Shown: positions 1 to 63,609 of the stretch, piece after piece
Layout of the letters: every line of letters begins with the position of its first letter
How positions within the stretch are numbered: the stretch's first letter is position 1
NCBI GenBank assembly: GCA_022763385.1
Contig: JALEGQ010000174.1
Coordinates: forward strand, 1-63,609
Length of the DNA stretch: 63,609 nucleotides
Direction: 5' to 3'
Source: a bacterium
Lineage (GTDB): Bacteria > Bdellovibrionota_C > UBA2361 > RFPC01
Made by a program: the position numbers and the translations under genes
The notes under the pieces: model-generated
What the model saw: the letters and a program-made list of their open reading frames with translations, nothing else
Database searches by the model: none
What the model was told of the DNA's origin: nothing

Positions 1-14
1 GTGTTCCTTTCTAA

Positions 15-773
15 AGAATCGATGATCTTTCTCTTATAATTTATATCAAAGAAAAACAACGACCGTTTGATGTCATCCTTGAGCGGTGTATCAACCACTC
101 TCGCGCCCTTCACACGCTGAAGTACTATAATGACTGTGGCACCTACACGGTAAATAGCTTTGATACGGCGCAGATCTGTGGTGACAAGCTGCTCACCTCT
201 CTTGCACTGGCTCAAGCAGACATTCCGATTCCGGACAATCTTGTCGCGTATACGGAAGACTCGGCCATCGAAGCGATCGAGCGCATGGGGTATCCCGTGG
301 TGCTAAAGCCCGCGGTGGGGTCGTGGGGACGTCTTCTCGCGAAGATTAACGACCGTGATGCAGCCGAAGCGATTCTCGAGCACAAGAAGATCCTCGGCTC
401 GTATCACCACTCAGTGTATTACATCCAGCGGTATATTGAGACCGGAGGACGTGATGTCCGAGCTTTTGTGATCGGAGGTGAGTGTATAGCGGCGATATCC
501 CGCACGTCGCCCCATTGGATTACGAACACGGCACGAGGGGGAGTCGCTGCCAAGTATGAGGTAACGAATGAGCTTGCGGATCTCTGCTCTCGAGCTTCGG
601 CTGCGGTCGCTGGAGATATCGTCGCCGTAGATCTCTTTGAAACTCTTGATGGATTGCTCGTGAACGAAGTGAACTACACGATGGAGTTTCGAAACTCTAT
701 TGAGACCACCGGGGTGAATATTCCGCAGGAGGTCGTCCGTTACGTTGTTTCAAAAGCTAGGGAAGTGTCGTGA
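15..773 (+). CDS. lysX: ATP-grasp ligase of the LysX/ArgX (RimK) family; 5' end unresolved (first ATG at 285, in-frame TAA at 12-14)
   Basis: ORF 285..773 ([23 protein letters not shown]-grasp core). LysX-like sequence ([21 protein letters not shown]...[18 protein letters not shown]) continues in frame upstream to nt 15 with no ATG/GTG/TTG. First gene of a lysXYZJK-ordered cluster. Confidence 0.7.
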
Positions 774-1816
774 AAGAGGTCAGCATTATCGGAGCATCGG
801 GATACACTGGAGGAGAAGCGCTTCGCCTCTTGCTCTCTCATCCAGAGTTTACGGTAAAGCAGGTCACCAGTGAGCGTCTTGCCGGAAAACCCGTCACGAC
901 TGTGCACCCAAACCTGAGGGGGCTTACCGAGCTGAAATTCTCTTCGAGTGCGGAGCTGGAGCCGTGTGATGTGCTCTTTATCGGCTTGCCGCATGGAAAG
1001 AGTCAGTCGCGGTTTGAGGAGTTCTCTTCGAAGGCGGAGATCCTCTGCGACCTCGGTTCTGATTTCAGAATTCCTAATCCAGAACGCTACGCAGAGTATT
1101 ACGGGGAGCCGCACCGTGCGCCTGAGCTACTTCCGCTCTTCACCTATGCGGTCCCGGAGGTCAATCGTGAGCAGATTCGCTCCGGGGGACATCTGTCAGG
1201 AGCAGGGTGTATCGCTACCTGCAGCCTGACCTCGTTATATCCACTGTTTGCAAGTGGCATCGTACGAGAGCAACGGGTCTTTATCGATGCAAAGATCGGC
1301 TCAAGTGCCTCGGGCGCAACGCCGGGAGCGGCGAGTCATCACCCCGAGCGGGCGGGATGCCTCCGTTCCTTTAAACCGACGGCTCACCGTCATACGGCCG
1401 AGCTGCTCACCTACCTTCCGGAAGCAAACGGTCTCGCCCCGGAGGTCTACCTGAGTGCCACTGCCACGGCAGAAGTTCGGGGGATACTGACAACTGCACA
1501 GCTTTTTGTGGAGGCTTCCGTAACAGAGGCTGATATCTGGGGCGTCTATCGGGAGTACTACGGTCAAGAGCCGTTTGTCCGTATCGTGAAGGACCGGCGG
1601 AGTATGTATCGGTACCCGGAGCCGAAGATCGTCAAGGGAACCAATTTTATTGATATCGGTTTTGAACGAGAGTCGGGGACAGATCGCCTCGTGGTGCTCG
1701 GCGCTATTGATAACCTGGTGAAGGGATCTGCTGGGAACGTAATTCAAGCATTGAATATTCGGTATGGGTTTCCAGAACGACTCGGCTTAGAGTTTGCTGG
1801 GTTACACCCGGTATAA
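770..1816 (+). CDS. lysY: N-acetyl-gamma-glutamyl-phosphate reductase family ([LysW]-aminoadipate-6-phosphate reductase LysY / ArgC)
   Basis: 348 aa. N-terminal GASGYTGGE Rossmann motif and active-site Cys context SGAGCIATC. 4-nt overlap with the upstream gene. Confidence 0.8.
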
Positions 1817-1830
1817 GGGAGACACGCGAG

Positions 1831-2694
1831 ATGGCATCACCGGTATATGTCGTAAAGGTGGGAGGGTCTGCGGGAATCCGCGATGATGAACTTCTTGATG
1901 AATTAGCAGCACGTCACGCCAATGGAGAACGGTTTCTCCTCGTGCACGGGGGCTCGGATGAAACGAATGAGGTGGCAAGGCAGCTTGGGCATCCCCCTCG
2001 CTTTGTGACCTCGGTATCTGGATTTGAAAGTCGATATACGGACCGCAAGACCCTCGAGATCTTCTCTATGGTCTACTGTGGACGGAGAAACAAGTCGCTC
2101 GTTGAGGGGCTCCAGCAGCGTGGTGTGAACGCCGTTGGTCTCAGTGGTGCTGATGGGCGGATCTTTGAAGGAGAGATGAAGGGGGCCCTCAAGATTATTG
2201 AAGGGGGAAAGAAGAAGGTGCTCCGAGGGGACTATTCGGGAAAGATTACCCGGGTGCATACAGAGCTGCTGGAACTGCTCCTCGAAGGAGGATTCTTTCC
2301 GGTGCTTACTCCTCCGGCTATTGATCGAGAGAGCTCTTGCATGATGAATGTGGACGGGGACCGAGCGGCTGCCGAATTAGCAAAGGCGTTCTCTGCGCGG
2401 GCACTCATTATTCTCTCTACGGTACCGGGTCTCCTCCGAGATCTTGATGGCGACCACAGTGATCCGACCAATCTTATCTCTTCGATCGATCTCTCGTCAG
2501 CCGAGGACCCGTATAGTGCGGCAGAGGGGAGGATGAAGAAGAAGATCATGGGAGCTCAAGAGGCGATTGATGGGGGAGTCGAGAAGGTGATCCTGTCGAC
2601 GGCAAATCGTCCCAATCCGATACGGAGTGCCCTTGAGGGGGCTGGTACGACGATATTCCGGAGTGCAGTGGCCGCAGAGGAGTCTCGGATATGA
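1831..2694 (+). CDS. lysZ: Amino-acid kinase family ([LysW]-aminoadipate kinase LysZ / acetylglutamate kinase ArgB)
   Basis: 287 aa. VVKVGGS start and the LVHGGS motif typical of AAK-family kinases. Position in the cluster fits. Confidence 0.75.
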   Translation: MASPVYVVKVGGSAGIRDDELLDELAARHANGERFLLVHGGSDETNEVARQLGHPPRFVTSVSGFESRYTDRKTLEIFSMVYCGRRNKSLVEGLQQRGVNAVGLSGADGRIFEGEMKGALKIIEGGKKKVLRGDYSGKITRVHTELLELLLEGGFFPVLTPPAIDRESSCMMNVDGDRAAAELAKAFSARALIILSTVPGLLRDLDGDHSDPTNLISSIDLSSAEDPYSAAEGRMKKKIMGAQEAIDGGVEKVILSTANRPNPIRSALEGAGTTIFRSAVAAEESRI

Positions 2695-3872
2695 CTCACG
2701 AAGCCTCAACGGTGTTATCTGAATGTGCTCACACTGCTGGTACCTATCGCAAGCGAGACGTTGCTATCGTACGAGGAGAAGGAGTCTGGGTGTATGATGA
2801 AGCGGGGCGGAAGTACCTCGATGCTATCGGAGGGATCGGGGCAAACGTTCTTGGGCACCGACACCCGTATTTTTCAACAGAGCTCAAGAGTCAGATCGAT
2901 CTCACCCTCTCTGTTCCTGAGCTCCTCTGTAACAACACTCGAGCTGAGTATCAGTCAGCACTCCTCTCACTCTTTCCCCCCTGCTATGACCGAGTCTTTC
3001 TCTGTAACGGAGGAGCGGAAGCGAATGAAGCCGCGCTCAAGTTTGCACGGGTGCTCTCACAGAAAACACCGCTTGTTGCTCTCAACTTTGGCTATCACGG
3101 AAAAACATTAGGCGCACTCAGTGTTACTCACAACCCGAAGTACCGAGAGCCGTTTGAGCCGCTCTACCATCCCGTCCACTTTCTTCCCCAGGGGAATATC
3201 GAACGGCTGAATGAGGTCTTCGATGGAGACCCCCCTGCGGCTTTTATCTTTGAGGGAGTTCAGGGAGAAGGCGGTGTTCGAACACCGGAAAGTGAGTACG
3301 TGAAAACAGTTTCTCACCGAGTCCAAGAAGGCGGCGGTTATGTGATCGCTGACGAAGTACAGTGTGGTTTTGGAAGAACTGGAAGGTGGTGGGGATTTGA
3401 GGCCCACGGGGTCGAGCCGGATTTTGTAGTGCTCGGGAAGGCGATCGGAAATGGGGTTCCGCTTTCTGCGGTGGTACTTCATAAACGGGTCGGTCAACTT
3501 CCGCCGCTCGCTCACACCACGACCTTTGGTGGAAATCCGCTCTCCTGCCGAGCTGGACTCGCCACGATTGAGGTGATGAAGCAGGAGAGTCTTGTTGAGC
3601 AGGCGGCACAGCGGGGAGAACAGTTTCGTCACCTCCTCCGTGAAGCTCGTCTTTCGAACGTACGAGAGCTGCGTGGTGAGGGATTGATGATCGGTGTTGA
3701 GCTGAAGGAGCGAGCCGGGAGATATCTCGCTGAGCTCCAGCAGGAGGGGGTACTCGCCTTGCTGGCCGGACCGCGGGTTCTGAGAGCACTCCCTCCGTAC
3801 GTCATCTCAGAAGACGAGATGAACTTCCTTGCTGGACGGTTTATAGAGGTACTTCGGAATGAGAAGAACTGA
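2691..3872 (+). CDS. lysJ: Class-III PLP aminotransferase (LysJ / ArgD, acetylornithine aminotransferase family)
   Basis: 393 aa. DEVQCGFGRTG and LGKAIGNG (PLP lysine) motifs. 4-nt overlap with lysZ. Confidence 0.8.
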   Translation: MTHEASTVLSECAHTAGTYRKRDVAIVRGEGVWVYDEAGRKYLDAIGGIGANVLGHRHPYFSTELKSQIDLTLSVPELLCNNTRAEYQSALLSLFPPCYDRVFLCNGGAEANEAALKFARVLSQKTPLVALNFGYHGKTLGALSVTHNPKYREPFEPLYHPVHFLPQGNIERLNEVFDGDPPAAFIFEGVQGEGGVRTPESEYVKTVSHRVQEGGGYVIADEVQCGFGRTGRWWGFEAHGVEPDFVVLGKAIGNGVPLSAVVLHKRVGQLPPLAHTTTFGGNPLSCRAGLATIEVMKQESLVEQAAQRGEQFRHLLREARLSNVRELRGEGLMIGVELKERAGRYLAELQQEGVLALLAGPRVLRALPPYVISEDEMNFLAGRFIEVLRNEKN

Positions 3873-4968
3873 GCAGGAATCGATCGCTTTTCTGGAGTCG
3901 CTGGTAAGGTGTTTTTCTCCGTCGACGAAAGAAGAAGAGGTCTCCCATCTCGCCGTACAGGAGATGAAGGATATCGGCTTTGCCGAGGCGTGGCGAGATG
4001 AAGTGGGAAACGCCATCGGTATCTGGGGCGAACGAGGACAGCCGACATACTTCCTGGTCGGGCATATCGACACCGTTCCTGGAGAGATTCCAGTCCGGCG
4101 AGAGGAGCTCTCCGGCGAAGAGGTACTTTTTGGCCGCGGCTCGGTCGATGCCAAGGGGTCATTTGCTACCTTCGTCCAGGCGGTCGGTCGTCTTCCCAAG
4201 GATCTTCCGGTGTGTTTTATAGTGGTCGGCGCGGTCGAGGAAGAGGTGGCGAGTTCAAAGGGTGCTCGACACCTCCTGACTCAGTTCGCCGAGCCCGAGG
4301 GGGTCATCATTGGAGAGCCCTCTGGAGGAGATGGTATCACCCTTGGCTACAAGGGGCGCCTGCTCCACGAGCTCTCTGCCAAAAGAGCGATGACCCATAG
4401 CGCTTCTCCCTTTGCGACCATTGGAGACCTTCTCTCTCTCTGGGGGGCGAGGGTGCACACCCTTGCTCGCGAGAGTGCGTCGCCGAAAGCAGGGTTTCGT
4501 TCTCTTGATGCCACCATTCAACAGCTTCAGGTAACGAACGATGGCTTTACGGAAGAGGGGAAGATCCAGTTCGGTTTTCGCATTCCTCCTTCCCTCACTC
4601 CTGATGAGGTAGAGCGCCACCTCCGAGAAGAGTTCCCACGGTGGAGAGCGCAGTTTCCTGCTGATGAGACTCAAGAGCTCGAGATACATTTTTTTCAACG
4701 AGAAGTTGCCGCCGAATATTCCAAGAAATCCTCTCTCGCGGGAGCCTTCCGAAAAGCGATCCGAAGTCAGGGACTCACTCCCCGACACGTCGTAAAAACC
4801 GGCACCTCCGACATGAACGTCCTCGCCGCCGGGTGGAACTGTCCCATGGTCGCCTACGGCCCCGGCGACTCCGACCTTGATCACACCCCCAACGAGCATC
4901 TCTCCCTTCAGGACTACTGCACCGCCATTCGCGTACTCGAACAGGTGCTCCTCAACCTTTCACCGTGA
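3859..4968 (+). CDS. lysK: M20 metallopeptidase-family deacylase ([LysW]-lysine hydrolase LysK / ArgE-like)
   Basis: 369 aa. VGHIDTVPG, GRGSVDAKG and GAVEEE metal-ligand motifs. Last gene of the cluster. Confidence 0.7.
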   Translation: MRRTEQESIAFLESLVRCFSPSTKEEEVSHLAVQEMKDIGFAEAWRDEVGNAIGIWGERGQPTYFLVGHIDTVPGEIPVRREELSGEEVLFGRGSVDAKGSFATFVQAVGRLPKDLPVCFIVVGAVEEEVASSKGARHLLTQFAEPEGVIIGEPSGGDGITLGYKGRLLHELSAKRAMTHSASPFATIGDLLSLWGARVHTLARESASPKAGFRSLDATIQQLQVTNDGFTEEGKIQFGFRIPPSLTPDEVERHLREEFPRWRAQFPADETQELEIHFFQREVAAEYSKKSSLAGAFRKAIRSQGLTPRHVVKTGTSDMNVLAAGWNCPMVAYGPGDSDLDHTPNEHLSLQDYCTAIRVLEQVLLNLSP

Positions 4969-4980
4969 TCGCTGCGAGCC

Positions 4981-5050
4981 GGATAGAGCGTTCACCAAAA
5001 TCAAACACGTGCGAGTGTTTGAGGCACGAAGTGCCGTTTTTTTTTGGTCA
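4981..5050 (+). repeat. Copy 1 of a conserved ~70-nt intergenic element (GGATAGAGCGTTCACC...GGCAC-GAA-GTGCC-T9)
   Basis: Hand alignment with the reverse complement of 59131-59200 gives about 50 identical positions in the first 58, then a shared T-run and GGT. Confidence 0.8.
5023..5045 (+). terminator. Rho-independent terminator after lysK (part of repeat copy 1)
   Basis: GGCAC-GAA-GTGCC hairpin followed by G and nine T, 55 nt after the lysK stop. Confidence 0.6.
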
Positions 5051-5351
5051 ACGCTCTAATCCCCATAGCCATATCTGCCCGCACTGTAAGGCTGGAAAAC
5101 TGGTGAAGATCCTGGAGTTTCCTCCCTGCTCAGCTTTCCATCCTCCGGGAATCTTTCACTAATTCCCCTCAGCACCCCCAATTACCTGGACTGTCCCGAC
5201 TAGCACCACGCTGAAGAGCAAGGGCAGCGCGGCTTACCCCAACGGGGGTCGAACCGCACTCTTGGAGTGTGATACCATCACGCACAGAATACAGGCTGCT
5301 CCGCTCTCACTGGGTGCGGTCCAACCCTTACATTATAGTGCCAGGTCAGAT

Positions 5352-5909
5352 ATGTTTAGAATTTCAGACATTGATTTTGAAATAGCTTCTTGCAAGCTGG
5401 ATGCTTTCGTTGACGAGGACGGATCCTCCCTTTGCTGGGGTTTCGAGGTAAATGCATCTTCGAGATCGCCTTCATTTCCAGATTGGACCGCCAAGTTCTC
5501 TTCTGAACAGCTGACTTCGACTGCTCCTGGAGTTGGACAAAAGTGGCGAGAACTCGCGTTTTTCCAAGTAGAATGGACTGAGAAAAACGACAACGATAAA
5601 GTCCCGAGTGCTTATCTCTATGTGTTCGAACACCTCCCTGTTGGCGAGTGCCGAGTCGAAATATATGGAGTGCATGGCAATCTTCGATTGAGGGTCAATG
5701 CGGTATGCGACGTGTTCTACGATGAAACCTACTCAGAAAATCTACCTCTGAGGATTGATTGCCCGATCGATTTTAAAGGAATTCTCTGTGGTCGAAGGAC
5801 CGAGGCTGAGAGTCGAGAAGAGCTTAGCCCCTATCTCGATCATAGTGAATTTGATTTTGTTCAAGATGAATATGGCGTATCATTACTGAGGCCAATAACG
5901 GCGCTATAA
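5352..5909 (+). CDS. Hypothetical protein (no recognisable family; small acidic cytoplasmic, immunity-protein-like)
   Basis: ORF 5262..5909. The ATG at 5352 (MFRISDIDFE) is preferred over the listed non-ATG start. Lies in the low-GC islet. Confidence 0.5.
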   Translation: MFRISDIDFEIASCKLDAFVDEDGSSLCWGFEVNASSRSPSFPDWTAKFSSEQLTSTAPGVGQKWRELAFFQVEWTEKNDNDKVPSAYLYVFEHLPVGECRVEIYGVHGNLRLRVNAVCDVFYDETYSENLPLRIDCPIDFKGILCGRRTEAESREELSPYLDHSEFDFVQDEYGVSLLRPITAL

Positions 5910-5996
5910 CAATGCGTTTTTGTAGAGCCTAGCGGCCTGCAAAACTGGACGTGTTAAGCTCTCGGCAAACTGTAAGAATTCGAGCGAGTTTTAAAT

Positions 5997-6476
5997 ATGA
6001 TGAACAAGTTTCTACTACCCATCACAGTGGTTTTTATCTTCACGGCAGGTATTCTTCCTTCTTCTATTTTCTCCTCGTCTGCGGTTGCCCAGTCCGAATC
6101 GGATCTCTCACGGCAAGTTAGTGAGATCCGGCAGTCGTTAACTAGAATACGACAGACCTTAAGACAAACTTCAAGAAGGCTTCGACAGTCACAAGAGTCT
6201 GGATTAGATGAACTTAAGACGGAGTTGGAGTCGACCAATAGTGCACTCAATACAATTAGAGATCGCCAAAGTAGAAGAATCGAGAATGATCAACTTTACT
6301 GTATAATGTTGCAGAACAACGGCACTATCGACAGCTGTTACCGAGCTAGTGCACCTGATAGCACGTTTTCTACTTCACTCGACGATATTCAGGCTGATGG
6401 TTGGCATCTCTCGTCCATTGGGCCAGGGGCTTCCAGCAATCGAGTTTTAGCAATATTTTCGAGGTATGTTGAATAA
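5997..6476 (+). CDS. Hypothetical secreted protein with a coiled-coil segment
   Basis: 159 aa. Signal peptide MMNKFLLPITVVFIFTAGILPSSIFSSSAVA, then a Q/R/S-rich helical stretch. Low GC. Confidence 0.55.
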   Translation: MMNKFLLPITVVFIFTAGILPSSIFSSSAVAQSESDLSRQVSEIRQSLTRIRQTLRQTSRRLRQSQESGLDELKTELESTNSALNTIRDRQSRRIENDQLYCIMLQNNGTIDSCYRASAPDSTFSTSLDDIQADGWHLSSIGPGASSNRVLAIFSRYVE

Positions 6477-6618
6477 AGCAGAACACAGGGCAACCTGAAG
6501 CTCAATTAATGGTTATTCGCTGGGTCTAGCTTTAGAGGTCCGGCAGTGACATCTCTGGTGCCGATAACTTGTTTAGTAATCGGGATAGTCATCCCGGGGA
6601 CGAATTATGATTGTATCC

Positions 6619-7461
6619 CTAACCTGTTATACCTATTTCAATATGAAGCAGGCCTGATGGGTCTCGGGAGAGACGTGCGTTGCCATCTGCCTGTGAAGAG
6701 GAGAAGTCCACGATACCTGGCTGTGAGCCGGGTGATGGCGTGACTTCGGAGAGTTCAAAATATTTACGCTTTTCATCACTGATTCCTAAAAATTCGATGA
6801 GTGCTTCCTCGAGTTCGGTGAAAAAATGAGTTGGATAACCGGGCATGTAGGTTTCGGATACTTCACCGGTATCTGGTGCTCGAAAGGCCTGGTGTCGTTC
6901 TTCGAAAGCACCGGGAGAGTAAAAAGCGCGAATATCTGGAAAATCTTCTTCGTGAATATCTTGGTCGGGATCTCCGGGACAATACCACATGCCAGTAAGG
7001 ACAGGACCACCGCGACAGATCTCCAGGCTGTTACCATTAAAGGCCATTGCCTGGCCGCCAGTATTTCGTAACTCAAAAGCCGCGTAGCAGATGTGCTCTC
7101 CCTCTTCAGTGATCGCCTGAAAAGCAACAGCCGGAAATGTTTTCATATTTCGAAAAGGCGACTCTTCCGGAACAGATGTAAGTGCCTCACTCAGAGCCTC
7201 CTTTAGGTGGGAGTGAATTGATCGGACGGCTGCGTCCCCGAGTGGTTCGGAGATCTCATGAATCTGTCCACCATCTCCGATTTCGCTCCGTATAAAGCCC
7301 TCCCAATCACTCTTGAGTCTATCATGAGCTGTCTGAAATGGAGCGTTCGGCATTTGTGAGAGACCGTTGAGAATGCTCTCAAGCTCGGAAGAATGAGGTT
7401 CTCTATCAGGCCCCTCACCGTCTGATTTTCTTGGCTGCCTATCTGGATCTTGAAATGTCAT
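6619..7461 (-). CDS. Hypothetical protein
   Basis: 280-aa ORF in the low-GC islet, with no recognised motif. It is the longest ORF over this span. Confidence 0.45.
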   Translation of the reverse strand: MTFQDPDRQPRKSDGEGPDREPHSSELESILNGLSQMPNAPFQTAHDRLKSDWEGFIRSEIGDGGQIHEISEPLGDAAVRSIHSHLKEALSEALTSVPEESPFRNMKTFPAVAFQAITEEGEHICYAAFELRNTGGQAMAFNGNSLEICRGGPVLTGMWYCPGDPDQDIHEEDFPDIRAFYSPGAFEERHQAFRAPDTGEVSETYMPGYPTHFFTELEEALIEFLGISDEKRKYFELSEVTPSPGSQPGIVDFSSSQADGNARLSRDPSGLLHIEIGITG

Positions 7462-7648
7462 TTCTCCATGGTACGGAGAGCACGATCGCTAAGATATCCT
7501 GTTGAACGAACTTTTTCGCAACGTTGGGGGTTGCTCCTTCCACCAGAGCTCTCGACTCCTATGGCGCACCCTCCTGGAGCAGGAGGGGTTTAGGTTCTGG
7601 AGAGATCGGCCGATACGAGTAGGGCATCGCTATCTTTCGGGGCCAACC

Positions 7649-8629
7649 ATGAAATCTTTCTTTTTCTCACTTATTCTTCTCTGTTCTTCCCTCGTTTGTG
7701 TTGGTAGCTCTTTCGCGGAGAACGGAGTATCGACCGTTATCAATTCGGTGACAGAACCGTACCTCTGCGTTGTGGGAGCGGATGAGAATATCTTGGTACA
7801 CGATCATCCGAGGAGCGGAACGCGGGTCATTGAATTTCCGGCGGGGAGAAAGAGTCTCCAGAAAAAGAAGCGAAAACTTGCAAAGCGGAGGAAGAGTATT
7901 CGGGGCAAAAAGAGAAAAAAGCTCTCGAAGAAGATCAGTGCGCAGAAAGCAAACCTTCTCGGATTGCAGCAGTGTGAGGCGGGAACACTCGCTCCAGCGC
8001 TTGAGTTTACGACCGATACTGGAGAGGGAACGTTTCGTAATGAAAGCTTTCTCATCGATGATATCTTCTTCACCGTTCGGTTTCACCAGGGTGGTATGGG
8101 GCTCACTGGAGAGGGAAGTTTCTTCCTGCAAGATAACGAGCAGGACACGGGGCAGCTTGAGATTCGAGCAAAGAAAACCTCGACTTCAGAAGATGGTATG
8201 ATGATCACCTATGCCATTTTGAAGGGGCAACTTTCCCTTACCGGATCTCAGAATCTTATCGATTCAATGAAGGGGACAGTGCAGGTAGATTATGGTGCAC
8301 TTCCCGTTCTCACCTTCACGTTTTCCGGAAAGCTAAAAGATACCTTCACCCAACAAACCCAATCCTATTCCTTTGTTGCCGTAGAGAACCTTGTTCCCTT
8401 TGACGGTGAAGAACATATTGGAGATTTTGATGACGATGGGGACATCGATTTCGCAGACTTTCAAGCGTTCTCGGAGTGTTATACCGGCCCAGCGGAGGCA
8501 TTTACCGACGCAGCCTGTGAACTCTGGGATACCAACGAGGACGGCCAGGTAGATTTCTCCGATTATACCACGCTCTTTTCCTCCGGACTACACTCCGGCA
8601 CCGGAGAAGATTGGTCCCCTTCGCCGTAA
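7649..8629 (+). CDS. Secreted protein with a K/R-rich segment and a C-terminal dockerin/EF-hand-like repeat pair
   Basis: ORF 7502..8629, with the start moved to the ATG at 7649 (MKSFFFSLILLCSSLVCVGSSFA signal). Contains QKKKRKLAKRRKSIRGKKRKKLSKK, and DDDGDIDFADF ... TNEDGQVDFSDY at the C-terminus. Confidence 0.6.
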   Translation: MKSFFFSLILLCSSLVCVGSSFAENGVSTVINSVTEPYLCVVGADENILVHDHPRSGTRVIEFPAGRKSLQKKKRKLAKRRKSIRGKKRKKLSKKISAQKANLLGLQQCEAGTLAPALEFTTDTGEGTFRNESFLIDDIFFTVRFHQGGMGLTGEGSFFLQDNEQDTGQLEIRAKKTSTSEDGMMITYAILKGQLSLTGSQNLIDSMKGTVQVDYGALPVLTFTFSGKLKDTFTQQTQSYSFVAVENLVPFDGEEHIGDFDDDGDIDFADFQAFSECYTGPAEAFTDAACELWDTNEDGQVDFSDYTTLFSSGLHSGTGEDWSPSP

Positions 8630-8726
8630 AGGGAAAAACTTGTCTCTCGCAAGCCAATCGCTACGTATTTCTGAAGAGCACTATTTTTTGCCGAAGGGCA
8701 AGAAACCCTGGAGGGCCAATCTCTTC

Positions 8727-9926
8727 TCACGATGAGAGAGAAAGCGATGCTTTTACCTGGCGGAGGAAGTCTTCTCTCTCGATTGGTTTGGCGATGTACG
8801 AGTTCATTCCCGTGTCTTCGCATCGCTGCTTGACCGTGGGTTCGATATGGGCTGAAAGGGCGATGATCGGAATGTCTTCCAGGTATGGAATCTCTCCGGC
8901 GCGGGCCCAGGTTGCTACGTCGAAACCCGATATGTCCGGCATTTCGATGTCAAGGAGCACGAGGTCACACTGGTATTGAGAGAGGATCTGCATCGTCTCC
9001 ATTCCACTTGACGCCTGGAGCACGGTAATGTTCTCTATTCCTTCAAGGAGCCGTTCCACGAGGAGCCGATTCACGTCATTGTCATCGGCGACCAGTATTG
9101 TTCTTTTCCCACCTTCTGTTGGTGGTGTCGCTACAACCTCCTTACTCCGGTAGGCTTCTGGAGCAGTCACAGAGAATCGAAAGTTGCTTCCGGTGCCAGG
9201 GATACTCTTCAGTGAGATCTCTCCACCCATCAGCTCAACGAGGTTTCCAGCAATGGCAAGCCCGAGGCCGGTTCCCCCATAATTACGGGCAACGGAGGCA
9301 TCAACCTGGGTGAAGGATTCAAAGATGGCATCTTGTTTCTCTTCAGGAATGCCGATTCCAGTATCTGCAATGGAGAAGATGAGTTCATCTTCCTGGCCCC
9401 GTTCGCACATGATGACTATGGAGCCACCGATATCAGTGAACTTTAAGGCGTTTCCAAAGAGGTTCATCAAGATCTGAGTAAGACGATCTCCATCAACGGT
9501 TACGGCATCCGGGAAGTCCTCGGTAAAATGAGAGAGAACCGTAATCTCTCGCTCATGAATACGGGGGGCAAGGAGTCGGGTAATGTTCTCGATCACCTCT
9601 CGAGGAGAGATCTGGGTGGGGAAGAGCTCGTACTTTCCCGCTTGAATTTTCGAAAAGTCCAGGATGTCGTTGACGATAGAGAGGAGGCTTCTCGAGCTCC
9701 GAGTTACTATGCCAAGCATGGCCTCCTGTTCATCCGTGAGTTCTGTGTCGAGCATGAGCTCAGTCATCCCGAGAATTCCATTCAGGGGGGTGCGAATTTC
9801 ATGGCTCATAACGGCGAGGAATTCATTCTTCGCCTGAGCACTGGCGTGCGAGAGCTCTCTCGCTTCAGAGAGCTCAGCCTTTATCTTCTCAAGCTCTGCT
9901 TCTAAAGCAGCTCGTGATCGTTCCAT
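8727..9926 (-). CDS. Cytoplasmic hybrid sensor histidine kinase / response regulator (HisKA-HATPase_c-REC)
   Basis: 399 aa. H-box [13 protein letters not shown]; G-boxes DTGIGI and GGTGLGLAI; receiver [11 protein letters not shown]...[11 protein letters not shown]. No TM or sensor domain, only an N-terminal coiled coil. Confidence 0.85.
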
Positions 9927-10031
9927 GTGGCGACGTCCCGGATCCTTGGATTGAGAGGTGGTACACCCGCACCTTCCTTTTAGTTCGGCGTTTGTCCACA
10001 GGAGCTGAAGGCCCTTTTGGAGAGGGGAGGG

Positions 10032-10415
10032 CTACCGATCTTCGACGGTCATCTCGATTTCAATGAGTGCGTCGAGTGGAAGTCGGACGACCTGAAAAGT
10101 GGCTCGGGCAGGTTTTGCCCCATCAAGCCACTGTTCGTAGATGGCATTAACGGTCCCGAAGTGTTCAAGATCCTTCAATAAAATCGTGGTTTTACAGATG
10201 TCACGACACTCAAGTCCAAAGTGAGTGAGCACCGCAGAGAGGTTTTTCATGACCTGTTTCGCCTGAGCCTCGATGTCTCCCTCAATAAGGCTTCCGGTCT
10301 CCGGAACGATGGGGACCTGGCCTGAGACAAAGAGCAGCCCCTGGGCCCGGGTTACCTGTGAATACGGGCCAATCGCTCCTGGCGCCCCGGCAATTCCACT
10401 TATCTCATCTACCAC
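10032..10415 (-). CDS. ridA: RidA/YjgF-family reactive enamine/imine deaminase
   Basis: GAIGPYSQV...LFVSGQ...ARATFQVVRLPLDALIEIE. The listed ORF (to 10541) overlaps the asmA 3' end. A GTG at 10415 is preceded by GGAGGAG and gives a typical 127 aa. Confidence 0.8.
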   Translation of the reverse strand: MVDEISGIAGAPGAIGPYSQVTRAQGLLFVSGQVPIVPETGSLIEGDIEAQAKQVMKNLSAVLTHFGLECRDICKTTILLKDLEHFGTVNAIYEQWLDGAKPARATFQVVRLPLDALIEIEMTVEDR

Positions 10416-10437
10416 GATACTCTCCTCCCACCTGTCA

Positions 10438-12450
10438 TCAGAAACCGAGCAATCCTTTGACGAGATCCCCCTTTGAGGACTCTCCCTTCTTCGTTGAGGA
10501 GCCAAGTGCCTTGTTGAGCAGCTCTGTCGCTTTCTCCTCAATGACTTTCCCGGCTCCGAGTTTCATAATCTCCTTCATATTCGGAAGAATAATCGGTGCA
10601 TTCGCCTTCCCCGTTATCTGAAGAGGAATAACGAGTTGCTGTTTCTCATCAAGCAACTTGTTAAGCTCCGTCACCTTACTTGCCAGGGAGAGGGAGAGCG
10701 CTGGAATAAACCGGAACGTCGTCTTCAGGTTGAGAGTGCTGTCAAACCGGATCGTTCCTTCAGATTTCATGGAGAAGAGAGAGCTCTCAAGAGAGAGTGA
10801 CTGGGCGGTTATCACCTGATCCGCGATAGCAATCTCGGTTTGGAGGGAGCGGATGGGTGTGGTGTCTCCATTTAGCTCCCCCTGATACTCCTCGGGGACA
10901 GAACCAAACACCGCCTCGTTCAGGAAGGGGATATCTTTCATGGCTCGGAGAACGAGGGCTGGGAGATTTCCTCCGGTAAAGGTTCCGTTAACCACCGCAA
11001 GTTTGGCATCAGCAGTAAGTGTTTCAGCGGGCCTCTCTTTTGCATTTCCACGAGCAGCAAACTGGAGCTGCTGGAGGGTTCCTGTAATGGGAGCCTTTTC
11101 CCCCTTCATCGCCAACGCGAGAGCTCGTTCAATCGGGAGGTTCTGTGTCGTTGCTTCTACCGAGAAAGGGAGCGCTGCGGTGAATGGCTTCGCGGTAAGT
11201 GAAGGGGTGATAGAGGTGTCAAAGGCGTTAAACTGTGTGTCCCTCAATGTGAAAGTGCCGTTTGTCGCCTTCAGTGACCCCTTACCCGAGATGGGCTCTC
11301 CAAGGTACTGAATCTTCTCCAGAGAAAAATCAAACCCACCACTCTGACTTGGCACGGTGTATCCTCCTTTTACCGAGAATGCTCCTCCAAGCAGCTCGGT
11401 TCGAAGTGAACCGATCGCTGCCCGCTGTTGGGGGAGGGCGAAGGTGATGTCTCGGAGGAGCGTGCGAACCTCTCCGATCTCCTGTAAAGCCAGTGCAATC
11501 TCTCCCTCGGGAAGAACGGCACCGGTGCCGTCGTATTGAACGTCTTTCAGGGAGAAGGTGATCGGTGATGTTGCAGCGGGGTGTGTCGCTTCTCCGCTCA
11601 GCTGTTTGATCTTTGTTGAGATCTCCTTGCCATCGAAATCGACATTCGACAGTGAGCTGGTCAGGGTGATGTCATGGCTTGGAAGCGTTGCGCCGAGCTG
11701 TACCTGTTTGAGTGAACCACGGAGTGACCCCAGGTGCACTGAGCCCTGCGAGAGGTCGACCTGGAGAGCGCTCTGAAGGTATTGCTGTTCTTTCTTTTCG
11801 GCGGTGACCTCAGCGGAAAGGGTGAGGGCAGCAAGTATGGCTCGTGGCCCCTGGAGGGAGAGGGTGGTTCGCAATGCTCCATCTTCAACACGAAAGAGGT
11901 CCCCCTGAAGAGTTTGGAAATGGAGCTCTGTCTCACTCACGGCAAGTGAGTCGAGGTCAACTTGCAGCCAACTCGGTGGAGCCGCAGGAGTACCGGCACC
12001 TTTTTTTGCTGGGCGTTTCTCTTCTCCGGAAGGGGTTTTCTGCTGAACTTTTTGCTTCGGTTTTTGCGGAAGTCCTTCGATGGAGACTCCCCCCGAGGTC
12101 TGTTGTGCACGGACCTGGAGACCGTTGAGCTCAACCGAATGGATACTCAACTTCCCCAAGAGCAGGTCGAGCAGTCCCACCTCGATGCCGCCTCCATTCA
12201 CGAGGAGTTTCCGATCGGGATTCTTCGGTTCCACGAGTTGGATCCTCTCCACCTGGAGATATGGGGAGGGGTGGAAGCCGAGTCGGATGTCGCCGATGGA
12301 AAGGTCTGTTGCGAGCGCTTCGCTTCCTCGTTTCTCAATCTCGGGCTTGAGCTTCGCGATGAGCTTGTCGGCCTGGGTGTAGGCAAAGATTCCGATGCCG
12401 AGGGCGCCAACGAAGAGGGTGGCGATGAGAATAAGAAGAAATTTTTTCAT
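10438..12450 (-). CDS. AsmA-family outer-membrane biogenesis/lipid-transport protein
   Basis: N-terminal anchor MKKFLLILIATLFVGALGIG, then a long beta-rich repetitive body with AsmA-like N- and C-terminal regions. Start set at the ATG at 12450. Confidence 0.7.
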   Translation of the reverse strand: MKKFLLILIATLFVGALGIGIFAYTQADKLIAKLKPEIEKRGSEALATDLSIGDIRLGFHPSPYLQVERIQLVEPKNPDRKLLVNGGGIEVGLLDLLLGKLSIHSVELNGLQVRAQQTSGGVSIEGLPQKPKQKVQQKTPSGEEKRPAKKGAGTPAAPPSWLQVDLDSLAVSETELHFQTLQGDLFRVEDGALRTTLSLQGPRAILAALTLSAEVTAEKKEQQYLQSALQVDLSQGSVHLGSLRGSLKQVQLGATLPSHDITLTSSLSNVDFDGKEISTKIKQLSGEATHPAATSPITFSLKDVQYDGTGAVLPEGEIALALQEIGEVRTLLRDITFALPQQRAAIGSLRTELLGGAFSVKGGYTVPSQSGGFDFSLEKIQYLGEPISGKGSLKATNGTFTLRDTQFNAFDTSITPSLTAKPFTAALPFSVEATTQNLPIERALALAMKGEKAPITGTLQQLQFAARGNAKERPAETLTADAKLAVVNGTFTGGNLPALVLRAMKDIPFLNEAVFGSVPEEYQGELNGDTTPIRSLQTEIAIADQVITAQSLSLESSLFSMKSEGTIRFDSTLNLKTTFRFIPALSLSLASKVTELNKLLDEKQQLVIPLQITGKANAPIILPNMKEIMKLGAGKVIEEKATELLNKALGSSTKKGESSKGDLVKGLLGF

Positions 12451-12569
12451 GGGGCTCTTTTTTTTATTCCTGGAATACGATCCGACTGGAATCATACTCG
12501 GTGAAGGGAGAAGCGCACAATGGGGGGAAGCCTTTCAAAGTTGCTCTGGCCTTTCAAGACTGACATCAT

Positions 12570-14360
12570 ATGCCGATGCAGAGTACCCCACGTCGACTCC
12601 TCCGATATCTGAAGCCGTATACTGGCGCTTTTTTTCTTGCGCTTGGGTGTACCGTAATTTTTGGGGCATCAGAAGGGGGTATCCCCTTTATCTTAAAACA
12701 GATTCTGGATGGAGTCTTTCTCGAGAAGGATGAGACGCTCCTCGCCTGGTTGCCGGTAGTTATTATCGGCTTTGCTCTCTTTCGGGCGCTCTTTGACTTT
12801 CTCCAGAGTTTCCTCCTCGCTCGGCTCGGTCACCTGATCGTGAAGGATATCCGCAACGAGATGGATGAGAAGATTCTGATGCTCTCGCCGGCGTACTTTG
12901 TAAAGGAGCGCGGAGGAGATCTCCTCAGTAAGGTGACAAACGATGTGGTGCTTATCAGGAGTTTGCTGACCGATTCGGTTTCGGCAGTGATACGCGATTC
13001 TATTCGAGTACTCGTTCTCCTGAGCGTGGCCTTCTATCTCGATGCCCTCCTCGCGGGCATCGCTTTTTTTGCGTTTCCGTTGGCGGTCTATCCGGTAACC
13101 CGTTTTGCGAAGCGGGTCCGAAAACTTGCTCGTCGAGGACAGGATGGGGTGGGGAATCTGAGTAGCCTGCTCCAGCAGACGATTCTCGGGAGCAAGGTGG
13201 TGCAGATATTTGGCCGAGAGCAGTTTGAGCATGAGCGGTACCGGGCAGAGAACGATCGCCTCACGGGTGACTTCGTACAGTCCGAAAAGATCCGCTCCTT
13301 CACGGGGCCACTCAATGAAGTTACGGGGTCGATAGCGATAGTCGGAGTGATCGTCTATGGCGGGTACTCGGTCATTGAAGGGGTGCGGAGTCAGGGAGAG
13401 TTTATCGCTTTTCTGACGACCCTCTTTCTTATGTACGAGCCCTTTAAGAAGTTAACGAAGGTCTTTAACGCGGCACAACAGGGGCTCTCTGCTGCGGATC
13501 GGATCTTCGAGCTGCTCGATGCTCCTATAGAGATAACCGAGAAGGCTCGGCCCCTCGCTCTTCCCCAGGGGCGCGATATCGAGTTTCGAGGAGTGAGCTT
13601 TTCCTATGAGCCGAACAAGGATCCGGCTCTTCGAGAGATACACTGTACTCTTCCTGAGGGCGAGCGAACGGCGTTGGTCGGATTCTCCGGAGCGGGGAAG
13701 AGTACGTTCGTTGATCTCGTTCCCCGTTTTATCGATCCTGGAGAGGGCGCAGTACTCCTCGGAGGAGTCGATCTCCGAGAGCTCTCTCTCCGAGAGCTCC
13801 GTTCTCAGATTGCGATGGTGAGTCAGCAGACCTTTCTCTTTCACGATACCATTTTTAATAACATCGCGTATGGTAAGCCGGACGCGACTCAGGATGAGGT
13901 GCGTGAAGCTGCTGAGCATGCCTTTGCCCTCTCGTTTATTGAGGCTCTTCCGGCAGGCTTTGAAACGGAGGTTGGAGAAGGGGGGCTTACCCTCTCCGGG
14001 GGAGAGCGACAGCGCATCGCGATTGCACGGGCGATCCTGAAGGATGCTCCGATTCTGATCCTTGATGAGGCAACGGCGTCGCTCGATAACCAGGCAGAGC
14101 GAGAGGTGCAGAGCGCTTTGGAACGGCTGGAACGTGAACGAACTTCACTGGTGATTGCTCACCGACTTTCCACGGTGCAGTCTGCGGATCGTATCCTTGT
14201 TTTTGAGAAGGGAAGATTGGCAGAGAGTGGAAAACACGAGGAGCTCCTTGATCGCAGTGGTCTCTATGCCCAGCTGTATCGTCTCCAGTTTCAAGAATCC
14301 AAGGAGAGCACAGAGACGCTGTGTGAAGAGCCCTCTGCTGTCATGTCGCGAGTTTCCTAG
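12570..14360 (+). CDS. msbA: Lipid A export ABC transporter (permease/ATPase fusion), MsbA
   Basis: 596 aa. Six-TM domain plus Walker A GFSGAGKST, signature LSGGERQR and Walker B ILILDEATS. Followed by waaA and lpxK. Confidence 0.85.
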   Translation: MPMQSTPRRLLRYLKPYTGAFFLALGCTVIFGASEGGIPFILKQILDGVFLEKDETLLAWLPVVIIGFALFRALFDFLQSFLLARLGHLIVKDIRNEMDEKILMLSPAYFVKERGGDLLSKVTNDVVLIRSLLTDSVSAVIRDSIRVLVLLSVAFYLDALLAGIAFFAFPLAVYPVTRFAKRVRKLARRGQDGVGNLSSLLQQTILGSKVVQIFGREQFEHERYRAENDRLTGDFVQSEKIRSFTGPLNEVTGSIAIVGVIVYGGYSVIEGVRSQGEFIAFLTTLFLMYEPFKKLTKVFNAAQQGLSAADRIFELLDAPIEITEKARPLALPQGRDIEFRGVSFSYEPNKDPALREIHCTLPEGERTALVGFSGAGKSTFVDLVPRFIDPGEGAVLLGGVDLRELSLRELRSQIAMVSQQTFLFHDTIFNNIAYGKPDATQDEVREAAEHAFALSFIEALPAGFETEVGEGGLTLSGGERQRIAIARAILKDAPILILDEATASLDNQAEREVQSALERLERERTSLVIAHRLSTVQSADRILVFEKGRLAESGKHEELLDRSGLYAQLYRLQFQESKESTETLCEEPSAVMSRVS

Positions 14361-14369
14361 GATCATCCG

Positions 14370-15641
14370 ATGAGAGTGGTGAAGGGAGGAGTGCTCATCA
14401 TCTATCAAGGGGTTCTTTTTGTCCTCCTGTTTCCCGCACTCTTCTGTCTTTGGCTCCATCCGCGAGGTCGGCGGCGGTTGAGGGAGCGACTTGGAGGGTG
14501 GGATCTCCCGGAAGCTTCCTACCTCTGGGTACACGGAGCCTCTGCGGGAGAGCTCAAAGGGCTTCTGCCGGTGATTCCGGCTCTTCGAGAGCGGTACCCA
14601 GGGAGTAAGATCTTATTGACTTCACTCTCTGTTACCGGCATTGAGCGTTTTGGAGACCACGGTGATGAGGCTCGACTCCTTCCCTTCGATCTCTGGCCCT
14701 GCCTCTGGCGAGCCCTTCCCCGTGATGTCGAACTCTTTGTCTTTGGTGAAACCGAGCTGTGGCCATTGCTCTTGGGGCTGTTACAGGGGAGAGGGGTTCC
14801 GTGTGTGCTGCTGAACGGGAGGATTGAGCCAGGGAGTTGGCGGTGGTACTCGAAGTTTTCGGCACTCTTCTCTCCGGTAGTCTCCAACCTGAAGCTTGCT
14901 GCAGTGACTTCATCTCAGACGGAGGATCACTTGCTCCACCTTGGCTTATCCCGTGAGCGAACGGTTGTAACGGGAAATATGAAGTATGATACAGCCCCTT
15001 CGTATGAACCAACCTCTGAACGGAAGAGGATGCGAGAGCGATTGATTGGAGAACTTCCTGAGAGAAAGATTATTACGCTCGGAAGTGTTCATCCCGGTGA
15101 GGAGCGCTTCTGGATAGAGGGGCTCTCCGAAGAACTTCACCGAGGCGAAGTCTTGCTGGTGATTGTTCCTCGACACCTTGAGAAGCTCCATTATTTCTCT
15201 CGTGCTCTTCAAGAAGCAGAGCTTTCGTGCCAGATGTGGAGTCGCTTCTCTGAAGACGAAGGCTGCCGAGTCCTTCTTGTCGATAGTTTCGGAGAACTTG
15301 AGCGGTTCTTTGCTCCTGCAGATCTCGTCTTTATCGGTGGAACGCTTGTTTCTGTTGGGGGGCATAACCCCTTCGAGGCGGCACCGTATCGGGTTCCGAT
15401 CGCCGTTGGGAGCTGTGTTTCTCAGATACGGGGAGAGGTTCGTCAGTTGGAGGCTCACGGTGCCTGTGTTCGGGTGAGCTCAGTGGAAGATATCCGTCAG
15501 CTCGTCACCGAGGTCCTGGCGGGGAGTGAAGAGGTCTCGTCCTGTGCGGAGCGTCTCTTTCAGCTGTGGAATGCTCAGAGGGGCACGACCGAGGGAGTTG
15601 TCGAACGACTCGCTGAGATCTCTCGTGTGGAGGAGCGATGA
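14370..15641 (+). CDS. waaA: 3-deoxy-D-manno-octulosonic acid (Kdo) transferase
   Basis: 423 aa with the N-terminal anchor and GT30-like layout (WVHGASAGE...GGS..GGHNPFEAA). Synteny msbA-waaA-lpxK. Confidence 0.8.
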   Translation: MRVVKGGVLIIYQGVLFVLLFPALFCLWLHPRGRRRLRERLGGWDLPEASYLWVHGASAGELKGLLPVIPALRERYPGSKILLTSLSVTGIERFGDHGDEARLLPFDLWPCLWRALPRDVELFVFGETELWPLLLGLLQGRGVPCVLLNGRIEPGSWRWYSKFSALFSPVVSNLKLAAVTSSQTEDHLLHLGLSRERTVVTGNMKYDTAPSYEPTSERKRMRERLIGELPERKIITLGSVHPGEERFWIEGLSEELHRGEVLLVIVPRHLEKLHYFSRALQEAELSCQMWSRFSEDEGCRVLLVDSFGELERFFAPADLVFIGGTLVSVGGHNPFEAAPYRVPIAVGSCVSQIRGEVRQLEAHGACVRVSSVEDIRQLVTEVLAGSEEVSSCAERLFQLWNAQRGTTEGVVERLAEISRVEER

Positions 15642-16636
15642 AGAGGGGATTGTCGGTGATCTACCGAGCCGTTACCACCGGAAGGAATATGCTCTATGAT
15701 GTAGAGCTCTTCCCAACTTCGTCTATCTCACTTCCGGTGCTGTGTGTTGGAAACGTGGCGGTCGGAGGGAGTGGGAAAACACCGCTGGTTTTAGCGCTTG
15801 TCTCGCTGTTAAAGCAGGATGGACGTGCTCCGGTTATCCTTCTGCGAGGATATGGGGGAAGGGAGCGAGGACCTTTTCACCTTCAGCCGAGCTCCTCTGC
15901 AGAGCAGGTGGGGGATGAGGCCTGTCTCCACCAACTCAAATCTCGAGTTCCCGTTGTGGTTGCTCAGAGTCGGGTAGCCGGGGCGCGCTACATTGAACAG
16001 GAAAAACTTGGCGACATTATCGTTCTTGATGATGGATTTCAGCACCGTGCTCTTCAGAGGGATCTGAATATCCTTACCTTTGATGTTCGAGATCCTCAGG
16101 TGCAGAGAGATCTCAGAGAGGACCGAATGTTGCCGTGGGGGGTGTTGCGGGAACCTCTTGCCGCCGCTCTTCAACGGGCAGATCTCCTCGTGTATAACCA
16201 CCGTGGTCCCGAGCTTTCGGCAGAAGAGATCCGCTTGCCGAAGCTTCTCCAAGACTCACCGCTTCCCGCGTTTCACTGCTGGATTAGTGGCATGTCGGTG
16301 CAGAATGCTGCACAAGAGGTGCTCTCGCCAACGGAAGTCGTTGCAGTTTCGGGTATCGCTCGCCCGAGCGGGTTCTTGCGCCTGCTCGAAGAACATTCCT
16401 TTGTCGTGCTCCACCATGAGGAGTTTCGTGATCATGAACCTTTCTCGCTTGCGAAGATCGCCGCATTACGAGAGCAATTTCCGGATACGCCATTTCTCTG
16501 TACTGAGAAAGATTTTATGCGTCTTCCACCGTCAGAGCGAACACGGTGGTGGTCTGTCGTTCCGAACTATACGGTAGGGGAGGAAGAGCAGTTTGCTGAG
16601 GTGATCCTACGCTCTACCGTTCGCGACCGAGGATAG
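15638..16636 (+). CDS. lpxK: Tetraacyldisaccharide 4'-kinase
   Basis: 332 aa. P-loop VGNVAVGGSGKTP and the DDGFQH motif. ATGA overlap with waaA. Confidence 0.85.
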   Translation: MKRGLSVIYRAVTTGRNMLYDVELFPTSSISLPVLCVGNVAVGGSGKTPLVLALVSLLKQDGRAPVILLRGYGGRERGPFHLQPSSSAEQVGDEACLHQLKSRVPVVVAQSRVAGARYIEQEKLGDIIVLDDGFQHRALQRDLNILTFDVRDPQVQRDLREDRMLPWGVLREPLAAALQRADLLVYNHRGPELSAEEIRLPKLLQDSPLPAFHCWISGMSVQNAAQEVLSPTEVVAVSGIARPSGFLRLLEEHSFVVLHHEEFRDHEPFSLAKIAALREQFPDTPFLCTEKDFMRLPPSERTRWWSVVPNYTVGEEEQFAEVILRSTVRDRG

Positions 16637-17903
16637 CCTTTGCTTCTGCGGGAAGCGCAATCCACTCACGGTGTGGCGCTTCGGTCTCGGCAACAAGTTG
16701 TTCAAAGAGTGGCTCTGCTTTACTGAGCGGGATGAGTTTCCCGTCATCCTGTTGCACCATAAGTGCCTGTTTGGAGTCTCCTCGGTGCATATGGGTGAGT
16801 CGGAAGCGGTGGAGGTAGTATTTCGGATCGTACCCTGCATCGAGAACACACTGCCGTGCTTCTGCGAAGAGCTCTTCGCGATTATCTTCACTGAGAATAC
16901 GAACTGTTTTAAGAAGTGAACGGTGAAGGAGGCGGTGAGCGAGATCTTGTACGATCTGATCCTCGTCTTCGGCCCATCGCATGAGGTGGTATCGCCACCA
17001 CGGTTCTCGCATCCTGAAGAGGGTCGGGAGCGGAAGCTTCAGTGGTGAGCTTGCCGCAAGAACAAGCTGCATATCTTCATCCGCGAAGTTTGGTGCTCTT
17101 CCGAGATCTCGTACCCGCTGTACGACCGCCCCGTTGAGCATGTCGGCAGCCATGAGGGTTCGGTGTTGATAGAGCTGTCGGTACATGGCGTGCCGGGAGA
17201 TCGCAAAGTGCATGAGGGCATCGAGGCGGTTTTCACGCAGGGCCAGTTGGCCATCTTCAGCGATATGGAAAGACCCGAGAATCGCGGCTACGTTGTAACG
17301 GCCATAATCGACTCCGGCGAGCACGCTATCAACGACACACCAGTTCCCTCGGTCACAGTTCCACCCTCCGCCCGAGAGCACCTGCCAGGTCCACGGCGGA
17401 ACGGTGTCAGACTCCTGGAGAAGAGCCTCAACGAGGGAGGGGAGCGCTTCGTCTTCCGAGGCAAGAAGGGTGCTTATCTCTCGGTCTTCTCGGAGAATTC
17501 GGCATCCGAGTCGCTCATGAATATCTTGGGCTTCGGGGAACCACGTCTTGTACGCCGTATGTGAGCCGGGAGCGAGGTGGCCGATGTCGTGCAGCAGTGC
17601 CGCTGCTTGGATCGCAGTCCGAAAGCGTCGGACCTCTTTTCCGCGCTCGCTGTCGTTTCTGTACTGCTCTTCGAGGGCATTGAGGAGGAGTTTCGCGAGA
17701 TAGGCCACCCCAACGCAGTGACCAAAGCGAGAGTGCTCCGAAAACATGTAGACGAGTCGGGTGTTCGCCGTTTGACTGATATCGCGGAGTCGTTGAAACC
17801 ACGGGGTATCGATCAGGGCGAGTACAAGTCGGTCCGCCGGCTCGGTTTGAGAAAAGCTCACATTCGGATGGGCGACGTCTGCAAAGCTTACCAATTCACC
17901 CAT
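16614..17903 (-). CDS. HD-domain phosphohydrolase (dGTPase/SAMHD1-like superfamily)
   Basis: HSRFGHCVGVAYLA ... AALLHDIGHLAPGSH. Start set at the second ATG (17903, MGELVS), which overlaps the upstream ribBA-like stop by 8 nt. Confidence 0.7.
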   Translation of the reverse strand: MGELVSFADVAHPNVSFSQTEPADRLVLALIDTPWFQRLRDISQTANTRLVYMFSEHSRFGHCVGVAYLAKLLLNALEEQYRNDSERGKEVRRFRTAIQAAALLHDIGHLAPGSHTAYKTWFPEAQDIHERLGCRILREDREISTLLASEDEALPSLVEALLQESDTVPPWTWQVLSGGGWNCDRGNWCVVDSVLAGVDYGRYNVAAILGSFHIAEDGQLALRENRLDALMHFAISRHAMYRQLYQHRTLMAADMLNGAVVQRVRDLGRAPNFADEDMQLVLAASSPLKLPLPTLFRMREPWWRYHLMRWAEDEDQIVQDLAHRLLHRSLLKTVRILSEDNREELFAEARQCVLDAGYDPKYYLHRFRLTHMHRGDSKQALMVQQDDGKLIPLSKAEPLFEQLVAETEAPHREWIALPAEAKAILGRER

Positions 17904-19098
17904 GTGCCCCCTTCGTATTTCCAAGTGTGCGTTGTCCGATAATCTCGAGACCGAAATTCGCGAGCCCTGCAGCAGGAGCCCCACGAGAAGAGAGCAGGTG
18001 GATCTTTCTCACCCCGAGATCCCGGAGTATCTGAGCACCGATTCCGTACTCCTTCATTGCAGCGCCAGCCGGTTGCAGGGAGGGAGGGGGAAGGTCCTCG
18101 CCGCCTTCCCGTTGCGGATGTGCGGCACCTCCGAGTTCTCTGAGGAGGGGGAAGGTATCTGGCCTCCGCAGGTATACGAGTACTCCGACCTCAGCATCAC
18201 CCACTTCTTGAAGGGCTCGTTGCAGCGAGGTGGTTGGTGCTAGCGCTCCCTTCTCATCGCGATCTTCTACCGCTGGGCCAAAGACATCTTCAAAGAGTTG
18301 TTCTGGATGAACCCGGGTCAGTACCTCAGATTCTGCGTGGATCTCACCCTTTACAAGGGCGATGTGGTCTCCTTGGTGTACCTCTGAGCGGTAGAGGTAC
18401 GCTTTCATATTGCTTTCAAAGGAGGTGGGGAGGCGCACCTCCGTAATCTGTTTGACCATCTCTTCTCGTTGGAGCCGAGCGGTAATGAGATCTCCGATGG
18501 TGAGGGCCGTGAGTGATTCCTTTTTGGAGAGCTGTTCCCACTCTTCGAGGGAGAGAGCGCTCCCGGTCGCCGAGTAGAGCTCAAAGAAGCAGGCAGCATC
18601 ACCAGAGCGTGAGAGCTTGATCACATCGAGTGCCGCTTCGGGAAGAGCGCTTCGAACGAGAACTCCTCCGGCGCGGGTCTGAATGGGAAAGACATGCCCG
18701 GGTTTTACGATGTCACGAGCCTTCGGTTCGTCCGCTCCGAGCACTCGCACGGTTCTCGCCCGATCTGCCGCACTGATGCCTGTTGTCACCCCTTCTCGCG
18801 CTTCAACGGAAACGAGCTCTCGTGGCGCGAAGCCTCGGGGGGGGGGAAGGGTGCTCCGATTAAATCCCATCGGTTCGAGGTGAAATGTCTCTGCTCGTTC
18901 TGCGCTGAGAGCAACAAAGGGAGAAGAGCCCCGGGAAAGGTGAAGAGCTCGATTCACGATTTCGGCAGAGATTGTGCGAGCAGGAAACACGAGCGCACAC
19001 CCTCCCGACTGTTCGGTGTCATCGCGGAGGAGTACCGGCTGATCATTGCGAAATGACTGTTCTACCTCTTCAATCCATGAAAGAACTGTTTTCGACAT
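17896..19098 (-). CDS. RibBA-like two-domain protein (DHBP-synthase fold + GTP-cyclohydrolase-II fold) with diverged catalytic motifs
   Basis: 400 aa. Conserved [13 protein letters not shown] and [18 protein letters not shown]. However, RENEGD is replaced by EQSGGC and GHTEA by ALPEA, and the GCHII zinc cysteines are absent ([15 protein letters not shown]). Confidence 0.65.
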
Positions 19099-19342
19099 CC
19101 TCAGACTCTCTCCACCTACTCCTAGGCAGCATTATACTCAGGCCTTTCCGAAAAAGGGAGCCCTCCAGGAGAGGAGATACGAGTTCTTCGTATGGTCTGT
19201 CGGTGAATTATCCGGTCAAGAATGCTGAGAAAGGTGACGATAGTCATGAAAGCAGGGAGAAAACTTCTTTGCGAAAAGGTAGCAGCAGGTACGGTACAGA
19301 GAAATGACGCCCCGTCATGACGAGAGCAGTAAGGATGGAGCT

Positions 19343-19813
19343 ATGAATACCGAATTAATACCAGAGCTTGTGCCAACCACTCGGAAGGGGGATGCCCCCC
19401 TAACGGAGCAGGAGATTCACCTTCTCAAGGCGAGGCGTACAGCGTTCGTCGCCCGATTTATCGTGCTTCGCGAATCAAAGCGTACTCGGGCTCACCGGGT
19501 TATCGAGATGCTCTCCTGGGATGAGCTTACGGATATCGAGACCCTGGCCGAGATGTTTCGGGAAGCCTTTGTCGAGAATGGCGATAACATGGTCCCAGTC
19601 GACCGAGATCTCCGAAGAGCCCTTGCACATGCCGCTCGCTCACTGAACCACTTTGTGCGGGAGTATAGTGAGCGCTCGACCACAAATTTCATCGACGCTC
19701 TCTTTGACTACGAGCGTTCAAATGCCTTGCTCTTCGGAGAAGATGACTCTCCAAAGCCGGGAGGATGGAGACTCCCGAAAGAGCTTGAAAAGCAACGGAA
19801 TCGATCGAACTGA
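19343..19813 (+). CDS. Hypothetical protein
   Basis: ORF 19304..19813. The ATG at 19343 is preceded by AAGGA. No recognised motif. Sits immediately upstream of the FlhB-C-like gene. Confidence 0.45.
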   Translation: MNTELIPELVPTTRKGDAPLTEQEIHLLKARRTAFVARFIVLRESKRTRAHRVIEMLSWDELTDIETLAEMFREAFVENGDNMVPVDRDLRRALAHAARSLNHFVREYSERSTTNFIDALFDYERSNALLFGEDDSPKPGGWRLPKELEKQRNRSN

Positions 19814-19820
19814 AGATCTC

Positions 19821-20039
19821 ATGAAGAGAAGCGCAACGGTAGCAGAGCGGATTGTCCAACTGGCGGAGGAAACGGGGGTGCCCCTCGTTGAGAATTCGTC
19901 GCTGAGCGCTCTCCTCGAGCAGCTTCCAGAGAGCGATTCGATCCCCGAGCGCAACTTCCTCCTCATCGCCGAGGTGCTCTGCTTTCTCTACGAGGCAGAC
20001 CAGAGTTTCACCACTCCGCCATCGAAGACGCATCTTTAG
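19821..20039 (+). CDS. Small FlhB C-terminal-domain-like protein (EscU/YscU/HrcU export-gate family, stand-alone)
   Basis: 72 aa from the internal ATG of ORF 19653..20039: AERIVQLAEETGVPLVENSSLSALLEQL...IPERNFLLIAEVLCFLY matches the conserved tail of FlhB-type proteins. Confidence 0.6.
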   Translation: MKRSATVAERIVQLAEETGVPLVENSSLSALLEQLPESDSIPERNFLLIAEVLCFLYEADQSFTTPPSKTHL

Positions 20040-20051
20040 CGTTTTCGCCCC

Positions 20052-20210
20052 CTAGAAAAGAGCGTAGATAAATGGAGATATCGCCTGTCCCTGGGTGGCG
20101 ACGAGGAGCGTTCCGACGAGAAGGAATACGGTTACCATCGGAACTAACCACCACGCTTTTTTTTCGATAAGAAGTTGAACGAGCTGTACGACGGTACTCG
20201 ATTTTGCCAT
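20052..20210 (-). CDS. DUF5989-like small membrane protein (52 aa; absent from the ORF track)
   Basis: Hand translation: MAKSSTVVQLVQLLIEKKAWWLVPMVTVFLLVGTLLVATQGQAISPFIYALF. It shows the KKxWWLxP ... SPFIYxLF pattern of this family. Confidence 0.6.
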   Translation of the reverse strand: MAKSSTVVQLVQLLIEKKAWWLVPMVTVFLLVGTLLVATQGQAISPFIYALF

Positions 20211-20273
20211 AGCATTTCCTGTAGTGCGTTAGTGATCTCGTTAAAAAATTTCCTTATCGGCGGAAGACGTCAT

Positions 20274-20427
20274 ACAACACCCCGCCGCGTGCAGGGCCTT
20301 GCCCGAAACGCCCCCCAGAGGGACAACACCCCGCTGCGTGCAGGGCCCTGCCCGAAACGCTTCCCGAAGGGACAACACCCTGCTGCGTGCAGGGCCCTGC
20401 CCGAAACGCTTCCCGAAGGGACAACAC
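20274..20427. repeat. Tandem repeat, 49-nt unit x3 plus a 7-nt partial; each unit contains the palindrome GCAGGGCCCTGC
   Basis: Units at 20274-20322, 20323-20371 and 20372-20420 are near-identical. Contiguous, with no spacers. Intergenic between two minus-strand genes. Confidence 0.9.
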
Positions 20428-20482
20428 TAGTGTCTCGTGATACCATTGCTTTTTCATAGTGAAAATACTTTTGTACGAGGCA

Positions 20483-21016
20483 CTAAGCTGCGACTGTTTC
20501 TTTTGAAGTGCCGCTCTTGTCTTCAGCCGGAGCGAACTCTTCTCGGATGATCTGGTCTACTTCTTCAATAAGCGATCCAATAGCGTAGGCCCACACATAT
20601 TGGCCTGCTCGTCTCCCGGTGAGGACCTCTGCGATCTGAGACTTGTCCTGCACGCGGTGCTTGATGAAGAGCTGTTTCCCGTCAGTGAGAAGGACCATAT
20701 CAGAGGGGTTCTTATGGAGCTTCGGGAGCTTTTTTCTCAGGTAGTCGATACCACGTCGGAAGCGGTTTACTGGTAATCCCTCGTTCTTCATCCGAAAGAG
20801 CCAGCAGAGGAGAATGAGATCAGAATAAGAGTATTTCGGTCGTCCCCTGTTCAGAGATTTGCCGGTGCACGGAACGAGGTTGGTTCGGGCGTAATAATTG
20901 AGCAGGGCGAGGCCAATTTTTTCTACCCCACCGGTAAGCCGCCGGAGAATCGCTTGCACTTCTTTTGCGGTAAATTCACGAGAAGTGAATTCTTTGGGCG
21001 TAACAACATCGGACAT
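20483..21016 (-). CDS. MerR-like helix-turn-helix protein (tentative)
   Basis: Start set at MSDVV (21016). FTAKEVQAILRR...LLNYYARTNLVPC...YSYSDLILLCWLFRMKNEGLPVNRFRRGIDYL resembles a MerR HTH plus wing with an insertion. Confidence 0.4.
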   Translation of the reverse strand: MSDVVTPKEFTSREFTAKEVQAILRRLTGGVEKIGLALLNYYARTNLVPCTGKSLNRGRPKYSYSDLILLCWLFRMKNEGLPVNRFRRGIDYLRKKLPKLHKNPSDMVLLTDGKQLFIKHRVQDKSQIAEVLTGRRAGQYVWAYAIGSLIEEVDQIIREEFAPAEDKSGTSKETVAA

Positions 21017-21118
21017 GATGAGCACCTTAGAAAGCGGGGGAGATCCTGTCAATCTGAATAATAGGAGAAGTCCAGCAAAATAATCAAATCTCCTCCTCAT
21101 TTCTTTTCAGGGAGGGTT

Positions 21119-21937
21119 TCAGCTTTTCAGGGGGAAGAGGCAGAGCGCCGTCGGGACCTCATCCCGGCCAACGATATCGATTCCGCCGAACCCCGGTCGA
21201 GCGCTTGGGATATCGCTCGTCATATAAAGCTGGGTAGAGCCGCCCCCATCAAAATTCAAGGCCTCCTGGCACCCGATCGCCGGTGATGAGAGTAGGTCCG
21301 CGAGTTCCCGAAGCGTTGCTCCTCGGAAGGAGGAAGAGGTGGCAAAGAGGAGGAATTCCTTGGGGGAGATAAGGCAGATGCCGCTCCTTCGCGAGAGGCT
21401 CCCCCCGTCCAACTGTCGCCCCAGGGAGCGCCCTCCCGAGACCAGCATCGGACCAGCCTGTACTGCTTCGAGCCCCCTCTCATGAGGTGCTTCTTCCCGG
21501 GAAGAGATCGTCAGCTGATCTCGGTGAACTCTGAGTACTCCATTCAGGAGAGAGCCCCCCCGGTGCATGGCGCGGTGCTCAACGCCTCTGCTGACGACAA
21601 GTCCGAGGGGGAGCCCCTTGGTGTCAAAGAAGTTCGCGTTGATGCAGAGCGAGGCTCCGGTGCGCTCTGCAAAGGTGAGACTCTTGAGTTTCCTTCGTTG
21701 AAACGAGGAGGCGCGCACGACTCGGGGGCGAAAAGATGAAAGAGAGGTTCGGACAAGGGTGAGCTCTCCTGGAAAGAGCCCGGATTCAAGTGAGACGATG
21801 CCGATCTCGACTCCAGTGCCTACTCGCGTCCACCGAACTGCCGGATTCGAGGAACGGTTCGGTGGTGACGCGGCCTCGTTCTGTTCTGCTGCCTGTACGA
21901 ACAGCGGAAGCAGTGTGCAGCAGAGAAGAGAGCGCAT
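21119..21937 (-). CDS. Secreted phosphodiester glycosidase family protein (DUF2233/NAGPA-like)
   Basis: LCINANFFD, GPMLVSGG and LNFDGGGSTQLY motifs. Start set at the MRSLLCCTLLPLFVQAAE signal peptide (21937). Confidence 0.6.
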   Translation of the reverse strand: MRSLLCCTLLPLFVQAAEQNEAASPPNRSSNPAVRWTRVGTGVEIGIVSLESGLFPGELTLVRTSLSSFRPRVVRASSFQRRKLKSLTFAERTGASLCINANFFDTKGLPLGLVVSRGVEHRAMHRGGSLLNGVLRVHRDQLTISSREEAPHERGLEAVQAGPMLVSGGRSLGRQLDGGSLSRRSGICLISPKEFLLFATSSSFRGATLRELADLLSSPAIGCQEALNFDGGGSTQLYMTSDIPSARPGFGGIDIVGRDEVPTALCLFPLKS

Positions 21938-22070
21938 GAAGAGGCGCAGCAGCGGATGCTCCGATCTCTGGGTGCGGTGGATATTTCTCACGAAGAGTTC
22001 TCCAGAAGGGCCTCTCGGGAGTATACCATCCTCCTGTCGAGAAGAAGAGGAATTCTGGTCAAAAAGCTCC

Positions 22071-22109
22071 TGGATAAAAAGAAAGCCGGTTGGGGGGGCC
22101 CAACCGGCT
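22071..22109 (-). terminator. Strong orphan Rho-independent terminator (minus strand) inside a 645-nt gene-free gap
   Basis: 11-bp perfect stem AGCCGGTTGGG / CCCAACCGGCT (22084-22109) with a GGGG loop. On the minus strand it is followed by TTTCTTTTTA. Confidence 0.6.
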
Positions 22110-22582
22110 AGAATCCGCAGCCTCACTTTCTGCTGTGCTGTCTACGAATTTGCTCCACCGCTCCAATCCTCTCTGTGCTCACAGGGTCTGAGTGAGTGTG
22201 TGTGCGTGTCAAGGAGGTCCTGCAAGCGTGGACCGAAACAGTATCGCTGGGAGAATGATATCCACTTTGTGTGCCAACTTTTTTTCGACGTGACAGCGGT
22301 CAGTATCGAACACCGTCTTTGCTCTTCCGGAAGAGGAGCGGTCACGAGGGAATATGGGGTAAGCGACAAACGGTGTTCATGAGAGAGATTCGGAGAAGGG
22401 CTCGGATGAGCACCAGCAACTTTTTCCCATCCCCCAACAGGAGTGAGCAATATTTTCCTTCGCTCTGAGGCGAACAGCGGAGAAAAGCCGGAAGCACACA
22501 AATTTTGGAGTTCTTGCTTGACTCTGGAAGAGGACTCGCTAACCTCTTCGCTCCCGGTGATCCGATAGCGCCTAGCGGTAGA

Positions 22583-23464
22583 ATGAGGTTTGGATTGAGT
22601 ACTGATACGTTGCGTGCGCGGTTGGCGCGTTTGTTGAGAAAAAGTGAGAAGGCAGTTTTGCTCTACTCTCGTTCGTCAGAAGAGGGGGATGCTTCCCGTT
22701 CCAGCTCTCGTACTCCAAATAGCAAATTGGCTCCAAATAGCAAATTGGCTCCTCATAGCGAAACGGCATCTCACCGCTCGCATCCGGCTCAGGGGGCAAG
22801 GAGGGCGAACCGATTGCTCCGTGATTACCACCCGTATGAACACCGAAAGATACAGCGACAGTCGTTCTCTGATGCCTCGATGCCCTCTGGTGCTTCGATG
22901 ACCGGGGGCCGAGAGCTAGAAGTTCAGGAGCGGGATCCGGCGGCGGTGTATGCGGGTCGGCAGGTGCTCGTGTGGAAACAGGTGAGTGAGGAGCTCTCCC
23001 TTGCTCTTCGGGAGGTCTTGCAGTCTCGGGTCGCCCGTGAGCTTACCTCCCAGGCGCTTCTCCTGCGGCAAGATCTCTACGAAAACTGGAGGGGGGTCGA
23101 AGGGGAAGTTCATCGGGGGAAGAAAGAGTTGCTCCAGGCCACGGAAGGAAACCATTTTATTCGAGCAACGCTACTTGCCGAACGATTGGTCCAGGAGAAG
23201 GCAAGGATGCAAGCCCTTCGAGCCGCTCTGAATGAGCTTGAGGTCTCCCTCGGTGAGGCGCTTGATAGTCCGATCAGTGAGAAAACACTACGGGGAAGTG
23301 CTGCTGGTGGAAATGTTGCCAGTAAAAAGACGCGGAATGACGAAGAGTTTTTTGATCTCCCATTTTCCGATTCGCATGAAGAAGAGAGTTCTCTTCGCCC
23401 TGACGAAGAAAAGCGGTCCCCGAACGTTCTCCCCTTTCGTGATCGAAAGCTCAGTTCACAGTAG
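22583..23464 (+). CDS. Hypothetical coiled-coil protein with an 18-nt in-frame tandem repeat (PNSKLA x2)
   Basis: ORF 22505..23464, with the first ATG at 22583. Repeat CTCCAAATAGCAAATTGG at 22713-22730 and 22731-22748, and a degenerate third copy. Confidence 0.45.
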   Translation: MRFGLSTDTLRARLARLLRKSEKAVLLYSRSSEEGDASRSSSRTPNSKLAPNSKLAPHSETASHRSHPAQGARRANRLLRDYHPYEHRKIQRQSFSDASMPSGASMTGGRELEVQERDPAAVYAGRQVLVWKQVSEELSLALREVLQSRVARELTSQALLLRQDLYENWRGVEGEVHRGKKELLQATEGNHFIRATLLAERLVQEKARMQALRAALNELEVSLGEALDSPISEKTLRGSAAGGNVASKKTRNDEEFFDLPFSDSHEEESSLRPDEEKRSPNVLPFRDRKLSSQ

Positions 23465-23514
23465 ATTCACCCTCGGGTCAAATTCACGCTCGGGTCAAAT
23501 TCATCCTCGGGTCA
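23464..23514. repeat. 17-nt tandem repeat x3 (ATTCACCCTCGGGTCAA-like)
   Basis: 23464-23480, 23481-23497 and 23498-23514. Spans the gap between convergent genes and the last codons of the 23501..24037 gene. Confidence 0.85.
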
Positions 23515-24037
23515 GGAGGCGAACCGGATCGCCGGTGTAGGCGGAAACGACCGGCACTGGTCCGGGACCAAAGGTGCGGTCGATGAGTGTCGCCCAGCAG
23601 AGCACTGGTATTCCTCGGAGGGTTGCCTTTGTGTGCGCCTCGAGGCTGGATCGGGCCGTGGTGATCACGTCGGTAACGAGGATGGCGTTTTTGCCCCGGT
23701 ACTGAGTGCCAAAGCCGTTCGAGAGCTTGCTTTCGAGGTACTGCTCCAGAGGGATCTCTCTGTTGCCAGGAATCATCTCTGAGTACACGGCAGAGAGCCT
23801 CTCCGCAAAAAAGCTATACCCACCTGGGAGTTTGAGAAAGACATCTGGGTGTTGTGGAGAGAGGATGCTCTCGAGTCGTTGAGCAACGTATTCGGCGCAG
23901 GCGTTCAGGTCGTCCTCCGAGAGATCTTCAGTGCGATAATAGGTGAAGCTCTCACACCGCCCTCCGATCGGAACCGGTTCTTCATACCTCTCTGTTACTT
24001 TCGTGAAAATTTCGGCGATATCTTCAATCTCAACCAT
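23501..24037 (-). CDS. Phosphoribosyltransferase-family protein
   Basis: 178 aa. PRPP-binding-like motif AILVTDVITTARS. Confidence 0.5.
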   Translation of the reverse strand: MVEIEDIAEIFTKVTERYEEPVPIGGRCESFTYYRTEDLSEDDLNACAEYVAQRLESILSPQHPDVFLKLPGGYSFFAERLSAVYSEMIPGNREIPLEQYLESKLSNGFGTQYRGKNAILVTDVITTARSSLEAHTKATLRGIPVLCWATLIDRTFGPGPVPVVSAYTGDPVRLLTRG

Positions 24038-24061
24038 GTTTCTCTATCCTATAAACTGACA

Positions 24062-24439
24062 CTAACGACTGGCGCTTACTGCGACGGAAAGTGGTGCCCC
24101 GTGGTTTTCTGGATCGGAGTAGAATGCGGTGATCCGTTCTACGAGGGTTTCGATGGGAATATCGGCGGTGCTGTATAACTGACTCACCTTTTCCAGACTC
24201 GCCACGGCATTCTCCGGATTTTCTTTTACATGACTCTTCAATATCTCGGTGACTCTCTTCGAATCCCGCCACCCCTGGAGATATCCAGAGACAAAGAGCT
24301 TGCGTTCATTTGATTTTAAGAGCTTCCATGTGGGATAAAAGCTAGTATTGGTCTCTGCGCTCGCAAGAGAGGTTCCCATCACTCCGACGAAAAAACTAAC
24401 GGTGAGTAGGATAAAAATGAAAGAGAGCTTTTTCTTCAT
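24062..24439 (-). CDS. Small secreted hypothetical protein
   Basis: 125 aa. Signal peptide MKKKLSFIFILLTVSFFVGVMGTSLASA. Confidence 0.5.
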   Translation of the reverse strand: MKKKLSFIFILLTVSFFVGVMGTSLASAETNTSFYPTWKLLKSNERKLFVSGYLQGWRDSKRVTEILKSHVKENPENAVASLEKVSQLYSTADIPIETLVERITAFYSDPENHGAPLSVAVSASR

Positions 24440-24500
24440 AGGGGAGCATCATATTCTATACCGAGCGCAATTGAAAATCCGCGTTTTGAGATAGGCGTCT

Positions 24501-26870
24501 ATGTCGTTTGCACAGAGAGGAGAGCTCTCTTACATCGAAGTCGCCCTTCAGGAGCTTCCCGAGGAGAGCCGTGAACATTTAGAGGCAATGAGGACTCGCC
24601 TCGGATTTACGGGGGTACTCATCGGTGCGCTCGTTCCGAACTCTGCTCGAATGGACGAAAGGGGGTCGGGACGTACCGCCCGGGAGGGAGGTGACGCGGG
24701 AGCTCCACTACTTTTGCCCGTTCGTGGCCTCCTGCTCGAACGAGGAAAGACCTGGATTCTTCGAAGGGAGCTTCTTCCCGAGTCCGTTGTGCCGCTTGCT
24801 GCCGAATTTTTTGAGAAGTACGGAAGACTTTCTGTGCTCGGAAAGCTTCGGGAGCTCGGACCCGCCGGGGCGGTGGAGTCTCTGATAGAGGGCCGAGAGC
24901 TGTTCTATGCCCGGTACTTTCAGCCGGCAGCGCCTTCGCAGGACGTCGTTTCTTCGCGGGAGGTTCAGGTTGAGATTGCCCGCGCGGTGATTCAGCAACT
25001 TCTTATTCTTCACGAGAACGGACTCGTGCACGGACACCTCGCTGTCGGGAACCTGGTCGGAGAAGGAGGTGCGGTGTCTCTTACCGATGCCGGAATTGAT
25101 CTCTTTGCGCACCGAGATATCACCGCGCACTCTTCGCTCTCTTCTCTCTGTGAAGAGTATCGGGTTGAGGATCAGTTAGCGTTGATGAAGTTCCTCCGGT
25201 TGCACTGCGGAGAGCTTTCCTTTGAAGGATCGCAAGAGTTGCTCGGAAGGACGGGATATCTCTCCCATCTTGAACTTCAGCTCCCAGCACCGACTTCGCC
25301 ACCGCTCTCTTCGGCACCGCCCCCGCCCGAACCAGAGCTTCCTCTTGCTCTCCAACAGCAGCCTCCAGCGGTTATCCCAGAGCCAAATACGCTCGAGGTT
25401 GAAGCCTCACCGTTGTCAGAGAGCCTCGCCCGCGAGAAGCCGGCCGCCAAGGAGAGCGCTGGGTGGCGTTCAACCTTCTGGATCCCGTTCCTGGGGTGTT
25501 GCGGACTTGCTTTCTGGTTACTTACCGCTCCACCACCTTTTCTCTCTTCGTTTATTCCAGAGAGTGACCCCATCCTTTCCGCGGCTGAGCTCGACACGTT
25601 CTGGTCATCCGGAGACCAGGAAAAGATGCTCGTAGTGGCTCGTAAGGCGGTCTTGGAGGAAGACCCTGCTGCTCGAGCGTCCCTGTTCCGTCAGATCGAG
25701 GGACGGGGGGCTCAGAAGAAGCCTCCGCTGCAGCCTGATGGGTTTCGTTACGTTGATATCTCGGGGGTGATTGAGCTTCCGCTGCTCCTCGCGAAGGAGG
25801 TCGGTTGGTATGAGCAGTTTTCTCCTGAGGATCGGAGATCGCTCTTTGCCTTTTCTCTTGCTCCGTTGCTGAAGGCAGAGCTTCCTGGCACTCCTGACTT
25901 CTCGGTTCTTCACCCCGGTGTTTCTCTCGCGTTACTCGGTGGTCTTCCACGAGAGAAGAATCCGCAGCCCCTATTTTCTGTCGTGTTGGAGATGAAGGAG
26001 CGCCTGGCTCCCCGGTATGTGGCGGCGCTTGATACGATTCGTGATGAACTCGGAAGCGCACATCTCTTTCAGAGCTATCTCCAGTTGCAACGCCGACCTT
26101 TGGTTGGCCCGGCACTACAACTTTTCTTTTTTCCTCAGATCTCTCTTGAGGCACTTCGAGAGCACGTAGTGCTGCTCGGAGAGGATCTCTCTGCGGAAGA
26201 TCAGAAGGCGGTGATGGCTCAGGTCCGTAGAACGGATGTGGGAAAGGAGATCGATCGGTGGTTTCGCCGGAGTCCTACCGCGGAGTGGAATTCGGTCTCT
26301 TCGCTGCTCCTTTTTGATATCGCCTACCGCAGTCGCGTGCCAAAGAATCTCTCCTTTGTGCAGATAACCGAGCTTCTGAAGGCGCCATTTTTGGAGCAGA
26401 GCCGGGAGGCGCTTGTTCGTGCCCTTGTTGAGCAGCAAGAAGGAAAGGAAGTGCTGGATGACTTCTACCTCGTCATCGCGAATTCGGAGGAGATTGATCG
26501 AGAACGAGCACTTGCACTCGTTGCGGCCCTCGGACTGAAGGGGGATACCAATCACGCCTTCGTCGAGCGGTGGTTTGAGGCGAAGCCGAATCCGCAACTG
26601 ATCCTCGAGCTCTTGCTCTCACTCCGTGGAAGTCGGTCCTTTGAGCTCTTCACTATTCCAGCTGCTCGATACCTGAAGGAGTCTTCCGATTGGCAGGTGA
26701 CCGAGGAGCAGCTTCCACTCCTCGCCGGCCATCCCGAACCGCTTGCTCGGGGATTGGCATATCAGAGAGCAGACCCCGCTCGGAGTGACCATCGCGAGCT
26801 CCTTGAGCGCCGTGCGAGGATGGAAACAAGCCCGAGCCTAAAAAAGATGCTCCAGCGAAAGCTTGAGTAG
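24501..26870 (+). CDS. Membrane protein with an N-terminal protein-kinase-like (predicted pseudokinase) domain, Pro-rich linker, one TM and a large helical C-terminal domain
   Basis: 789 aa. LHENGLVHGHLAVGNLV (HGH in place of HRD) and SLTDAGIDLF (DAG for DFG). PPPPEPELP linker and TM FWIPFLGCCGLAFWLLTAPPPF. Confidence 0.55.
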   Translation: MSFAQRGELSYIEVALQELPEESREHLEAMRTRLGFTGVLIGALVPNSARMDERGSGRTAREGGDAGAPLLLPVRGLLLERGKTWILRRELLPESVVPLAAEFFEKYGRLSVLGKLRELGPAGAVESLIEGRELFYARYFQPAAPSQDVVSSREVQVEIARAVIQQLLILHENGLVHGHLAVGNLVGEGGAVSLTDAGIDLFAHRDITAHSSLSSLCEEYRVEDQLALMKFLRLHCGELSFEGSQELLGRTGYLSHLELQLPAPTSPPLSSAPPPPEPELPLALQQQPPAVIPEPNTLEVEASPLSESLAREKPAAKESAGWRSTFWIPFLGCCGLAFWLLTAPPPFLSSFIPESDPILSAAELDTFWSSGDQEKMLVVARKAVLEEDPAARASLFRQIEGRGAQKKPPLQPDGFRYVDISGVIELPLLLAKEVGWYEQFSPEDRRSLFAFSLAPLLKAELPGTPDFSVLHPGVSLALLGGLPREKNPQPLFSVVLEMKERLAPRYVAALDTIRDELGSAHLFQSYLQLQRRPLVGPALQLFFFPQISLEALREHVVLLGEDLSAEDQKAVMAQVRRTDVGKEIDRWFRRSPTAEWNSVSSLLLFDIAYRSRVPKNLSFVQITELLKAPFLEQSREALVRALVEQQEGKEVLDDFYLVIANSEEIDRERALALVAALGLKGDTNHAFVERWFEAKPNPQLILELLLSLRGSRSFELFTIPAARYLKESSDWQVTEEQLPLLAGHPEPLARGLAYQRADPARSDHRELLERRARMETSPSLKKMLQRKLE

Positions 26871-26886
26871 ACCTCAACGCTGGGGG

Positions 26887-27414
26887 TTACCCTTCCCCTC
26901 TCTGTGCGATGGAAGGGAATACGTGAAGAGGATTGAGGGGAGTTCCATTTTTTCGCACCTCGAAGTGCAGGTGCGGCCCCGTTACTCGTCCGGTACTTCC
27001 GACCTCTCCGATGATCGAGCCGGCACGGAGGATCATTCCCGTTTTGACCCGGATAGAGTGGAGGTGCCCGTAGTGAGTCGTGACACCGTTCTCGTGTTGA
27101 ACAACGACGAGGTTCCCATAGCCGCCGTGGGGATCAGCGTAGATCACCCGTCCCGACTGAACGGAGCGTACCGGGGCTTCGTGAGGGGCGGCGAGATCGA
27201 GTCCGTGGTGGTGACGTCGCTTCCGGATGACAGGATGGTTTCGCATGCCGAAACCACTGGAGACTCTGGTGCCCACGAGGGGATGGACCACCGCTGTTGA
27301 GTCGTTTTCCGGAGGGATGACACCGGCATTGGTCGGCAAGAATTGTGTTTCTGCGCAGGCGATCAGCGGCGCAACGCAGAAAAAGAGGAAGTAGGGGAGG
27401 AGTCTTCCCATCAC
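26887..27414 (-). CDS. Secreted M23 (LytM-type) peptidoglycan endopeptidase
   Basis: 175 aa. Signal peptide, HHHGLDLAAP (HxxxD) and GPHLHFEV (HxH) motifs. Confidence 0.85.
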   Translation of the reverse strand: MMGRLLPYFLFFCVAPLIACAETQFLPTNAGVIPPENDSTAVVHPLVGTRVSSGFGMRNHPVIRKRRHHHGLDLAAPHEAPVRSVQSGRVIYADPHGGYGNLVVVQHENGVTTHYGHLHSIRVKTGMILRAGSIIGEVGSTGRVTGPHLHFEVRKNGTPLNPLHVFPSIAQRGEG

Positions 27415-28640
27415 TACTCTTCAAAAGCCTTTACCCGAACTGTCGAGCTTGGACGGGCATCGTTCGTGGGGCCGAACCGCACCACATCTCCAGAGATCCA
27501 CGCCCGTTCTCCGGTCGGAGCCATTACTCGGTACCACCCGCCATCCCGCTTCTCGACGACGAGACGAGAGTTCTTCGAAACGGTGAGGAGTACGGAATTG
27601 TTTAATCCCGGCCCGGTACGGAGGTTCGCCTTTTTTACGACGACGGTTGCAATTGGCACCTGTTGATTCGCTGTCTCTCGCTCCGGACTACGGCGTGGCT
27701 GATAGGAAGATGGTTGTGTTGGCGACAGTGCCTGTTGGTTGGTACCTCGGGTTGGCAGCTCAACTGCAGCGCGAGAGGTGCGTCGTGGAGAGGTGTTGTG
27801 CCGCGCGGTTGCGTTTCGTGATGCTGAGAGCTTTCTGAGGTTCTCAATATTTCGTTTTTCGATGATATGTGAGAGACGCTCAACCTCTGTTTCTGCGAGG
27901 AGAAGCTCTTCACGGGTGCGTTCAAGCTCTTTCAGCACCTCGGTTACCTTAGACTCTGCCCGCAGCACTCTCTGGTCAAGCGTTGTCTTGGCTCGTCGGA
28001 GTGCGGAGATCGAGTTCTTCTGTTTCTCGATGGTCTCTTGCAGCGAAGAGTTCTTTCCAACACCTTTTGCCGTGACCGATTGATCTTTCTGAAGTCCGGC
28101 TCTCTGTTGCGATCGGCCGTACGGCGATACCTGTTGGCGAGCGGCTTCAGGTCGTGAAGGAATTCGTGGGGCTACTGCGAGGCGAGCATTTCCAGCTTGC
28201 TCTTCCGAGATGCCGAGCGGAGCGTCGTCTGCGCGCGGTGCTTCTCCCGCCTGTTGTGGCGAATTCGCCCCTTCTGGGCCCTGAAGCACCCGAAGGATGG
28301 CGGCCTCTTCTTCGGCAAGTTTTGTCTCCACCAGTCGGTAAGAATCCTGTCCCTGAATGTGCATGGCCGGCACCTGTTGCGCCACCTGGTGTTGAACGTT
28401 CAGGTGTTCGGTGTTCATCCCGGCAGTTTGGAGACGACCGACCTCTCTTTGGGAAAGAGGAGAAGCATGATCACTCTCTGCCAAAAGGGGGCTCGGATCC
28501 TGAAAAGCGAGGAGCGAAGCGATAACGGAGAAGACAACGGTAGCTGCTAGCTGACCACCTCCACTCCCATGCTCCCTATTCCCATGTTCCCTATTCTTGG
28601 ACTCATCCTGAGTACGCTTCTCATCCTGAGTACGCTTCAT
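27414..28640 (-). CDS. Membrane-anchored coiled-coil protein with a C-terminal bacterial SH3 domain
   Basis: 408 aa. SH3b-like VVKKANLRTGPGLNNSVLLTVSKNSRLVVEKRDGGWYRVMAPTGERAWISGDVV. N-terminus built from duplicated 18-mers and 15-mers. 1-nt junction with the M23 gene. Confidence 0.6.
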   Translation of the reverse strand: MKRTQDEKRTQDESKNREHGNREHGSGGGQLAATVVFSVIASLLAFQDPSPLLAESDHASPLSQREVGRLQTAGMNTEHLNVQHQVAQQVPAMHIQGQDSYRLVETKLAEEEAAILRVLQGPEGANSPQQAGEAPRADDAPLGISEEQAGNARLAVAPRIPSRPEAARQQVSPYGRSQQRAGLQKDQSVTAKGVGKNSSLQETIEKQKNSISALRRAKTTLDQRVLRAESKVTEVLKELERTREELLLAETEVERLSHIIEKRNIENLRKLSASRNATARHNTSPRRTSRAAVELPTRGTNQQALSPTQPSSYQPRRSPERETANQQVPIATVVVKKANLRTGPGLNNSVLLTVSKNSRLVVEKRDGGWYRVMAPTGERAWISGDVVRFGPTNDARPSSTVRVKAFEE

Positions 28641-28715
28641 ACCTTCTCCCTGTAGCCGTCACAAAAACAGCCACTAACAAAAACCAACTATATAACCACT
28701 CACCTCGCGTTCCTC

Positions 28716-28747
28716 CCCAATTCAGCGAAAGGGCCAATTCAGCGAAA
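28716..28747. repeat. 17-nt tandem direct repeat x2 (CCAATTCAGCGAAAG core)
   Basis: Core at 28716-28730 and 28733-28747, in the 118-nt gap between the bPH gene and the SH3b gene. Confidence 0.8.
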
Positions 28748-28758
28748 GTGAACTCCCG

Positions 28759-29376
28759 TTAAAGAGACGCCGCTTCTCGCTTCGGGTCCGCTTCAGAGGG
28801 AGATGAGCTCTGGTCCTCAGGTGGATATTCTCCCCCTGTACCTCTGTTGTGCTGATTTTTTTGAGAATGTTGCGGTATTTGTCGTTTATCTCGCTCTCTT
28901 TCGAGCATTTGTTGCACTTCCTCCGGAACTGCTATCCCATTCAGGACAATTTCGACAGTTCCGGTGGCTGCGGTAGAGATTTCGAGGTTTCCGACCCCGA
29001 GCATCCGTTGGAGGAGTGATTGGTGCGTTTGAAGGCTCCGAATGTCCTCAAACCATACCCGTATGAGCCGTCGTTGAAAGGCGAGAATGCCGATTTCTCG
29101 CTCGACCCCCCGCTCCGTAATGGTATACCGGACATTGTAGATCCGGTACATGGCGCAACCTATCGTAATCACTGGGAGAAACCAGAAAAGGGGGAGTCTC
29201 ATCCGGAATACCGTGTCACCAATGCGGAAGAGCTCTCCGTGGATAATAGACCACGGGAAGAGCTGAGTGAGAACGATGGAGATAATCGCCATAAAGAAAA
29301 AGACGATGAGGGAGACGATCTCCGACCTCCAGGTCCGAGTAATCTCGATCCTGGACTGAGTATCCGCCATATTCAC
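28759..29376 (-). CDS. Bacterial PH-domain (bPH_2 / YdbS-YdbT-like) membrane protein
   Basis: 205 aa. Two TM helices, then TITERGVEREIGILAFQRRLIRVWFEDIRSLQTHQSLLQRMLGVGNLEIS, typical of PF03703-type proteins. Confidence 0.6.
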   Translation of the reverse strand: MNMADTQSRIEITRTWRSEIVSLIVFFFMAIISIVLTQLFPWSIIHGELFRIGDTVFRMRLPLFWFLPVITIGCAMYRIYNVRYTITERGVEREIGILAFQRRLIRVWFEDIRSLQTHQSLLQRMLGVGNLEISTAATGTVEIVLNGIAVPEEVQQMLERERDKRQIPQHSQKNQHNRGTGGEYPPEDQSSSPSEADPKREAASL

Positions 29377-29756
29377 CTCATTCCCAATGTCTTCTCAATA
29401 TCATCGAGGGCTGAAGGACTCCGTTTTGCTCGCGAGGGGGGGGATTGGGGTTCCTGGCGAAGTTCTCTGCGGAGGAGAGAGCCGACATCACTGCCGTTTC
29501 CAGCTCCATTTCTCCTCGGTGAAGCTATCCCTCCCTGAGGGAGCGGTCGATTCCGCTGCTGAAGCTGTTGCTCTCCAACGGCCCTTCGCTCGGATTGCTG
29601 GGCCCGCCGTTTCTCAAAGTACTCCGGTTGAGTTACAGAGATATCCCCGCCGGTTGCCCGCCACAGTCCAAATATGGCGGCGAATACGACGATCGTAAAG
29701 AGGTGAGTCTTGTTCTTGAAAGGTGCCACGAAATTTTGGCTACTAATAAGCGCCAT
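29373..29756 (-). CDS. Single-pass membrane hypothetical protein
   Basis: 127 aa. TM LFTIVVFAAIFGLW. 4-nt overlap with the downstream bPH gene. Confidence 0.45.
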   Translation of the reverse strand: MALISSQNFVAPFKNKTHLFTIVVFAAIFGLWRATGGDISVTQPEYFEKRRAQQSERRAVGEQQLQQRNRPLPQGGIASPRRNGAGNGSDVGSLLRRELRQEPQSPPSRAKRSPSALDDIEKTLGMR

Positions 29757-29869
29757 AGATCTTCTCCATAGGACTGAGGGGAATCCAGAGCGTTGCTCTC
29801 TGAGGATAGTCTATTTTCTCCAGAGGGAACAGCTATTCCTCACGAGGCCCCTTCTTCCACCTGCTCCCG

Positions 29870-30181
29870 CTACTTCGGGGAATAATACTTCCATCTCCCC
29901 TGACGTATCTCAACGATGGACTGATGGGCGGGTCGGTAATACACCCCATCAGGATCAAGCCCCGGAGGGATCTCTACGACATCCACCATCGGCTCTTCCC
30001 ACACATACTCAACGACACCAGGAGCGGTTCGGACGGGAGCCTCTATCACGACCTCTTCCCGTATAATCTGCGGAGCTACTGGCTCTGGAGTGCCTCCCCC
30101 AAAGACGCCGCATCCGCTGAGCAAGAGCGCAAGGCTCCCCACACAGAGTGTCTTTTCGACTGTAAACATACCATTCTCCAT
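29870..30181 (-). CDS. Small lipoprotein with a TraV-like C-terminal PAH-x9-RW motif
   Basis: Start set at the internal ATG at 30181, 2 nt after the traC stop. Lipobox LLLSGC. C-terminus DPDGVYYRPAHQSIVEIRQGRW. Confidence 0.55.
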   Translation of the reverse strand: MENGMFTVEKTLCVGSLALLLSGCGVFGGGTPEPVAPQIIREEVVIEAPVRTAPGVVEYVWEEPMVDVVEIPPGLDPDGVYYRPAHQSIVEIRQGRWKYYSPK

Positions 30182-30183
30182 GA

Positions 30184-32919
30184 TTACGATGGACTTCCTC
30201 CAAAGATGTGATCTGCTGCCGGTCCAGAACCACCGTTTGGTGACGACGGTTCTTCCTGACCGGGTTTCCGTAAAAGCTGTTCCTGGAGTGCTTTGGCGCC
30301 GTGAGGGGCGATAGCAACTACCTGCCGAATCGCTTCGTTGAAATCTCCGTTGCACTGTTGAAGCACCTCCTGAAAGAGTTGGTTGTCGTCTCCATTGTTC
30401 GTACTCGCCCAGTAGAATGAGGGCTCGAGCGGGAGGACGAGAGCCCCTTCTCCGATATCAGAGAGGAGGAAGAACTGAGACTCCACTCCTTTGACCGTTC
30501 GGAGCCGAAGGATAACGTCAGATTGTTCTTCTGAGAGGTTAAAGGCCTGCGCGGTGAGGTGAAACTTCGCGGGGTCCTGTCGGAGGAAGATCTTGTGTGC
30601 ACTGTTCTGGACGATCGCCTGACCGCCATTGCCGACGTAGAAGTCTTCCCCTGATTGGGAAGCCGCAATGACGATTCCCTTTCTCTTTCGGTAGAGTCGG
30701 AAGGCCGTCTCAATGGTATTCGCCGAAGTCTTTCCGATGAGATCGTGTGCCTCATCAAATACGAGGATCTTTCGTGCGTCCAGTTCCTTCGGATCGTTCA
30801 TCACTTCATCTGCCCACATCATGGCGATCTTCAGGAATACCCGTTGGAGATCGGGGTTGCGACTGAGCGCCTTGAGGTCGAAAACGATGAAGCGCTCTTT
30901 GAGCTCGAGACTTCCTGGTCGGTCAAAGAAGCGAGCATATGTTCCATTTCCATAGTACTCGGCGATAAGGGTGGATACCCGTTGTCGCCGCATAGCGGCA
31001 TCTTCTGGCTCATTGATTCGCTGAGGGGCCCGGAGGACGGACACGACATCACTGAGAATTAACTGCCGTTTCATCGGTCCATTCCGATAGAGGCGGTGGG
31101 CCTCGATGAGGGAGTCCGTCACTACGGATTTATCGAGTCTATCGAGGAGGCGAGGGCCATCAGTCGCCATGTCACAGATAACATCGGCGCTCATATCAAT
31201 GAGATCCTTGTAGTCACCCTGCTGAAGGTTTGCTTCTGTTCGTCCCAGTCGGGCGAGGAAGTTCATCGAAGGAGCTTTTGACGGAGTTGCTTCGTATATT
31301 CTTCCGCCGAAGAGTCGCGCTACCTTTTCAAAGCCGCACGGCTGTCCCGCCATCCCCTTGTCAAAAACAAAGGTAATCGGACTTCGCTCTACGAGCCGAC
31401 CGTTGCTGAGGGTTGAGTAGTGCCCGCGGTTCATGGTGATCAACATAAAGCAGAGCAGGTAACTTTTCCCGGCTCCGGACACCCCAGAGATCAGGACGTT
31501 TGGAGCGGTCTCTGAGTCGTAGAGGTCAAAGCCGACGAGCTCACGGTTCCAGAGGCTCGGAAGCACAAAGAGACTTCCCCGACTGCCGCGCCAGTTTCCC
31601 CAGAGAGGAAAGAGGCGAACGGCACGAGAAGAGCGCATCGTATTCGTCCACCCTGGGCCATCCGTTGCGGGGTCGTAGCATCCCGGAAGGCTATTGACGA
31701 TGACGCCGAGATCGGAGACTTCATGTATCATTCCCCGTGCACCGTTTAGCTGCGGAAAGGTTGCGATTGCTTCAGAAGCAGCACGCATCGCTTCTCCCTG
31801 GGTTTGGCAGAAGAATGTCTGATGCACTCCGACCCGCACCATCTGAGATCGATTTCCGTAGAGTTCGGAACGAGCCGCTCGAACGGCAGCGATCTGGTGT
31901 TGAACCTTCTGGTTTGAGCGACCTCTGCTCGTGACCTCTCGAGTCCCGAGAGTTCCATCGAGGGCATCGAGAGAGGCTATCTGCTTCTCTTGAGCGTCTT
32001 TCGAGTAGGTGACGCTGATGATGTTCTCATAGGGAGAGCTTTGCAGCGGGGTGATCATGAGCGGAAGGCACTGCTTCGGAGATTTCACGATTGAGACAGC
32101 ACGAAAGAATCGACCGTCTTTCTTGATCAATCCGTTCTCCGGGTGTTCCGCGGGGGTCTCAGATACCTGGTTCGAAAGAAAGTCGCTGGGATCGTACTCG
32201 GGGCGTGGTACCGCGGTGTTACGTCCCCGACGAAACTTTCCCGATTTAATGCTTCGCCGGTTCAGGATCGGATAGAGCAGGTCAATGAGATCTTGTCCGT
32301 GCAGTGGTCGTGGTCGGAAGCCGAGGTCGGTGAGTTTACTGATCGTTCCATCCACCCGTCCCCGAAACTCTCGGGCGTACTGTTGGTACTCCTTCATCCG
32401 TTCTGCGGTGGAAACACCAACTTTTCCGGTGAACATTGTTTTGAGCGAGCGTATCGTCTGTTCAAGCAGGCCACTGGCACGCCACGCCGGATCACAACGG
32501 AAGCTGACGAGTAGACGAAGCTTTCGAGGGCGTTGATAGTACTGCCCCTGCTGCGCACTTCTCCGAAGCATCCGGCTCCACCGCTTCGCCATCCATCCAC
32601 TGACTCCACCCGAGGGGTACTCGTGGATACTCCGTTGTAGCAGGGACTCAACATCAAAGGTGGTAATCCAGTTCCACTGGACGCTGATTTCGGGCGGAAG
32701 CGCATCGAGCATCTCTTGGACCTGTGCTGAGAGCTGAAACGCCTCTCGGTCAGAGGTGTTGGTGATCCACTGCGGACTCAGCTCCCACATCGACCAGAGC
32801 GAGGCATCAGAGTGGACAAAGAGGCCGAATTCCTTCTCGAACTTCACGTAGGGAAGAAGCTCATTAAAGGTTCGTTCATCCTGGTAGAGCCTTTCCCGGG
32901 TAATGCGGTTAATGCTCAT
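30184..32919 (-). CDS. traC: TraC/VirB4-family type IV secretion ATPase
   Basis: 911 aa. Walker A SGVSGAGKSY and Walker B KILVFDEAHD. Size and N-terminal LLPYVKFEKEFGLF pattern match F/GI-type TraC. Confidence 0.85.
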   Translation of the reverse strand: MSINRITRERLYQDERTFNELLPYVKFEKEFGLFVHSDASLWSMWELSPQWITNTSDREAFQLSAQVQEMLDALPPEISVQWNWITTFDVESLLQRSIHEYPSGGVSGWMAKRWSRMLRRSAQQGQYYQRPRKLRLLVSFRCDPAWRASGLLEQTIRSLKTMFTGKVGVSTAERMKEYQQYAREFRGRVDGTISKLTDLGFRPRPLHGQDLIDLLYPILNRRSIKSGKFRRGRNTAVPRPEYDPSDFLSNQVSETPAEHPENGLIKKDGRFFRAVSIVKSPKQCLPLMITPLQSSPYENIISVTYSKDAQEKQIASLDALDGTLGTREVTSRGRSNQKVQHQIAAVRAARSELYGNRSQMVRVGVHQTFFCQTQGEAMRAASEAIATFPQLNGARGMIHEVSDLGVIVNSLPGCYDPATDGPGWTNTMRSSRAVRLFPLWGNWRGSRGSLFVLPSLWNRELVGFDLYDSETAPNVLISGVSGAGKSYLLCFMLITMNRGHYSTLSNGRLVERSPITFVFDKGMAGQPCGFEKVARLFGGRIYEATPSKAPSMNFLARLGRTEANLQQGDYKDLIDMSADVICDMATDGPRLLDRLDKSVVTDSLIEAHRLYRNGPMKRQLILSDVVSVLRAPQRINEPEDAAMRRQRVSTLIAEYYGNGTYARFFDRPGSLELKERFIVFDLKALSRNPDLQRVFLKIAMMWADEVMNDPKELDARKILVFDEAHDLIGKTSANTIETAFRLYRKRKGIVIAASQSGEDFYVGNGGQAIVQNSAHKIFLRQDPAKFHLTAQAFNLSEEQSDVILRLRTVKGVESQFFLLSDIGEGALVLPLEPSFYWASTNNGDDNQLFQEVLQQCNGDFNEAIRQVVAIAPHGAKALQEQLLRKPGQEEPSSPNGGSGPAADHIFGGSPS

Positions 32920-33446
32920 TCTGTCTCCTCCTCGGCAGAAGCCGTGTCTTCGGAAGAACTCTCGTTAAAAAAGGCAGCCTCCTTCGGTTGACCAGCGAGG
33001 AAGCGAACCTCTCGGTTCTCATGATCTATAGTCACCTTGACACCAGCAGTTGCTTCAATCTCTCTGGCGAGTTCCTCGAAGGTGCCGAGCGTATTTATGG
33101 TAATGGTCTCCTCTCTGAGAAGACTTGAGCAGTAAGTGCTATACCGATTCAGGCCAGCGAGCACCGTTGCTGCGGTGCAGAGTGGTTGATCCTCGAGAGA
33201 GAAATGAACCACTGGGAGTAGTTTTGGGCGACTTGGGTCTGCTAAGCCTGCACTCCGAAGGTCTCGACTTGGATGCGTTTCTGGGAGGTGAACCCACCGC
33301 AATCGACTGTAGGTCAGATCTGGAGGAAGTTGACGGTCCGCAACTCGATACACCTTCTTTTCAACCTCTACGGGGTGAGTGCTGCTACACCCTCCCAGAA
33401 GAATGAGGAGAAAAGAGAGGTGTAGAGGAGCAGAGAACCGCTTCAT
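32916..33446 (-). CDS. Lipoprotein, possibly PilL/TcpQ-like
   Basis: 176 aa. Lipobox ILLGGC. C-terminal TITINTLGTFEELAREIEATAGVKVTIDHENREVRFL resembles TcpQ/secretin-N-type modules. ATGA overlap with traC. Confidence 0.4.
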   Translation of the reverse strand: MKRFSAPLHLSFLLILLGGCSSTHPVEVEKKVYRVADRQLPPDLTYSRLRWVHLPETHPSRDLRSAGLADPSRPKLLPVVHFSLEDQPLCTAATVLAGLNRYSTYCSSLLREETITINTLGTFEELAREIEATAGVKVTIDHENREVRFLAGQPKEAAFFNESSSEDTASAEEETE

Positions 33447-33448
33447 AA

Positions 33449-33949
33449 CTACCGTCCCTGAGTAAAGGGAACAGAGGTTGTCGATTCACTCTGACCGTTA
33501 ATAAGTGCTTCCTGATCGAAGACATCCGTTGCCGCCCACCGGTCATCGAGCACTTTCAGATAGTAGTAGTGCGCTGGTACGAGATCGCCATTCTTGTTTA
33601 GGTGATCTGGCACCCACATAAGTCGAACAACCGATGGTTGAATCACGGGATTTTGAGGTTGTGGCTGGTGAGCCTTGGGGTAGCGAGCGACCTCTTCAAG
33701 CGACTCTCGAGCATCTTCAATACTCGTTCCTCCATCTCGTAAGGCGCTATCGTCAAGCTTCCCGAGGTATGCACGAGGAGGAGGCTCTTCTTGAAATGGG
33801 TTCAGTGAATTTCCGAATCGGCTGCATCCGCTCAGGATCAGAGCAGCGCTCAACAGTGCTGCCGCTCCGAGAGGAGAGACCAGCGCCCGAGGCCGACCTC
33901 GTTGTCGAAGTGACCCTTCTTCCCCACTGCTATATGTTATCTTGCTCAT
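33449..33949 (-). CDS. traV: TraV-like outer-membrane lipoprotein (VirB7 analogue)
   Basis: 166 aa. Lipobox LILSGC. VVRLMWVPDHLNKNGDLVPAHYYYLKVLDDRW resembles the conserved TraV / TIGR03751 tail. Position between traB and traC. Confidence 0.5.
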   Translation of the reverse strand: MSKITYSSGEEGSLRQRGRPRALVSPLGAAALLSAALILSGCSRFGNSLNPFQEEPPPRAYLGKLDDSALRDGGTSIEDARESLEEVARYPKAHQPQPQNPVIQPSVVRLMWVPDHLNKNGDLVPAHYYYLKVLDDRWAATDVFDQEALINGQSESTTSVPFTQGR

Positions 33950-33966
33950 AATTCCTCCAAAAACCG

Positions 33967-35160
33967 TTAATCGAGACCGCTGAACACATCTTCTTCATCA
34001 GTATTGAGCATCTCGAAGAGGCGAGGGATCTCTGCGCCACGACTGAAAATTGCGGTTGCCTCGCGTCCGGAATACACCTGAATTGCTGGTACCGTCTGTT
34101 GCACGCGTTGTCGAATTACGTCACTCCACATCCGCGCGGACTCTGAGATTCCTCGTCCCGCTGCAAACTGAAGAGCATCACCGGTAAGAGCGGAGCTGAT
34201 CGCACCATTATTCCCGACAGTAGTCGTTACCTGACCGGTGGAGAGCGCATTCCCAGCTCCCTGAACGAAGCCGTTAATCGCTCCAGCTCCGAGGATCTTT
34301 CCAAGGGGATCGATGGGAATCCCCTTCATCCCTCGAATACCGTCTTCTCCAACGATCCATCCATCGACCGAGACATCGAGGAGCTCTCCGTTCGGGAGTC
34401 GCATGGTAAGCGTGGTGAGACGAAATAGGGCTCGGGAGTCAACCAGTGATCCTTGAGCGGCTGCAAGCATCCGTGCACCTCCGAGCGGAAGATTTCCTCC
34501 GTCTGGACTCTGGACATCACCGACAAGCTCAAGCAGAACGGGGTAGGGGGTTCCATCTGTGGGGGCGTTCACCCCAGCGAGTAGCTTTACCCGAACGAAA
34601 TCTGTCGGAGCGATGTAGGCGATCCGAGCGTCTTCTTCGGCGAGCTCTGGGGGAGCAACGACCCCAACGTCAGCAACCTCTCCGAAGCTCTCAAGAGTGT
34701 CGCCCGAGAAAGGATCTTCGTCCGGGAACGCAGGGGAATCTGATACGGGATTACCCGTGACCCCATCAGCTGCATAGTCAGGCAGCGCTGGTCGTTGAGA
34801 TTCGATCCGCTTGATGAGTGTCTCGAAGATCTCGGCAGTTCGCATCTCGTTCTCCTCGATCCGCTCCTCCGTGTTCTTCTGGTTCTCCTGTAACTGCCCC
34901 ATGATCTCTTTCTGTTGATCGAGGCGGCTGACGATAACCTCCTGGAGATCACTATAAACCTCCTGGGCAGAAGCTGCTCCGATCTTATCCGCCGGCTGCT
35001 CTCGCACCGTGAAAGCGGGTTGAGCGGTTCTTCTTCGCTGTTTTGGTTGGTAGAAAACCAGAAAGAGTACCGCGAGAACGACGCAGCCCGCGATCACCTG
35101 AGCCTTTCGGTCTCGTTGAACGAGCTGGTACATGTCACTTGCTTTTTGCTGAATACTCAT
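33967..35160 (-). CDS. traB: TraB-like (VirB10/TrbI-family) T4SS core protein
   Basis: 397 aa. N-terminal TM, coiled coil, and a Gly-rich C-terminal beta domain (VDGWIVGEDGIRGMKGIPIDPLGKILGAG...QVYSGREATAIF). Confidence 0.65.
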   Translation of the reverse strand: MSIQQKASDMYQLVQRDRKAQVIAGCVVLAVLFLVFYQPKQRRRTAQPAFTVREQPADKIGAASAQEVYSDLQEVIVSRLDQQKEIMGQLQENQKNTEERIEENEMRTAEIFETLIKRIESQRPALPDYAADGVTGNPVSDSPAFPDEDPFSGDTLESFGEVADVGVVAPPELAEEDARIAYIAPTDFVRVKLLAGVNAPTDGTPYPVLLELVGDVQSPDGGNLPLGGARMLAAAQGSLVDSRALFRLTTLTMRLPNGELLDVSVDGWIVGEDGIRGMKGIPIDPLGKILGAGAINGFVQGAGNALSTGQVTTTVGNNGAISSALTGDALQFAAGRGISESARMWSDVIRQRVQQTVPAIQVYSGREATAIFSRGAEIPRLFEMLNTDEEDVFSGLD

Positions 35161-35176
35161 CGTTCCGACACTCCCC

Positions 35177-35998
35177 CTAGTCCTTCTTTGCCCTTGTCAC
35201 GACGTATACCTTCGTTTTGTGTTTTCCGGCGATCTGCTGCTCAATGTTGAGCGGCTTCGCTGTGAGCTCCCAGTTGCTCATGGAGATCGCTCGTGTTCCA
35301 TTTAAGCGGAAGGTCGCTGGATTCAATCGTTGAGAAACATCGAGCTCATTGGAAGCATCGATCACATATCCCCACAACTTCGGACCGATAAAGATCTTGT
35401 CGATCGTGGCGTTGAGCGTTCCATCGTTCAGCACTTTCTCGCCCCGGTATCGGTCTGTTACCCGATATCCTGGGATCTTATCTTTGCCAAACTCCGCTGC
35501 GAGCACGAGTTCTCTCATAAAACCAGCAACCGTTCCGGGGTGCTGTTTTTGAAACTTCCTCTGCTCATACGGGTTCAATTCTTCTTCCTCCTGATCAAAG
35601 ACACTGGTGCTTCTTTTGTCTCGGATTTGGAGTTGTGGATCTCGCGGAAACTCTTCTGTGGCTCGTTGAACCCGTACCGGATACGAACGGCCATCCTCCA
35701 GCCGGACGATGAGCGCCTCGCCTTCCTCCGTCAGTGACTCATTAGAGAAGAGGATGAGGTCAGAGTCCTTGCGATCAAGTGAAAGAGAGGTCTGACGCCC
35801 GCGGAAACCACCGGCAATCTTTGACGGAAATCGAACCTGGGTTGGTTCTCCTGGTTGTACTCGAACCGGAATCTCTCCCTCTCCACGATACTCGAGTTCT
35901 CGCGCGAAGAGCGGAGATACTCCGAGCACGAGGAGCAGTGCGAGCGCTATGAAGCCCTTCGCAAGGGGGGAAGAGCTCTGTTTGTTAGTAATCAACAT
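35177..35998 (-). CDS. traK: TraK-like (VirB9 analogue) periplasmic T4SS core protein
   Basis: 273 aa. Signal peptide. C-terminal ...GPKLWGYVIDASNELDVSQRLNPATF...TRAISMSNWELTAKPL...KVYVVTRA fits the TraK pattern. Confidence 0.6.
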   Translation of the reverse strand: MLITNKQSSSPLAKGFIALALLLVLGVSPLFARELEYRGEGEIPVRVQPGEPTQVRFPSKIAGGFRGRQTSLSLDRKDSDLILFSNESLTEEGEALIVRLEDGRSYPVRVQRATEEFPRDPQLQIRDKRSTSVFDQEEEELNPYEQRKFQKQHPGTVAGFMRELVLAAEFGKDKIPGYRVTDRYRGEKVLNDGTLNATIDKIFIGPKLWGYVIDASNELDVSQRLNPATFRLNGTRAISMSNWELTAKPLNIEQQIAGKHKTKVYVVTRAKKD

Positions 35999-36632
35999 TT
36001 TCTACCTCGATTTTCTTCGCCATAAGTCCGTACATATTGAGCTTGTTTCTGGGACGGGTCACAAAGGTGATGGTGTACCGGGTATGAACCGTTGGAACCT
36101 GTTTCCCCGCAATAAATTTTGTTCGGTCTCCGAAGAGGCTCACGGCAATCCCCTCAGACTTCGGCTCAATTTTTGTCTTAGTCGGATCTACGAAAAAGAG
36201 CTGAGTTCTCGCCGTGCTCCGGATAGCGCTCAGCTCAAGGCCGAGCATGGTCTCTCGAAAGGTCGAGAGCGCCGGTTCTTCGAGGTGTTCAAGTGCGGCA
36301 ACAAACTGCCGTTCCGCAACGTGTGGTTGGTACGTGGCGATAAGATTTACAATCTCTGTTGCGGCTTCAAGAAGAGCGGCCTCAGGGATCTCGTTAATCG
36401 CATACTGTCCCGGGAGTGGCTGACGAGGAACATGGAGAGTTACCTCTCGAGTTGAGTAGAGGTAGAAAACGAAGATGATCAGGAGGATACTTCCGATCAT
36501 CTGGGCAAGAGCGATTACTCTCCAGAGCATCGCCTGCTCGCGATAGCTCTCCCAAAGTCGAAAGGTATCATTTTCTCCTTTCGAATCGACCTCTCCAATG
36601 TGTTTTATGAAGTGGGCAACTTTTCCCATCAT
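35985..36632 (-). CDS. traE: TraE-like (VirB8 analogue) bitopic inner-membrane protein
   Basis: 215 aa. One N-terminal TM (VIALAQMIGSILLIIFVFYLY) plus a periplasmic domain. 14-nt overlap with traK. Position in the L-E-K-B order. Confidence 0.5.
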   Translation of the reverse strand: MMGKVAHFIKHIGEVDSKGENDTFRLWESYREQAMLWRVIALAQMIGSILLIIFVFYLYSTREVTLHVPRQPLPGQYAINEIPEAALLEAATEIVNLIATYQPHVAERQFVAALEHLEEPALSTFRETMLGLELSAIRSTARTQLFFVDPTKTKIEPKSEGIAVSLFGDRTKFIAGKQVPTVHTRYTITFVTRPRNKLNMYGLMAKKIEVENVDY

Positions 36633-36651
36633 ATGCTCCTAAAACTTGGGC

Positions 36652-37056
36652 CTAAAACTGAGGCTCACTTTCATCACCCTCTTCCTCATCGAACAATTCT
36701 GAGAGATGAAGCTGATGATATTCCTTCTTCTCTTCGAGCTTCTTTACGGGGACTCCACTCCAGACCGGCTGGATGGCGGCGGGAGCAGGGATCCCAGGAG
36801 GACTGATTCCGAGAATGACCATGAAAAAATTTGCGACACCTCTTTCTTCGTCGGGAAAAGCCTTTCGGAGACGAACAAGGCCAAAGGTGGTTCCGATGAG
36901 GATCCCGAGGAAGATCGGCATGGTTCGGGCTGGGCTCGAAAGAAACATCTCTTGAATGAGTATCGCCACGAGAAATCCTGAGCCCCACTCCGTGACACGT
37001 GCGCCAGCAAAGGTCCAGCCTTCGTCTAGCCCGGGAATGACTTCGCCGTTATCCAT
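36652..37056 (-). CDS. traL: TraL-like (VirB3 analogue) small membrane protein (tentative)
   Basis: Internal start MDNGEV (37056), 1 nt after the upstream stop. 134 aa with two hydrophobic helices and LVRLRKAFPDEERG. First position of the L-E-K-B-V-C order. Confidence 0.45.
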   Translation of the reverse strand: MDNGEVIPGLDEGWTFAGARVTEWGSGFLVAILIQEMFLSSPARTMPIFLGILIGTTFGLVRLRKAFPDEERGVANFFMVILGISPPGIPAPAAIQPVWSGVPVKKLEEKKEYHQLHLSELFDEEEGDESEPQF

Positions 37057-37057
37057 C

Positions 37058-37627
37058 TTAAAACCTCTCTCTTCCTGTCGGAGCTTCTCCCTCTCTTGCT
37101 TCTGATTCCTGTCCTGCAGGGGCAGAGTACTCTTCGATCTCACCGTTCTGAGCAGACGAGGCTGCGAGAGGTTCTGAGCTCTCCGTACGAGATTCTGCTT
37201 CGTCCTGATACCGTTCTGCTGGGGAGGCTGCTGGAGGCGCTGATGGAGGTACCGTGCCGCCCGTTTCTCCGAGGAGTTCGGGGGCTGCTCCGTAGCGGAC
37301 ACCTCCCTCGGTGGCCCTTGGCTGAGGATCAATCACCCGTCCGAGGACCTGAATGTGATCAAGAATTCGAGAGCGAAGCTCTCCGGCATCGATCAGCGCG
37401 TCTGGATCCACCACCTCTGTTCCTCGATCGAACTCGCGAAGGGCCTTCACCATATAGGTGCGGGCTCGTGCCCAATGACCGGTGGCTTTACTGAGCTCCC
37501 TCCCGTCTGCGCGCTCAATAAGAACCGGTCCCGCCTGAGCAGCGACGGTGGATGAGAAGAGGACTCCAAGGATGAGACTGGAGACGAGGAAAGGGAAAGA
37601 AAAGCAGCCTGGGCGACGAGTCACCAT
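37058..37627 (-). CDS. Secreted protein, first gene of the T4SS-like operon (possible distant RAQPRD-family relative)
   Basis: Start set at MVTRRPGCFSFPFLVSSLILGVLFSSTVAAQA (37627, AAGGA upstream). Contains LGRVIDPQPRATEGG and an acidic Ser/Glu/Ala-rich tail. Confidence 0.45.
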   Translation of the reverse strand: MVTRRPGCFSFPFLVSSLILGVLFSSTVAAQAGPVLIERADGRELSKATGHWARARTYMVKALREFDRGTEVVDPDALIDAGELRSRILDHIQVLGRVIDPQPRATEGGVRYGAAPELLGETGGTVPPSAPPAASPAERYQDEAESRTESSEPLAASSAQNGEIEEYSAPAGQESEAREGEAPTGRERF

Positions 37628-37794
37628 GAGAAAACATCCTTCAAAACACAAAAAAAACCGAAAACCACCACTCCCTCCCACCTCTACCACGTTTGAGAAA
37701 AGAGATCCCCTCATGGCACCCGAGACGGCGAAAGCTCTGGCTTCAGAGAAGTTATGGGAATTTTTCACGAAATTGTTCCTCCCGAGTCAAAATT

Positions 37795-37873
37795 TCTCGA
37801 GAAAATTCAAACCTCATGGGTGTCAGACACCCTTAAGGTTTTGAAGGTGACGGGTGTCAGACACCCATGAGGT
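37795..37873 (-). terminator. 22-nt inverted-repeat pair (each arm holds the palindrome GGGTGTC-N-GACACCC) + T-rich tail: terminator of the ASST operon and/or operator of the T4SS-like operon
   Basis: ACCTCATGGGTGTCAGACACCC (37811-37832) and GGGTGTCAGACACCCATGAGGT (37852-37873) are reverse complements at 21/22 positions. The minus strand continues TTGAATTTTCTCG. Confidence 0.55.
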
Positions 37874-37894
37874 TTTTTGAAAAAATGAGCAAAA

Positions 37895-39028
37895 TCAGTC
37901 TATTACGATTCTTGAGAGCGGCTCTGCGAAGGTGGGGGGATACTTCGATGCCCGTCGGAGCCCGGCAGGGCCCTTCATCTTCCAGACCACATCTCCCCCC
38001 GGAGTCACCTCAAGGATTCGGTTTCGGAAGTCTTCGGAGAGGAGGGTGTTGCCGTTCGGCAGCCGTTGGAGCGAGCCGTGACCGTTGCTAAAGAAACGGG
38101 TGCCGTTTTCGTACTTCCAGACGATTTCGCCGGTGGTCGGTTCAATCTCCAGGGCGATGGAGCCCCTTTCCCTCGTTCCATTATCGAAGATCAGGATATT
38201 TCCTGCCCCTGGGAGGCCTTTTCGGATCATGTGAGCCTCATGCGGAAATTGGAGCCCACCGAGCGGATTCTCGGAGTAGCTCCAGACGACCTGCTTTTTC
38301 TTGCGGTCTACGATGTAGCCTGACCAGAGGTTTCGAGCCATCGTGATCACGTTTCCCGGTGCAAAGCGGGGGTCTCCTTCATCGTGCCACCGGTTTGGAG
38401 GGAGGAATCGGACCGTGTTTGCGTGGCTCCAGTCCCGCACCCGTTTTCTCCAGATCGGTGCATCTGCTCCCTTGGCACACGGCCGTGTCCCACAGCTATG
38501 AATGTCGAGTGAGCGATCGAAGTGCCACTCCCACCGGGTCTTCCCGGCGCTATCGACCTCTCGGGCGATATCAGAGCGGACTCGCCGCTTGGCTTTTGAA
38601 TATTCCGCTTCTGGGGAGGGGAGGTGGCGAAATCTCTTTTCCACGAGAAAGAGTGTGCGGCCATCGGCGGTCCGCTCGAAGTCGTGGTGGATCTCTCCTT
38701 CTTCGGCCCGTACTTCCCACACCTGATTCCCCGACCAATCATACTCGTGCAACGCTTCGTCGACGATGGCGAGGAGGTTTCCGTTCGGGAGGAGTTTTGC
38801 TCGCACCGTTTTTATCGCCCACTGATGGTGGAGCCTCCCACGGTGATCAAAGAGGTACACCTGGTGGTCACCGAGCGAGGGGTAGAGGAGGAAGCCGGGC
38901 GCTGATGCCGGTGAATGGTCCCCCTGAGAGGGGAAGGTTTTTACCCGGGTTGTCGGGAGTGCCTCAGCACCTCGCTCGGTGATGCCGAATGAGATGAGGC
39001 AGAGGAGAGAGTAAAAAAGGATCTTCAT
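37895..39028 (-). CDS. Arylsulfotransferase (ASST)-family beta-propeller protein, paralog 1
   Basis: Start set at MKILFYSLLCLISFG (39028, ATGA overlap). LLPNGNLL, HHD, WSHANTV, PGAGNILIFDNG and RLPNGNTLLSED motifs are shared with the two paralogs. Confidence 0.65.
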   Translation of the reverse strand: MKILFYSLLCLISFGITERGAEALPTTRVKTFPSQGDHSPASAPGFLLYPSLGDHQVYLFDHRGRLHHQWAIKTVRAKLLPNGNLLAIVDEALHEYDWSGNQVWEVRAEEGEIHHDFERTADGRTLFLVEKRFRHLPSPEAEYSKAKRRVRSDIAREVDSAGKTRWEWHFDRSLDIHSCGTRPCAKGADAPIWRKRVRDWSHANTVRFLPPNRWHDEGDPRFAPGNVITMARNLWSGYIVDRKKKQVVWSYSENPLGGLQFPHEAHMIRKGLPGAGNILIFDNGTRERGSIALEIEPTTGEIVWKYENGTRFFSNGHGSLQRLPNGNTLLSEDFRNRILEVTPGGDVVWKMKGPAGLRRASKYPPTFAEPLSRIVID

Positions 39029-40251
39029 GATGAGGCTCCTGCCGCAGAATGTAAGGGGAGCTGAGAGAGTTCTCGGCAGTGATCGCTCGGATAGCGGTGC
39101 GCTCGCGCTGTTCGCATCTCTGCTTGATAGCTCCACACGACTTCTCCTTCCGGAGTAACTTCGAAGACCGTTCCTGGTACGTCCTCAGAGATCAGGGTGT
39201 TACCGTTCTTCAGTCGTTGGGCAACACCGGCAGCTCGGCTGAAGAAGTTTTCTCCGTCTTCATAGCTCCACACGATCTCTTTCGTTACGGGATGAATTTC
39301 TCGTACCTGAGAGCGTTTTTCGGCCCGACCATTATTAAAGAGTAAGATATGCCCCGCCCCTGGAAGGCCCGGTTCGATCATGATCCCTTCGTGCACCCCT
39401 GAGAGTCCGGTATCGTAGCTCCAGAGCACTGCCCCACTCTTTCGGGAGATGATCACGATAGTCGACCAGTTTCTGAGCGTTAAGAGGATATTTCCGGGAC
39501 GGAAGGGGTTTTCCCCTCCCTCCGCAGAAATTTGGTGTGCAAATTCGTTTTCCGGAAGAACAGAGATCCCATTCGCATGAGTCCAATCAAAAACTCGCGA
39601 GCCATCGGAGATGCTTTCGGGGAGCGGCGAGCACGGGTCAGCACCACACGAGTTGAGGTCGAGGTGATCGTGTGCGGCCCACTCCCAAACGACTTCTCCA
39701 CTGCGAGTAACTTCCTGGATGATATCAGTTCGAATCTTCGCGTTTCGCTTGGCGGGATCTTCGATTGATTGTTTCGCCCGCTTCGGAACGGTAGATCGAA
39801 AGAGGACGAGCGTGTTTCCGTTCGGAAGTCGTTGCACGTCGTGGTGGGCCGGGCCAGGAAGCTCATGTTCCCAGACGACCTCTCCATCCCAGCTATACTC
39901 GCGCACGAGGGGGCGAAGAGCATCCCACTCTTTCTGACTCCACCCCCACTTCGTCCCGTGGACGATGAGGAGGTTGCTGTTCGGTAAAAGTCGAACGCGG
40001 GCAGCATCAATATCCCACATTCGAACGGTTTCACCGGACATGTTTACCGCACGAATCTTGGCTGAACCCGATTCGCCAAAGATCGTAAATCCCTTCTCCG
40101 CGCGGGGATCGAGCGGTGCATTTTTCTGCAAGGGTGGCAAAGCACGTTCCCGAGGGAGATCTTTCTCTCGGGAGAAAGTCGAGAGGGCAACAGTGAGTCC
40201 GAAGGCCGCGAGGGCTCCGAGAAGAAGGAGCTGTGTCTGTTTTCTCGTCAT
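39025..40251 (-). CDS. Arylsulfotransferase (ASST)-family beta-propeller protein, paralog 2
   Basis: 408 aa. N-terminal anchor. LLPNSNLL, HHDVQRLPNGNTL, WTHANG, PGAGHILLFNNG and RLKNGNTLISED. ATGA overlap with the GT-C gene. Confidence 0.65.
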   Translation of the reverse strand: MTRKQTQLLLLGALAAFGLTVALSTFSREKDLPRERALPPLQKNAPLDPRAEKGFTIFGESGSAKIRAVNMSGETVRMWDIDAARVRLLPNSNLLIVHGTKWGWSQKEWDALRPLVREYSWDGEVVWEHELPGPAHHDVQRLPNGNTLVLFRSTVPKRAKQSIEDPAKRNAKIRTDIIQEVTRSGEVVWEWAAHDHLDLNSCGADPCSPLPESISDGSRVFDWTHANGISVLPENEFAHQISAEGGENPFRPGNILLTLRNWSTIVIISRKSGAVLWSYDTGLSGVHEGIMIEPGLPGAGHILLFNNGRAEKRSQVREIHPVTKEIVWSYEDGENFFSRAAGVAQRLKNGNTLISEDVPGTVFEVTPEGEVVWSYQAEMRTARAHRYPSDHCRELSQLPLHSAAGASS

Positions 40252-41798
40252 GGAATATTCGTTTCTCCTTCGTTTTGTCTTCTCGTCAACACCATCATCC
40301 CATCAGGAGCCGGCAGTGTCCTATACCCCGAAAGATTGTGAAAGAGGGAGGGAAAGTACCGTTTGAGCTTCTCTGTCTCAATGATCACCCCGTCAATGTC
40401 ACGGCGGTCAGGGAGTGCTCGCATCATTTCTCGGTTCATCAGGTGGTATCTGGAGATCTCTTGCTCCGAGACCTTTCCCTCCATCCGCACCCAAAACTGA
40501 TTCTCGAGTCCGAGCACCGGGGAGAGATGGGTGGCAAAGAGGAAGCCGGGCCACTGGCTCGCTACTGTTTGCCCCTCACGAAACTCGTGGTTGAGCAGAG
40601 CTGATATCTCTTCGAGAGTCTGGAGGGTGAAGATCTCCTTGCTCTCCTGAGTGAGCCCCTTCAGTCCACGTCCCGATTCGGTGATTCGCTTTACGGTTTC
40701 CGGCGTACTCCAGAGAGAGAGCATCGAGAGACCGACGAGGATGGTGATCGTCATTCGGCGAGCAGAAAATGAGGTGCTCCCAATGCCGAGAATAAAGAGC
40801 GGTATACAGGTGCTGAAGTACTGCACGTGAATTGGAGACGGTACGAAGTAGAGTCCGAAGAGCACAAGGCCCGCTGCGGTCGGAAAGGGGGGGAGCTGTT
40901 TTTTCCACAGTGCGACCCCAGCGATGACGAGATTTATCCAGAGGAGCGCTGCAGAGGCGAGTCCATCCACACGAAAGGAGGAGTGCATGCCGGTAACGAT
41001 CCGGAAAATCCTCCACTTTGAGGCCGCGTCGATACTCTCTGGTCGGTGGTTCCTCACGAGGTGATAGCCGAGATTGTTAAACCAGTACGCCGCCGGATCA
41101 CTGAGAAAAATGAGGTGGGGGAGGCCGCTCACCGCTCCGCCGATGAGAAAAGCGAAGACGAAACGAGGCTGAACATTGCGGCTCGTTCCGATGTACCAGA
41201 GAAAGATCGGGAGAAGCCCGGCGTAGAAGAGACGGATCCCGATCGCGATCCCGAGGAGCAGTCCCGCCCCAGCGAGAAGAGCCGTCTTTCCCGCGATGAA
41301 TTCGTCCTCCCGTTCTCTGAGCGCTAACAGGAGACATACGATACTCCCCATCAGTGGGAGGGAAGCGAAGGGATAGGTCTTGGCCACGGTAAACCAGGTG
41401 AGCACGAGGGAGTTCGTGAGAAAGAGCAAGAGAGCAAGGAGCCCACACACGAGTGATCGCTTTTGTGCGGCTACTGAGGTCACGCAGAGCGCGATCGTGC
41501 CGCATGCGAAGCACACGGTAATAAGGCGTGCCGTGAGCCAGTCAGCACCGAGCAGTGAAATCCACGCACCGTGAATCAGGGGGAGCAGCGGCATCTGTGG
41601 ATAAAAGAAGGAGAAGTAGGGGAGGCGTCCTTCCGATACGAGCCTCCCAGCGAGCAGATAAAACCCTTCATCCGCGGCAACAAAACGGGAGAGGCTCACC
41701 GGGATGAGCGCCGCGCATGAGAGGAGAAACGCTCCAGTAGCGATCAGGAGAAGAGACCTCGCCGAAAAGGTCTCGGTGTCAGATGACGGTAGCGACAT
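40248..41798 (-). CDS. GT-C fold glycosyltransferase (ArnT/PMT-like, GT39/GT83-type) with a C-terminal soluble domain
   Basis: Start set at MSLPSSD (41798). About 12 hydrophobic helices and a first-loop DEGFY motif (VAADEGFYLLAGRLVSEGRLPY). Confidence 0.6.
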   Translation of the reverse strand: MSLPSSDTETFSARSLLLIATGAFLLSCAALIPVSLSRFVAADEGFYLLAGRLVSEGRLPYFSFFYPQMPLLPLIHGAWISLLGADWLTARLITVCFACGTIALCVTSVAAQKRSLVCGLLALLLFLTNSLVLTWFTVAKTYPFASLPLMGSIVCLLLALREREDEFIAGKTALLAGAGLLLGIAIGIRLFYAGLLPIFLWYIGTSRNVQPRFVFAFLIGGAVSGLPHLIFLSDPAAYWFNNLGYHLVRNHRPESIDAASKWRIFRIVTGMHSSFRVDGLASAALLWINLVIAGVALWKKQLPPFPTAAGLVLFGLYFVPSPIHVQYFSTCIPLFILGIGSTSFSARRMTITILVGLSMLSLWSTPETVKRITESGRGLKGLTQESKEIFTLQTLEEISALLNHEFREGQTVASQWPGFLFATHLSPVLGLENQFWVRMEGKVSEQEISRYHLMNREMMRALPDRRDIDGVIIETEKLKRYFPSLFHNLSGYRTLPAPDGMMVLTRRQNEGETNIP

Positions 41799-41901
41799 AC
41801 GGCAGGAGAATAAGGGAAAGCAGCTCTCATGAACAGGGAGCCTCTTTCCTTCTCGGAAGAGACCAGTATCATGTTGGCTCACACGGTGTGTCGTAAGGCC
41901 T

Positions 41902-43200
41902 ATGAAGTCAGATAGAAAAAACTTTTTGGAGATCTTGCTCCTCCTCGGAGCAGTTGCCGTCCTCACCTTCCTCGTGCAGCAGCAAGAGGGGCGTTCTGTG
42001 GGGGAACGGGAGCCGTTGGCCTCTGTCTCCGAGAGCCGAGCAAAACAAGCCCCCCCAGCTTCCCCAGAAGGAGGGCTCGAGCAAGAAAAAAAGAAGACGA
42101 AAGGAGTGGCAGAACGGATTCCCGCCGATGCTCCCTTCGAGGGGTACACCCTCTATGCCACCAGCGGAACGGCAGAGGTGTTGTTGACGAATACGTCGGG
42201 AGATTTTGTGAAGCGGTGGGAGATCGATGCCGACCGGGCGCGCCTTCTCCCGAATGGAGATCTCCTCGTGGTACACGGTTCGAAGTGGGGACTTCAGCGA
42301 GAGCCGTGGGCCTCCCTCCGTTCGGTGATTCGGAAGTATCGGTGGGACGGCAGTATTGTTTGGGAGCATGAGCTCCCCGGCGAAGCGCACCACGATATCG
42401 TTCCGCTTGCGAATGGAAATATCCTTGCGGTGTACCTCACCCGGGTGCCGAAGGCCCTTATCCGGGAGAAGCTCGGGAAACAGTTCGAGCGGGTGCATAT
42501 CCGTTCTGATGTGCTCGTCGAGATCTCTCCTGCCGGAGAAGAGGTGTGGCGGTGGGCCTCTCATGAACATCTCTCGCTGCGCGATTGTGGAGCGAGGTCG
42601 TGTCCGGATCTCTCGAAAGAGGAGTTTCTGAGTGGGAAGCGGCGGTTCGACTGGACCCACATCAATACGGTGCGAGAGCTGCCGCAGAATCAGTGGGTAG
42701 AGAGCGGAGATGCCCGCTTTGCGCCGGGCAATATCTTAATCTTCCCGAGGAACTTTTGGAGCGCTCTCCTGATCGATAAGCCTACTGGTGAGGTCGTATG
42801 GCGTTACCATGGGGAGGGAGAGCGAGGAATCTCTGGGGGGCACGAATCTTACATGATTCCGCCCGGCTATCCTGGGGCGGGCAATATCCTGATCTTTGAT
42901 AACGGTCGCATCCACGAACAATCCCGAGTACTCGAGGTGCATCCCCTCACGAAGCAGGTGGTGTGGAGTTATGCAGACGGCCCCCGATTCTTCTCTCGTG
43001 TCGCTGGAGCCGCCCAACGCCTCCCGAACGGCAACACCTTGATTTCGGAGGATACGAGCGGGCGGATCTTCGAAGTCAACAGCGCCGGAAAAGAGGTGTG
43101 GAGTCACCACGCCTACAAGATTCGCATCAATCGTGCCCACCGCTACCCGCCTGATTATGCGCCGCAGTTTGCGGCTCTATCAGCTAACGAAGACGGGTAA
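41902..43200 (+). CDS. Arylsulfotransferase (ASST)-family beta-propeller protein, paralog 3 (divergently transcribed)
   Basis: 432 aa. N-terminal anchor. LLPNGDLL, HHDIVPLANGNIL, WTHINT, PGAGNILIFDNG and RLPNGNTLISED. Confidence 0.65.
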   Translation: MKSDRKNFLEILLLLGAVAVLTFLVQQQEGRSVGEREPLASVSESRAKQAPPASPEGGLEQEKKKTKGVAERIPADAPFEGYTLYATSGTAEVLLTNTSGDFVKRWEIDADRARLLPNGDLLVVHGSKWGLQREPWASLRSVIRKYRWDGSIVWEHELPGEAHHDIVPLANGNILAVYLTRVPKALIREKLGKQFERVHIRSDVLVEISPAGEEVWRWASHEHLSLRDCGARSCPDLSKEEFLSGKRRFDWTHINTVRELPQNQWVESGDARFAPGNILIFPRNFWSALLIDKPTGEVVWRYHGEGERGISGGHESYMIPPGYPGAGNILIFDNGRIHEQSRVLEVHPLTKQVVWSYADGPRFFSRVAGAAQRLPNGNTLISEDTSGRIFEVNSAGKEVWSHHAYKIRINRAHRYPPDYAPQFAALSANEDG

Positions 43201-43212
43201 CCATATAAAATT

Positions 43213-43233
43213 CCTGACTATTTCAGGTTTTTT
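43213..43233 (+). terminator. Weak Rho-independent terminator after ASST paralog 3
   Basis: CCTGA-CTATT-TCAGG followed by TTTTTT, 13 nt after the stop. Confidence 0.4.
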
Positions 43234-43416
43234 GGACGGTTCGTTTCGATTGATAGGTGAAAAAACCGCCGTGCCCCCGAACTTTTGAAAATTTCGGAGA
43301 TTCCTGATCATCTATTGATCAGTGGGAGCAGTCCAGTATGGTGGAAGGGCGCTTGGGAATGAAGAGCGTGCGAAGAGGTTTTTTTGGGGCGCTGTTTTGC
43401 CCCCGTGAGGAAGGTT

Positions 43417-43902
43417 ATGTACGTAGGTGGAATGACGTTTTTTGTGTCGAAGTCTTTTGGGCGCCTCCAACTCATTCCTCACGCCGAAGGGCTGCGGCTC
43501 GTCTATACTCCACTTGATCAGGGAACACCGGATACGAGCTCAGCGGGAAATCTGGACCTGGTACTTCCCCTTGATGCCGTTGGTGGTTTGTGGGCTACCA
43601 CTCGTGCTTTTCTCTACGGAGTCGAATCACTCGACGAGAATATCATTCTCCAACACGAAGAAGAGAAGGCGAGCGATAACGATATCCTCATTAAGCTCTA
43701 CCGAGATAAGCCTCGTGGCGCTCAGGGAAAGCTCAACGGTGAAGAGACCTGCTGGCTCCGCCTTGTCACCGGAAGAAGCGAAGAAGAGCGGCGGCGGATT
43801 AAACTCGGACCAAGGGATCTCCTCTGCCTCGAACTCGCCTGCGGCGCTGTGCTGCAGTTAGCAACTCAGCAGGGTACACACCAGCCGAAGCTGCTTGGGT
43901 AA
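43417..43902 (+). CDS. Hypothetical protein
   Basis: ORF 43384..43902. The ATG at 43417 is preceded by GAGGAAGG. No recognised motif. Confidence 0.45.
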   Translation: MYVGGMTFFVSKSFGRLQLIPHAEGLRLVYTPLDQGTPDTSSAGNLDLVLPLDAVGGLWATTRAFLYGVESLDENIILQHEEEKASDNDILIKLYRDKPRGAQGKLNGEETCWLRLVTGRSEEERRRIKLGPRDLLCLELACGAVLQLATQQGTHQPKLLG

Positions 43903-43966
43903 TCTCCTTTGCTCGCAATATTTGGAATTTAGATTGAAGGCAACTTGAGTCTCCTTCAGCGTTACC

Positions 43967-44872
43967 TTATCGCCTCGCAAAGGAGATATACTTTCGGAAA
44001 TCCTCCTTCTTGCCCCGAACAGTATCGAAGTAGAGTTGCTTGGTCATCTGTGAAACGGGGCCGATGGATCCGCTTCCGAGGATTTTGCCGTCGATAGATC
44101 TGATCGGAGTCACCTCTGCTGCGGTTCCGGTAAAAAAGGCTTCGTCGGCTTCCAGGGCTTCCTCAAGAGAGATCTGCGCCTCTACCGTGGTATAGCCTTC
44201 TCCCTTGAGGAGCTCCATGACCGTCTCGCGGGTGATTCCTGCCAAAACATTCCCGAGGGGGGGCGTTTTTACGGTCCCACCCTTTACGAGAAAGAAGTTC
44301 TCCCCAGGTCCCTCGGCGATGTTGCCTTCGTAGTCGAGAAAAAGCGCCTCATGAAAGTCGGTACCGATGAGCTCTCGAACGGCGAGAATGCTATTGACAT
44401 AGTGCCCGCAGATCTTCGCATCAGCGACCGTTGATTTCGGATGGATTCGAATATAGGAGCTCACCTTCAGGTCTACCATCTCGTGCGGAAGATACGCTCC
44501 CCACGGCCAGCAGGCGATCATGACCTGGACCGGCGCATCGGTCGGATTGAGACCCATCTTGCCGTATCCATAAAAGGCGAGGGGGCGGATATAGCAGTGT
44601 TCGAGCTCGTTGCGGCGTACGAGCTCAAGCGTCGCCTCTTCTAGCTCTTCAACGGAAAATGGGATCTCCATCCCAATCGCCTTGGTAGAGTAAAAGAGCC
44701 GCTCAAAGTGTTCTTGTACCCGGAAAAGAGCGGGCCCCTCCGGAGTTTCATAGGCCCGTAACCCCTCAAAGGCCCCTGAACCGTAGTGAAGAGCGTGGGT
44801 AAGCGCGTGCACCTTTGCCTCTTCCCACAGAACAAACTCGCCATCCATCCAGATATACTTTGTCGGTTCCAT
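43967..44872 (-). CDS. ilvE: Branched-chain amino acid aminotransferase (class IV)
   Basis: Start set at MEPTKYIWMDGEFV (44872). HYGSGAFEGLRAY, GENFFLVKGG and GITR motifs. Last gene of the leu operon. Confidence 0.85.
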   Translation of the reverse strand: MEPTKYIWMDGEFVLWEEAKVHALTHALHYGSGAFEGLRAYETPEGPALFRVQEHFERLFYSTKAIGMEIPFSVEELEEATLELVRRNELEHCYIRPLAFYGYGKMGLNPTDAPVQVMIACWPWGAYLPHEMVDLKVSSYIRIHPKSTVADAKICGHYVNSILAVRELIGTDFHEALFLDYEGNIAEGPGENFFLVKGGTVKTPPLGNVLAGITRETVMELLKGEGYTTVEAQISLEEALEADEAFFTGTAAEVTPIRSIDGKILGSGSIGPVSQMTKQLYFDTVRGKKEDFRKYISFARR

Positions 44873-44891
44873 CTCGCTCCTCTCTTGCTTG

Positions 44892-45992
44892 CTATGATGT
44901 GCGAAGAATTCGTTTTCTGACCTCAGCAGCAAAGGCCGCCGTTGAGATCGCTACTTCGCCGGTGCACGCGATATCAGCCGTGCGAAAGCCATCGTCGAGC
45001 ACACCCTCCACAGCAGTTTCAATGGTCTTCGCCTCTTCATCAAGACCAAATGAGTAGCGGAGCAGGAGGGCAACACAGAGAATCTGGGCAGTTGGGTTGG
45101 CCACGCCCTGGCCAGCGATATCAGGGGCACTCCCTCCGGAAGGTTCGTACATTCCAAACCCCTTCTCATTAAAACTTGCCGATGGAGTGAGTCCGAGAGA
45201 TCCGGGGAGAACTGCCGCGGTATCCGAGAGGATATCGCCAAACATATTTGAGGTGACGATCGTATCGAACTGCCCGGGATTCTGAACGAGCTGCATCGCA
45301 CAGTTGTCAACGAGCATGTGAGCAAGGGAGACATCTGGATACACCGTTCCGACCTCTTCCATCACCGCTCGCCACAACTTTGAGGTATCGAGAACATTCG
45401 CTTTGTCGACCGAGGTGAGCTGCTTCTTCCGTTGCTGAGCAGCGCGAAACGCGGTGTGGGCGATCCGACGAATCTCCTCTTCGGTGTACCTTGCTTCGTC
45501 GCGAGCAACTCGTACACCAGCCTCTTCCTTCGTTTCGTGGGTTCCAAAGTAGAGATCCCCCAGGAGTTCACGAACGATCAAGAGATCAATCCCCTCGCCG
45601 ATGATGGACTTCTTGAGTGGGCACCGCTCTTGAAGCGCCTGGTACACCCGGGCCGGACGAAAGTTCGCGTGAAAGCAACACCGTTGCCGAAGACCGAGCA
45701 GGGAGTTCTTCTCACAGTCTCGCCATTTTTCGGCGGTTGATTCTTCAATCGGTCCACCAACCGAGCCAAAGAGAATGGCGTCACAGTTCGCAATGAGCGT
45801 TTGGGTCTCTTCCGGAAAATGTTCCTGATGGAGTTCGTAGGCAGCTCCTCCGATCAGCCCTTCGCGCACCTCAAAGGAAAGATCGAAGCGTTCTCCGATG
45901 GCAGTGAGGATCTCAAGCGCTGCCCTCATGACCTCGGGGCCGATTCCATCTCCGGGGAGCGCTGCTATCCGTCGAGTGGTCGTTTTACTCAT
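44892..45992 (-). CDS. leuB: 3-isopropylmalate dehydrogenase
   Basis: Start set at MSKTTTRRIAALPGDGIGPEV (45992, 8-nt overlap with leuD). NMFGDILSD motif. Confidence 0.85.
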   Translation of the reverse strand: MSKTTTRRIAALPGDGIGPEVMRAALEILTAIGERFDLSFEVREGLIGGAAYELHQEHFPEETQTLIANCDAILFGSVGGPIEESTAEKWRDCEKNSLLGLRQRCCFHANFRPARVYQALQERCPLKKSIIGEGIDLLIVRELLGDLYFGTHETKEEAGVRVARDEARYTEEEIRRIAHTAFRAAQQRKKQLTSVDKANVLDTSKLWRAVMEEVGTVYPDVSLAHMLVDNCAMQLVQNPGQFDTIVTSNMFGDILSDTAAVLPGSLGLTPSASFNEKGFGMYEPSGGSAPDIAGQGVANPTAQILCVALLLRYSFGLDEEAKTIETAVEGVLDDGFRTADIACTGEVAISTAAFAAEVRKRILRTS

Positions 45993-46617
45993 CTGGTCCT
46001 CCGTGATGATTTGGAATACGGGTATCAAAGAAGGAGCTCTTCTCGTGTTGCTCCCGAAAGAGCGTGATCTCTTCTTCCCGGTTGAGGAGATAGTCGAGAT
46101 CGTCCATTCCGGCGAGGAGGCACTCTTTGCGGAATGGGTCGTAGGGAAAGAAAAACTTTTCTCCATCCTGAAGGGCAACCGTTTGGTTCGTGAGGTCTAT
46201 GGTGAGCTCAGGAAGCGGTGTGATTTCGGGGCTCGTCTGCTGGAGTAACGAATTTACCACCTCTTCGGGGAGTTCTACGAGAAGCAACCCATTCTTCCCA
46301 CTGTTGCTGTGGAAGATATCTGCAAAGGAAGGAGCGATAACTGCCTCGTATCCAGCACTCATCAAGGCCCACACGGCGTGTTCTCGTGAAGAGCCACACC
46401 CAAAGTTCTCTCGTGTTACGAGAATCTTTGCATTCCGGTAGGGTGGGAGAAACGGAGGGAACTCAGGGTCCTCATCGCGTAGCCGGCGAAAAAGGTTCTC
46501 ACCGTACCCTTCACGACTGATACTCGTGAGGAACTGCGCGGGGATGATCATGTCAGTATCAACATCCCGTATCGGAAGTGGGGCGTAATGAGAGCGAAGA
46601 GTCGTGAAGGTCTTCAT
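45985..46617 (-). CDS. leuD: 3-isopropylmalate dehydratase small subunit
   Basis: 210 aa. DTDMIIPAQFL and GCGSSREHA motifs. Confidence 0.85.
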   Translation of the reverse strand: MKTFTTLRSHYAPLPIRDVDTDMIIPAQFLTSISREGYGENLFRRLRDEDPEFPPFLPPYRNAKILVTRENFGCGSSREHAVWALMSAGYEAVIAPSFADIFHSNSGKNGLLLVELPEEVVNSLLQQTSPEITPLPELTIDLTNQTVALQDGEKFFFPYDPFRKECLLAGMDDLDYLLNREEEITLFREQHEKSSFFDTRIPNHHGGPDE

Positions 46618-46622
46618 GGTAG

Positions 46623-48017
46623 TTATATCTCCTCAGCTGTGGTGATCGAGCCCGCGATGGCACTGGCTGCTACGGTTGCGGGTGAAGCGAGATGTGTTCG
46701 ACTTCCCGCGCCCTGCCGCCCAACAAAATTTCTGTTTGATGAGCTGATACACCGTGCTCCTGAAGGAACCGTATCATCGTTCATACTGAGGCACATGGAG
46801 CATCCTGGAAGACGAAAGTCTGCTCCGGCTGTTTCAAAGATAGAATGCAGTCCTTCTGCGATCGCCTGCTCTCGAACGCGTTCTGACCCTGGCACGATAT
46901 AGAGGGTCACCGCGGGGTTCACCTTTTTCCCTCGAAGCACCTCGGCTGCAACCCGGAGATCTTCAATTCTTCCATTCGTGCACGATCCGATAAAGGCCCA
47001 GTCCACTGGAGTTTTGGCGAGAGGTGTTCCTTCCTCCAGGCCGATGTACTGAAGAGCCTGCGCAGCAGAGCTTCGCTCTTCCTCGGGAAGCTGACGGAGG
47101 AAGGGGATATGCTCTCGTATCTCTATCGCCTGTCCCGGGTTCGTTCCCCAGGTCGCCATCGGTGAGAGCGACTCGAGCGAGATCTCAACCTCGGCATCAA
47201 AAGAGGCTCCCTCATCGCTTCGAAAGCTCTGCCAGTGGGCGACCGCCCGTTCCCAGTCGCTATCCTGTGGAGCAAACCGTCTCCCGCGAATGTAGTGGGC
47301 TGTGGTTTCATCTGGAGCAATCAGTCCTGCTCGTGCACCACACTCAATACTCATATTGCAGAGCGTCATCCGTTCTTCCATCGACATCTGAGAGATGGCT
47401 TCACCGGTATACTCAATCACATGGCCCGTAGCACCGCCGATGCCAAGCTCTTGGATAAGGCGGAGGATGATATCCTTTGCATACACGCCGCGAGGGGGAG
47501 AGCCCGAGAAACGGACACGCATGGTCCTCGGTTTCTGCTGCAAGAGACACCCCGTGGCGAGCACATGGCCGACCTCACTCGTGCCCACACCGAAGGCGAG
47601 GGCACCAAAAGCTCCATGTGTTGAGGTATGTGAATCTCCGCACACGATCGTCATCCCGGGCTGAGTTGCTCCGAGCTCCGGCCCGACGACGTGCACGATT
47701 CCCTGATCTCCGCTATCAAAGTCATAGAACTCGAGGCCGTACTGTGCGGCATTTTGACGGAGTGTTTCGACCTGGGTACGAGCCGCGTCATCGGCGATCT
47801 GAAGTCGATTCTTTCGCGTGGGAATGCTGTGATCGATCGTGGCGAGGATCCGCTCCGGGTGGCGGGGGGAGAGCCCCCTTCGCTCAAGCTCTTGGAAGGC
47901 CTGGGCCGAAGTCACCTCGTGCATGAGGAGGAGGTCGATGGCAAAGACTGCTGGATGTCCCTCTTTTTGGGTGACAACGTGAGCATCCCAGATCTTATCA
48001 ACGATGTTTCGTTTCAT
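46623..48017 (-). CDS. leuC: 3-isopropylmalate dehydratase large subunit
   Basis: 464 aa. Aconitase-family motifs VCGDSHTSTHGAFG and IGSCTNGR. Confidence 0.9.
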   Translation of the reverse strand: MKRNIVDKIWDAHVVTQKEGHPAVFAIDLLLMHEVTSAQAFQELERRGLSPRHPERILATIDHSIPTRKNRLQIADDAARTQVETLRQNAAQYGLEFYDFDSGDQGIVHVVGPELGATQPGMTIVCGDSHTSTHGAFGALAFGVGTSEVGHVLATGCLLQQKPRTMRVRFSGSPPRGVYAKDIILRLIQELGIGGATGHVIEYTGEAISQMSMEERMTLCNMSIECGARAGLIAPDETTAHYIRGRRFAPQDSDWERAVAHWQSFRSDEGASFDAEVEISLESLSPMATWGTNPGQAIEIREHIPFLRQLPEEERSSAAQALQYIGLEEGTPLAKTPVDWAFIGSCTNGRIEDLRVAAEVLRGKKVNPAVTLYIVPGSERVREQAIAEGLHSIFETAGADFRLPGCSMCLSMNDDTVPSGARCISSSNRNFVGRQGAGSRTHLASPATVAASAIAGSITTAEEI

Positions 48018-49621
48018 GATTCTCCTCCCCGACGAAAGTAGTGCTCGACATAGGCGGTGTTCGTGGCATCGATCAGCGCCTTCATGGCTGAGATCTCAAT
48101 GTCTCGGTCGCTTCCCCGACCAACATACTCATTCCCATCACCTCCCGTCAGCACGATCTTTGAGTTGCTCGTAGCAGCGATGCCCTCGCCTTCAGATTGG
48201 CTCTGGTGGCTTGCGATCTGATATCCCGGGAAGCGGCGGTCGATAGCGGCCTTGAGTGCTGCAAGGGCCGAGTCTTCTCCCTCATATGATTCGCTGAGCG
48301 GGCCTTCATGATCAAAAAACTGCCCCTCGAGGTGCACCTCTGAGTTCTTCGCATTCCGAGAGTAATCGAACGATGTGATGGAGATCGGTTGCCGGTATGC
48401 CCGGTAGGCGGTGAGGAGTTCGGCGTCAGTAATGCCCTTCCTCCGGTCAGCGTAGCGATCCTTGATGAACTGAGTGATCTCCGCTTTCTCCTCATCAGGA
48501 CAGGAGTAGCCTGCTTCCTCGATCAGCGATTGGGCGTGATTGCTCCCACTGAGGGGGCCGAAGAGGAGAGAGACCTTGCTTCCGGTCTCTGCGGGGTCAA
48601 ACGGTTGGTAGACGTGAATATTATTGAGAATGGCATTGGTATGCCCACCGGAGGAGTGGCGGGCCGCATTCTCGCCAGAGATCGGCCAGTGGGGTTGCCG
48701 CGGAAGCATGTGTCTGCTCACAAAGTTAGAGATCCCCTGGAGGTATTTCGTGTTGGCATTGGTAAAGAACTTGGAGCATTCCTTCTCTGAAGGCGATGAA
48801 GAAAAGCTGCGAATCGCCATGATACACTGCTCAAGAGCAGCGTTTCCGGCCCGTTCTCCGACACCGTTGATGCACCCTTCGATCTGTCGTGCGGGCCCAT
48901 CAAAAACACCGTGAAGCGAGTTCGCCACCGCGAGCCCGAAGTCGTTGTGGCAGTGAACAGACCAGGTGAGCGAAAGCTCGGGATACTCTTCCCGAAGAAT
49001 CGCAGCGTGTCTGTTCATCTGAGCGACAAAGTAGTTATCGCCCTGGATGTAGCACGCCGAGCCAATGGTATCTGGACAGTTCAGAATACGGGCTCCAGCT
49101 TCTACCGCTGCGCGGAGGAGATCCGTGACGAAATCAAAGTTCTCGCCCTGCCGAGAGTACCCCTCGGGACTGAACTGCACCTCGAGTCCCGCCTCTGCCG
49201 CACGGCTGATGTAGTCTGAGGTTCGTTTCAGGAGGGTGCTGTGGTCCTCAGCGAGTGAACCGAGGGACGCTTGCATTAGCAGGGGATCAACGGGAACATA
49301 GGTATGGAGGCGGGCTCGCCCCCGAGAGATCGCAGGTTCAAGGGCAGCTATTGTGGTGTCGATCTGCTCCGAACGGAGTTGGCACAGTCCGGCGATGGTG
49401 GTGTGGTGATTTTCATCCGTCGCAAGCTCCTCGGTGATCGTGTGGACGATCTCAAAATCAGTTGAGCTTGCCGAAGGAAAACCGGCTTCGAGGATATCAA
49501 TCCCAAGTTGCGCCGCTAGCCGCGCGTACTCGAGATTTCTCTCAAAGCTCATGCCCGCACCCGGACACTGCTGTCCGTCACGGAGGGTAGTATCAAAAAG
49601 GGCGATCTGTTCCTGTGTCAT
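48014..49621 (-). CDS. leuA: 2-isopropylmalate synthase (LeuA/CimA family)
   Basis: 535 aa. LFDTTLRDGQQ and HCHNDFGLAVANS. C-terminal regulatory domain present. ATGA overlap with leuC. Confidence 0.85.
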   Translation of the reverse strand: MTQEQIALFDTTLRDGQQCPGAGMSFERNLEYARLAAQLGIDILEAGFPSASSTDFEIVHTITEELATDENHHTTIAGLCQLRSEQIDTTIAALEPAISRGRARLHTYVPVDPLLMQASLGSLAEDHSTLLKRTSDYISRAAEAGLEVQFSPEGYSRQGENFDFVTDLLRAAVEAGARILNCPDTIGSACYIQGDNYFVAQMNRHAAILREEYPELSLTWSVHCHNDFGLAVANSLHGVFDGPARQIEGCINGVGERAGNAALEQCIMAIRSFSSSPSEKECSKFFTNANTKYLQGISNFVSRHMLPRQPHWPISGENAARHSSGGHTNAILNNIHVYQPFDPAETGSKVSLLFGPLSGSNHAQSLIEEAGYSCPDEEKAEITQFIKDRYADRRKGITDAELLTAYRAYRQPISITSFDYSRNAKNSEVHLEGQFFDHEGPLSESYEGEDSALAALKAAIDRRFPGYQIASHQSQSEGEGIAATSNSKIVLTGGDGNEYVGRGSDRDIEISAMKALIDATNTAYVEHYFRRGGES

Positions 49622-49650
49622 ATCACGCTACTTCACCGGTTATTGTCATC

Positions 49651-49686
49651 AAAAAAGCAAAAAAAAAGCCCTGCTTGAGCAGAGCT
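49651..49686 (-). terminator. Attenuator terminator of the leu leader
   Basis: Minus strand: AGCUCUGC-UCAA-GCAGGGCU (8 bp including one G.U) followed by U9-GC-U6, ending 30 nt before the leuA ATG. Confidence 0.7.
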
Positions 49687-49726
49687 TCTTCGCTGTTGAT
49701 TTCCAACAGAGCACTGCGTTCGTCTC

Positions 49727-49789
49727 CTATCCGGAGAGGAGGAGTACGAGGAGCAGCAGCAGTGACTTTTTTGAAGAATCGTTCATCAT
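49727..49789 (-). CDS. leu operon leader peptide, 20 aa with 8 Leu (absent from the ORF track)
   Basis: Hand translation: ATG ATG AAC GAT TCT TCA AAA AAG TCA CTG CTG CTG CTC CTC GTA CTC CTC CTC TCC GGA TAG = MMNDSSKKSLLLLLVLLLSG. Confidence 0.7.
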   Translation of the reverse strand: MMNDSSKKSLLLLLVLLLSG

Positions 49790-49865
49790 GGCAGTAGAAC
49801 GAAAAAGGGGATCTCAGTCAAGGACCGCACTTGCAAGAGGTTCCTACAGATGGCAGGAAGAGCAG

Positions 49866-50858
49866 ATGGAGCAGGTATATACAGACCGTGACGTCACCGA
49901 GGGACTTCTCGACGGAAAAACGGTGGCGATTCTCGGGTATGGGTCCCAGGGAAAGGCCCAGGCGAAGAACTTCCGCGACAGTGGGGTGCGTACGGTCCTC
50001 GGCCTCCGTCCTGATGGCCCCTCTGCCAGAGAGGCAGAAGCCGATGGATTCACCGTCCTTCCGTTCCGAGAAGCAGCCGTGCAGGGAGATATCATTCACT
50101 TCCTTCTCCCTGATGAAGTCCACGGCGCGGTGTACGCTGAAATTGAAGATGCCGTGACAGCAGGCAAAATGCTCTCCTTTAGCCACGGCTTCTCCATTCA
50201 CTTTCAGTTGATAGTTCCTCCGGCGGGAGTTGACGTGATTCTCGTTTCTCCAAAGGCTCATGCGTCCGCCGTCCGAGAGCGCTATCTTGGCGGATTCGGA
50301 GTACCGGCCGTGCTCGCCGTTCACGCAGATTCCTCTGGTGAGGCGTTTGAGAAAGCGCTTGCTCTGGCACAGGCAAATGGCAACACGAGATCGGGATGTT
50401 ATCGGACGACCTTCCGAGAGGAGACCGAGGCAGATCTCTTTTCGGAGCAGAACGTGATCTGCGGTGGGGTAACGAGCCTTATTCGAGCGGGATTTGATGT
50501 GCTCGTTGAAGCAGGATACTCCCCCGAGGTCGCGTATTTCGAGTGTGTCTATGAGATGAAGATTATCGTTGATCTGATCGAAAAACACGGCATTCACGGA
50601 ATGTCTGAGCGGATCTCTCCAACGGCTCGATTTGGCCAGTTCGCTCAGGGAGATCGGGTGATTACCGAGCATACGAAAGAGGCGATGCGAGATCAGCTCA
50701 AGCGGATCCAGTCAGGTGAGTTTGTGCGTGAGTGGATTGAAGAGGAGTGTGAGCAGGCCGGCGGAGAGAATCTCGCACGCCGATTAGCTGATTGTCACGA
50801 GTGGGAGGTCGAGCGGGTTGGAAGAGCGATTCGTGCTCGTATGGCGAACAGGGGTTAG
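49866..50858 (+). CDS. ilvC: Ketol-acid reductoisomerase (class I)
   Basis: The ATG at 49866 is preceded by AGGAAG. MEQVYTDRDV..GKTVAILGYGSQGKAQAKN. The listed ORF start (49434) is an upstream read-through. Confidence 0.9.
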   Translation: MEQVYTDRDVTEGLLDGKTVAILGYGSQGKAQAKNFRDSGVRTVLGLRPDGPSAREAEADGFTVLPFREAAVQGDIIHFLLPDEVHGAVYAEIEDAVTAGKMLSFSHGFSIHFQLIVPPAGVDVILVSPKAHASAVRERYLGGFGVPAVLAVHADSSGEAFEKALALAQANGNTRSGCYRTTFREETEADLFSEQNVICGGVTSLIRAGFDVLVEAGYSPEVAYFECVYEMKIIVDLIEKHGIHGMSERISPTARFGQFAQGDRVITEHTKEAMRDQLKRIQSGEFVREWIEEECEQAGGENLARRLADCHEWEVERVGRAIRARMANRG

Positions 50859-51763
50859 GAAGAAACGTACTTCTTCTCGATCGCTTCGTAGGCGATCTGG
50901 ATCTCACGAAACCGCCTTCCTCCATCGATAGCCTTTCCCTTAGCGAGATCGGGATGGTTCTCCTTCACGAGCTTTCGGTAGGCCTTTTTCACCTCCTCTC
51001 TCGTAGCGCTGGCCGAAAGGCCGAGGGTTCGGTAGTGTTTTGAGCTTGCGAGGGTAGAGAGTATGCGCTCCGTACGTTCCCCAGTGCGGTGATACGATTG
51101 CGAGCGTGAGCTTCTCTGGCGCGTAGAACTACCGGAATGTTTCTGAGATGTATTCCCCGAAGAACGGCGTTTCCCACTGCTCTCAGCCTGTTTCTTTCTT
51201 GTGCGGTAGCCCATCTTCTCGTAGAACAGGTCGAGCACCTCTTGCTCCATGCGACGGAGCTCTTTTGCGTGCACACCAAAGGTGCGTGCCATTGTTTGGA
51301 GCATATGTTCCTCACTTACATTCGTTGCTCCGTCAACGATACAGATCTCAATAGAGAATCGGAGGAGCTGCTGGAGCTTTCTCTTCTGTGATGAGTAGTC
51401 CCAATAGAACTGGGCGATCCCTTCAGCGATATTTCGTCCCCGAAGCTCCTCACTCTCAAAGGCATACAGCAGCTCATCTCGGTCTCGAGTCGCCTCCGGG
51501 AAAAGCTCGAAGAATCCGCGTTGAAATTCTCGACGTTCCTCTGGAGTGATCATTCCATCGATCCGACACACCTGACCGATCAGCCGAGCGCTCTCCACAA
51601 AGAACGGATCTGGCTCCGGCTCCTTCGCAGTCTCTTCTCGTCGAGCAGAGAACGGCCATCGGAACCGAAAGACTCGCGACCACGGGAAATACGCCCCGAA
51701 GATCACCCCGACCACGGTGCCAACCACCACCATCACCCGATTCTCAGAAAATTCCATTATCAT
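50855..51763 (-). CDS. djlA: DjlA-like membrane co-chaperone (TerB-like domain + C-terminal J domain)
   Basis: 302 aa. N-terminal TM. J domain YRTLGLSASATREEVKKAYRKLVKENHPDL (HPD motif). Confidence 0.7.
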   Translation of the reverse strand: MIMEFSENRVMVVVGTVVGVIFGAYFPWSRVFRFRWPFSARREETAKEPEPDPFFVESARLIGQVCRIDGMITPEERREFQRGFFELFPEATRDRDELLYAFESEELRGRNIAEGIAQFYWDYSSQKRKLQQLLRFSIEICIVDGATNVSEEHMLQTMARTFGVHAKELRRMEQEVLDLFYEKMGYRTRKKQAESSGKRRSSGNTSQKHSGSSTRQRSSRSQSYHRTGERTERILSTLASSKHYRTLGLSASATREEVKKAYRKLVKENHPDLAKGKAIDGGRRFREIQIAYEAIEKKYVSS

Positions 51764-51839
51764 CTTATAGAGTTATGCTCTCCCAGAATCAATCTGTGCG
51801 CAGGAGGAAGGGGAGATCCCTTTTTTGGAATGACTCTGA

Positions 51840-52991
51840 ATGTTAGCCTTTCAGACGATATGGATTTCTGAAAATTTCGAGAAGCAGTTGAAAGATCAAG
51901 CGCTTGTACAGTTTCGCGGCATCTCCAAGTCTTTTGATGGGGCGGCGTATGCGGTGAGGGACCTCAATCTCTCCGTAGAGCGGGGAGAGTTTTTTACTCT
52001 CCTCGGTCCTTCAGGATCGGGAAAGACGACGACGTTGATGCTGCTTGCCGGATTTGAATCGCCGACCACTGGTGAGATCTTTCTCGATGGGAAAAACATC
52101 GTGGGAGTTCCGCCCTATCATCGGAACATCGGAGTCGTTTTCCAGCACTACGCCCTCTTCCCTCATCTGTCTGTCTTCGAGAATATTGCCTACCCACTTC
52201 GGATGCGGGGGGTTCCTCGGGGTGAATTGAGTTCTCGTGTCGGGAAGATCCTTGAGGTCGTGGAGTTGGATGGGCTTGAGTCTCGTGCAACCTCTGAGAT
52301 CTCTGGAGGACAAGCTCAGCGGGTCGCCCTTGCTCGGGCCCTCGTTTTTGAACCGCCCGTGGTACTTATGGATGAGCCACTGGGTGCGCTTGACAAGAGA
52401 CTTCGTGAAACTCTGCAGGAAGAGATTCGACGGGTTCATAGAGAGCTTTCGACGACCGTTATATATGTCACCCATGACCAGTCTGAAGCCCTCTTCCTCT
52501 CTGACCGAATCGCCCTTTTTCGCGAAGGTGTGGTGGAACAGATTGATTCGCCGAATGGCTTGTACTGCTCCCCAAAAACTTCGTTCGCCGCTGGATTTAT
52601 CGGAGAAAATAACTCGCTTGAGGGGAAGATTGTCTCCGGATCAAACCAGGTAGTACAGATCAAGATTCACGGGTCAGATCAGATAGTGCACGTTCCTATT
52701 TGTGGTGCTCACCGTCATGGTGCTGAAGTCACTCTTTGTATACGACCCGAGTACATCACGGCTTCTCCGTCTCAAAGCGAATCTCCTCAGGCTCACCGGG
52801 AGAACGAGGTTCGTGGGTACGTTCAGAGTGTTACCTTTCACGGTGATCATTGGAGATATTGTACCGTGATATCTCAGCAGGAGAATCAGAGGATTACGGT
52901 ACCGCTCAGGGAAAAGCTATCGGTTAAGGAGGGAGAGATGCTCTTTCTCCGGTGGGAAATTTCTTCTGGTGATGGTTTTGTTGTTGATTGA
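51840..52991 (+). CDS. ABC importer ATPase (PotA/spermidine-putrescine type)
   Basis: Walker A GPSGSGKTT, signature ISGGQAQR, Walker B VVLMDEPL, and a C-terminal TOBE-like domain. Start uncertain (a TTG at 51886 is also possible). Confidence 0.8.
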   Translation: MLAFQTIWISENFEKQLKDQALVQFRGISKSFDGAAYAVRDLNLSVERGEFFTLLGPSGSGKTTTLMLLAGFESPTTGEIFLDGKNIVGVPPYHRNIGVVFQHYALFPHLSVFENIAYPLRMRGVPRGELSSRVGKILEVVELDGLESRATSEISGGQAQRVALARALVFEPPVVLMDEPLGALDKRLRETLQEEIRRVHRELSTTVIYVTHDQSEALFLSDRIALFREGVVEQIDSPNGLYCSPKTSFAAGFIGENNSLEGKIVSGSNQVVQIKIHGSDQIVHVPICGAHRHGAEVTLCIRPEYITASPSQSESPQAHRENEVRGYVQSVTFHGDHWRYCTVISQQENQRITVPLREKLSVKEGEMLFLRWEISSGDGFVVD

Positions 52992-53009
52992 AATGGGAGA
53001 TGGAGAGGG

Positions 53010-54101
53010 ATGAAAAAGAGAGTTCCTGGAGGAGTGATATTTTTTCTCGGATCATTGTTGGCGCTGGCAACGCTTCCTCAAGAGAGTATGGCCGATAGCA
53101 TCGGCTTTGCTTCATGGGGCGGGGCATTTCAAGCCGCACAGAATAAGGTCATTGTGCAGCCATGGTCGAAAAAGACAGGTCACGAGGTTAAGAATTTTAG
53201 CTATAACGGGGAGCTGGCCAAGATCAAAGCGATGGTGCTTTCCAAGAATTATGAGTGGGATGTCATCGATCTCGAGGCTGGCAGCGCACATGTCCTCTGT
53301 GAAGAGGGAATGTTAGAGCGAATTCCTGAGAGTTTTTGGGAAGGTGTTGGTGGAAAGGCACTTTTCCTCGAGTCTGCGGTTCATGAGTGCTCTGTAGGCG
53401 CTGTTGTTTGGTCTACCATTTTTGCCTATGACTCTCGTCGAGTGGCTCCAGAGGAAGCTCCAAAGAGTTGGAAGGAGTTCTGGGATGTTAAAAAGTTTCC
53501 GGGTGCTCGTTCCCTCAGAAATAGTCCTCGAGGGAATCTTGAGTTCGCGCTGCTCGCTGATGGAGTTGATCGAAACGATATCTATCCTCTTCTGAGAACG
53601 AAAGCTGGCATTGAAAGAGCATTTCGAAAGCTTGATGAGATTAAACCCCACATTAAGAAGTGGTGGAGCGCTGGAGCAGAGCCTCCGCAACTCCTGGCGG
53701 ACGGAGAAGTTCGATACAGTTCCGCCTTTAATGGGAGGATATCTGAGGCGAATAAGAACCAGGGCCAGCAATTTGTTATTGAATGGAACGGTCAACACGT
53801 GACCCTTGATCACTATGCGATTGCTCGGGGAAATCCGAAGAAAAAACGCGCCCTTGAGTTGATTGCCTACAGCCTCTCAGCCTCTTCTCAGCGCGAGTTC
53901 GTGCAAGAGATTCCATTTGCACCTGTTCGGAAAGGTGTTCTTGAAACCTTGCCAAAGTCGATTCAGAACCAGGTGCCAACGGCAGATGTGCACGGATATC
54001 CGGATTTGGCTATTCAGGCGGACGAACAGTTCTGGATGGTATATCAAGAAGAACTCACGGAGAGGTTTGAGAGCTGGAAGCTTCGGAGTACCGCTCACTG
54101 A
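53010..54101 (+). CDS. Periplasmic solute-binding protein (PotD/PotF-like family)
   Basis: 363 aa. Signal peptide. Size and position between the ATPase and the permeases. Confidence 0.7.
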   Translation: MKKRVPGGVIFFLGSLLALATLPQESMADSIGFASWGGAFQAAQNKVIVQPWSKKTGHEVKNFSYNGELAKIKAMVLSKNYEWDVIDLEAGSAHVLCEEGMLERIPESFWEGVGGKALFLESAVHECSVGAVVWSTIFAYDSRRVAPEEAPKSWKEFWDVKKFPGARSLRNSPRGNLEFALLADGVDRNDIYPLLRTKAGIERAFRKLDEIKPHIKKWWSAGAEPPQLLADGEVRYSSAFNGRISEANKNQGQQFVIEWNGQHVTLDHYAIARGNPKKKRALELIAYSLSASSQREFVQEIPFAPVRKGVLETLPKSIQNQVPTADVHGYPDLAIQADEQFWMVYQEELTERFESWKLRSTAH

Positions 54102-55309
54102 TGAGTCAGTCGTCGTCTCGCTCCCTTTTTCTTCTCACGGTGCCGCTCTTGGTCACCACTGTCCTCACGTTGTTAGCACCAATAGTGTTTCTCTTCCGAA
54201 CCGCGCTTTATGCGCCGGAGGTGTCTCGGGGACTTCCTCGTTTCGTAGCAGCACTTGAGGCAGACACTGCTGCTGTTCCACGAGAAGAAGTTTTTCGAGT
54301 GTTAGCGGAAGATCTTGGAAGAAGAAAGGAAACCTTCGAACACGGCATAGTTATTAAGCCTATTCGGCATCAGGATCTCGAGCTGTGGAAGATGTTGAAG
54401 GGGATTCTCCGTGTATTGCCAGAGGACCCCTCCATTGCAGAGATTTCCAGTTGGCAGAGATGGTTTTCGGAGCATGATTCTCGTTGGGAGAGCGCCAATA
54501 CCTGGCGAAGACTCCGGCGAGTGATACAGCCAGTGACAGATTTTTACCTTCTGGAGGCGATGGATCTCAAACGTGATGGGGAGAATGCTCTCGTTTGGCA
54601 GGAGAAGGAAAAGCAGCTCTTTCTGGGAGTGCTTCTGAATACCCTTGAGATCGGTGGAGTCGTTACCCTGCTCTGTCTTCTTCTCGGATATCCACTCTCA
54701 CTGTATCTCGCATCGCTCTCTTCCCGAACTGCTCGAATCCTCTTCCTCTTCGTATTACTTCCCTTTTGGACTTCTCTCCTTGTCAGGACCTACAGTTGGA
54801 TTTTACTGCTCCAACGAGAGGGGGTGGTGAATGGAATGCTGGCAGCGCTTGGTCTTGTTAGCGAGCCTCTTCCCCTCATGCACAATCGGTTCGCCGTCTA
54901 TGTCACGATGACCCACGTGTTACTCCCGTTCATGATACTTCCGCTTTTTGTTGTCCTCAGGAACATTCCTTCGCCGCTCACTACCGCTGCTGCCAGTCTC
55001 GGTGCAAGCCCGTGGAGGAGTTTTCTCACCGTCACCTTGCCGATGAGTGTTCCGGGGATTGCGGCCGGCTCTCTGCTCGTCTTTTCTATCGCCCTCGGAT
55101 TCTACATTACCCCAGCCCTGGTAGGAGGGAGTGAAGATACCATGTTGAGCCAACTGATCGCTCTGAACGTAAATTCTCTCCTCAACTGGGGCCGGGCAGG
55201 AGCGCTCGGAGTGATATTGCTTGGCACCGTTATGGTTCTTTTCTTGTCGGTGACCTTCGTCCTGCTGTCTCGCATGCGGTGGAATCCCCTTGCTGGAGAG
55301 CTTCGATGA
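54101..55309 (+). CDS. ABC transporter permease (PotB-like) with a ~150-aa loop between TM1 and TM2
   Basis: 402 aa. Permease core with AASLGASPWRSFLTVTLP (EAA-loop region). Extra soluble segment, residues ~35-185. Confidence 0.75.
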   Translation: MSQSSSRSLFLLTVPLLVTTVLTLLAPIVFLFRTALYAPEVSRGLPRFVAALEADTAAVPREEVFRVLAEDLGRRKETFEHGIVIKPIRHQDLELWKMLKGILRVLPEDPSIAEISSWQRWFSEHDSRWESANTWRRLRRVIQPVTDFYLLEAMDLKRDGENALVWQEKEKQLFLGVLLNTLEIGGVVTLLCLLLGYPLSLYLASLSSRTARILFLFVLLPFWTSLLVRTYSWILLLQREGVVNGMLAALGLVSEPLPLMHNRFAVYVTMTHVLLPFMILPLFVVLRNIPSPLTTAAASLGASPWRSFLTVTLPMSVPGIAAGSLLVFSIALGFYITPALVGGSEDTMLSQLIALNVNSLLNWGRAGALGVILLGTVMVLFLSVTFVLLSRMRWNPLAGELR

Positions 55310-56121
55310 AGAGGAGAGTGAGCTCATATTCTTTCTTCTCATCCAGTTTTGGTCGGCTGCTTCTCGGCCTCTATAGCTCTCTCGTACTTGCCTATCTCCT
55401 CCTCCCACTCATGGTGATCATCCCAATGGGGTTTAGCTCAGGAAAGTACCTTACCTTTCCCCCGCCTGGTTTTTCTGTGCAGTATGTACAAGAGGTCGTG
55501 CACTCTCCTCAGTGGACTTCTGCGATATGGAATAGCATTACGGTGGGAGTGGCTGCCACGGTGCTCTCCACCCTTTTCGGAACGATGGCAGCAATTGGAC
55601 TTGTCTGGGGTAGATTTCGAGGTCGGCTCCTCCTGTTCGGTTTCTTTCTTCTGCCGCTCCTGGTGCCCGTTGTTGTTTCCGCCACCGGCCTGTACCTCCT
55701 CTTTGCCAAGTTGGGGCTTCTCGGAACCTTTCTCGGAATGGTCCTCGCGCATGCCATGCTCGGTGCCCCCTTTGTTGTGATGGTCGTTTCAGCAACCCTT
55801 ACGGGATACGACCGACGGCTCATCAATGCTGCCTTTAGTCTCGGTGCTCACCCGTGGGGAGCATTCCGTACCGTAACCCTTCCGATTATCGCTCCAGGAG
55901 TTGTATCCGGAGCGCTTCTCTCATTCATGACCTCGTTCGATGAGGTTGTTGTGGCTCTCTTTCTCTCTGGTTCAGACTACCGAACGGTTCCGGTGCTGAT
56001 GTTTCAAGGAATACGGTTTGAGCTCGATCCCTCCATCGCAGCGGTCGGCACCCTTCTCCTTGCGGTTTCACTCCTCGCGATGATAACCGCAGAGCTCCTG
56101 AGGCGCAGAGCTCGGAGGTGA
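55306..56121 (+). CDS. ABC transporter permease (PotC-like)
   Basis: ATGA overlap start at 55306. AFSLGAHPWGAFRTVTLP EAA-loop region. Six hydrophobic helices. Confidence 0.75.
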   Translation: MKRRVSSYSFFSSSFGRLLLGLYSSLVLAYLLLPLMVIIPMGFSSGKYLTFPPPGFSVQYVQEVVHSPQWTSAIWNSITVGVAATVLSTLFGTMAAIGLVWGRFRGRLLLFGFFLLPLLVPVVVSATGLYLLFAKLGLLGTFLGMVLAHAMLGAPFVVMVVSATLTGYDRRLINAAFSLGAHPWGAFRTVTLPIIAPGVVSGALLSFMTSFDEVVVALFLSGSDYRTVPVLMFQGIRFELDPSIAAVGTLLLAVSLLAMITAELLRRRARR

Positions 56122-56215
56122 GTGATAATCTCCGTTCGGATCGTCCTACGAAGTTTTATGATCGAGCAAAGGATAGGGGTATTGCGACAGCATTCAGTAA
56201 AATTTCAGCTCTCAT

Positions 56216-56710
56216 TCAAGGGGAGTCAGACAAAGCCATAGCAAATCGGATAGCTGCTTCTCCAGGCCCGTAATAGTCTTCGATTTCTTCGATCGCATCA
56301 AATCCCAGTTTGCGGAATAGGGCTTGAGAAGGTTGATTCTCGGCAGTAATGATGGCAGTCACGGATTGCGCTCTACTGGCTGAGAAAAAACTCACCGCGC
56401 GCTCTACGAGTTGCTCACCGATTCCCATTCTGCGGTGAGTCTCTGAGATGGTGACGCTCAGGATGTGGCCGGAAATACCAGAAGCCTCAAATAATCCGAT
56501 CAGATATCCCGCCAATTTGCCGGAATGGTCTCGGGAAATGAGCACGGGATGGTTCAATTCTATAAGCTGCATAGGAAGCGGTTTTCCATTCGACCACTCC
56601 CCCCAAACATCCCGGCCGAGTTGTGCGATCGCCTTACAGTCTGACCGCTGAGCCATGTCAATGGAACATCGCTCTCTCTGATTGCGCTCAGGATCTGGGG
56701 ATAGATTCAT
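56216..56710 (-). CDS. GNAT-family N-acetyltransferase (RimI-like)
   Basis: 164 aa. Acetyl-CoA motif HRRMGIGEQLVERAV. Confidence 0.7.
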   Translation of the reverse strand: MNLSPDPERNQRERCSIDMAQRSDCKAIAQLGRDVWGEWSNGKPLPMQLIELNHPVLISRDHSGKLAGYLIGLFEASGISGHILSVTISETHRRMGIGEQLVERAVSFFSASRAQSVTAIITAENQPSQALFRKLGFDAIEEIEDYYGPGEAAIRFAMALSDSP

Positions 56711-56795
56711 AGGATTCTCCTCTGAAGTCTTACTATTCTCATCGTGCCTTCAGAAGACAGACATAGGCGGCTTCATACCTCTCTAACGTGCTCCG

Positions 56796-57362
56796 CTACG
56801 AGCGGAGACCACCCTCCTGCCACTCGGTTTTTAAGGAGTCCAGATCAACTTCTGGATTTAATGCCATGATATCTGAGTCTTCAAACGTTTTATGAAAGAT
56901 GCGCTGCATACTGCTCGTATCGTACTCCTCCTCATAATAGTCCTCAGCCCAGCACTGGTAATCTGAAAGGCTCCAGTCCATAACCTGTTCTAAGGTGATG
57001 AGATTCTTTACGTCAATTCCATGTTTTATCCAACGCTCGCCTTCTCGGTACCAAATACAAGAGGTCGAATCTATAGAGAAGGCCGGTTCATTCTTGAAGG
57101 GCTCATAGCTATCAGGGATTCTCGTGAGCACCTCAGAGATGTTCTCCAAAAGCCCATCTTCTGGACTTAGGCACTTGTACGCTCCAAGATCCTTACATGA
57201 CCAAAAAAACCATTCCCCTCCGCATCCATCGCGAAGCGACCCCATCTCCTCGGTCTCGGACCAATTAGCGTTATAAGAAAAATAGCGATACTCCCACTCG
57301 GGACAGAGTATCGAGTCGAGAATCGCCAATCTCTTCAACTGTCTTCGAATCTTCTCAATCAT
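56796..57362 (-). CDS. Hypothetical acidic cytoplasmic protein (immunity-protein-like; no family recognised)
   Basis: 188 aa, W/E/Y-rich, in the low-GC islet. Confidence 0.45.
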   Translation of the reverse strand: MIEKIRRQLKRLAILDSILCPEWEYRYFSYNANWSETEEMGSLRDGCGGEWFFWSCKDLGAYKCLSPEDGLLENISEVLTRIPDSYEPFKNEPAFSIDSTSCIWYREGERWIKHGIDVKNLITLEQVMDWSLSDYQCWAEDYYEEEYDTSSMQRIFHKTFEDSDIMALNPEVDLDSLKTEWQEGGLRS

Positions 57363-57462
57363 ATTTCCTCATCGTCAGTCTCTTGGCCTGAGTATTGGTT
57401 CCCCGTAATGCCGCTGTCCTTCCACAGTGAAAACCCTTTCTGTACGAACCGCTAGGTTTAAT

Positions 57463-58221
57463 CTATTGGCGATCGAGATTTTGCTTGGTAAACGTGTCGA
57501 CCTTGTACACAATCTCGGGGCTTCTCGGAACCTCGAAGGGGGCTCGAATTCGATAGACACAGTGCGTTCTGTCGTCAAAAAATCGAAACTGAATCTGAGC
57601 GACTCCAGAATTAGGAGGGCCGAGGGTCGAGCTTTCTGCCAATTTCATCCAACGGCTATTAGCTGCACATCTCTTGTATTCAATACCTACTGGTACTTGA
57701 GAAAGAGGAGTTCCAAGCGCTGATACGGTGATTCTTGCAGTACAGTCCACTCCTCCCTTGGGAACTTCATTCGACTGTCGAATGGTTCGTCGATTCTCGA
57801 AGAAAAAATCACATACGCCAACTATCTTTGCCTCCACCTCTAACTCGTCAACTTCGATCTCCTGCAATGTAGAGTTCACAGTAATCTCGAGAGCAATTCC
57901 TTGATTGGGATTATCGCCAATCTCGACACGTGTTACTGCCTCAAAGCCTGGTGTTTTGACCTCGAGCTGAATACTTGCGGTATTAATTTCACTCTCAAAA
58001 CTAAAATTACCAAGATCGCCAGTAATCGTTGTGTCACCGGTGTCTAAAATCGTGACTTCTGCTCCGACTACAGGAGTTTCAACTTCATCGACTACAGTGC
58101 CTTCAATGAGTCGTCGTTCAACAGTAGTCCCAGTGCCCCCGGATCCACCCCCACAACCGGTCAGTATGCCCATGACTATGAGAAGGAGAAAGACAATACC
58201 GTGATAATCTAGCAACTTCAT
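57463..58221 (-). CDS. Lipoprotein with a carboxypeptidase-regulatory-like beta-sandwich region
   Basis: 252 aa. Lipobox ILTGCGGGSGG. IEGTVVDEVETPVVGAEVTILDTGDTTITGDLGNFSFE pattern. Confidence 0.5.
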   Translation of the reverse strand: MKLLDYHGIVFLLLIVMGILTGCGGGSGGTGTTVERRLIEGTVVDEVETPVVGAEVTILDTGDTTITGDLGNFSFESEINTASIQLEVKTPGFEAVTRVEIGDNPNQGIALEITVNSTLQEIEVDELEVEAKIVGVCDFFFENRRTIRQSNEVPKGGVDCTARITVSALGTPLSQVPVGIEYKRCAANSRWMKLAESSTLGPPNSGVAQIQFRFFDDRTHCVYRIRAPFEVPRSPEIVYKVDTFTKQNLDRQ

Positions 58222-58222
58222 G

Positions 58223-59035
58223 TCAATCCTGCTCTTCTCGTTGATCAGTAGAGTAACTTATGCTGCCCAATGTTACTCGAGCTCCTCCTTCCTTGTCGTA
58301 GAGTTTCGGATTTATCTCTCTATCGAACTGAGAAATGAATTTTCTAGCCTGGGCATGAAATTGTGCTCCTTTCTCAAGAAGCCAGAGCTGAATCTTCGGT
58401 AGGGATTCCATGCAGATATCATCATACGAGGTTCGAATGTGAAGGTGAGGTACTGTGTTACGATCAAAAAGGTTTTCCTCGACACTGAGATAGAGATCTA
58501 GAGCATCATCAGCAAGAAAGGTTAGTCCTCCGGGAATATCGTCTGAGATGGAAAGTGCTCCCTCGTTCAGTTTTACTCCACGTGATGTGCGGGAGACTGC
58601 TTTAACTCTCTCTAGCTCAAAAAGAACGGTGTATGGATTAATATCTGTACTTATCTCATGAACAAGGTGAACGAAATCGCTATCTGAACCTTCATGCTGC
58701 AATATCCGAGGTTTTCCTCCTTTGGTGCAAAATTGTGGGTGGCTTTGCCAGTGGCCCATAATGCGTGCCAGCAAGCTTGCCTGTTTCTCCTCGCATGAGA
58801 TCTCTTTCAACCGCTTTATATCCTTTCTTTGAAGGCCGGTCATGACAGATAGCCGGCTGACGTTGACTGCTTCTTGCTGTCTTCTGAGTTCCTGCTCAGC
58901 AGCACTGGTAAAAGCTTGCTTCGCTGCATCCAGGAATTCCTGAAATCTCAATCCCCGCCGCACACATAATGTCGCCACCGGCTTGATGAGCCTCGGAAGA
59001 AACTCTCCCAATATGTCAGTACCTTCAGGATTCAT
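58223..59035 (-). CDS. DUF6502-like protein
   Basis: 270 aa. N-terminus LIKPVATLCVRRGLRFQEFLDAAKQAF...VSRLSVMTGLQRKDIKRLKE matches the pattern I recall for DUF6502. Confidence 0.5.
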   Translation of the reverse strand: MNPEGTDILGEFLPRLIKPVATLCVRRGLRFQEFLDAAKQAFTSAAEQELRRQQEAVNVSRLSVMTGLQRKDIKRLKEISCEEKQASLLARIMGHWQSHPQFCTKGGKPRILQHEGSDSDFVHLVHEISTDINPYTVLFELERVKAVSRTSRGVKLNEGALSISDDIPGGLTFLADDALDLYLSVEENLFDRNTVPHLHIRTSYDDICMESLPKIQLWLLEKGAQFHAQARKFISQFDREINPKLYDKEGGARVTLGSISYSTDQREEQD

Positions 59036-59080
59036 ACGATGTGTAAATTATCCACTATAATAAATAGCTTGGAAAGCCAA

Positions 59081-59200
59081 CAGCATCCCTTCAGAGGCTC
59101 GATATTTGCCTTCCTTCCGGGGGGGGGCTGCTCACCAAAAAGAACTGCACTTCGTGCTGCAAGCACACGCACATGTTTGATTCTGGTGAACGCTCTAGCC
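59081..59200 (-). repeat. Copy 2 of the intergenic element (70-nt module 59131-59200 inverted relative to copy 1, plus a 42-nt module at 59081-59122)
   Basis: See the alignment to 4981-5050. The 42-nt module matches 62323-62364 at 37/42 positions in direct orientation. Confidence 0.8.
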
Positions 59201-59728
59201 GTTATTGTGAGGGATAATCTCATAGATTCCGCTACTTGCCCAGCTACGAGAGGGGGCAGAGAAGTATAGACATGTACCCATAGAACATGTATGGTGGGCA
59301 AATAACCCATTAGCGATGTATGGCATCGCTATGAAGGGTGTTGATTGATAGGAATGAGGGTTAGTTTAGTGTTTTTGTCCTTGTTCTTATGTGTACGCAG
59401 ACCTCCCTTTGAAGAGGCGGAGATGTTTCGCTCAAAGGAAGATGGTGGGGGATCATGGGCAGGGATAAGATGTTGAAAGTAGGGAGGGGGATGCCTCCGT
59501 AGCGTTGCCCGAGTGATGTGACTAGCGCTCCTTCAGGTGCTAGTGTCTCGTCAGAAGAGTTTTTTCACTGTTGAAGGACCGCGGTATAACGAATCACTAG
59601 CGTTGTTGTCCCTCTGGGAGCCGTTTTCGGGCTTCGACCTGTACGGAGCGAGGTGCTCCGTAGGTAAAAAACGTTTTGGTCGCAGCACTGGTCTGTGAGG
59701 AATAAATGATGGCAGGAAGGGGACTCGA

Positions 59729-61096
59729 GTGAGTGACCTCCTGATGGAAAGAGGAATAGAGAAAATGCTAAGCAGATGCGAGTGTCAAGGAGATAACAGA
59801 GAGTTGTTGGGAGGGCGGACATCGTCTTCTCATTTGAAGTGGGGCGGCCGATTTGGTTTTTATCAGGTCTTGCTCGTCATGGTGATTCTGTCCTGTCTGC
59901 TGAATCAAGGTAAAGCTGAGGAGTTTGAGCATCTGTATGTGAGTGCCGGTGTCAGGGGAGAGCTCATCCAGCAGAATCTTCAGGGGGAGTGTGTTCCTCT
60001 TCAGCTCTCGGCAGATGGTGATGTAGTGCTGCTGGTTACGACCGCCCAGAACTTGACTGACAACGCGCCACCGCTTGGGATGCAGGGGTTCTACCTGTAC
60101 GATGTTCAAACCGAGATGTTCTCTCTCGTGAATCAGACTCCGAGTGGCGAGCCTTTTTCTGACGCAACAACTCTAGCTGCTTCGCTCTCAGCAGATGGAC
60201 AGCGGGTGCTGTTTTCTGTTCGTTCGTATGACCTAGCCACCCCTTCCGAAATGTATCTCTTTGACCTCTCGGTTGGAACGACGCGGCTTCTTCAGTCGGG
60301 CATCGTGGCAAAATCTGTTCGCCTCTCTGCCGATGGTCACTTTGCTGCGTTTTTCTCTCAGGAATCGAAGGGGTCGGATCTATTCTTCCAGATCATGAAC
60401 GTTGATACGGGTGAGATCGTATTCTCTTCATCCGCAATTCGGAGAAACAAGACAAGTGCGCTGTTTGAAATCAGTGATGATTTTTCACGAGCATATATAA
60501 ACTTCCAAAAGTCCTCTCGGCAGATGAAGACCATTTTGTATGATTTTGAGCGACAAACGCGAAGAGCATTTACTCTCAATAGGCGCCGACTGCCCCGGAA
60601 AGTAAGGAGAATTCGGAATTTTACTGGCGGCCTTTTGAATCGTGACGCGCAGAGCAAAATATTCTCTCCGAATACTGTTCTTGGACGTCGGAAGCGAAGA
60701 ATCGGCGTTCGGGGAACTCGGAAGAAGGTTGTACTTCAGAGGCCAGCGGTGGTTTCTCGCTTTTGGCCGTCTCCGTCCGCACAGGTTTCTTCTGATGGAA
60801 GATTTCTTGCGTTTTCTTCGGAGTCCAACACTGTCAATGGTCGCAGTAGTGAACTTGGCTCTGCTCAGCTCGCCGCGTATCGGTTCGATGGGAAGAAGGG
60901 AGTCGTTGAGCAATTTCAACGTTTTAACTCGTATCCGGCATATGCACTCTCCGTGCAATCATCGTTTTTTCCAAGGGAGCATAGTGTTCCGGTACTCTCC
61001 GCCGATGGCTCTACCGCAGCCTACCCCGGAGCATATCTCGCTGACTTTGAGCAACGGGAAGTGTGTTTCGGAATTACCCGTTTCCCGCGAGAGTAG
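59729..61096 (+). CDS. Secreted beta-propeller-like protein with recurring [LS]S[AS]DG (PD40/TolB-like) repeats and a K/R-rich insert
   Basis: 455 aa. LSADGDVVL, LSADGQRVL, LSADGHFAA, SSDGRFLAF and LSADGSTAA. RRRLPRKVRRIRN...GRRKRRIGVRGTRKK. Start uncertain (GTG at 59729 or ATG at 59744). Confidence 0.55.
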   Translation: MSDLLMERGIEKMLSRCECQGDNRELLGGRTSSSHLKWGGRFGFYQVLLVMVILSCLLNQGKAEEFEHLYVSAGVRGELIQQNLQGECVPLQLSADGDVVLLVTTAQNLTDNAPPLGMQGFYLYDVQTEMFSLVNQTPSGEPFSDATTLAASLSADGQRVLFSVRSYDLATPSEMYLFDLSVGTTRLLQSGIVAKSVRLSADGHFAAFFSQESKGSDLFFQIMNVDTGEIVFSSSAIRRNKTSALFEISDDFSRAYINFQKSSRQMKTILYDFERQTRRAFTLNRRRLPRKVRRIRNFTGGLLNRDAQSKIFSPNTVLGRRKRRIGVRGTRKKVVLQRPAVVSRFWPSPSAQVSSDGRFLAFSSESNTVNGRSSELGSAQLAAYRFDGKKGVVEQFQRFNSYPAYALSVQSSFFPREHSVPVLSADGSTAAYPGAYLADFEQREVCFGITRFPRE

Positions 61097-61260
61097 GAAG
61101 CGGAGGAAGAATAGAAGTAACCATTCAGCGAATGTAGTATAGAAGGCGATAATTACACTATTTCGGGGTATTTTGACCGATAGAAGAAAATAGCTTTTCT
61201 TGTCATCCCGGGTCGGGTATATCGTTTCTTCTGAATGGTTATGTGTCTTCACTCCCAAAG

Positions 61261-61285
61261 AGCCCCCTGAGGGGGCTTTCCCTCA
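61261..61285 (+). terminator. Rho-independent terminator
   Basis: AGCCCCC-TGA-GGGGGCT followed by a T-rich TTCCCTCATCATTT, 165 nt after the stop at 61096. Confidence 0.5.
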
Positions 61286-61338
61286 TCATTTATCAACTTA
61301 CTCACTGGAAACGGTTCAAAACAAGCTGAATAGTTACT

Positions 61339-61878
61339 ATGAATGAAGGAATTACGATAAGAGGGTGTCGATCTGGGGATGAGGATTCACTTGCTTTAAT
61401 AGGTCAGGCAACATTTCTTGAAACGTTTGCCGGTATTTTAAGCGGGAGTGCAATTGTTGAACACTGCTCAAGGGCACACTCAGCTGAACTATATCGTGAA
61501 TGGATTTCCGATCCGTGCTATTCACTTCGGCTGGTTGAAAAAGCTCCGGGAGGTGCGCCAATTGGATTTATGGTTCTCGCACCACCAGATCTGCCGATTC
61601 CCTTTACTGATTGTGACCTCGAACTGAAGCGAATATACCTTCTCAGTAAATTTCAAGGGGCAGGAATTGGTGGGCGGTTAGTTGAGACAGCTATTGACCA
61701 CTCAAGTGAGCAAGGGGTCAAGCGTTTGTTGCTTGGGGTGTATGCAAACAACATGAACGCCATTGGTTTTTATGAACGCTCTGGATTTCGCCAGATCGGT
61801 ACGCGGAAATTCAAAGTCGGAGGTGTCGATTATGATGATAACATCATGGAGAAAGTGATAGATATCGAACTCCCGTAA
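61339..61878 (+). CDS. GNAT-family N-acetyltransferase
   Basis: 179 aa. Acetyl-CoA motif FQGAGIGGRLVETAI. Confidence 0.75.
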   Translation: MNEGITIRGCRSGDEDSLALIGQATFLETFAGILSGSAIVEHCSRAHSAELYREWISDPCYSLRLVEKAPGGAPIGFMVLAPPDLPIPFTDCDLELKRIYLLSKFQGAGIGGRLVETAIDHSSEQGVKRLLLGVYANNMNAIGFYERSGFRQIGTRKFKVGGVDYDDNIMEKVIDIELP

Positions 61879-62322
61879 GGTGTGTCAGTGGCCCGACCTG
61901 ATCGGAAGTGAGGTTGGTGGAAGATTCATGTCATTTCTACTGGGCCGTGCTAATGCCTCGTCCCTTATGCCTCATAATAGATGTCTCTCCTCGAAAATAA
62001 CTACTCGCACTCGATGCGGGCAAAAACTCGCTTTATCTACGAGCTAAGAAGGGAAACTTAGCAATCGAGAGGTAATGCCGTTGGCGAACCCATGCTTGAT
62101 AGAGCGTTGATGTGAAGAAGTGGCGAGGTGTTCGCTCACAGGCGGATGGCTTTTCTTCGACGTCCTCGACGAGGACGTGAGCAATAGTGGTAGAGGAAAA
62201 TTTCGGCTCGTCTGCGGAGTGTCTCTGAAAAGCCCTCCGCCTGATAGACTCCTTTTCCGACAGAGCCTAGGCTCTGCGCGATTTTTCTCTTTTCTCAATA
62301 GAGACAGCCCCTTTGGGTCTGA

Positions 62323-62390
62323 CAGCATCCTTCCAGAGGCTCGCTATTTGCCTTTCCTCCGGGGCTAGAGAGCCTCCTTCGTTCAGTAGC
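62323..62390 (-). repeat. Copy 3 (shorter, diverged) of the intergenic element
   Basis: CAGCATCCTTCCAGAGGCTCGCTATTTGCCTTTCCTCCGGGG matches 59081-59122 at 37/42 positions. Followed by GCTAGAGAGCC...CTTCGTTCAG, reminiscent of the 70-nt module. Confidence 0.65.
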
Positions 62391-62439
62391 AATTGAAAAC
62401 AAAAACACTTAATGTTAGGTGACAATAGGGAGATTAACG

Positions 62440-63294
62440 ATGAAGCACCTTCCAAAAACGATTATCAGGCAACTTGTTGCGGACTCGAACCTCGGGCAAG
62501 AGATATCCGAGATTTTGGATGAGAATGGGGAGATGTATAAGAATGCCCAATCTGATCTTCATAAACGCATGATCAGTGCCCAGCACTTACTAAGTCTTGT
62601 CGCTTCTATTGTAAGTGACCATCCGAAGCTGGATAAAAAGTTCACGAGGGTTATCACAAAGGCAGAGGAGGAATATATGCCAAGTTACCCTCCTATGAGC
62701 CCGATCACTGAATCCTATTTTACTCTCTGGACTCTTTGTGATTTTGCAATCGATGTGGTTCCGCCGACCACAGCTGGCCAGTTCGTGCCCGCCTTTAGCC
62801 AAAGGTTTAAGCTCCCTGGGCAAGTTGTATCTGACTGTCGTGCGATATCAGATAGCAGAATGGGATTCTATGAGGTGATTTCCCAGAAGAAAAGCATCGT
62901 TGAGGCAAGGGAAATTCCGACTCAAGAACCAATCACTTTTGAGTGTCACTCGGGATATGAGGGGAGAGAAGGAGAGATCTGGTTCTTGCGTATTGGGAAG
63001 TTGCCTCCCGGAAATATTTCTCTGACTACTCCTTATGTTATTCAGCAGCCAATGGTACGGCCAGATATAGAAGCCTTTTTTGAAAGGCAGGGGATCTCGA
63101 GTAGCGTGAGCGGAGATGACAAGAAATTCCGTCGCCTAATGAAAAGACCTAAAGAGAAGAACTTTTGGCATGAGTATATTTTTTGTGGGTACACTGGGTA
63201 TGAATCGGGAGCAGTTTTTCTTACTGGAGTTCCGGATATCCCGGAAACTCTTCCGCACTCAGGCAGTTTTGTGTCAAAGCAGGCAGCCTGCTAG
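62440..63294 (+). CDS. Hypothetical protein
   Basis: ORF 62419..63294. The ATG at 62440 is preceded by GGGAG. No recognised motif. Low-GC islet. Confidence 0.5.
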   Translation: MKHLPKTIIRQLVADSNLGQEISEILDENGEMYKNAQSDLHKRMISAQHLLSLVASIVSDHPKLDKKFTRVITKAEEEYMPSYPPMSPITESYFTLWTLCDFAIDVVPPTTAGQFVPAFSQRFKLPGQVVSDCRAISDSRMGFYEVISQKKSIVEAREIPTQEPITFECHSGYEGREGEIWFLRIGKLPPGNISLTTPYVIQQPMVRPDIEAFFERQGISSSVSGDDKKFRRLMKRPKEKNFWHEYIFCGYTGYESGAVFLTGVPDIPETLPHSGSFVSKQAAC

Positions 63295-63609
63295 TCATCA
63301 ACTCCAAAGTCTTGGTACACTTTGGAAATTCAATGGTTGGTGCACTAGATATTTTCCCTCCGAGGGTTCCGGCCTTCGCCGGAAGAAGTGCCACGCTAGT
63401 CGAACTGATAGGGTGTTCCAAAACTTTAGGGGCGTGGCGATAGTGTTTCGTTATACAAACGATTGTCCATAGTGAAAAAAACTCTGCGACATTGTGCTAG
63501 GGCGTCCAGATCAACCCCAACGTTGCATAAAAATTTGTTCGTAGAGCCACAAGAGTAGTGCAGATTGGGGCTTTGGGCGAGTTTTTAGGGCGAAAGTGTA
63601 CTACACGTA

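Follow-up and report, generated by a model that had tools for sequence, protein, structure and literature searches.

Among the known families of small repeats, the RUP elements of pneumococcus and the Correia elements of Neisseria appear, by analogy, to be the closest to the hairpin elements described here, with RUP as the likely closest precedent. For RUP, a repeat of 107 bp, IS630-Spn1 is believed to provide the mobilising activity in trans (Oggioni & Claverys 1999, as reviewed by Delihas 2008, PMC2229807). The elements from Bdellovibrionota resemble RUP in being small, non-coding, intergenic and present in multiple copies, in having IS630-like inverted repeats with TA termini and TA targets, and in forming a stable stem-loop, and in both cases similarly indirect evidence connects the element with a transposase. 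Unlike RUP, the Bdellovibrionota element, which differs in sequence and in host phylum, is shorter (59 or 77 nt) and consists almost only of its inverted repeats, comes with four interchangeable arm types and a 256-nt composite form, and has its matching insertion sequences in related genomes and not in the same genome.

The Correia (NEMIS) elements are about 107 and 155 bp long, with 24–26-bp inverted repeats and a TA duplication, and effects on transcripts have been reported for them (PMC2229807). The features in common, likened by description only, are the organization of a TA-flanked inverted-repeat MITE, the occurrence of a short form and a long one set apart by an internal insert, the intergenic location and the long hairpin. 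The Correia inverted repeat begins with TATAG and carries an A-run. By contrast, no IHF site or promoter elements were seen in the Bdellovibrionota element, there are about 30 copies of it compared with hundreds, and it has a match among IS630-type termini, whereas no transposase is known for the Correia elements. The REPIN/REP-RAYT systems and BIME mosaics of Proteobacteria (Nunvar et al. 2010, PMC2817692) are similar in being palindromic intergenic mosaics with conserved linkers and lineage-specific expansion, but the Bdellovibrionota hairpins come without a RAYT, and their unit is a 28-nt terminal inverted repeat starting from TA, not a 20–40-nt REP. The Stowaway MITEs of plants, which are derived from Tc1/mariner elements and duplicate TA, share the short inverted repeats and are cross-mobilised by mariner-like transposases at TA, but these elements are eukaryotic, unrelated in sequence and usually longer than the 59- and 77-nt solo forms.

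The elements analysed here are a previously undescribed family of this well-known kind and are probably non-autonomous DNA transposons (MITEs) of the IS630/Tc1-mariner type. They are repeated and dispersed, end in inverted repeats with IS630-like arms, occupy intergenic sites only, and differ in their sites between related species. Together with the flanking TA and the variable copy number among congeners, these properties favour the MITE-like repeat among the several explanations that the original prediction, made from the sequence of a single contig, had offered for three conserved hairpin/T-run blocks.

Hairpin elements of the window and their census

The window, a stretch of 63,609 nt, is contig C101 of a 3.07-Mb MAG (G000) that consists of 228 contigs, has a GC content of 53% and is about 86.5% complete; the relatives searched were 124 genomes of the phylum. 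The sequence comparisons behind the original prediction were reproduced: copy 1 (4981–5050, plus strand) and the reverse complement of 59131–59200 are identical in 50 of the first 58 ungapped positions, with 86% identity over 64–65 nt in BLAST, and a 42-nt module at 59081–59122 recurs in direct orientation at 62323–62364, with 37 of the 42 positions identical. What follows the second module is not a whole shortened and diverged element, as had been thought, and consists only of a short remnant of a hairpin arm. The view of a family of three copies proved far too narrow, given that BLAST and nhmmer detect 31 loci in the genome; the elements are members of a dispersed repeat family, which refutes the special significance attached to the three sites.

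The limits of copy 1 (Table 1) also differ from those originally given, because its ends are inverted repeats (GGATAGAGCGTTCACCAAAA and TTTTGGTCAACGCTCTAATCC) that had been missed, and the whole element is one long hairpin, bounded by TA at 4984–4985 and at 5057–5058. Both arms (4984–5000 and 5042–5058) are of the G type defined below. The element starts 15 nt past the TGA stop codon (4966–4968) of an M20 peptidase (lysK-like) gene (ORF 3859–4968; PF01546), folds as a single strand into a Y shape with a 20-bp stem and two tip hairpins (−38.9 kcal/mol, z = −7.8), and is 89–98% identical to copies on contigs C125, C145, C152 and C47.

Copy 2, with its 5′ end (C-TA) at 59198–59196, has a decayed tip B and a truncated 3′ arm (GGTGAGCAGCC). 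It lies in a head-to-head gap between a DUF6502 gene (58226–59035, minus strand; PF20112) and an ORF on the plus strand (59729–61096), fused to the start of a longer module that includes the first 42-nt block; the fusion is a truncated half of the 256-nt composite described below, with the same junction as at C10:43959/43960. The second 42-nt block is the end of an 82-nt fragment of the same central module. The alternative pairing of the GCAC segment, proposed for both copies, becomes possible in copy 2 only through the decay of its first tip hairpin, and nothing suggests a regulatory switch.

Table 1. Hairpin elements and module fragments in the window (family assignment as putative MITEs)
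Feature	Coordinates	Strand	Basis
Copy 1, 75-nt long-form (Y-shaped) hairpin, putative MITE	4984..5058	+	Sequence, fold, BLAST
Tip hairpin B, TCAAACAC-GTGCGA-GTGTTTGA	5001..5022		Exact 23-mer found 6 times in the genome
Tip hairpin A, GGCAC-GAA-GTGCC and T-run	5023..5045	+	Conserved core of the family
Copy 2, long form, putative MITE	59126..59198	-	86% identical to copy 1
Start of the central module, first 47–49 nt of 138 (CCCCCGGAAGGAAGGCAAATATCGAGCCTCTGAAGGGATGCTGTTGG)	59077..59125	-	nhmmer, E = 6.8e-6, model positions 1–47
Central-module fragment, 82 nt (positions 2–83 of 138)	62283..62364	-	nhmmer, E = 1.5e-15
Hairpin-arm remnant, ~15 nt (CTAGAGAGCCTCCTT, cf. TAGAGCTCCTCACC)	62365..62379	-	Comparison with the intact composite C10:43901-44156

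Chance cannot account for the similarity between the copies, since the core GGCACGAAGTGCC is found at 19 positions of the genome and the arm TAGAGCGTTCACC at 16, where 0.09 occurrences of each would be expected. The commonest form is a near-perfect hairpin of 59 nt, CTAGAGCGTTCACCAAAAATAATGGCAC-GAA-GTGCCGTTGTTTTTGGTGAGGAGCTCTA (−37 kcal/mol, z = −9.8), with inverted-repeat arms of 26–28 bp joined by a short tip, and some copies are 100% identical to one another. The insertion of tip hairpin B in place of ATAAT converts this short form to the 77-nt long form, which is represented by seven copies including both from the window, and hairpin B is the sole tip of one copy (C91:37220). There are four types of arms, G (TAGAGCGTTCACC), T (TATAGCGATCCTC), G′ (TAGAGCTCCTCACC) and T′ (TATATCGCTCCTCT), and these are found in nearly all combinations. 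None of the 59-, 77- and 256-nt forms contains an ORF or has any coding capacity. A HIP1-type cyanobacterial origin, prompted by the GATCGC strings in the elements, was considered and rejected, GCGATCGC being only about 3-fold enriched.

The 42-nt blocks represent one end of a 138-nt inverted-repeat module that, at C10:43901-44156, lies between a G/G′ hairpin and an inverted T/T′ hairpin, the three parts making up the 256-nt composite. Further copies of the composite are interrupted by the ends of contigs C129, C81, C131 and C182. The same architecture is found in congener G118 (L098) and in a Bdellovibrionota MAG of another family from Lake Mendota (G062; L032, 4650–4905), and a partial copy is present in G049. 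The central module in turn ends in imperfect inverted repeats, which contain an IS630-like motif (AGAGCGTTCACC).

Solo arms, which were listed in the search for a parent element in this genome, are present as well. At the start of contig C206, a solo arm of the G type is followed by a junction into C211; the latter contig (4072 nt), whose only encoded protein is longer than 1050 aa, has identical 97-nt ends and is therefore a unit of about 3975 bp that is either circular or repeated in tandem. An apparent arm at the ends of C130 and C79 was discarded as part of a junction with a different, very abundant repeat. Separately from the hairpin family, an unrelated palindromic repeat of about 190 nt, with ends of the form ACCCCAGCGTTGCATAAAAATTTG(TT/CC)CGTAGA... 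and internal-deletion forms of about 85 and 143 nt, occupies the end of the window (63510–63609), which is also the contig end, and more than 60 other contig ends. Of its 79 BLAST matches, 73 are end-anchored, and nearly all lie within about 100–190 nt of a contig end; this repeat evidently fragments the G000 assembly, with the window ending in one of the copies. Together, the hairpin family and this second palindromic repeat help explain the fragmentation of these MAGs.

Termini, insertion sequences and distribution among relatives

Nearly all intact copies of the element have TA at both ends. The base outward of the TA is C or G at 32 of the 49 scorable ends, yielding a C-TA...TA-G context at most ends, although this C or G could belong to the element and not to the target. 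Insertion at TA with TA duplication is described for the IS630 family, and IS630 itself is described as preferring TA within CTAG (Feng & Colloms 2007, PMC2170065, which cites Tenzen & Ohtsubo 1991 for the preference), a preference that the context of the hairpin elements matches.

IS630-family transposases were detected in 23 of the 124 genomes of the phylum, at 30 loci. The locus L129 (in G093) is a complete IS630-family element of 1206 bp with an open frame of 350 codons (289 aa from the first Met), the product of which scores 210 bits against NF033545 (transpos_IS630) and 99 bits against DDE_3; L150 (in G069), likewise complete (1276 bp) and with the inverted repeat GTATAGCGTTTCATTAAAA, scores 208 bits against NF033545, so that both proteins are far above the NCBIfam cut-off for IS630. 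The termini of both elements are of one type with the arms of the hairpin family. Among 152,230 windows from the 30 loci, the best match to the T arm of the hairpin family is the terminus of L129. The inverted repeat of this element, CTATAG(C/T)GTTTTTCAAAAAGATTGAGAC, and the T arm, CTATAGCGATCCTCAAAAATAATGGCAC, are identical in 21 of 28 positions, a degree of similarity that establishes relatedness of type and not mobilisation of the element by these particular transposases; the matching insertion sequences are located in other families of the same order. Several other high-scoring loci (L127, L142, L152 and L150) contain inverted pairs about 0.9–1.25 kb apart around the transposase match; the pattern TATAG(Y)G...CAAAAA is common to these pairs, and the spacing is as expected of IS termini.

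No IS630-family transposase was found in the incomplete MAGs G000, G113, G114, G117, G118 and G062 by searches with PF13358 and by tblastn with two IS630 proteins; if one is prepared to make this assumption, a repeated insertion sequence could have been lost from the highly fragmented assembly of G000.

In genomes of relatives, a covariance model of the short form, built from the alignment of the copies, produced, with matches counted on both strands, 36 matches in G000 itself, 40 in congener G117, 7 in G118, 12 in G113, 4 in G114 and 10 in G062, and none in congener G116, which is 95% complete, or in G115. Thus, beyond the 31 loci in the source genome, related copies are present in five other Bdellovibrionota genomes, and about a dozen further genomes contain weaker relatives, in which the arm pattern is kept and the tips differ. 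The exact 16-mer core is found in only three other genomes among the 124, with one match by chance.

All five loci that could be traced in G117 lack the element there. The joined flanks of 11 loci were compared with six relatives, and only the coding flanks aligned, with 70–86% identity; a base-exact empty site was not found in this comparison, because the congeners are only 72–86% identical in coding DNA and no strain-level relatives were found. A search for the LysK-like protein in metagenome contigs yielded no strain-level relative, the best matches being one with 44% identity over the full length and one local segment with 59%. Examination of the loci by tblastx and manual inspection revealed differences in gene content instead of clean empty sites. 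It is accordingly the termini of the elements that would indicate a TA duplication. One of the loci, C59:19809-19865, contains a 57-nt element wedged between the two stop codons of conserved convergent genes; G116 (L078) and G118 (L079) have at the corresponding position a small gene, lost from G000 or never present in it, whose product of about 100 aa is rich in Cys and His and apparently secreted.

The following scenario can be envisaged for the origin of the copies. An IS630-family transposase acting in trans would bind the arms, with the consensus TA-[G/T]AGCG-[A/T]TC-..-C-AAAAA, excise the element and insert it at a TA, preferably one within CTAG, with duplication of the TA. The copies that survive would be those in harmless sites, namely intergenic DNA, the TA of stop codons and variable regions of lower GC content. 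A G-type arm landing in a stop codon would rebuild the TAG stop and, as a by-product of the whole arrangement, the hairpin with its flanking A- and T-runs would form a terminator-like structure in both directions.

Genomic placement

With the crude gene caller employed, all copies lie outside the predicted gene bodies. About half of them follow the 3′ ends of genes, several being flush with the stop codon, and at least nine are located in head-to-head gaps. Six copies supply, with the terminal TAG of a G-type arm, the stop codon of a neighbouring ORF of 441–1072 codons, as would result if the element had landed in the TA of a stop; the enrichment is modest (6/28 compared with the expected 9%, p = 0.036). 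As an observation in its own right, TAG is the commonest stop codon among the crude gene calls (881 TAG, 736 TGA and 708 TAA), which is unusual for a bacterium with 53% GC.

The copies tend to reside in DNA of lower GC content. Their lower-GC 1-kb flank averages 0.488, compared with 0.519 at other intergenic sites (p = 2.5e-5), and the difference in GC between the two flanks is also larger at the copies (p = 0.012). In the window, the GC content falls from about 0.56 to about 0.46 just past copy 1, and copies 2 and 3 lie in a stretch of 0.45–0.50 beside orphan ORFs without Pfam matches. In G117, a lysK-like gene (62% identical) is directly followed by unrelated genes, with no element, which places copy 1 at a synteny break. 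Hence, the part of the original prediction that located the blocks at junctions between core genes and AT-richer DNA holds with respect to lower GC, both in the window and genome-wide, and to the synteny break at copy 1, but the proposal that the blocks are att remnants finds no support from an integrase or a core site. The placement at junctions fits a TA-targeting element that survives where the DNA is dispensable and richer in AT, and a role of the elements in recombination is also conceivable. A scan for tRNA and tmRNA genes found none.

A terminator scan recognises copy 1 by its sequence criteria on both strands. The plus-strand site, GGCACGAAGTGCC GTTTTTTTTT, combines tip A with a run of nine T and faces the lysK-like gene, and the minus-strand site extends from 5022 to 5001 and continues into TTTTGGTG, combining tip B with TTTTGG. 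In either orientation, the short form carries a U-rich tail. Copy 2 fails the sequence criteria of the scan. Judging from these sequence features, it is plausible that single copies act as terminators, copy 1 downstream of the lysK-like gene being a candidate.

Alternative explanations and implications

Simple MITE biology does not account for the conserved architecture of the composite. There is a small chance that the composite is a functional mobile unit, such as a portable bidirectional terminator or insulator or a mobile non-coding RNA, and that its G-type end (TA-GAGCG) has perhaps been selected for rebuilding the TAG stop. If so, the element could land in stop codons and bring a terminator exactly to the ends of genes, and such elements would mark the boundaries of gene-block exchange.

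It is improbable that the elements are functional RNAs (3′-UTR terminators or small RNAs) maintained by selection, with the repeat structure being secondary. The hairpin and U-run do read as a terminator in both directions, copy 1 is located 15 nt past a stop codon, about half of the copies follow the 3′ ends of genes, and one strand shows two conserved U-G wobble pairs (T-G in DNA). The wobble positions, however, are equally well explained by descent from one master copy, and the copies in head-to-head, promoter-side gaps have no obvious role as terminators. Furthermore, in the alignment of the copies, 80.5% of the cells pair, compared with 78.9% when the 3′ arms are shuffled among the copies, such that the covariation, or compensatory change, is no better than in shuffled controls, and arms have been swapped between copies regardless of pairing. 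When genomes are compared, the arms and the A-run prove to be conserved whereas the tip is variable (for example, GCCAC-TTC-GTGGC in G114), which is the pattern expected of a transposase-binding site; combined with the lack of a pairing excess, this pattern argues for a terminal repeat recognised by a protein and against an RNA under structural selection. In searches of Rfam, the window has no match at the gathering score, and the composite gave only chance-level matches to Rfam 15 (E ≥ 0.15 in a search at E ≤ 10, far below the gathering scores). The number of copies in congeners, from 0 to about 28, also speaks against the RNA function.

Palindromes of the REP/REPIN type, spread by a RAYT (an IS200/IS605-like Y1 HUH transposase) and not by a DDE transposase, appear quite improbable as well. 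Five Y1_Tnp-like genes are present in the genome, in which no DDE transposase was found, and the mosaic with conserved linker modules resembles BIMEs. Yet none of these five genes has the GGCAC-GAA-GTGCC core or the G or T arms within 1.5 kb, the palindromes that flank Y1 genes, where present, are different, and the conserved part of the hairpin family is a 28-nt terminal inverted repeat that starts from TA and matches IS630 termini, not a short REP with a 5′ GTAG-type guide. The repeats of the Y1 kind observed in this genome, for example the palindromes GGTGC-CAC-GCACC at C23:180-271 and 2465-2477 that flank a RAYT-like gene, represent a separate repeat system.

Remnants of att-like site-specific recombination, left by serial integration of low-GC gene islets, are highly improbable: different genes do follow lysK in G117, the C59 element stands where two congeners carry a small gene and the flanks are lower in GC than other intergenic sites, but Pfam searches revealed no integrase or recombinase adjoining the copies in the window, each element is a complete inverted-repeat unit instead of one of two half-sites that bracket an island as direct repeats, many copies lie between conserved genes, and TA-targeting MITEs would be expected in just such places if dispensable DNA of higher AT content is where they persist best.

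With the elements interpreted as MITEs of the IS630 type, the three conserved intergenic blocks of the window and about 30 more in the genome are explained as one mobile family, and their labelling as small RNAs or att sites is avoided. This interpretation also links palindromic repeats of uncultured Bdellovibrionota to a type of transposase, IS630. The elements mark the variable, lower-GC parts of the chromosome, and their hairpins with U-runs, along with the TAG stops, could matter for the boundaries of operons in these predators.

Follow-up and report, generated by a model that had tools for sequence, protein, structure and literature searches.

A probable non-conjugative, distantly F-like type IV secretion system on the chromosomes of an uncultured lineage labelled Bdellovibrionota

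Thirteen co-directional genes occupy positions 26887-37627 on the minus strand of the stretch of bacterial DNA analysed here (the window, 63,609 nucleotides). They are as tightly packed as the initial annotation had described, with spacings of -14 to +118 nt between ORFs (Table 1). Start sites were corrected for three of them: lipo3 begins at 30181, and GTG is the start codon of the bPH and M23 genes. GC content is flat over the cluster and its flanks (0.53-0.57), neither tRNA genes nor an integrase were found in the window, and the GC and tRNA checks revealed no island signature. The cluster is bordered by housekeeping genes (arginine, leucine, lipid A/LPS). Sec signals or lipoboxes are present on several operon products, and the lipoboxes of TraV, lipo2 and lipo3 agree with their earlier description as lipoproteins.

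Table 1. Features of the operon and its two ends in the window. E-values follow the family they refer to.
Feature	Position	Strand	Characteristics
'sec', first gene of the operon	37058..37627	-	signal peptide; conserved helical mature domain of ~90 aa
TraL candidate, TraL/VirB3-sized inner-membrane protein	36652..37056	-	two hydrophobic helices in 134 aa; positional assignment only
TraE, bitopic, VirB8 class	35985..36632	-	PF05309 4e-6; TIGR02761 1e-5
TraK, VirB9-class periplasmic/outer-membrane core protein	35177..35998	-	signal peptide; TIGR02756 2e-3
TraB, VirB10 class	33967..35160	-	N-terminal transmembrane helix; C-terminal TrbI domain
TraV, lipoprotein, VirB7 class	33449..33949	-	lipobox LSGC; PF09676 0.013
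lipo2, second lipoprotein	32916..33446	-	lipobox LGGC; conserved alpha/beta C-terminal domain
TraC/VirB4 ATPase	30184..32919	-	TIGR02746 5e-59; PF11130 3e-16; PF19044; Walker A and B intact
lipo3, small lipoprotein	29870..30181	-	lipobox LSGC; motif WEEPMVD...GLDPEG.YYRP.H..VVEIR.GRW
oneTM, bitopic	29373..29756	-	single N-terminal transmembrane helix; low-complexity tail
bPH_2 membrane protein	28759..29376	-	two transmembrane helices; PF03703 6e-12; position conserved
SH3b protein, membrane-anchored, coiled-coil	27414..28640	-	C-terminal SH3b; PF08239 (SH3_3) 3e-9
M23 (LytM-type) metallopeptidase, secreted	26887..27414	-	PF01551 (Peptidase_M23) 7e-35; HxxxD and HxH motifs present
Junction, M23 stop to convergent 789-aa gene	26871..26886		16 bp; site of the pilin gene in relatives such as L003 and L004
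Replacement block	37895..43140		two arylsulfotransferase-like genes (signal peptides); polytopic 633-aa membrane protein; small ORFs
u172, conserved 170-aa protein	43384..43902	+	clade HMM 291 bits

The order L-E-K-B-V-C proposed for the Tra genes holds, and HMM matches together with orthologues sustain the names TraE, TraK, TraB, TraV and TraC, leaving TraL unproven. In TraC, Walker A (GVSGAGKS) and Walker B (VFDEAH) are invariant across 20 orthologues, whose mean column identity is 78%. TraB is matched by the TrbI family (PF03743, 6e-15) and by F-type TraB (PRK13729, 9e-22), and TraE was found in 68 loci. The window's own TraK and TraV give marginal matches (2e-3 and 0.013). Among orthologues, TraK_C is found in 12 of 19 (best 1.9e-6) and the TraV family in all 18 scanned (best 2.4e-5), and the clade TraK HMM also matches TraK of the outgroup loci L082 and L084. 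HMM and PDB searches gave no support at all for the TraL candidate, which is so named from its size, its two hydrophobic helices and its position; in L084, an outgroup locus of conjugative type, a small gene ahead of TraE sits in the same place. The operon encodes a VirB4 ATPase, a VirB8-class protein and VirB9-, VirB10- and VirB7-class outer-membrane core proteins.

The bPH, SH3b and M23 assignments were also borne out by their domain matches. The SH3b protein is present in 60 loci; the M23 active site is intact by its motifs, and the first codon of the M23 gene shares 1 nt with the stop codon of the SH3b gene. Orthologues of 'sec' occur in 60 loci and of oneTM in 64 (blastp clustering). No family was found for 'sec' in Pfam or NCBIfam; its mature domain is non-hydrophobic, and it is not a pilin. 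Lipo2 is possibly DotD/N0-like, but only 2 of 19 orthologues match PF16816 DotD (2e-4); a PDB profile search and a single-sequence AF2 model gave nothing informative. Lipo3 is present in two copies in L063 and L067, and its family also lies 3' of TraC in L082 and L084; kinship with TraV was rejected, the hhalign similarity being confined to the signal peptide.

At least 115 species genomes labelled Bdellovibrionota contain matching genes, and most of the 81 loci fetched, all from MAGs, show the same order of 13 genes, over dozens of species. The operon belongs to an uncultured lineage in which more than 100 species carry it. Identities of TraC are 60-82% within this clade, and no full-length protein from elsewhere exceeds 31%; full-length clade TraC proteins form one 50%-identity cluster, the nearest other full-length homologue being 31% identical. 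All 13 ORFs are intact in the window and in L166, the nearest long contig, even though synonymous sites are saturated and dN ranges from 0.14 to 0.56. Strict vertical inheritance along a single isolated TraC lineage is not what mobile elements show.

The initial annotation reported no DNA-processing genes in the window, and a Pfam scan of 52 window ORFs (~14 ORFs of less than 190 aa being left out) indeed yielded no relaxase, coupling protein (T4CP), VirB6/TraG or F-specific Tra domain. Relaxase, VirB6/TraG, VirB11, a VirB1-type transglycosylase and TraF/H/N/U/W are absent from every locus examined, and no relaxase-like family was seen among the conserved neighbours of ~160 loci, for which flanks of 6-10 kb had been requested. 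VirB6 is conserved in all type IV secretion systems (T4SSs) according to a review (PMC12857230), and no VirB6 homologue was recognised at any locus, a point against the reading favoured below.

Other parts regarded as missing do turn up in relatives, contrary to the proposal of a machine reduced to its ATPase and outer-membrane core complex. A divergent pair of genes, for a T4CP and for U680, an all-helical membrane protein of ~680 aa, lies immediately upstream of the first gene in 38 of the 52 loci with enough upstream flank, and a VirB2/TrbC-type pilin gene follows M23 in 20 of the 31 with enough downstream flank. The T4CP is found in 112 species genomes, versus at least 115 for TraC, and U680 accompanies it in 78 of 80 loci. 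It has Walker A and B motifs and matches PF12696 (2e-9), SXT_TraD (1e-18) and TrbC_conju (2e-16); the only solved structure matched by its profile in the PDB is DotL/IcmO (8e-12). Searches for sequence or fold similarity to U680 returned nothing detectable. The pilin protein consists of a leader and two hydrophobic helices, and 11 family members match PF04956 (best 8.6e-6). It has 137 copies in the species genomes, many of them unlinked; copies adjacent to the operon number 1-3, often with extra unlinked ones. In the clade as a whole, the system also possesses a pilin and a coupling protein with both Walker motifs.

The window genome and its nearest relative no longer have the pilin and coupling-pair genes at their ancestral sites, the two ends of the operon. 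The site of the divergent pair is filled by the replacement block, with the same layout in L166, and clade-specific HMMs for T4CP, U680 and pilin detected none of them in a six-frame scan of the 63.6-kb window; the 22.7 kb of L166 likewise lack all three. The u172 gene, which in relatives comes right after the T4CP gene, is intact in the window although the T4CP gene is gone; its product has no match in Pfam or NCBIfam. The stripped-down look is mostly a local feature of the window: this contig lacks genes that most relatives have on either side of the operon. At least five other clade genomes without the adjacency have the pair elsewhere: the T4CP is unlinked in JBMNIF01 (contig 1 versus contig 3), CALMIO01 (9 versus 3), JBILFA01 (12 versus 13), JBIJBT01 (27 versus 29) and JAITKM01 (52 versus 29), and lies ~45 kb away on the same contig in UBA2409. 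The pilin and coupling pair of the window genome are most likely encoded elsewhere too. On balance we favour the view that these 13 genes form the core operon of a non-conjugative, distantly F-like T4SS that lies on the chromosome and is inherited vertically.

A real reduction, in which the common ancestor of the window genome and L166 lost pilin, T4CP and U680 while selection kept the 13-gene module, is possible, if rather unlikely. The module might then be an envelope machine working without pilus or T4CP, either in two-step export of Sec-delivered periplasmic proteins, as in Ptl, or in an envelope or peptidoglycan role. Clean replacement or deletion at both operon ends is common to the two genomes, whose 13 genes are intact in spite of synonymous saturation, and several operon products have Sec signals or lipoboxes. 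Moreover, no T4CP could be traced for the sublineage among the best matches, where a near-top rank was expected, and this holds for three independent assemblies: the window's MAG (TraC MCI5066186.1), the EBR25 MAG and JBMTVV01. There is also precedent for T4SSs that do without a T4CP. Against this, the absence is drawn from MAGs and short contigs, the pair is merely elsewhere in other genomes without adjacency, pilin copies are often unlinked, and u172 persists. Ptl, for its part, keeps VirB2, VirB6 and also VirB11. Ptl, Brucella VirB and Helicobacter ComB are T4CP-less T4SSs, chromosomal and non-conjugative, with two-step or T4CP-independent transport, and the T4CP-less systems that the review names still retain VirB2 and VirB6, ComB among them (PMC12857230). 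The window sublineage would fall in this functional class if truly T4CP-less, but the clade at large has a T4CP, and ComB and Ptl are VirB-type rather than F-like.

A DNA-transfer system with processing genes elsewhere, serving chromosomal conjugation, DNA release (gonococcal island) or uptake (ComB), appears improbable to us. Points for it are the F-like core and the coupling protein, which is akin to TraD and TrbC and leaves DNA transfer possible, and the relaxase search covered loci and window rather than whole genomes. However, neither the window nor the conserved neighbours contain a relaxase-like family; an integrase, tRNA genes and an island signature are lacking from the window; and vertical inheritance along one TraC lineage is unlike mobile elements. 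An eroded integrative conjugative element, the first option in the initial annotation, would account for the many conjugation genes not in the window but is already contradicted and scarcely credible: synteny over dozens of species, TraC conservation across the clade, saturated synonymous sites without decay of any ORF, housekeeping flanks and even composition all favour its other option, a domesticated machine.

In the non-conjugative secretion system that we favour, TraC, TraL, TraE and the TraB N-terminus would form the inner-membrane platform, and TraK, TraB, TraV and the extra lipoproteins the outer-membrane core. The SH3b-M23 peptidoglycan-hydrolase pair would open the sacculus locally; that it might substitute for the VirB1 transglycosylase is plausible and in keeping with its conservation. 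TraC would polymerise the pilin, and the coupling protein with its partner U680 would feed in cytoplasmic substrates, more probably proteins than DNA, since no relaxase is linked at any examined locus.

Among known systems, the F-type (MPF_F; F/pED208, SXT/R391) has the same L-E-K-B-V-C order and likewise a VirB2/TrbC-type pilin. It supplies the best HMM matches for TraC, TraB, TraE and TraK, and SXT_TraD is closest to the T4CP; its family cut-offs lie far above all the scores obtained here (TraC, 200 against 567 bits; TraB, 78 against 504). The present system differs in lacking TraF/H/N/U/W/TrbC, TraG/VirB6 and relaxase, in the added lipoproteins, bPH and SH3b-M23, in being chromosomal and vertically inherited, and in having its pilin at the operon's far end or unlinked. 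To Dot/Icm and IncI systems (T4BSS) it is linked by the DotL/IcmO and TrbC_conju matches of the T4CP profile and by the two DotD-matching lipo2 orthologues. The gene order of the pair, with the membrane protein gene just upstream, presumably parallels dotM-dotL. However, no further Dot/Icm component was detected here, and the core is F-like, not I-like. The rvh genes of Rickettsiales are dispersed over several loci. Both rvh and the Patescibacteria T4SS are non-plasmid and vertically conserved, and the Patescibacteria locus has six VirB2-like pilins and is required for epibiotic growth (PMC2653234; PMC12857230). These systems belong to other phyla and have VirB-type or monoderm-type architectures; the clade studied here resembles them in its one to three adjacent pilin copies with further unlinked ones, and in a T4CP that is sometimes unlinked.

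The operon consists of thirteen packed, co-directional genes on the minus strand of the window (inter-gene spacing of -14 to +118 nt), and ORF layout and HMM searches agree with its description in the initial annotation. TraC is a VirB4-family ATPase (TIGR02746, 5e-59; TIGR00929, 8e-31; also PF11130 and PF19044) whose Walker A and Walker B motifs are invariant across 20 orthologues. TraB is the VirB10/TrbI component (TrbI, 6e-15; F-type TraB, 9e-22), and TraE a VirB8-class bitopic protein scoring above the gathering threshold (PF05309, 4e-6). Single-sequence HMM searches gave marginal results for the window TraK (2e-3) and TraV (0.013), which were clarified by scanning orthologues: TraV was matched in 18 of 18, and TraK_C in 12 of 19. 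The outer-membrane core set, made up of VirB10/TrbI, VirB9-class and VirB7-class lipoprotein components, is complete in the operon. Among the Tra names first proposed, those of TraE, TraB and TraC are thus borne out directly and those of TraK and TraV through their orthologues, whereas the candidate TraL, which has the size of VirB3, two hydrophobic helices and the expected position, draws no match from Pfam, NCBIfam or the PDB with any of 19 orthologues. A promoter and terminator scan was uninformative, sigma-70-like sites being rarer in real than in shuffled sequence.

Table. Coordinates of features in the window and in related or outgroup loci (L-numbers)
Feature	Locus	Coordinates	Strand	Other loci
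178-aa protein	window	23501-24037	-	
789-aa protein	window	24501-26870	+	
13-gene operon	window	26887-37627	-	
Arylsulfotransferase-like genes and 633-aa gene	window	37895-42149		
u172	window	43384-43902	+	L144, L143, L153, L159
Arylsulfotransferase-like genes	L166	950-5282		
Tandem pilin array	L037	15877-18486		L038, L040, L041
Tandem lipo3 duplication	L063	12732-13402		
Tandem lipo3 duplication	L067	12763-13456		
Short Tra cluster (outgroup)	L082	3657-9880		

The remaining genes encode envelope proteins, including bPH_2 (6e-12), SH3b (3e-9) and M23 (7e-35) proteins, the latter with its HxxxD and HxH motifs retained. Lipoboxes are present in TraV and in two further lipoproteins, lipo2 (between TraV and TraC) and lipo3 (after TraC), and signal peptides in the first gene product and in M23. 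DotD is weakly matched by 2 of 19 lipo2 orthologues (2e-4), and lipo2 may be DotD/N0-like; hhalign yields no kinship with the N0 domain of TraK, a profile search of the PDB is empty, and a single-sequence AF2 model (pLDDT 49) has generic ferredoxin-like matches in Foldseek. Profile searches of the PDB with TraK, TraV and TraL returned nothing useful either. The motifs of lipo3 resemble those of TraV by eye, but their hhalign alignment is limited to the lipoprotein signal peptide; lipo3 forms a separate small-lipoprotein family, whose genes also follow TraC in the conjugative-type loci that are the nearest outgroups. Its gene is duplicated in tandem in the more divergent branch of the clade, with TraC ~61-63% identical to that of the window.

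The absences reported initially hold within the window. Pfam searches of 52 window ORFs found no relaxase, coupling protein, VirB6/TraG or integrase, and no TraF, TraH, TraN, TraU, TraW, TrbC or TraG domain; HMM scans of the six-frame translation of the 63.6 kb found no trace, remnants included, of a pilin, of a type IV coupling protein (T4CP) or of U680, the membrane protein paired with it in relatives. None of the marks of a conjugative element (relaxase, integrase, tRNA-gene insertion, compositional island) occurs in the window: it has no tRNA gene and no GC shift, and the flanking genes are those of arginine and leucine biosynthesis, MsbA, KdtA, LpxK and ABC transporters.

Related loci are richer. 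Neighbour clustering places a pilin gene 3' of M23 in 20 of the 31 loci with enough flank. The encoded protein has ~140 aa, a long leader and two hydrophobic helices, and 11 members of the family match Pfam TrbC/VirB2 (PF04956, best 8.6e-6). Adjacent copies number one to three and unlinked extras are frequent, with 137 stretches across species genomes. Some loci carry diverged tandem arrays of 2-3 copies after M23, and unlinked extra copies are seen, for example, on contigs 4 and 8 of both JAUIBK01 and JBIIHQ01.

Upstream of the first operon gene, and divergent from it, the same clustering reveals a conserved gene pair. One member, U680, has ~680 aa and N-terminal transmembrane helices. The other, of ~700 aa, carries Walker A (AKTGVGKT) and Walker B (VIIDEG) motifs and matches TraG-D_C (2e-9), SXT_TraD (1e-18), IncI TrbC (2e-16) and, in the PDB, DotL (8e-12), which together identify it as a T4CP. 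The T4CP gene is adjacent to the operon in about three quarters of loci. U680 adjoins the operon in 38 of the 52 loci whose flank is long enough, and the two genes are paired in 78 of 80 T4CP loci. Elsewhere the pair lies on a separate contig from the operon (JBMNIF01, CALMIO01, JBILFA01, JBIJBT01, JAITKM01) or ~45 kb away (UBA2409). Overall, the T4CP is encoded in 112 species genomes, compared with 115 for TraC. Since relatives encode a pilin and a T4CP-U680 pair, next to the operon or elsewhere in the same genome, the clade system is a type IV secretion system (T4SS) with both, and not, as was proposed from the window, an ATPase and outer-membrane core alone: their lack is a property of the window contig rather than of the clade system.

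The partners of the T4CP are less easily classified. Searches with U680 yield no match in Pfam, NCBIfam or PDB profiles (TrwI hit at E = 2.6), and its all-helical AF2 model (6-sequence alignment, pLDDT 64) has no Foldseek match at E < 0.5. Identification as a relaxase, DotM or VirB6 is backed by neither sequence profiles nor fold search; U680 is nonetheless the sole candidate for a part resembling that of VirB6 or DotM. In 50 of 80 loci, in some of which the pair is unlinked from the operon, the T4CP gene is followed by that for u172, a protein of roughly 165 aa without family, which may be a coupling-protein adaptor. A U680-T4CP pair with 63% identity to the clade is also found in a MAG labelled Planctomycetota (L149, JACTND010000235.1), probably a mis-binned contig or mislabelled MAG rather than a case of horizontal transfer.

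The window departs from this arrangement at both ends of the operon. Its M23 stop codon lies 16 bp from that of the convergent 789-aa gene, a spot occupied by the pilin gene in related loci L003 and L004, and the interval from the first operon gene to u172 holds two arylsulfotransferase-like genes with signal peptides, a gene for a polytopic 633-aa protein and small ORFs. This derived layout is common to the window and L166, its nearest long relative, whereas the closely related HKST-UBA25 (TraC 82%) retains the ancestral upstream pair and HKST-UBA20 the M23-pilin adjacency. The arylsulfotransferase-like genes, predicted beta-propellers, stand in both the window and L166 where relatives carry U680 and the T4CP; in the window they and the 633-aa gene are on the operon's strand, immediately upstream of it. 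They could be unrelated insertions, or recruited to the operon.

The missing genes may have moved or been lost. We favour relocation, because u172 is retained and well conserved and because unlinked pairs have precedent. Real loss of T4CP, U680 and pilin in the sublineage of the window and L166 seems to us rather unlikely. None of the best T4CP matches is traceable to the three assemblies of this sublineage, though high ranks would be expected there; these assemblies (the MAG of the window, with TraC MCI5066186.1, the EBR25 MAG and JBMTVV01) are MAGs, one of them very fragmented. Three T4CP sequences considered for the window assembly or the L166 sample (P0271, P0272, P0275) all come from other samples. 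The window and L166 (TraC 80%) have diverged to the point of saturated dS, yet each keeps all 13 ORFs intact; dN between them ranges from 0.14 (TraC) to 0.56. Genuine loss would hence imply, doubtful as we find it, that selection has long kept a 13-gene machine of VirB4 and outer-membrane core devoid of pilin, VirB6, T4CP and VirB11. Such a machine might export proteins delivered by Sec, in two steps, or work on the envelope or peptidoglycan, possibly together with the arylsulfotransferase-like proteins. With its operon intact and pilin and T4CP gone from the locus, the sublineage offers a natural experiment on what a T4SS core does alone.

Inheritance of the operon appears vertical. Homologues of TraC at 60-82% identity number in the hundreds. 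With one genome scanned per GTDB species, 115 species encode it, and nearly all of these are MAGs that carry the labels Bdellovibrionota, Bdellovibrionales, Oligoflexia or 'Deltaproteobacteria'. Among 1.84 billion cluster representatives, the full-length TraC proteins of the clade form one 50%-identity cluster and the next full-length homologue is merely 31% identical, which points to a single, slowly evolving, vertically inherited lineage rather than to mobile-element traffic. The recurrence of gene order, proposed initially as a check, is observed by tblastn and blastp clustering: essentially all fetched loci with enough flank have the identical 13-gene order. Purifying selection could be assessed in part, the ORFs being intact and omega ~0.15-0.18, an estimate available for a few genes alone because dS is saturated. 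An eroded ICE remnant, the other reading first offered, is contradicted by the single TraC lineage, the conserved order and ORFs that are intact despite saturated dS.

Compared with known systems, F-type (MPF_F) families are the closest, yet bit scores fall far below NCBIfam equivalog cut-offs (TraC, 200 versus 567; TraB, 78 versus 504; TraE, 25 versus 109; TraK, 17.5 versus 124), and TraF/H/N/U/W, TrbC and TraG are absent from the window and conserved neighbours. The ICE/GI-type models suggested in the initial annotation also stay below cut-offs (TIGR03744, 45 versus 521 bits; TIGR03752, 32.5 versus 241 bits), and no other TIGR0374x/0375x model matches window proteins at E 0.1. Of the Dot/Icm-IncI (T4BSS) parts, the DotC/DotD/DotH/DotG core and the DotL-DotM-DotN coupling complex, the searches gave no more than the weak lipo2 matches to DotD and the T4CP match to DotL, which covers its Walker A region; the T4CP and perhaps lipo2 lean to IncI/Dot-Icm relatives. 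The clade system is outside MPF_F and MPF_G as defined, and probably outside T4BSS. Conserved neighbours at ~160 loci (6-10 kb flanks requested) include no relaxase, VirB6/TraG, VirB11, VirB5, VirB1-type transglycosylase or TraF/H/N/U/W.

T4SSs are mostly known from mobile elements or pathogens, and Bdellovibrionota is a phylum known for predation. Here an F-like T4SS appears as a chromosomal core trait that evolves slowly and is shared by an entire uncultured lineage, which counts over 100 species and occurs widely in lakes and other waters; our literature search turned up no account of a T4SS from the clade. Being chromosomal and lineage-wide, it resembles in function Rickettsiales rvh (PMC2653234) and the T4SS of Patescibacteria. 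Component families, order and conservation are established, and catalytic motifs are intact in TraC, T4CP and M23. By analogy with established T4SS architecture, as reviewed in PMC12857230, TraC, TraL, TraE and the TraB N-terminus would form the inner-membrane complex, and TraK, TraB, TraV and the extra lipoproteins the outer-membrane core; SH3b-M23 would hydrolyse peptidoglycan locally, TraC would power pilin polymerisation, and the T4CP would recruit cytoplasmic substrates with U680 and perhaps u172. DNA transfer is possible; given vertical inheritance and the lack of any linked relaxase, we favour a non-conjugative role, which would be protein delivery or pilus-mediated cell-cell interaction. 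The absence of a linked relaxase and the lineage-specific extras (two lipoproteins, bPH, SH3b-M23 and the 680-aa T4CP partner) point to a role in lifestyle, for instance in cell-cell interaction, predation or epibiosis, or in delivering proteins, and away from gene transfer. A comparable case is that of Patescibacteria, whose T4SS has pilin arrays and is needed for epibiotic growth (PMC12857230).

Several other genes deserve mention. The 178-aa protein has a phosphoribosyltransferase-like motif by eye and no Pfam match; at 72-82% identity clade-wide, it is conserved as strongly as TraC and could be a neutral marker for counting clade species. The 789-aa protein, convergent with the operon, has no Pfam match and shows by eye a degenerate kinase-like N-terminal stretch, a hydrophobic segment midway and, over the C-terminal half, helices; it lies beside the locus in 21 relatives at just 26-33% identity. 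The nearest TraC outside the clade (L082, 31% identity) belongs to a very short cluster on a JGI metagenome contig, flanked by genes for amidohydrolases and a solute-binding protein. Its order is TraK-TraB-TraV, a 290-aa gene, TraC and a gene for a 213-aa protein whose C-terminus resembles lipo3, with no TraL or TraE visible, and the cluster may represent another type of minimal Tra module on the chromosome.

Follow-up and report, generated by a model that had tools for sequence, protein, structure and literature searches.

A candidate leucine-responsive attenuator ahead of a deeply branching leuA in an uncultured Bdellovibrionota genome

Operon context and leader anatomy

The window is the whole stretch of DNA that was analysed, 63,609 nucleotides of contig JALEGQ010000174.1. 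Its minus strand carries a 5′ leader followed by an operon in the order leuA-leuC-leuD-leuB-ilvE; the segment from leuC to ilvE, with the leuC start, spans 43967..48017. On the other side of the leader lies ilvC, which is transcribed divergently. The genes and the profile matches that identify them are as follows.

49866 to 50858, plus strand: ilvC, ketol-acid reductoisomerase, divergent from the operon (423.6 bits to NF004017, with profile positions 1-326 aligned beginning at residue 1)
48014 to 49621, minus strand: leuA-like gene, the first structural gene, 535 amino acids (best NCBIfam match NF002086, 299.8 bits against a cut-off of 532; below every curated cut-off)
46623 to 48017, minus strand: leuC (NCBIfam, 637-700 bits, above cut-off)
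45985 to 46617, minus strand: leuD (above the NCBIfam equivalog cut-off)
About 44892 to 45980, minus strand: leuB (TIGR00169, 426 bits against a cut-off of 353)
43967 to 44932, minus strand: ilvE (above the NCBIfam equivalog cut-off)

The LeuA-like protein has HMGL-like and HCS_D2 domains and a LeuA_dimer domain, which is allosteric. Its nearest solved structures in the PDB are all isopropylmalate synthases (139-177 bits), and homocitrate synthase scores 88 bits. In the LeuA tree, its clade splits from canonical LeuA with 100/100 support. No other gene of the LeuA/HCS/CimA family was found in the assembly, which is 86% complete. Genes for LysX, ArgC/LysY, LysZ, LysJ, and LysK lie at window positions 51-4968, about 45 kb from the leu operon, and LysW is at the end of contig C168. 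The initial annotation had read the genes behind the leader as a genuine leucine operon rather than the homocitrate branch. On sequence evidence this assignment is well supported by the Leu-rich leader, the LeuA_dimer domain, nearest structures that are exclusively isopropylmalate synthases, and LeuC, LeuD, and LeuB proteins that pass leucine-specific cut-offs. The LeuA-like protein could conceivably have a second role, or a homocitrate synthase could be absent from the 86%-complete assembly.

The leader between ilvC and leuA contains a predicted promoter, a short ORF, and a series of potential RNA structures that ends in a terminator.

49816 to 49821, minus strand: predicted -35 box TTGACT of the leader promoter, part of the best -35/-10 pair in the 60 nt ahead of the ORF
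49793 to 49798, minus strand: predicted -10 box TCTACT, after a 17-nt spacer, ending 3 nt before the first ATG and 6 nt before the second
49727 to 49789, minus strand: leader-peptide ORF MMNDSSKKSLLLLLVLLLSG plus stop, 20 codons from the ATG at 49789 to the TAG at 49729-49727
49736 to 49762, minus strand: regulatory codon block, 8 Leu in 9 codons (CTG x3, CTC x5) with one Val; doubles as region 1, the 5′ strand of helix H1
49723 to 49737, minus strand: hairpin UCUCC-GGAUA-GGAGA over the stop codon, the apical part of H1
49710 to 49717, minus strand: region 2, GCAGUGCU, with the Leu codons (H1) or the terminator 5′ arm (antiterminator) as alternative partners
49693 to 49709, minus strand: central hairpin CUGUUG-GAAAU-CAACAG, the tip of the extended antiterminator
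49651 to 49691, minus strand: intrinsic terminator, a 13-bp stem GAAGAAGCUCUGC-UCAA-GCAGGGCUUUUUU (49691-49662) with a U9GCU6 tract, -16.6 kcal/mol

The minus strand was reread, and the ORF, the stop-codon hairpin, GCAGUGCU, the central hairpin, and the terminator were all found where the initial annotation had placed them. The ORF codons, from 49789 to 49727, are ATG ATG AAC GAT TCT TCA AAA AAG TCA CTG CTG CTG CTC CTC GTA CTC CTC CTC TCC GGA TAG. The leader Leu codons are of common types in this genome, where CTC accounts for 47% and CTG for 15% of Leu codons, and this usage rules out a leader built on rare Leu codons. The terminator core AGCUCUGC-UCAA-GCAGGGCU lengthens to the 13-bp stem, and the consensus scan returned it in DNA letters as GAAGAAGCTCTGC-TCAA-GCAGGGCTTTTTT. 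Region 2 and the terminator 3′ arm GCAGGGCU are identical at 7/8 positions. From the end of the U-tract (49651) to the leuA ATG (49621) there are 29 nt. The terminator cannot be the end signal of an upstream gene because ilvC is on the opposite strand and no co-directional gene ends there, and this localizes the terminator to the inside of the 5′ leader.

No Shine-Dalgarno sequence precedes the two leader ATGs (CCCTTTTTCGTTCTACTGCC-ATGATG), in contrast to ilvC, which has AGGAAG. With a -10 box that ends 6 nt ahead of an ATG, transcription would usually start at the A of that codon. The predicted -10 box ends 6 nt before the second leader ATG, so the start is predicted at about 49786, and the probable product is a leaderless mRNA encoding the 19-residue peptide MNDSSKKSLLLLLVLLLSG. 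The 20-codon frame first annotated is present over its full extent, but its likely start is the second ATG (49786), which leaves 19 codons. The promoter spacing recurs in other leaders. In 8 of 12 leaders, the gap from the best promoter match to an in-frame ATG is exactly 6 nt (conservative binomial about 5e-8), TTGAC(A/T) occupies the same position in most homologous leaders, and the gap between the -10 box and the ATG is 5-6 nt in five metagenome leaders. Strong promoter matches ahead of ordinary long ORFs of the same genome cluster 5-9 nt before the ATG (11/17 within 0-30 nt), and leaderless mRNAs seem to be in use in this genome. The -10/ATG spacing predicts leaderless leader peptides outside Actinobacteria.

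Genome-wide uniqueness and conservation with the LeuA clade

Counted over all six frames, chance would give about one stretch per genome with 8 or more Leu in 9 codons, so the Leu run alone proves little. Both strands of the 3.07-Mb assembly were scanned for a short ORF with an amino-acid run and a terminator within 80-90 nt, and a relaxed scan added the presence of a downstream long ORF. The leuA leader is the only Leu match in the genome by the strict and the relaxed criteria alike. It is also the only match for any amino acid in the whole assembly that combines a strong stem with a cognate biosynthetic gene. No convincing His, Trp, Thr, Phe, or Ile/Val leader attenuator was found in the genome; the remaining matches have weak 5-8 bp stems and lack cognate genes. 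The 179-nt leader folds at -58.5 kcal/mol (z = -3.3), and none of 200 shuffled sequences was as stable.

A protein search of 40 relatives found orthologous LeuA in 11. A Leu-run mini-ORF and a terminator are located upstream of orthologous leuA in 7 of the 12 same-order loci. The relatives with a Leu-run mini-ORF followed by a GC hairpin and a U-tract are L002, which is from the same genus and has MTNSILLNLLLLLSR, and L003, L004, L005, L007, and L012. The counterpart of the stop-codon hairpin in L002 is UCCC-GAUA-GGGA, and this leader also has a hairpin at the position of the central hairpin. In a scan of named genomes, members of the LeuA clade are 50-62% identical to this LeuA, and identity falls to 31-37% for canonical LeuA. 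The clade members are labelled Obscuribacterales/Melainabacteria, Bdellovibrionales, and, in a few cases, ‘Gammaproteobacteria’ or ‘Pseudomonadota’. The leader is present at 5 of 10 named clade loci (L013, L014, L015, L021, and L023), including Obscuribacterales/Melainabacteria. When one filter was applied to all loci, the leader was detected in 12/22 clade loci compared to at most 2 of about 64 canonical-leuA loci, both of them dubious-looking. Among eleven further metagenome loci with 56-61% LeuA identity, the filter picked out six distinct leaders, and inspection by eye added another three. The initial annotation had proposed conservation of a Leu-run mini-ORF upstream of leuA as a check, and many relatives have one. 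The LeuA of same-genus G001 is at 68% identity, and none exceeds 61% in the metagenome scan.

The distribution of the leader was compared with the LeuA tree. Both L012, the most basal member, and a Melainabacteria subclade nested within the tree have it, a pattern that fits an old element with several losses. The LeuA neighbour L017 is labelled Bdellovibrionales, consistent with a placement of the genome in Bdellovibrionota. Same-genus loci L010 and L011 have neither a Leu ORF nor a terminator in their roughly 270-nt ilvC-leuA spacer. They keep the divergent ilvC-leuA layout, and their LeuA is fast-evolving (52% identity); the absence of the leader in these two loci is treated as loss or replacement.

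The leader peptides resemble each other only in their Leu runs. They are 12 to 44 amino acids long, and the other residues vary, as do the Leu codons (CTG, CTC, CTT, CTA, TTG, and TTA). This variability is expected if the codons rather than the peptide are under selection. The regulatory codons also change with operon content. In family f3, leuA is located directly behind ilvC without a leader of its own, in the operon ilvB-ilvN-ilvC-leuA. The leader ORF is ahead of ilvB instead, with GLLLVVVLLT in G028 and VLLVVVLL in G008, and it is followed by the strong terminator GCCCCCGCACCG...CGGTGCGGGGGC with a T-run. The shift from a Leu run to a Leu/Val run once valine-pathway genes join the operon appears hard to explain except by codon-based sensing. 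The Leu-codon sensor and its Leu/Val version in ilvBNC-leuA operons argue that the deep LeuA clade makes 2-isopropylmalate for leucine. The main value of the analysis lies in this functional annotation of a divergent LeuA clade, together with the prediction of leaderless peptides.

The ORF could instead be the gene of a small, functional, hydrophobic membrane peptide that has a promoter and a terminator of its own and is unrelated to an independently transcribed leuA, and this idea has some basis in the peptide itself. A polar N terminus followed by a hydrophobic, Leu-rich core is reminiscent of a small membrane protein or a type I toxin, and weak, chance-level Rfam matches to antitoxin RNAs overlap the terminator (E 0.47-1.9). 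However, those matches are far under the gathering scores and align the terminator alone, and the peptides are not conserved beyond their Leu content. The element is also tied to one leuA clade across phyla, and the 29 nt between the U-tract and the leuA ATG leave no room for a separate leuA promoter. We consider an independent membrane peptide highly improbable, and the ORF is discussed below as a regulatory leader.

Alternative RNA structures and proposed mechanism

Two helices compete with each other for region 2, and their positions and predicted stabilities are given here.

49762-49710, minus strand: H1, the Leu codons paired with region 2, -20.5 kcal/mol
49717-49679, minus strand: extended antiterminator, -13.5 kcal/mol

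H1 is the most stable of the three helices when the terminator is included. In the antiterminator, GCAG/CUGC and GCU/AGC flank a U-U mismatch, a 6-nt bulge follows, and the CUGUUG/CAACAG hairpin forms the tip. In the window, 7/8 positions of the pairing between GCAGUGCU and AGCUCUGC are base pairs, and the mismatch is central. The states of the leader were modelled by constrained folding of a nascent RNA that ends before the terminator 3′ arm, in which 30 masked nucleotides stood for the ribosome. The window leader is predicted to form H1 when no ribosome is present. A ribosome on the first to the fifth Leu codon gives the antiterminator, and a ribosome at the stop codon does not. The initial annotation had proposed mutually exclusive terminator and antiterminator folds and the 7-of-8 pairing; the folds were recovered by this modelling, and the pairing is part of the antiterminator predicted when a ribosome masks the early Leu codons.

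The same folding was applied to 12 leaders. All 12 are predicted to form an antiterminator with 5-10 nt of the terminator 5′ arm when the ribosome is on early Leu codons. In all 12, the antiterminator strand is located at or shortly after the stop codon and is a near-copy of the terminator 3′ arm, as in L015 (GACAGGGCC and GACAGGGCC) and the window (GCAGUGCU and GCAGGGCU). The significance of these pairings was estimated by alignment-free tests in which the stretch from the last Leu codon to the terminator was shuffled. The window on its own is marginal: 86 of 2000 shuffles matched it for the 3′-arm copy (p about 0.04) and 215 of 2000 for duplex energy (p about 0.11). The Fisher-combined values for the 12 leaders are p 1.9e-7 for the copy and 5.7e-12 for duplex energy.

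These features lead to the following model. A sigma-70-type promoter (-35 at 49821-49816, -10 at 49798-49793) would start the transcript, probably at or next to the second ATG (49786). A 70S ribosome would load on the 5′-terminal AUG of this leaderless mRNA. If Leu-tRNA is plentiful, the ribosome would pass the eight Leu codons to the UAG, where the RNA it covers would extend to the first bases of region 2. After its release, the Leu codons would re-pair with region 2 to give H1 and leave the terminator 5′ arm free. The 13-bp terminator would then form, and RNA polymerase would stop in the U-tract, 29 nt before leuA. If charged Leu-tRNA is scarce, the ribosome would stall on the early Leu codons and hold region 1. 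Region 2, extended by the central hairpin, could then pair with the terminator 5′ arm, the terminator would not form, and the operon would be transcribed.

The position of region 2 relative to the stop codon bears on how termination would be restored. Region 2 begins 9 nt past the stop in the window compared to -1 to 0 in most Melainabacteria-type leaders, and a terminating ribosome would cover only the first 1-3 bases of the window region 2. Because of this distance, termination at high leucine in the window probably depends more on the re-forming of H1 than on direct masking by the terminating ribosome.

Four features of a classical leader attenuator are present in the window: an ORF rich in codons for the end product, a terminator before the first gene, an antiterminator that in predicted folds is ribosome-dependent and mutually exclusive with the terminator, and cognate downstream genes. 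The initial annotation had read the leader as a ribosome-stalling attenuator, and this reading gains support from the leucine genes downstream, the conserved Leu-run ORF and terminator, and the constrained folds. We infer that the ORF is translated and that the element responds to leucine. The leader is very likely a leucine-responsive, ribosome-mediated transcription attenuator of leuA-leuC-leuD-leuB-ilvE.

Codon sensing was weighed against a switch operated by a protein, a tRNA, or a metabolite. Here the mini-ORF would be untranslated and its Leu stretch would be only the pyrimidine-rich strand of an anti-antiterminator helix. The stability of H1 (-20.5 kcal/mol) needs a CUC/CUG-rich strand whether or not that strand is coding, and leuA leader elements of Actinobacteria were reported to behave unlike classical attenuators (PMC1262725). 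However, at least 18 distinct loci preserve an ATG-to-stop frame with a Leu run despite varying nucleotides, Leu codons, and ORF lengths, and the antiterminator strand has a fixed placement relative to the stop codon. The run becomes Leu plus Val where ilvBN joins the operon. No T-box (RF00230) or riboswitch family matched positions 49300-50100, even at E <= 10. A switch of this kind is very unlikely, and ribosome-mediated attenuation is the preferred reading.

Attenuation could also operate at another step. Termination might not be the regulated step, or not the only one, and the position of the ribosome would modulate Rho access or leuA translation initiation. Two clade members labelled Gammaproteobacteria (L020 and L022) have long ORFs that end in Leu runs without an intrinsic terminator, and the leuA ribosome-binding site in the window is weak. 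Nevertheless, the window terminator is a textbook example with 13 bp and a U9 tract, and the competing helix targets the terminator 5′ arm rather than the leuA start region. We regard this version as the least likely of the alternatives and retain regulated termination in the preferred model.

Comparison with known leader systems

Attenuation of the leu operon by a leader peptide is textbook knowledge for enterobacteria, and their leuL leader has four Leu codons, mostly the rare CUA. In both leuL and the leader described here, Leu codons are clustered in a short ORF, the 1:2, 2:3, and 3:4 helices exclude one another, and a terminator lies just upstream of leuA. As in leuL, the operon makes the amino acid that is sensed. 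The two leaders differ in other respects. They have no sequence or structure homology, and the eight Leu codons in the window are of common types. Unlike leuL, the window leader lacks a Shine-Dalgarno sequence and is probably leaderless, an extra central hairpin caps its antiterminator, and the downstream LeuA belongs to a deep, separate clade. A permissive cmscan against Rfam 15 (E <= 10) gave no match to Leu_leader (RF00512). Among leader-type matches, Phe_leader scored best, with 20.9 bits compared to its gathering score of 55, and the terminator alone was aligned. Matches to OrzO-P, istR, asX2, Phe_leader, and Thr_leader were rejected on the same grounds, being far under their gathering scores and aligning only the terminator. 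By these sequence searches the leader falls outside the enterobacterial leuL RNA family.

A pseudoknot of the actinobacterial LEU element joins its Leu run to the Shine-Dalgarno sequence of leuA, and the element has no terminator (PMC1262725). Both systems place a Leu-run ORF ahead of leuA and use the Leu codons in RNA pairing. Unlike the LEU element, the Leu run in the window pairs with 49727-49710, which includes region 2, rather than with the leuA start, and a strong terminator is the output. The leuA and ilvB leaders of Streptomyces coelicolor have similar features, and on mutation their behaviour was reported to be non-classical (PMC1262725). By analogy with these two leaders, sequence features alone can mislead about attenuation. 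Candidate Leu, Ile, and Val leaders are described for Actinobacteria and Firmicutes (PMC1262725; PMC5794164).

The precedents for leaderless leader ORFs are actinobacterial. The Corynebacterium ilvB leader is leaderless with a mapped transcription start site (PMC5784534), a three-hairpin model has been proposed for C. glutamicum ilvBNC (PMC11857589), and leaderless poly-Cys attenuator ORFs are found in mycobacteria (bioRxiv 10.1101/834739; PMC4633059). Like the Corynebacterium ilvB, leu, and trp leaders and the mycobacterial poly-Cys leaders, the window leader is predicted to have its ORF at the transcript 5′ end, and its regulatory codons would control biosynthetic genes. Its order of anti-antiterminator, antiterminator, and terminator resembles the C. 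glutamicum ilvBNC model. Unlike the actinobacterial leaders, it comes from another phylum and its sequence is unrelated, and its leaderless start is predicted from promoter spacing alone.

A literature search returned no paper that joins leader peptides or attenuation with Bdellovibrio, Bdellovibrionota, Melainabacteria, or Vampirovibrio. The present analysis extends leader-peptide attenuation to an uncultured Bdellovibrionota lineage and to non-photosynthetic Melainabacteria. The mechanism is an ordinary one and leaves the textbook scheme unchanged. The leader is well supported as a conserved Leu attenuator; no Rfam family represents it, it goes with a deep LeuA clade common to two phyla, and it is probably carried on a leaderless transcript.

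A broader proposal treats these leaders as a family of their own, not yet catalogued, in which leaderless Leu attenuators travel with the deep LeuA clade through an uncultured Bdellovibrionota order, the Melainabacteria (Obscuribacterales), and a few Gammaproteobacteria-labelled MAGs. The ribosome would load on the 5′-terminal AUG as the transcript emerges. In most members the copy of the terminator 3′ arm abuts the stop codon, so that the terminating ribosome would mask the antiterminator directly. We judge the case for this proposal to be evenly balanced. If it is true, the two-state logic of the family is more compact than the four-region model of the enterobacterial leader.

Leader variants among related loci

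In family f3, a group of relatives in which leuA directly follows ilvC and has no leader of its own, the operon order is ilvB-ilvN-ilvC-leuA. The leader ORF of this family sits before ilvB, and its regulatory run mixes Leu and Val codons:

L112 (genome G028), 3863-4075: leader ORF with the run GLLLVVVLLT
L113 (genome G008), 544-790: leader ORF with the run VLLVVVLL

A strong terminator lies 3' of the Leu/Val run, and the end of the leader ORF (CGGTGCGGGCC) nearly duplicates the 3' arm of this terminator. Long leader ORFs of 39-42 aa occur upstream of leuA in a Marinicella MAG (L020) and a Gammaproteobacteria MAG (L022). Their N-terminal parts contain many Gln, His, and Asn residues, and the ORFs terminate in Leu runs (…ALLSLLLLIRI and …LLKTLSLLLILINL). 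No intrinsic terminator was recognisable between these ORFs and leuA, and these leaders may represent a variant that lacks a terminator. Two loci from the same genus as the window (L010 in G002 and L011 in G003) retain the divergent ilvC-leuA arrangement and encode a fast-evolving LeuA (52% identity); a Leu ORF and a terminator are both absent from their ilvC-leuA spacer of ~270 nt.

The LysW cluster and the LeuA-like gene

The LysW-LysX-ArgC/LysY-LysZ-LysJ-LysK cluster is divided between two contig ends of the genome:

Contig C168 (L093/L094), 21175-21327: LysW, at the contig end
Window, 51-4968: LysX, ArgC/LysY, LysZ, LysJ, and LysK, at the window start

Within the 86%-complete assembly, the LeuA/HCS/CimA family is represented only by the putatively leader-controlled LeuA-like gene. 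Thus, no source of 2-aminoadipate for the LysW cluster is apparent, unless the product of the cluster is ornithine/arginine instead.

Proposed leaderless mRNAs and possible transfer of leuA

Throughout the genome holding the window, strong TTGACA/TATAAT-type matches in front of ordinary long ORFs cluster at 5-9 nt before the ATG, where 11 of the 17 located 0-30 nt upstream lie. Examples are:

C149, 15542, minus strand: promoter-type match
C170, 19183, minus strand: promoter-type match
C23, 50256, minus strand: promoter-type match

This spacing suggests that some normal genes of this bacterium use leaderless mRNAs. A predicted leaderless leader, in which the ORF would start at the mRNA 5' end, occurs at leuA loci both of the window's order and of Melainabacteria/Obscuribacterales. 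In the LeuA tree, the sequences from the latter (L013, L014, L016, L021, and L023) are nested within the clade of the window's order with moderate support (80-85). The nested position combined with the same leader architecture suggests that leuA and its putative attenuator moved together between phyla.
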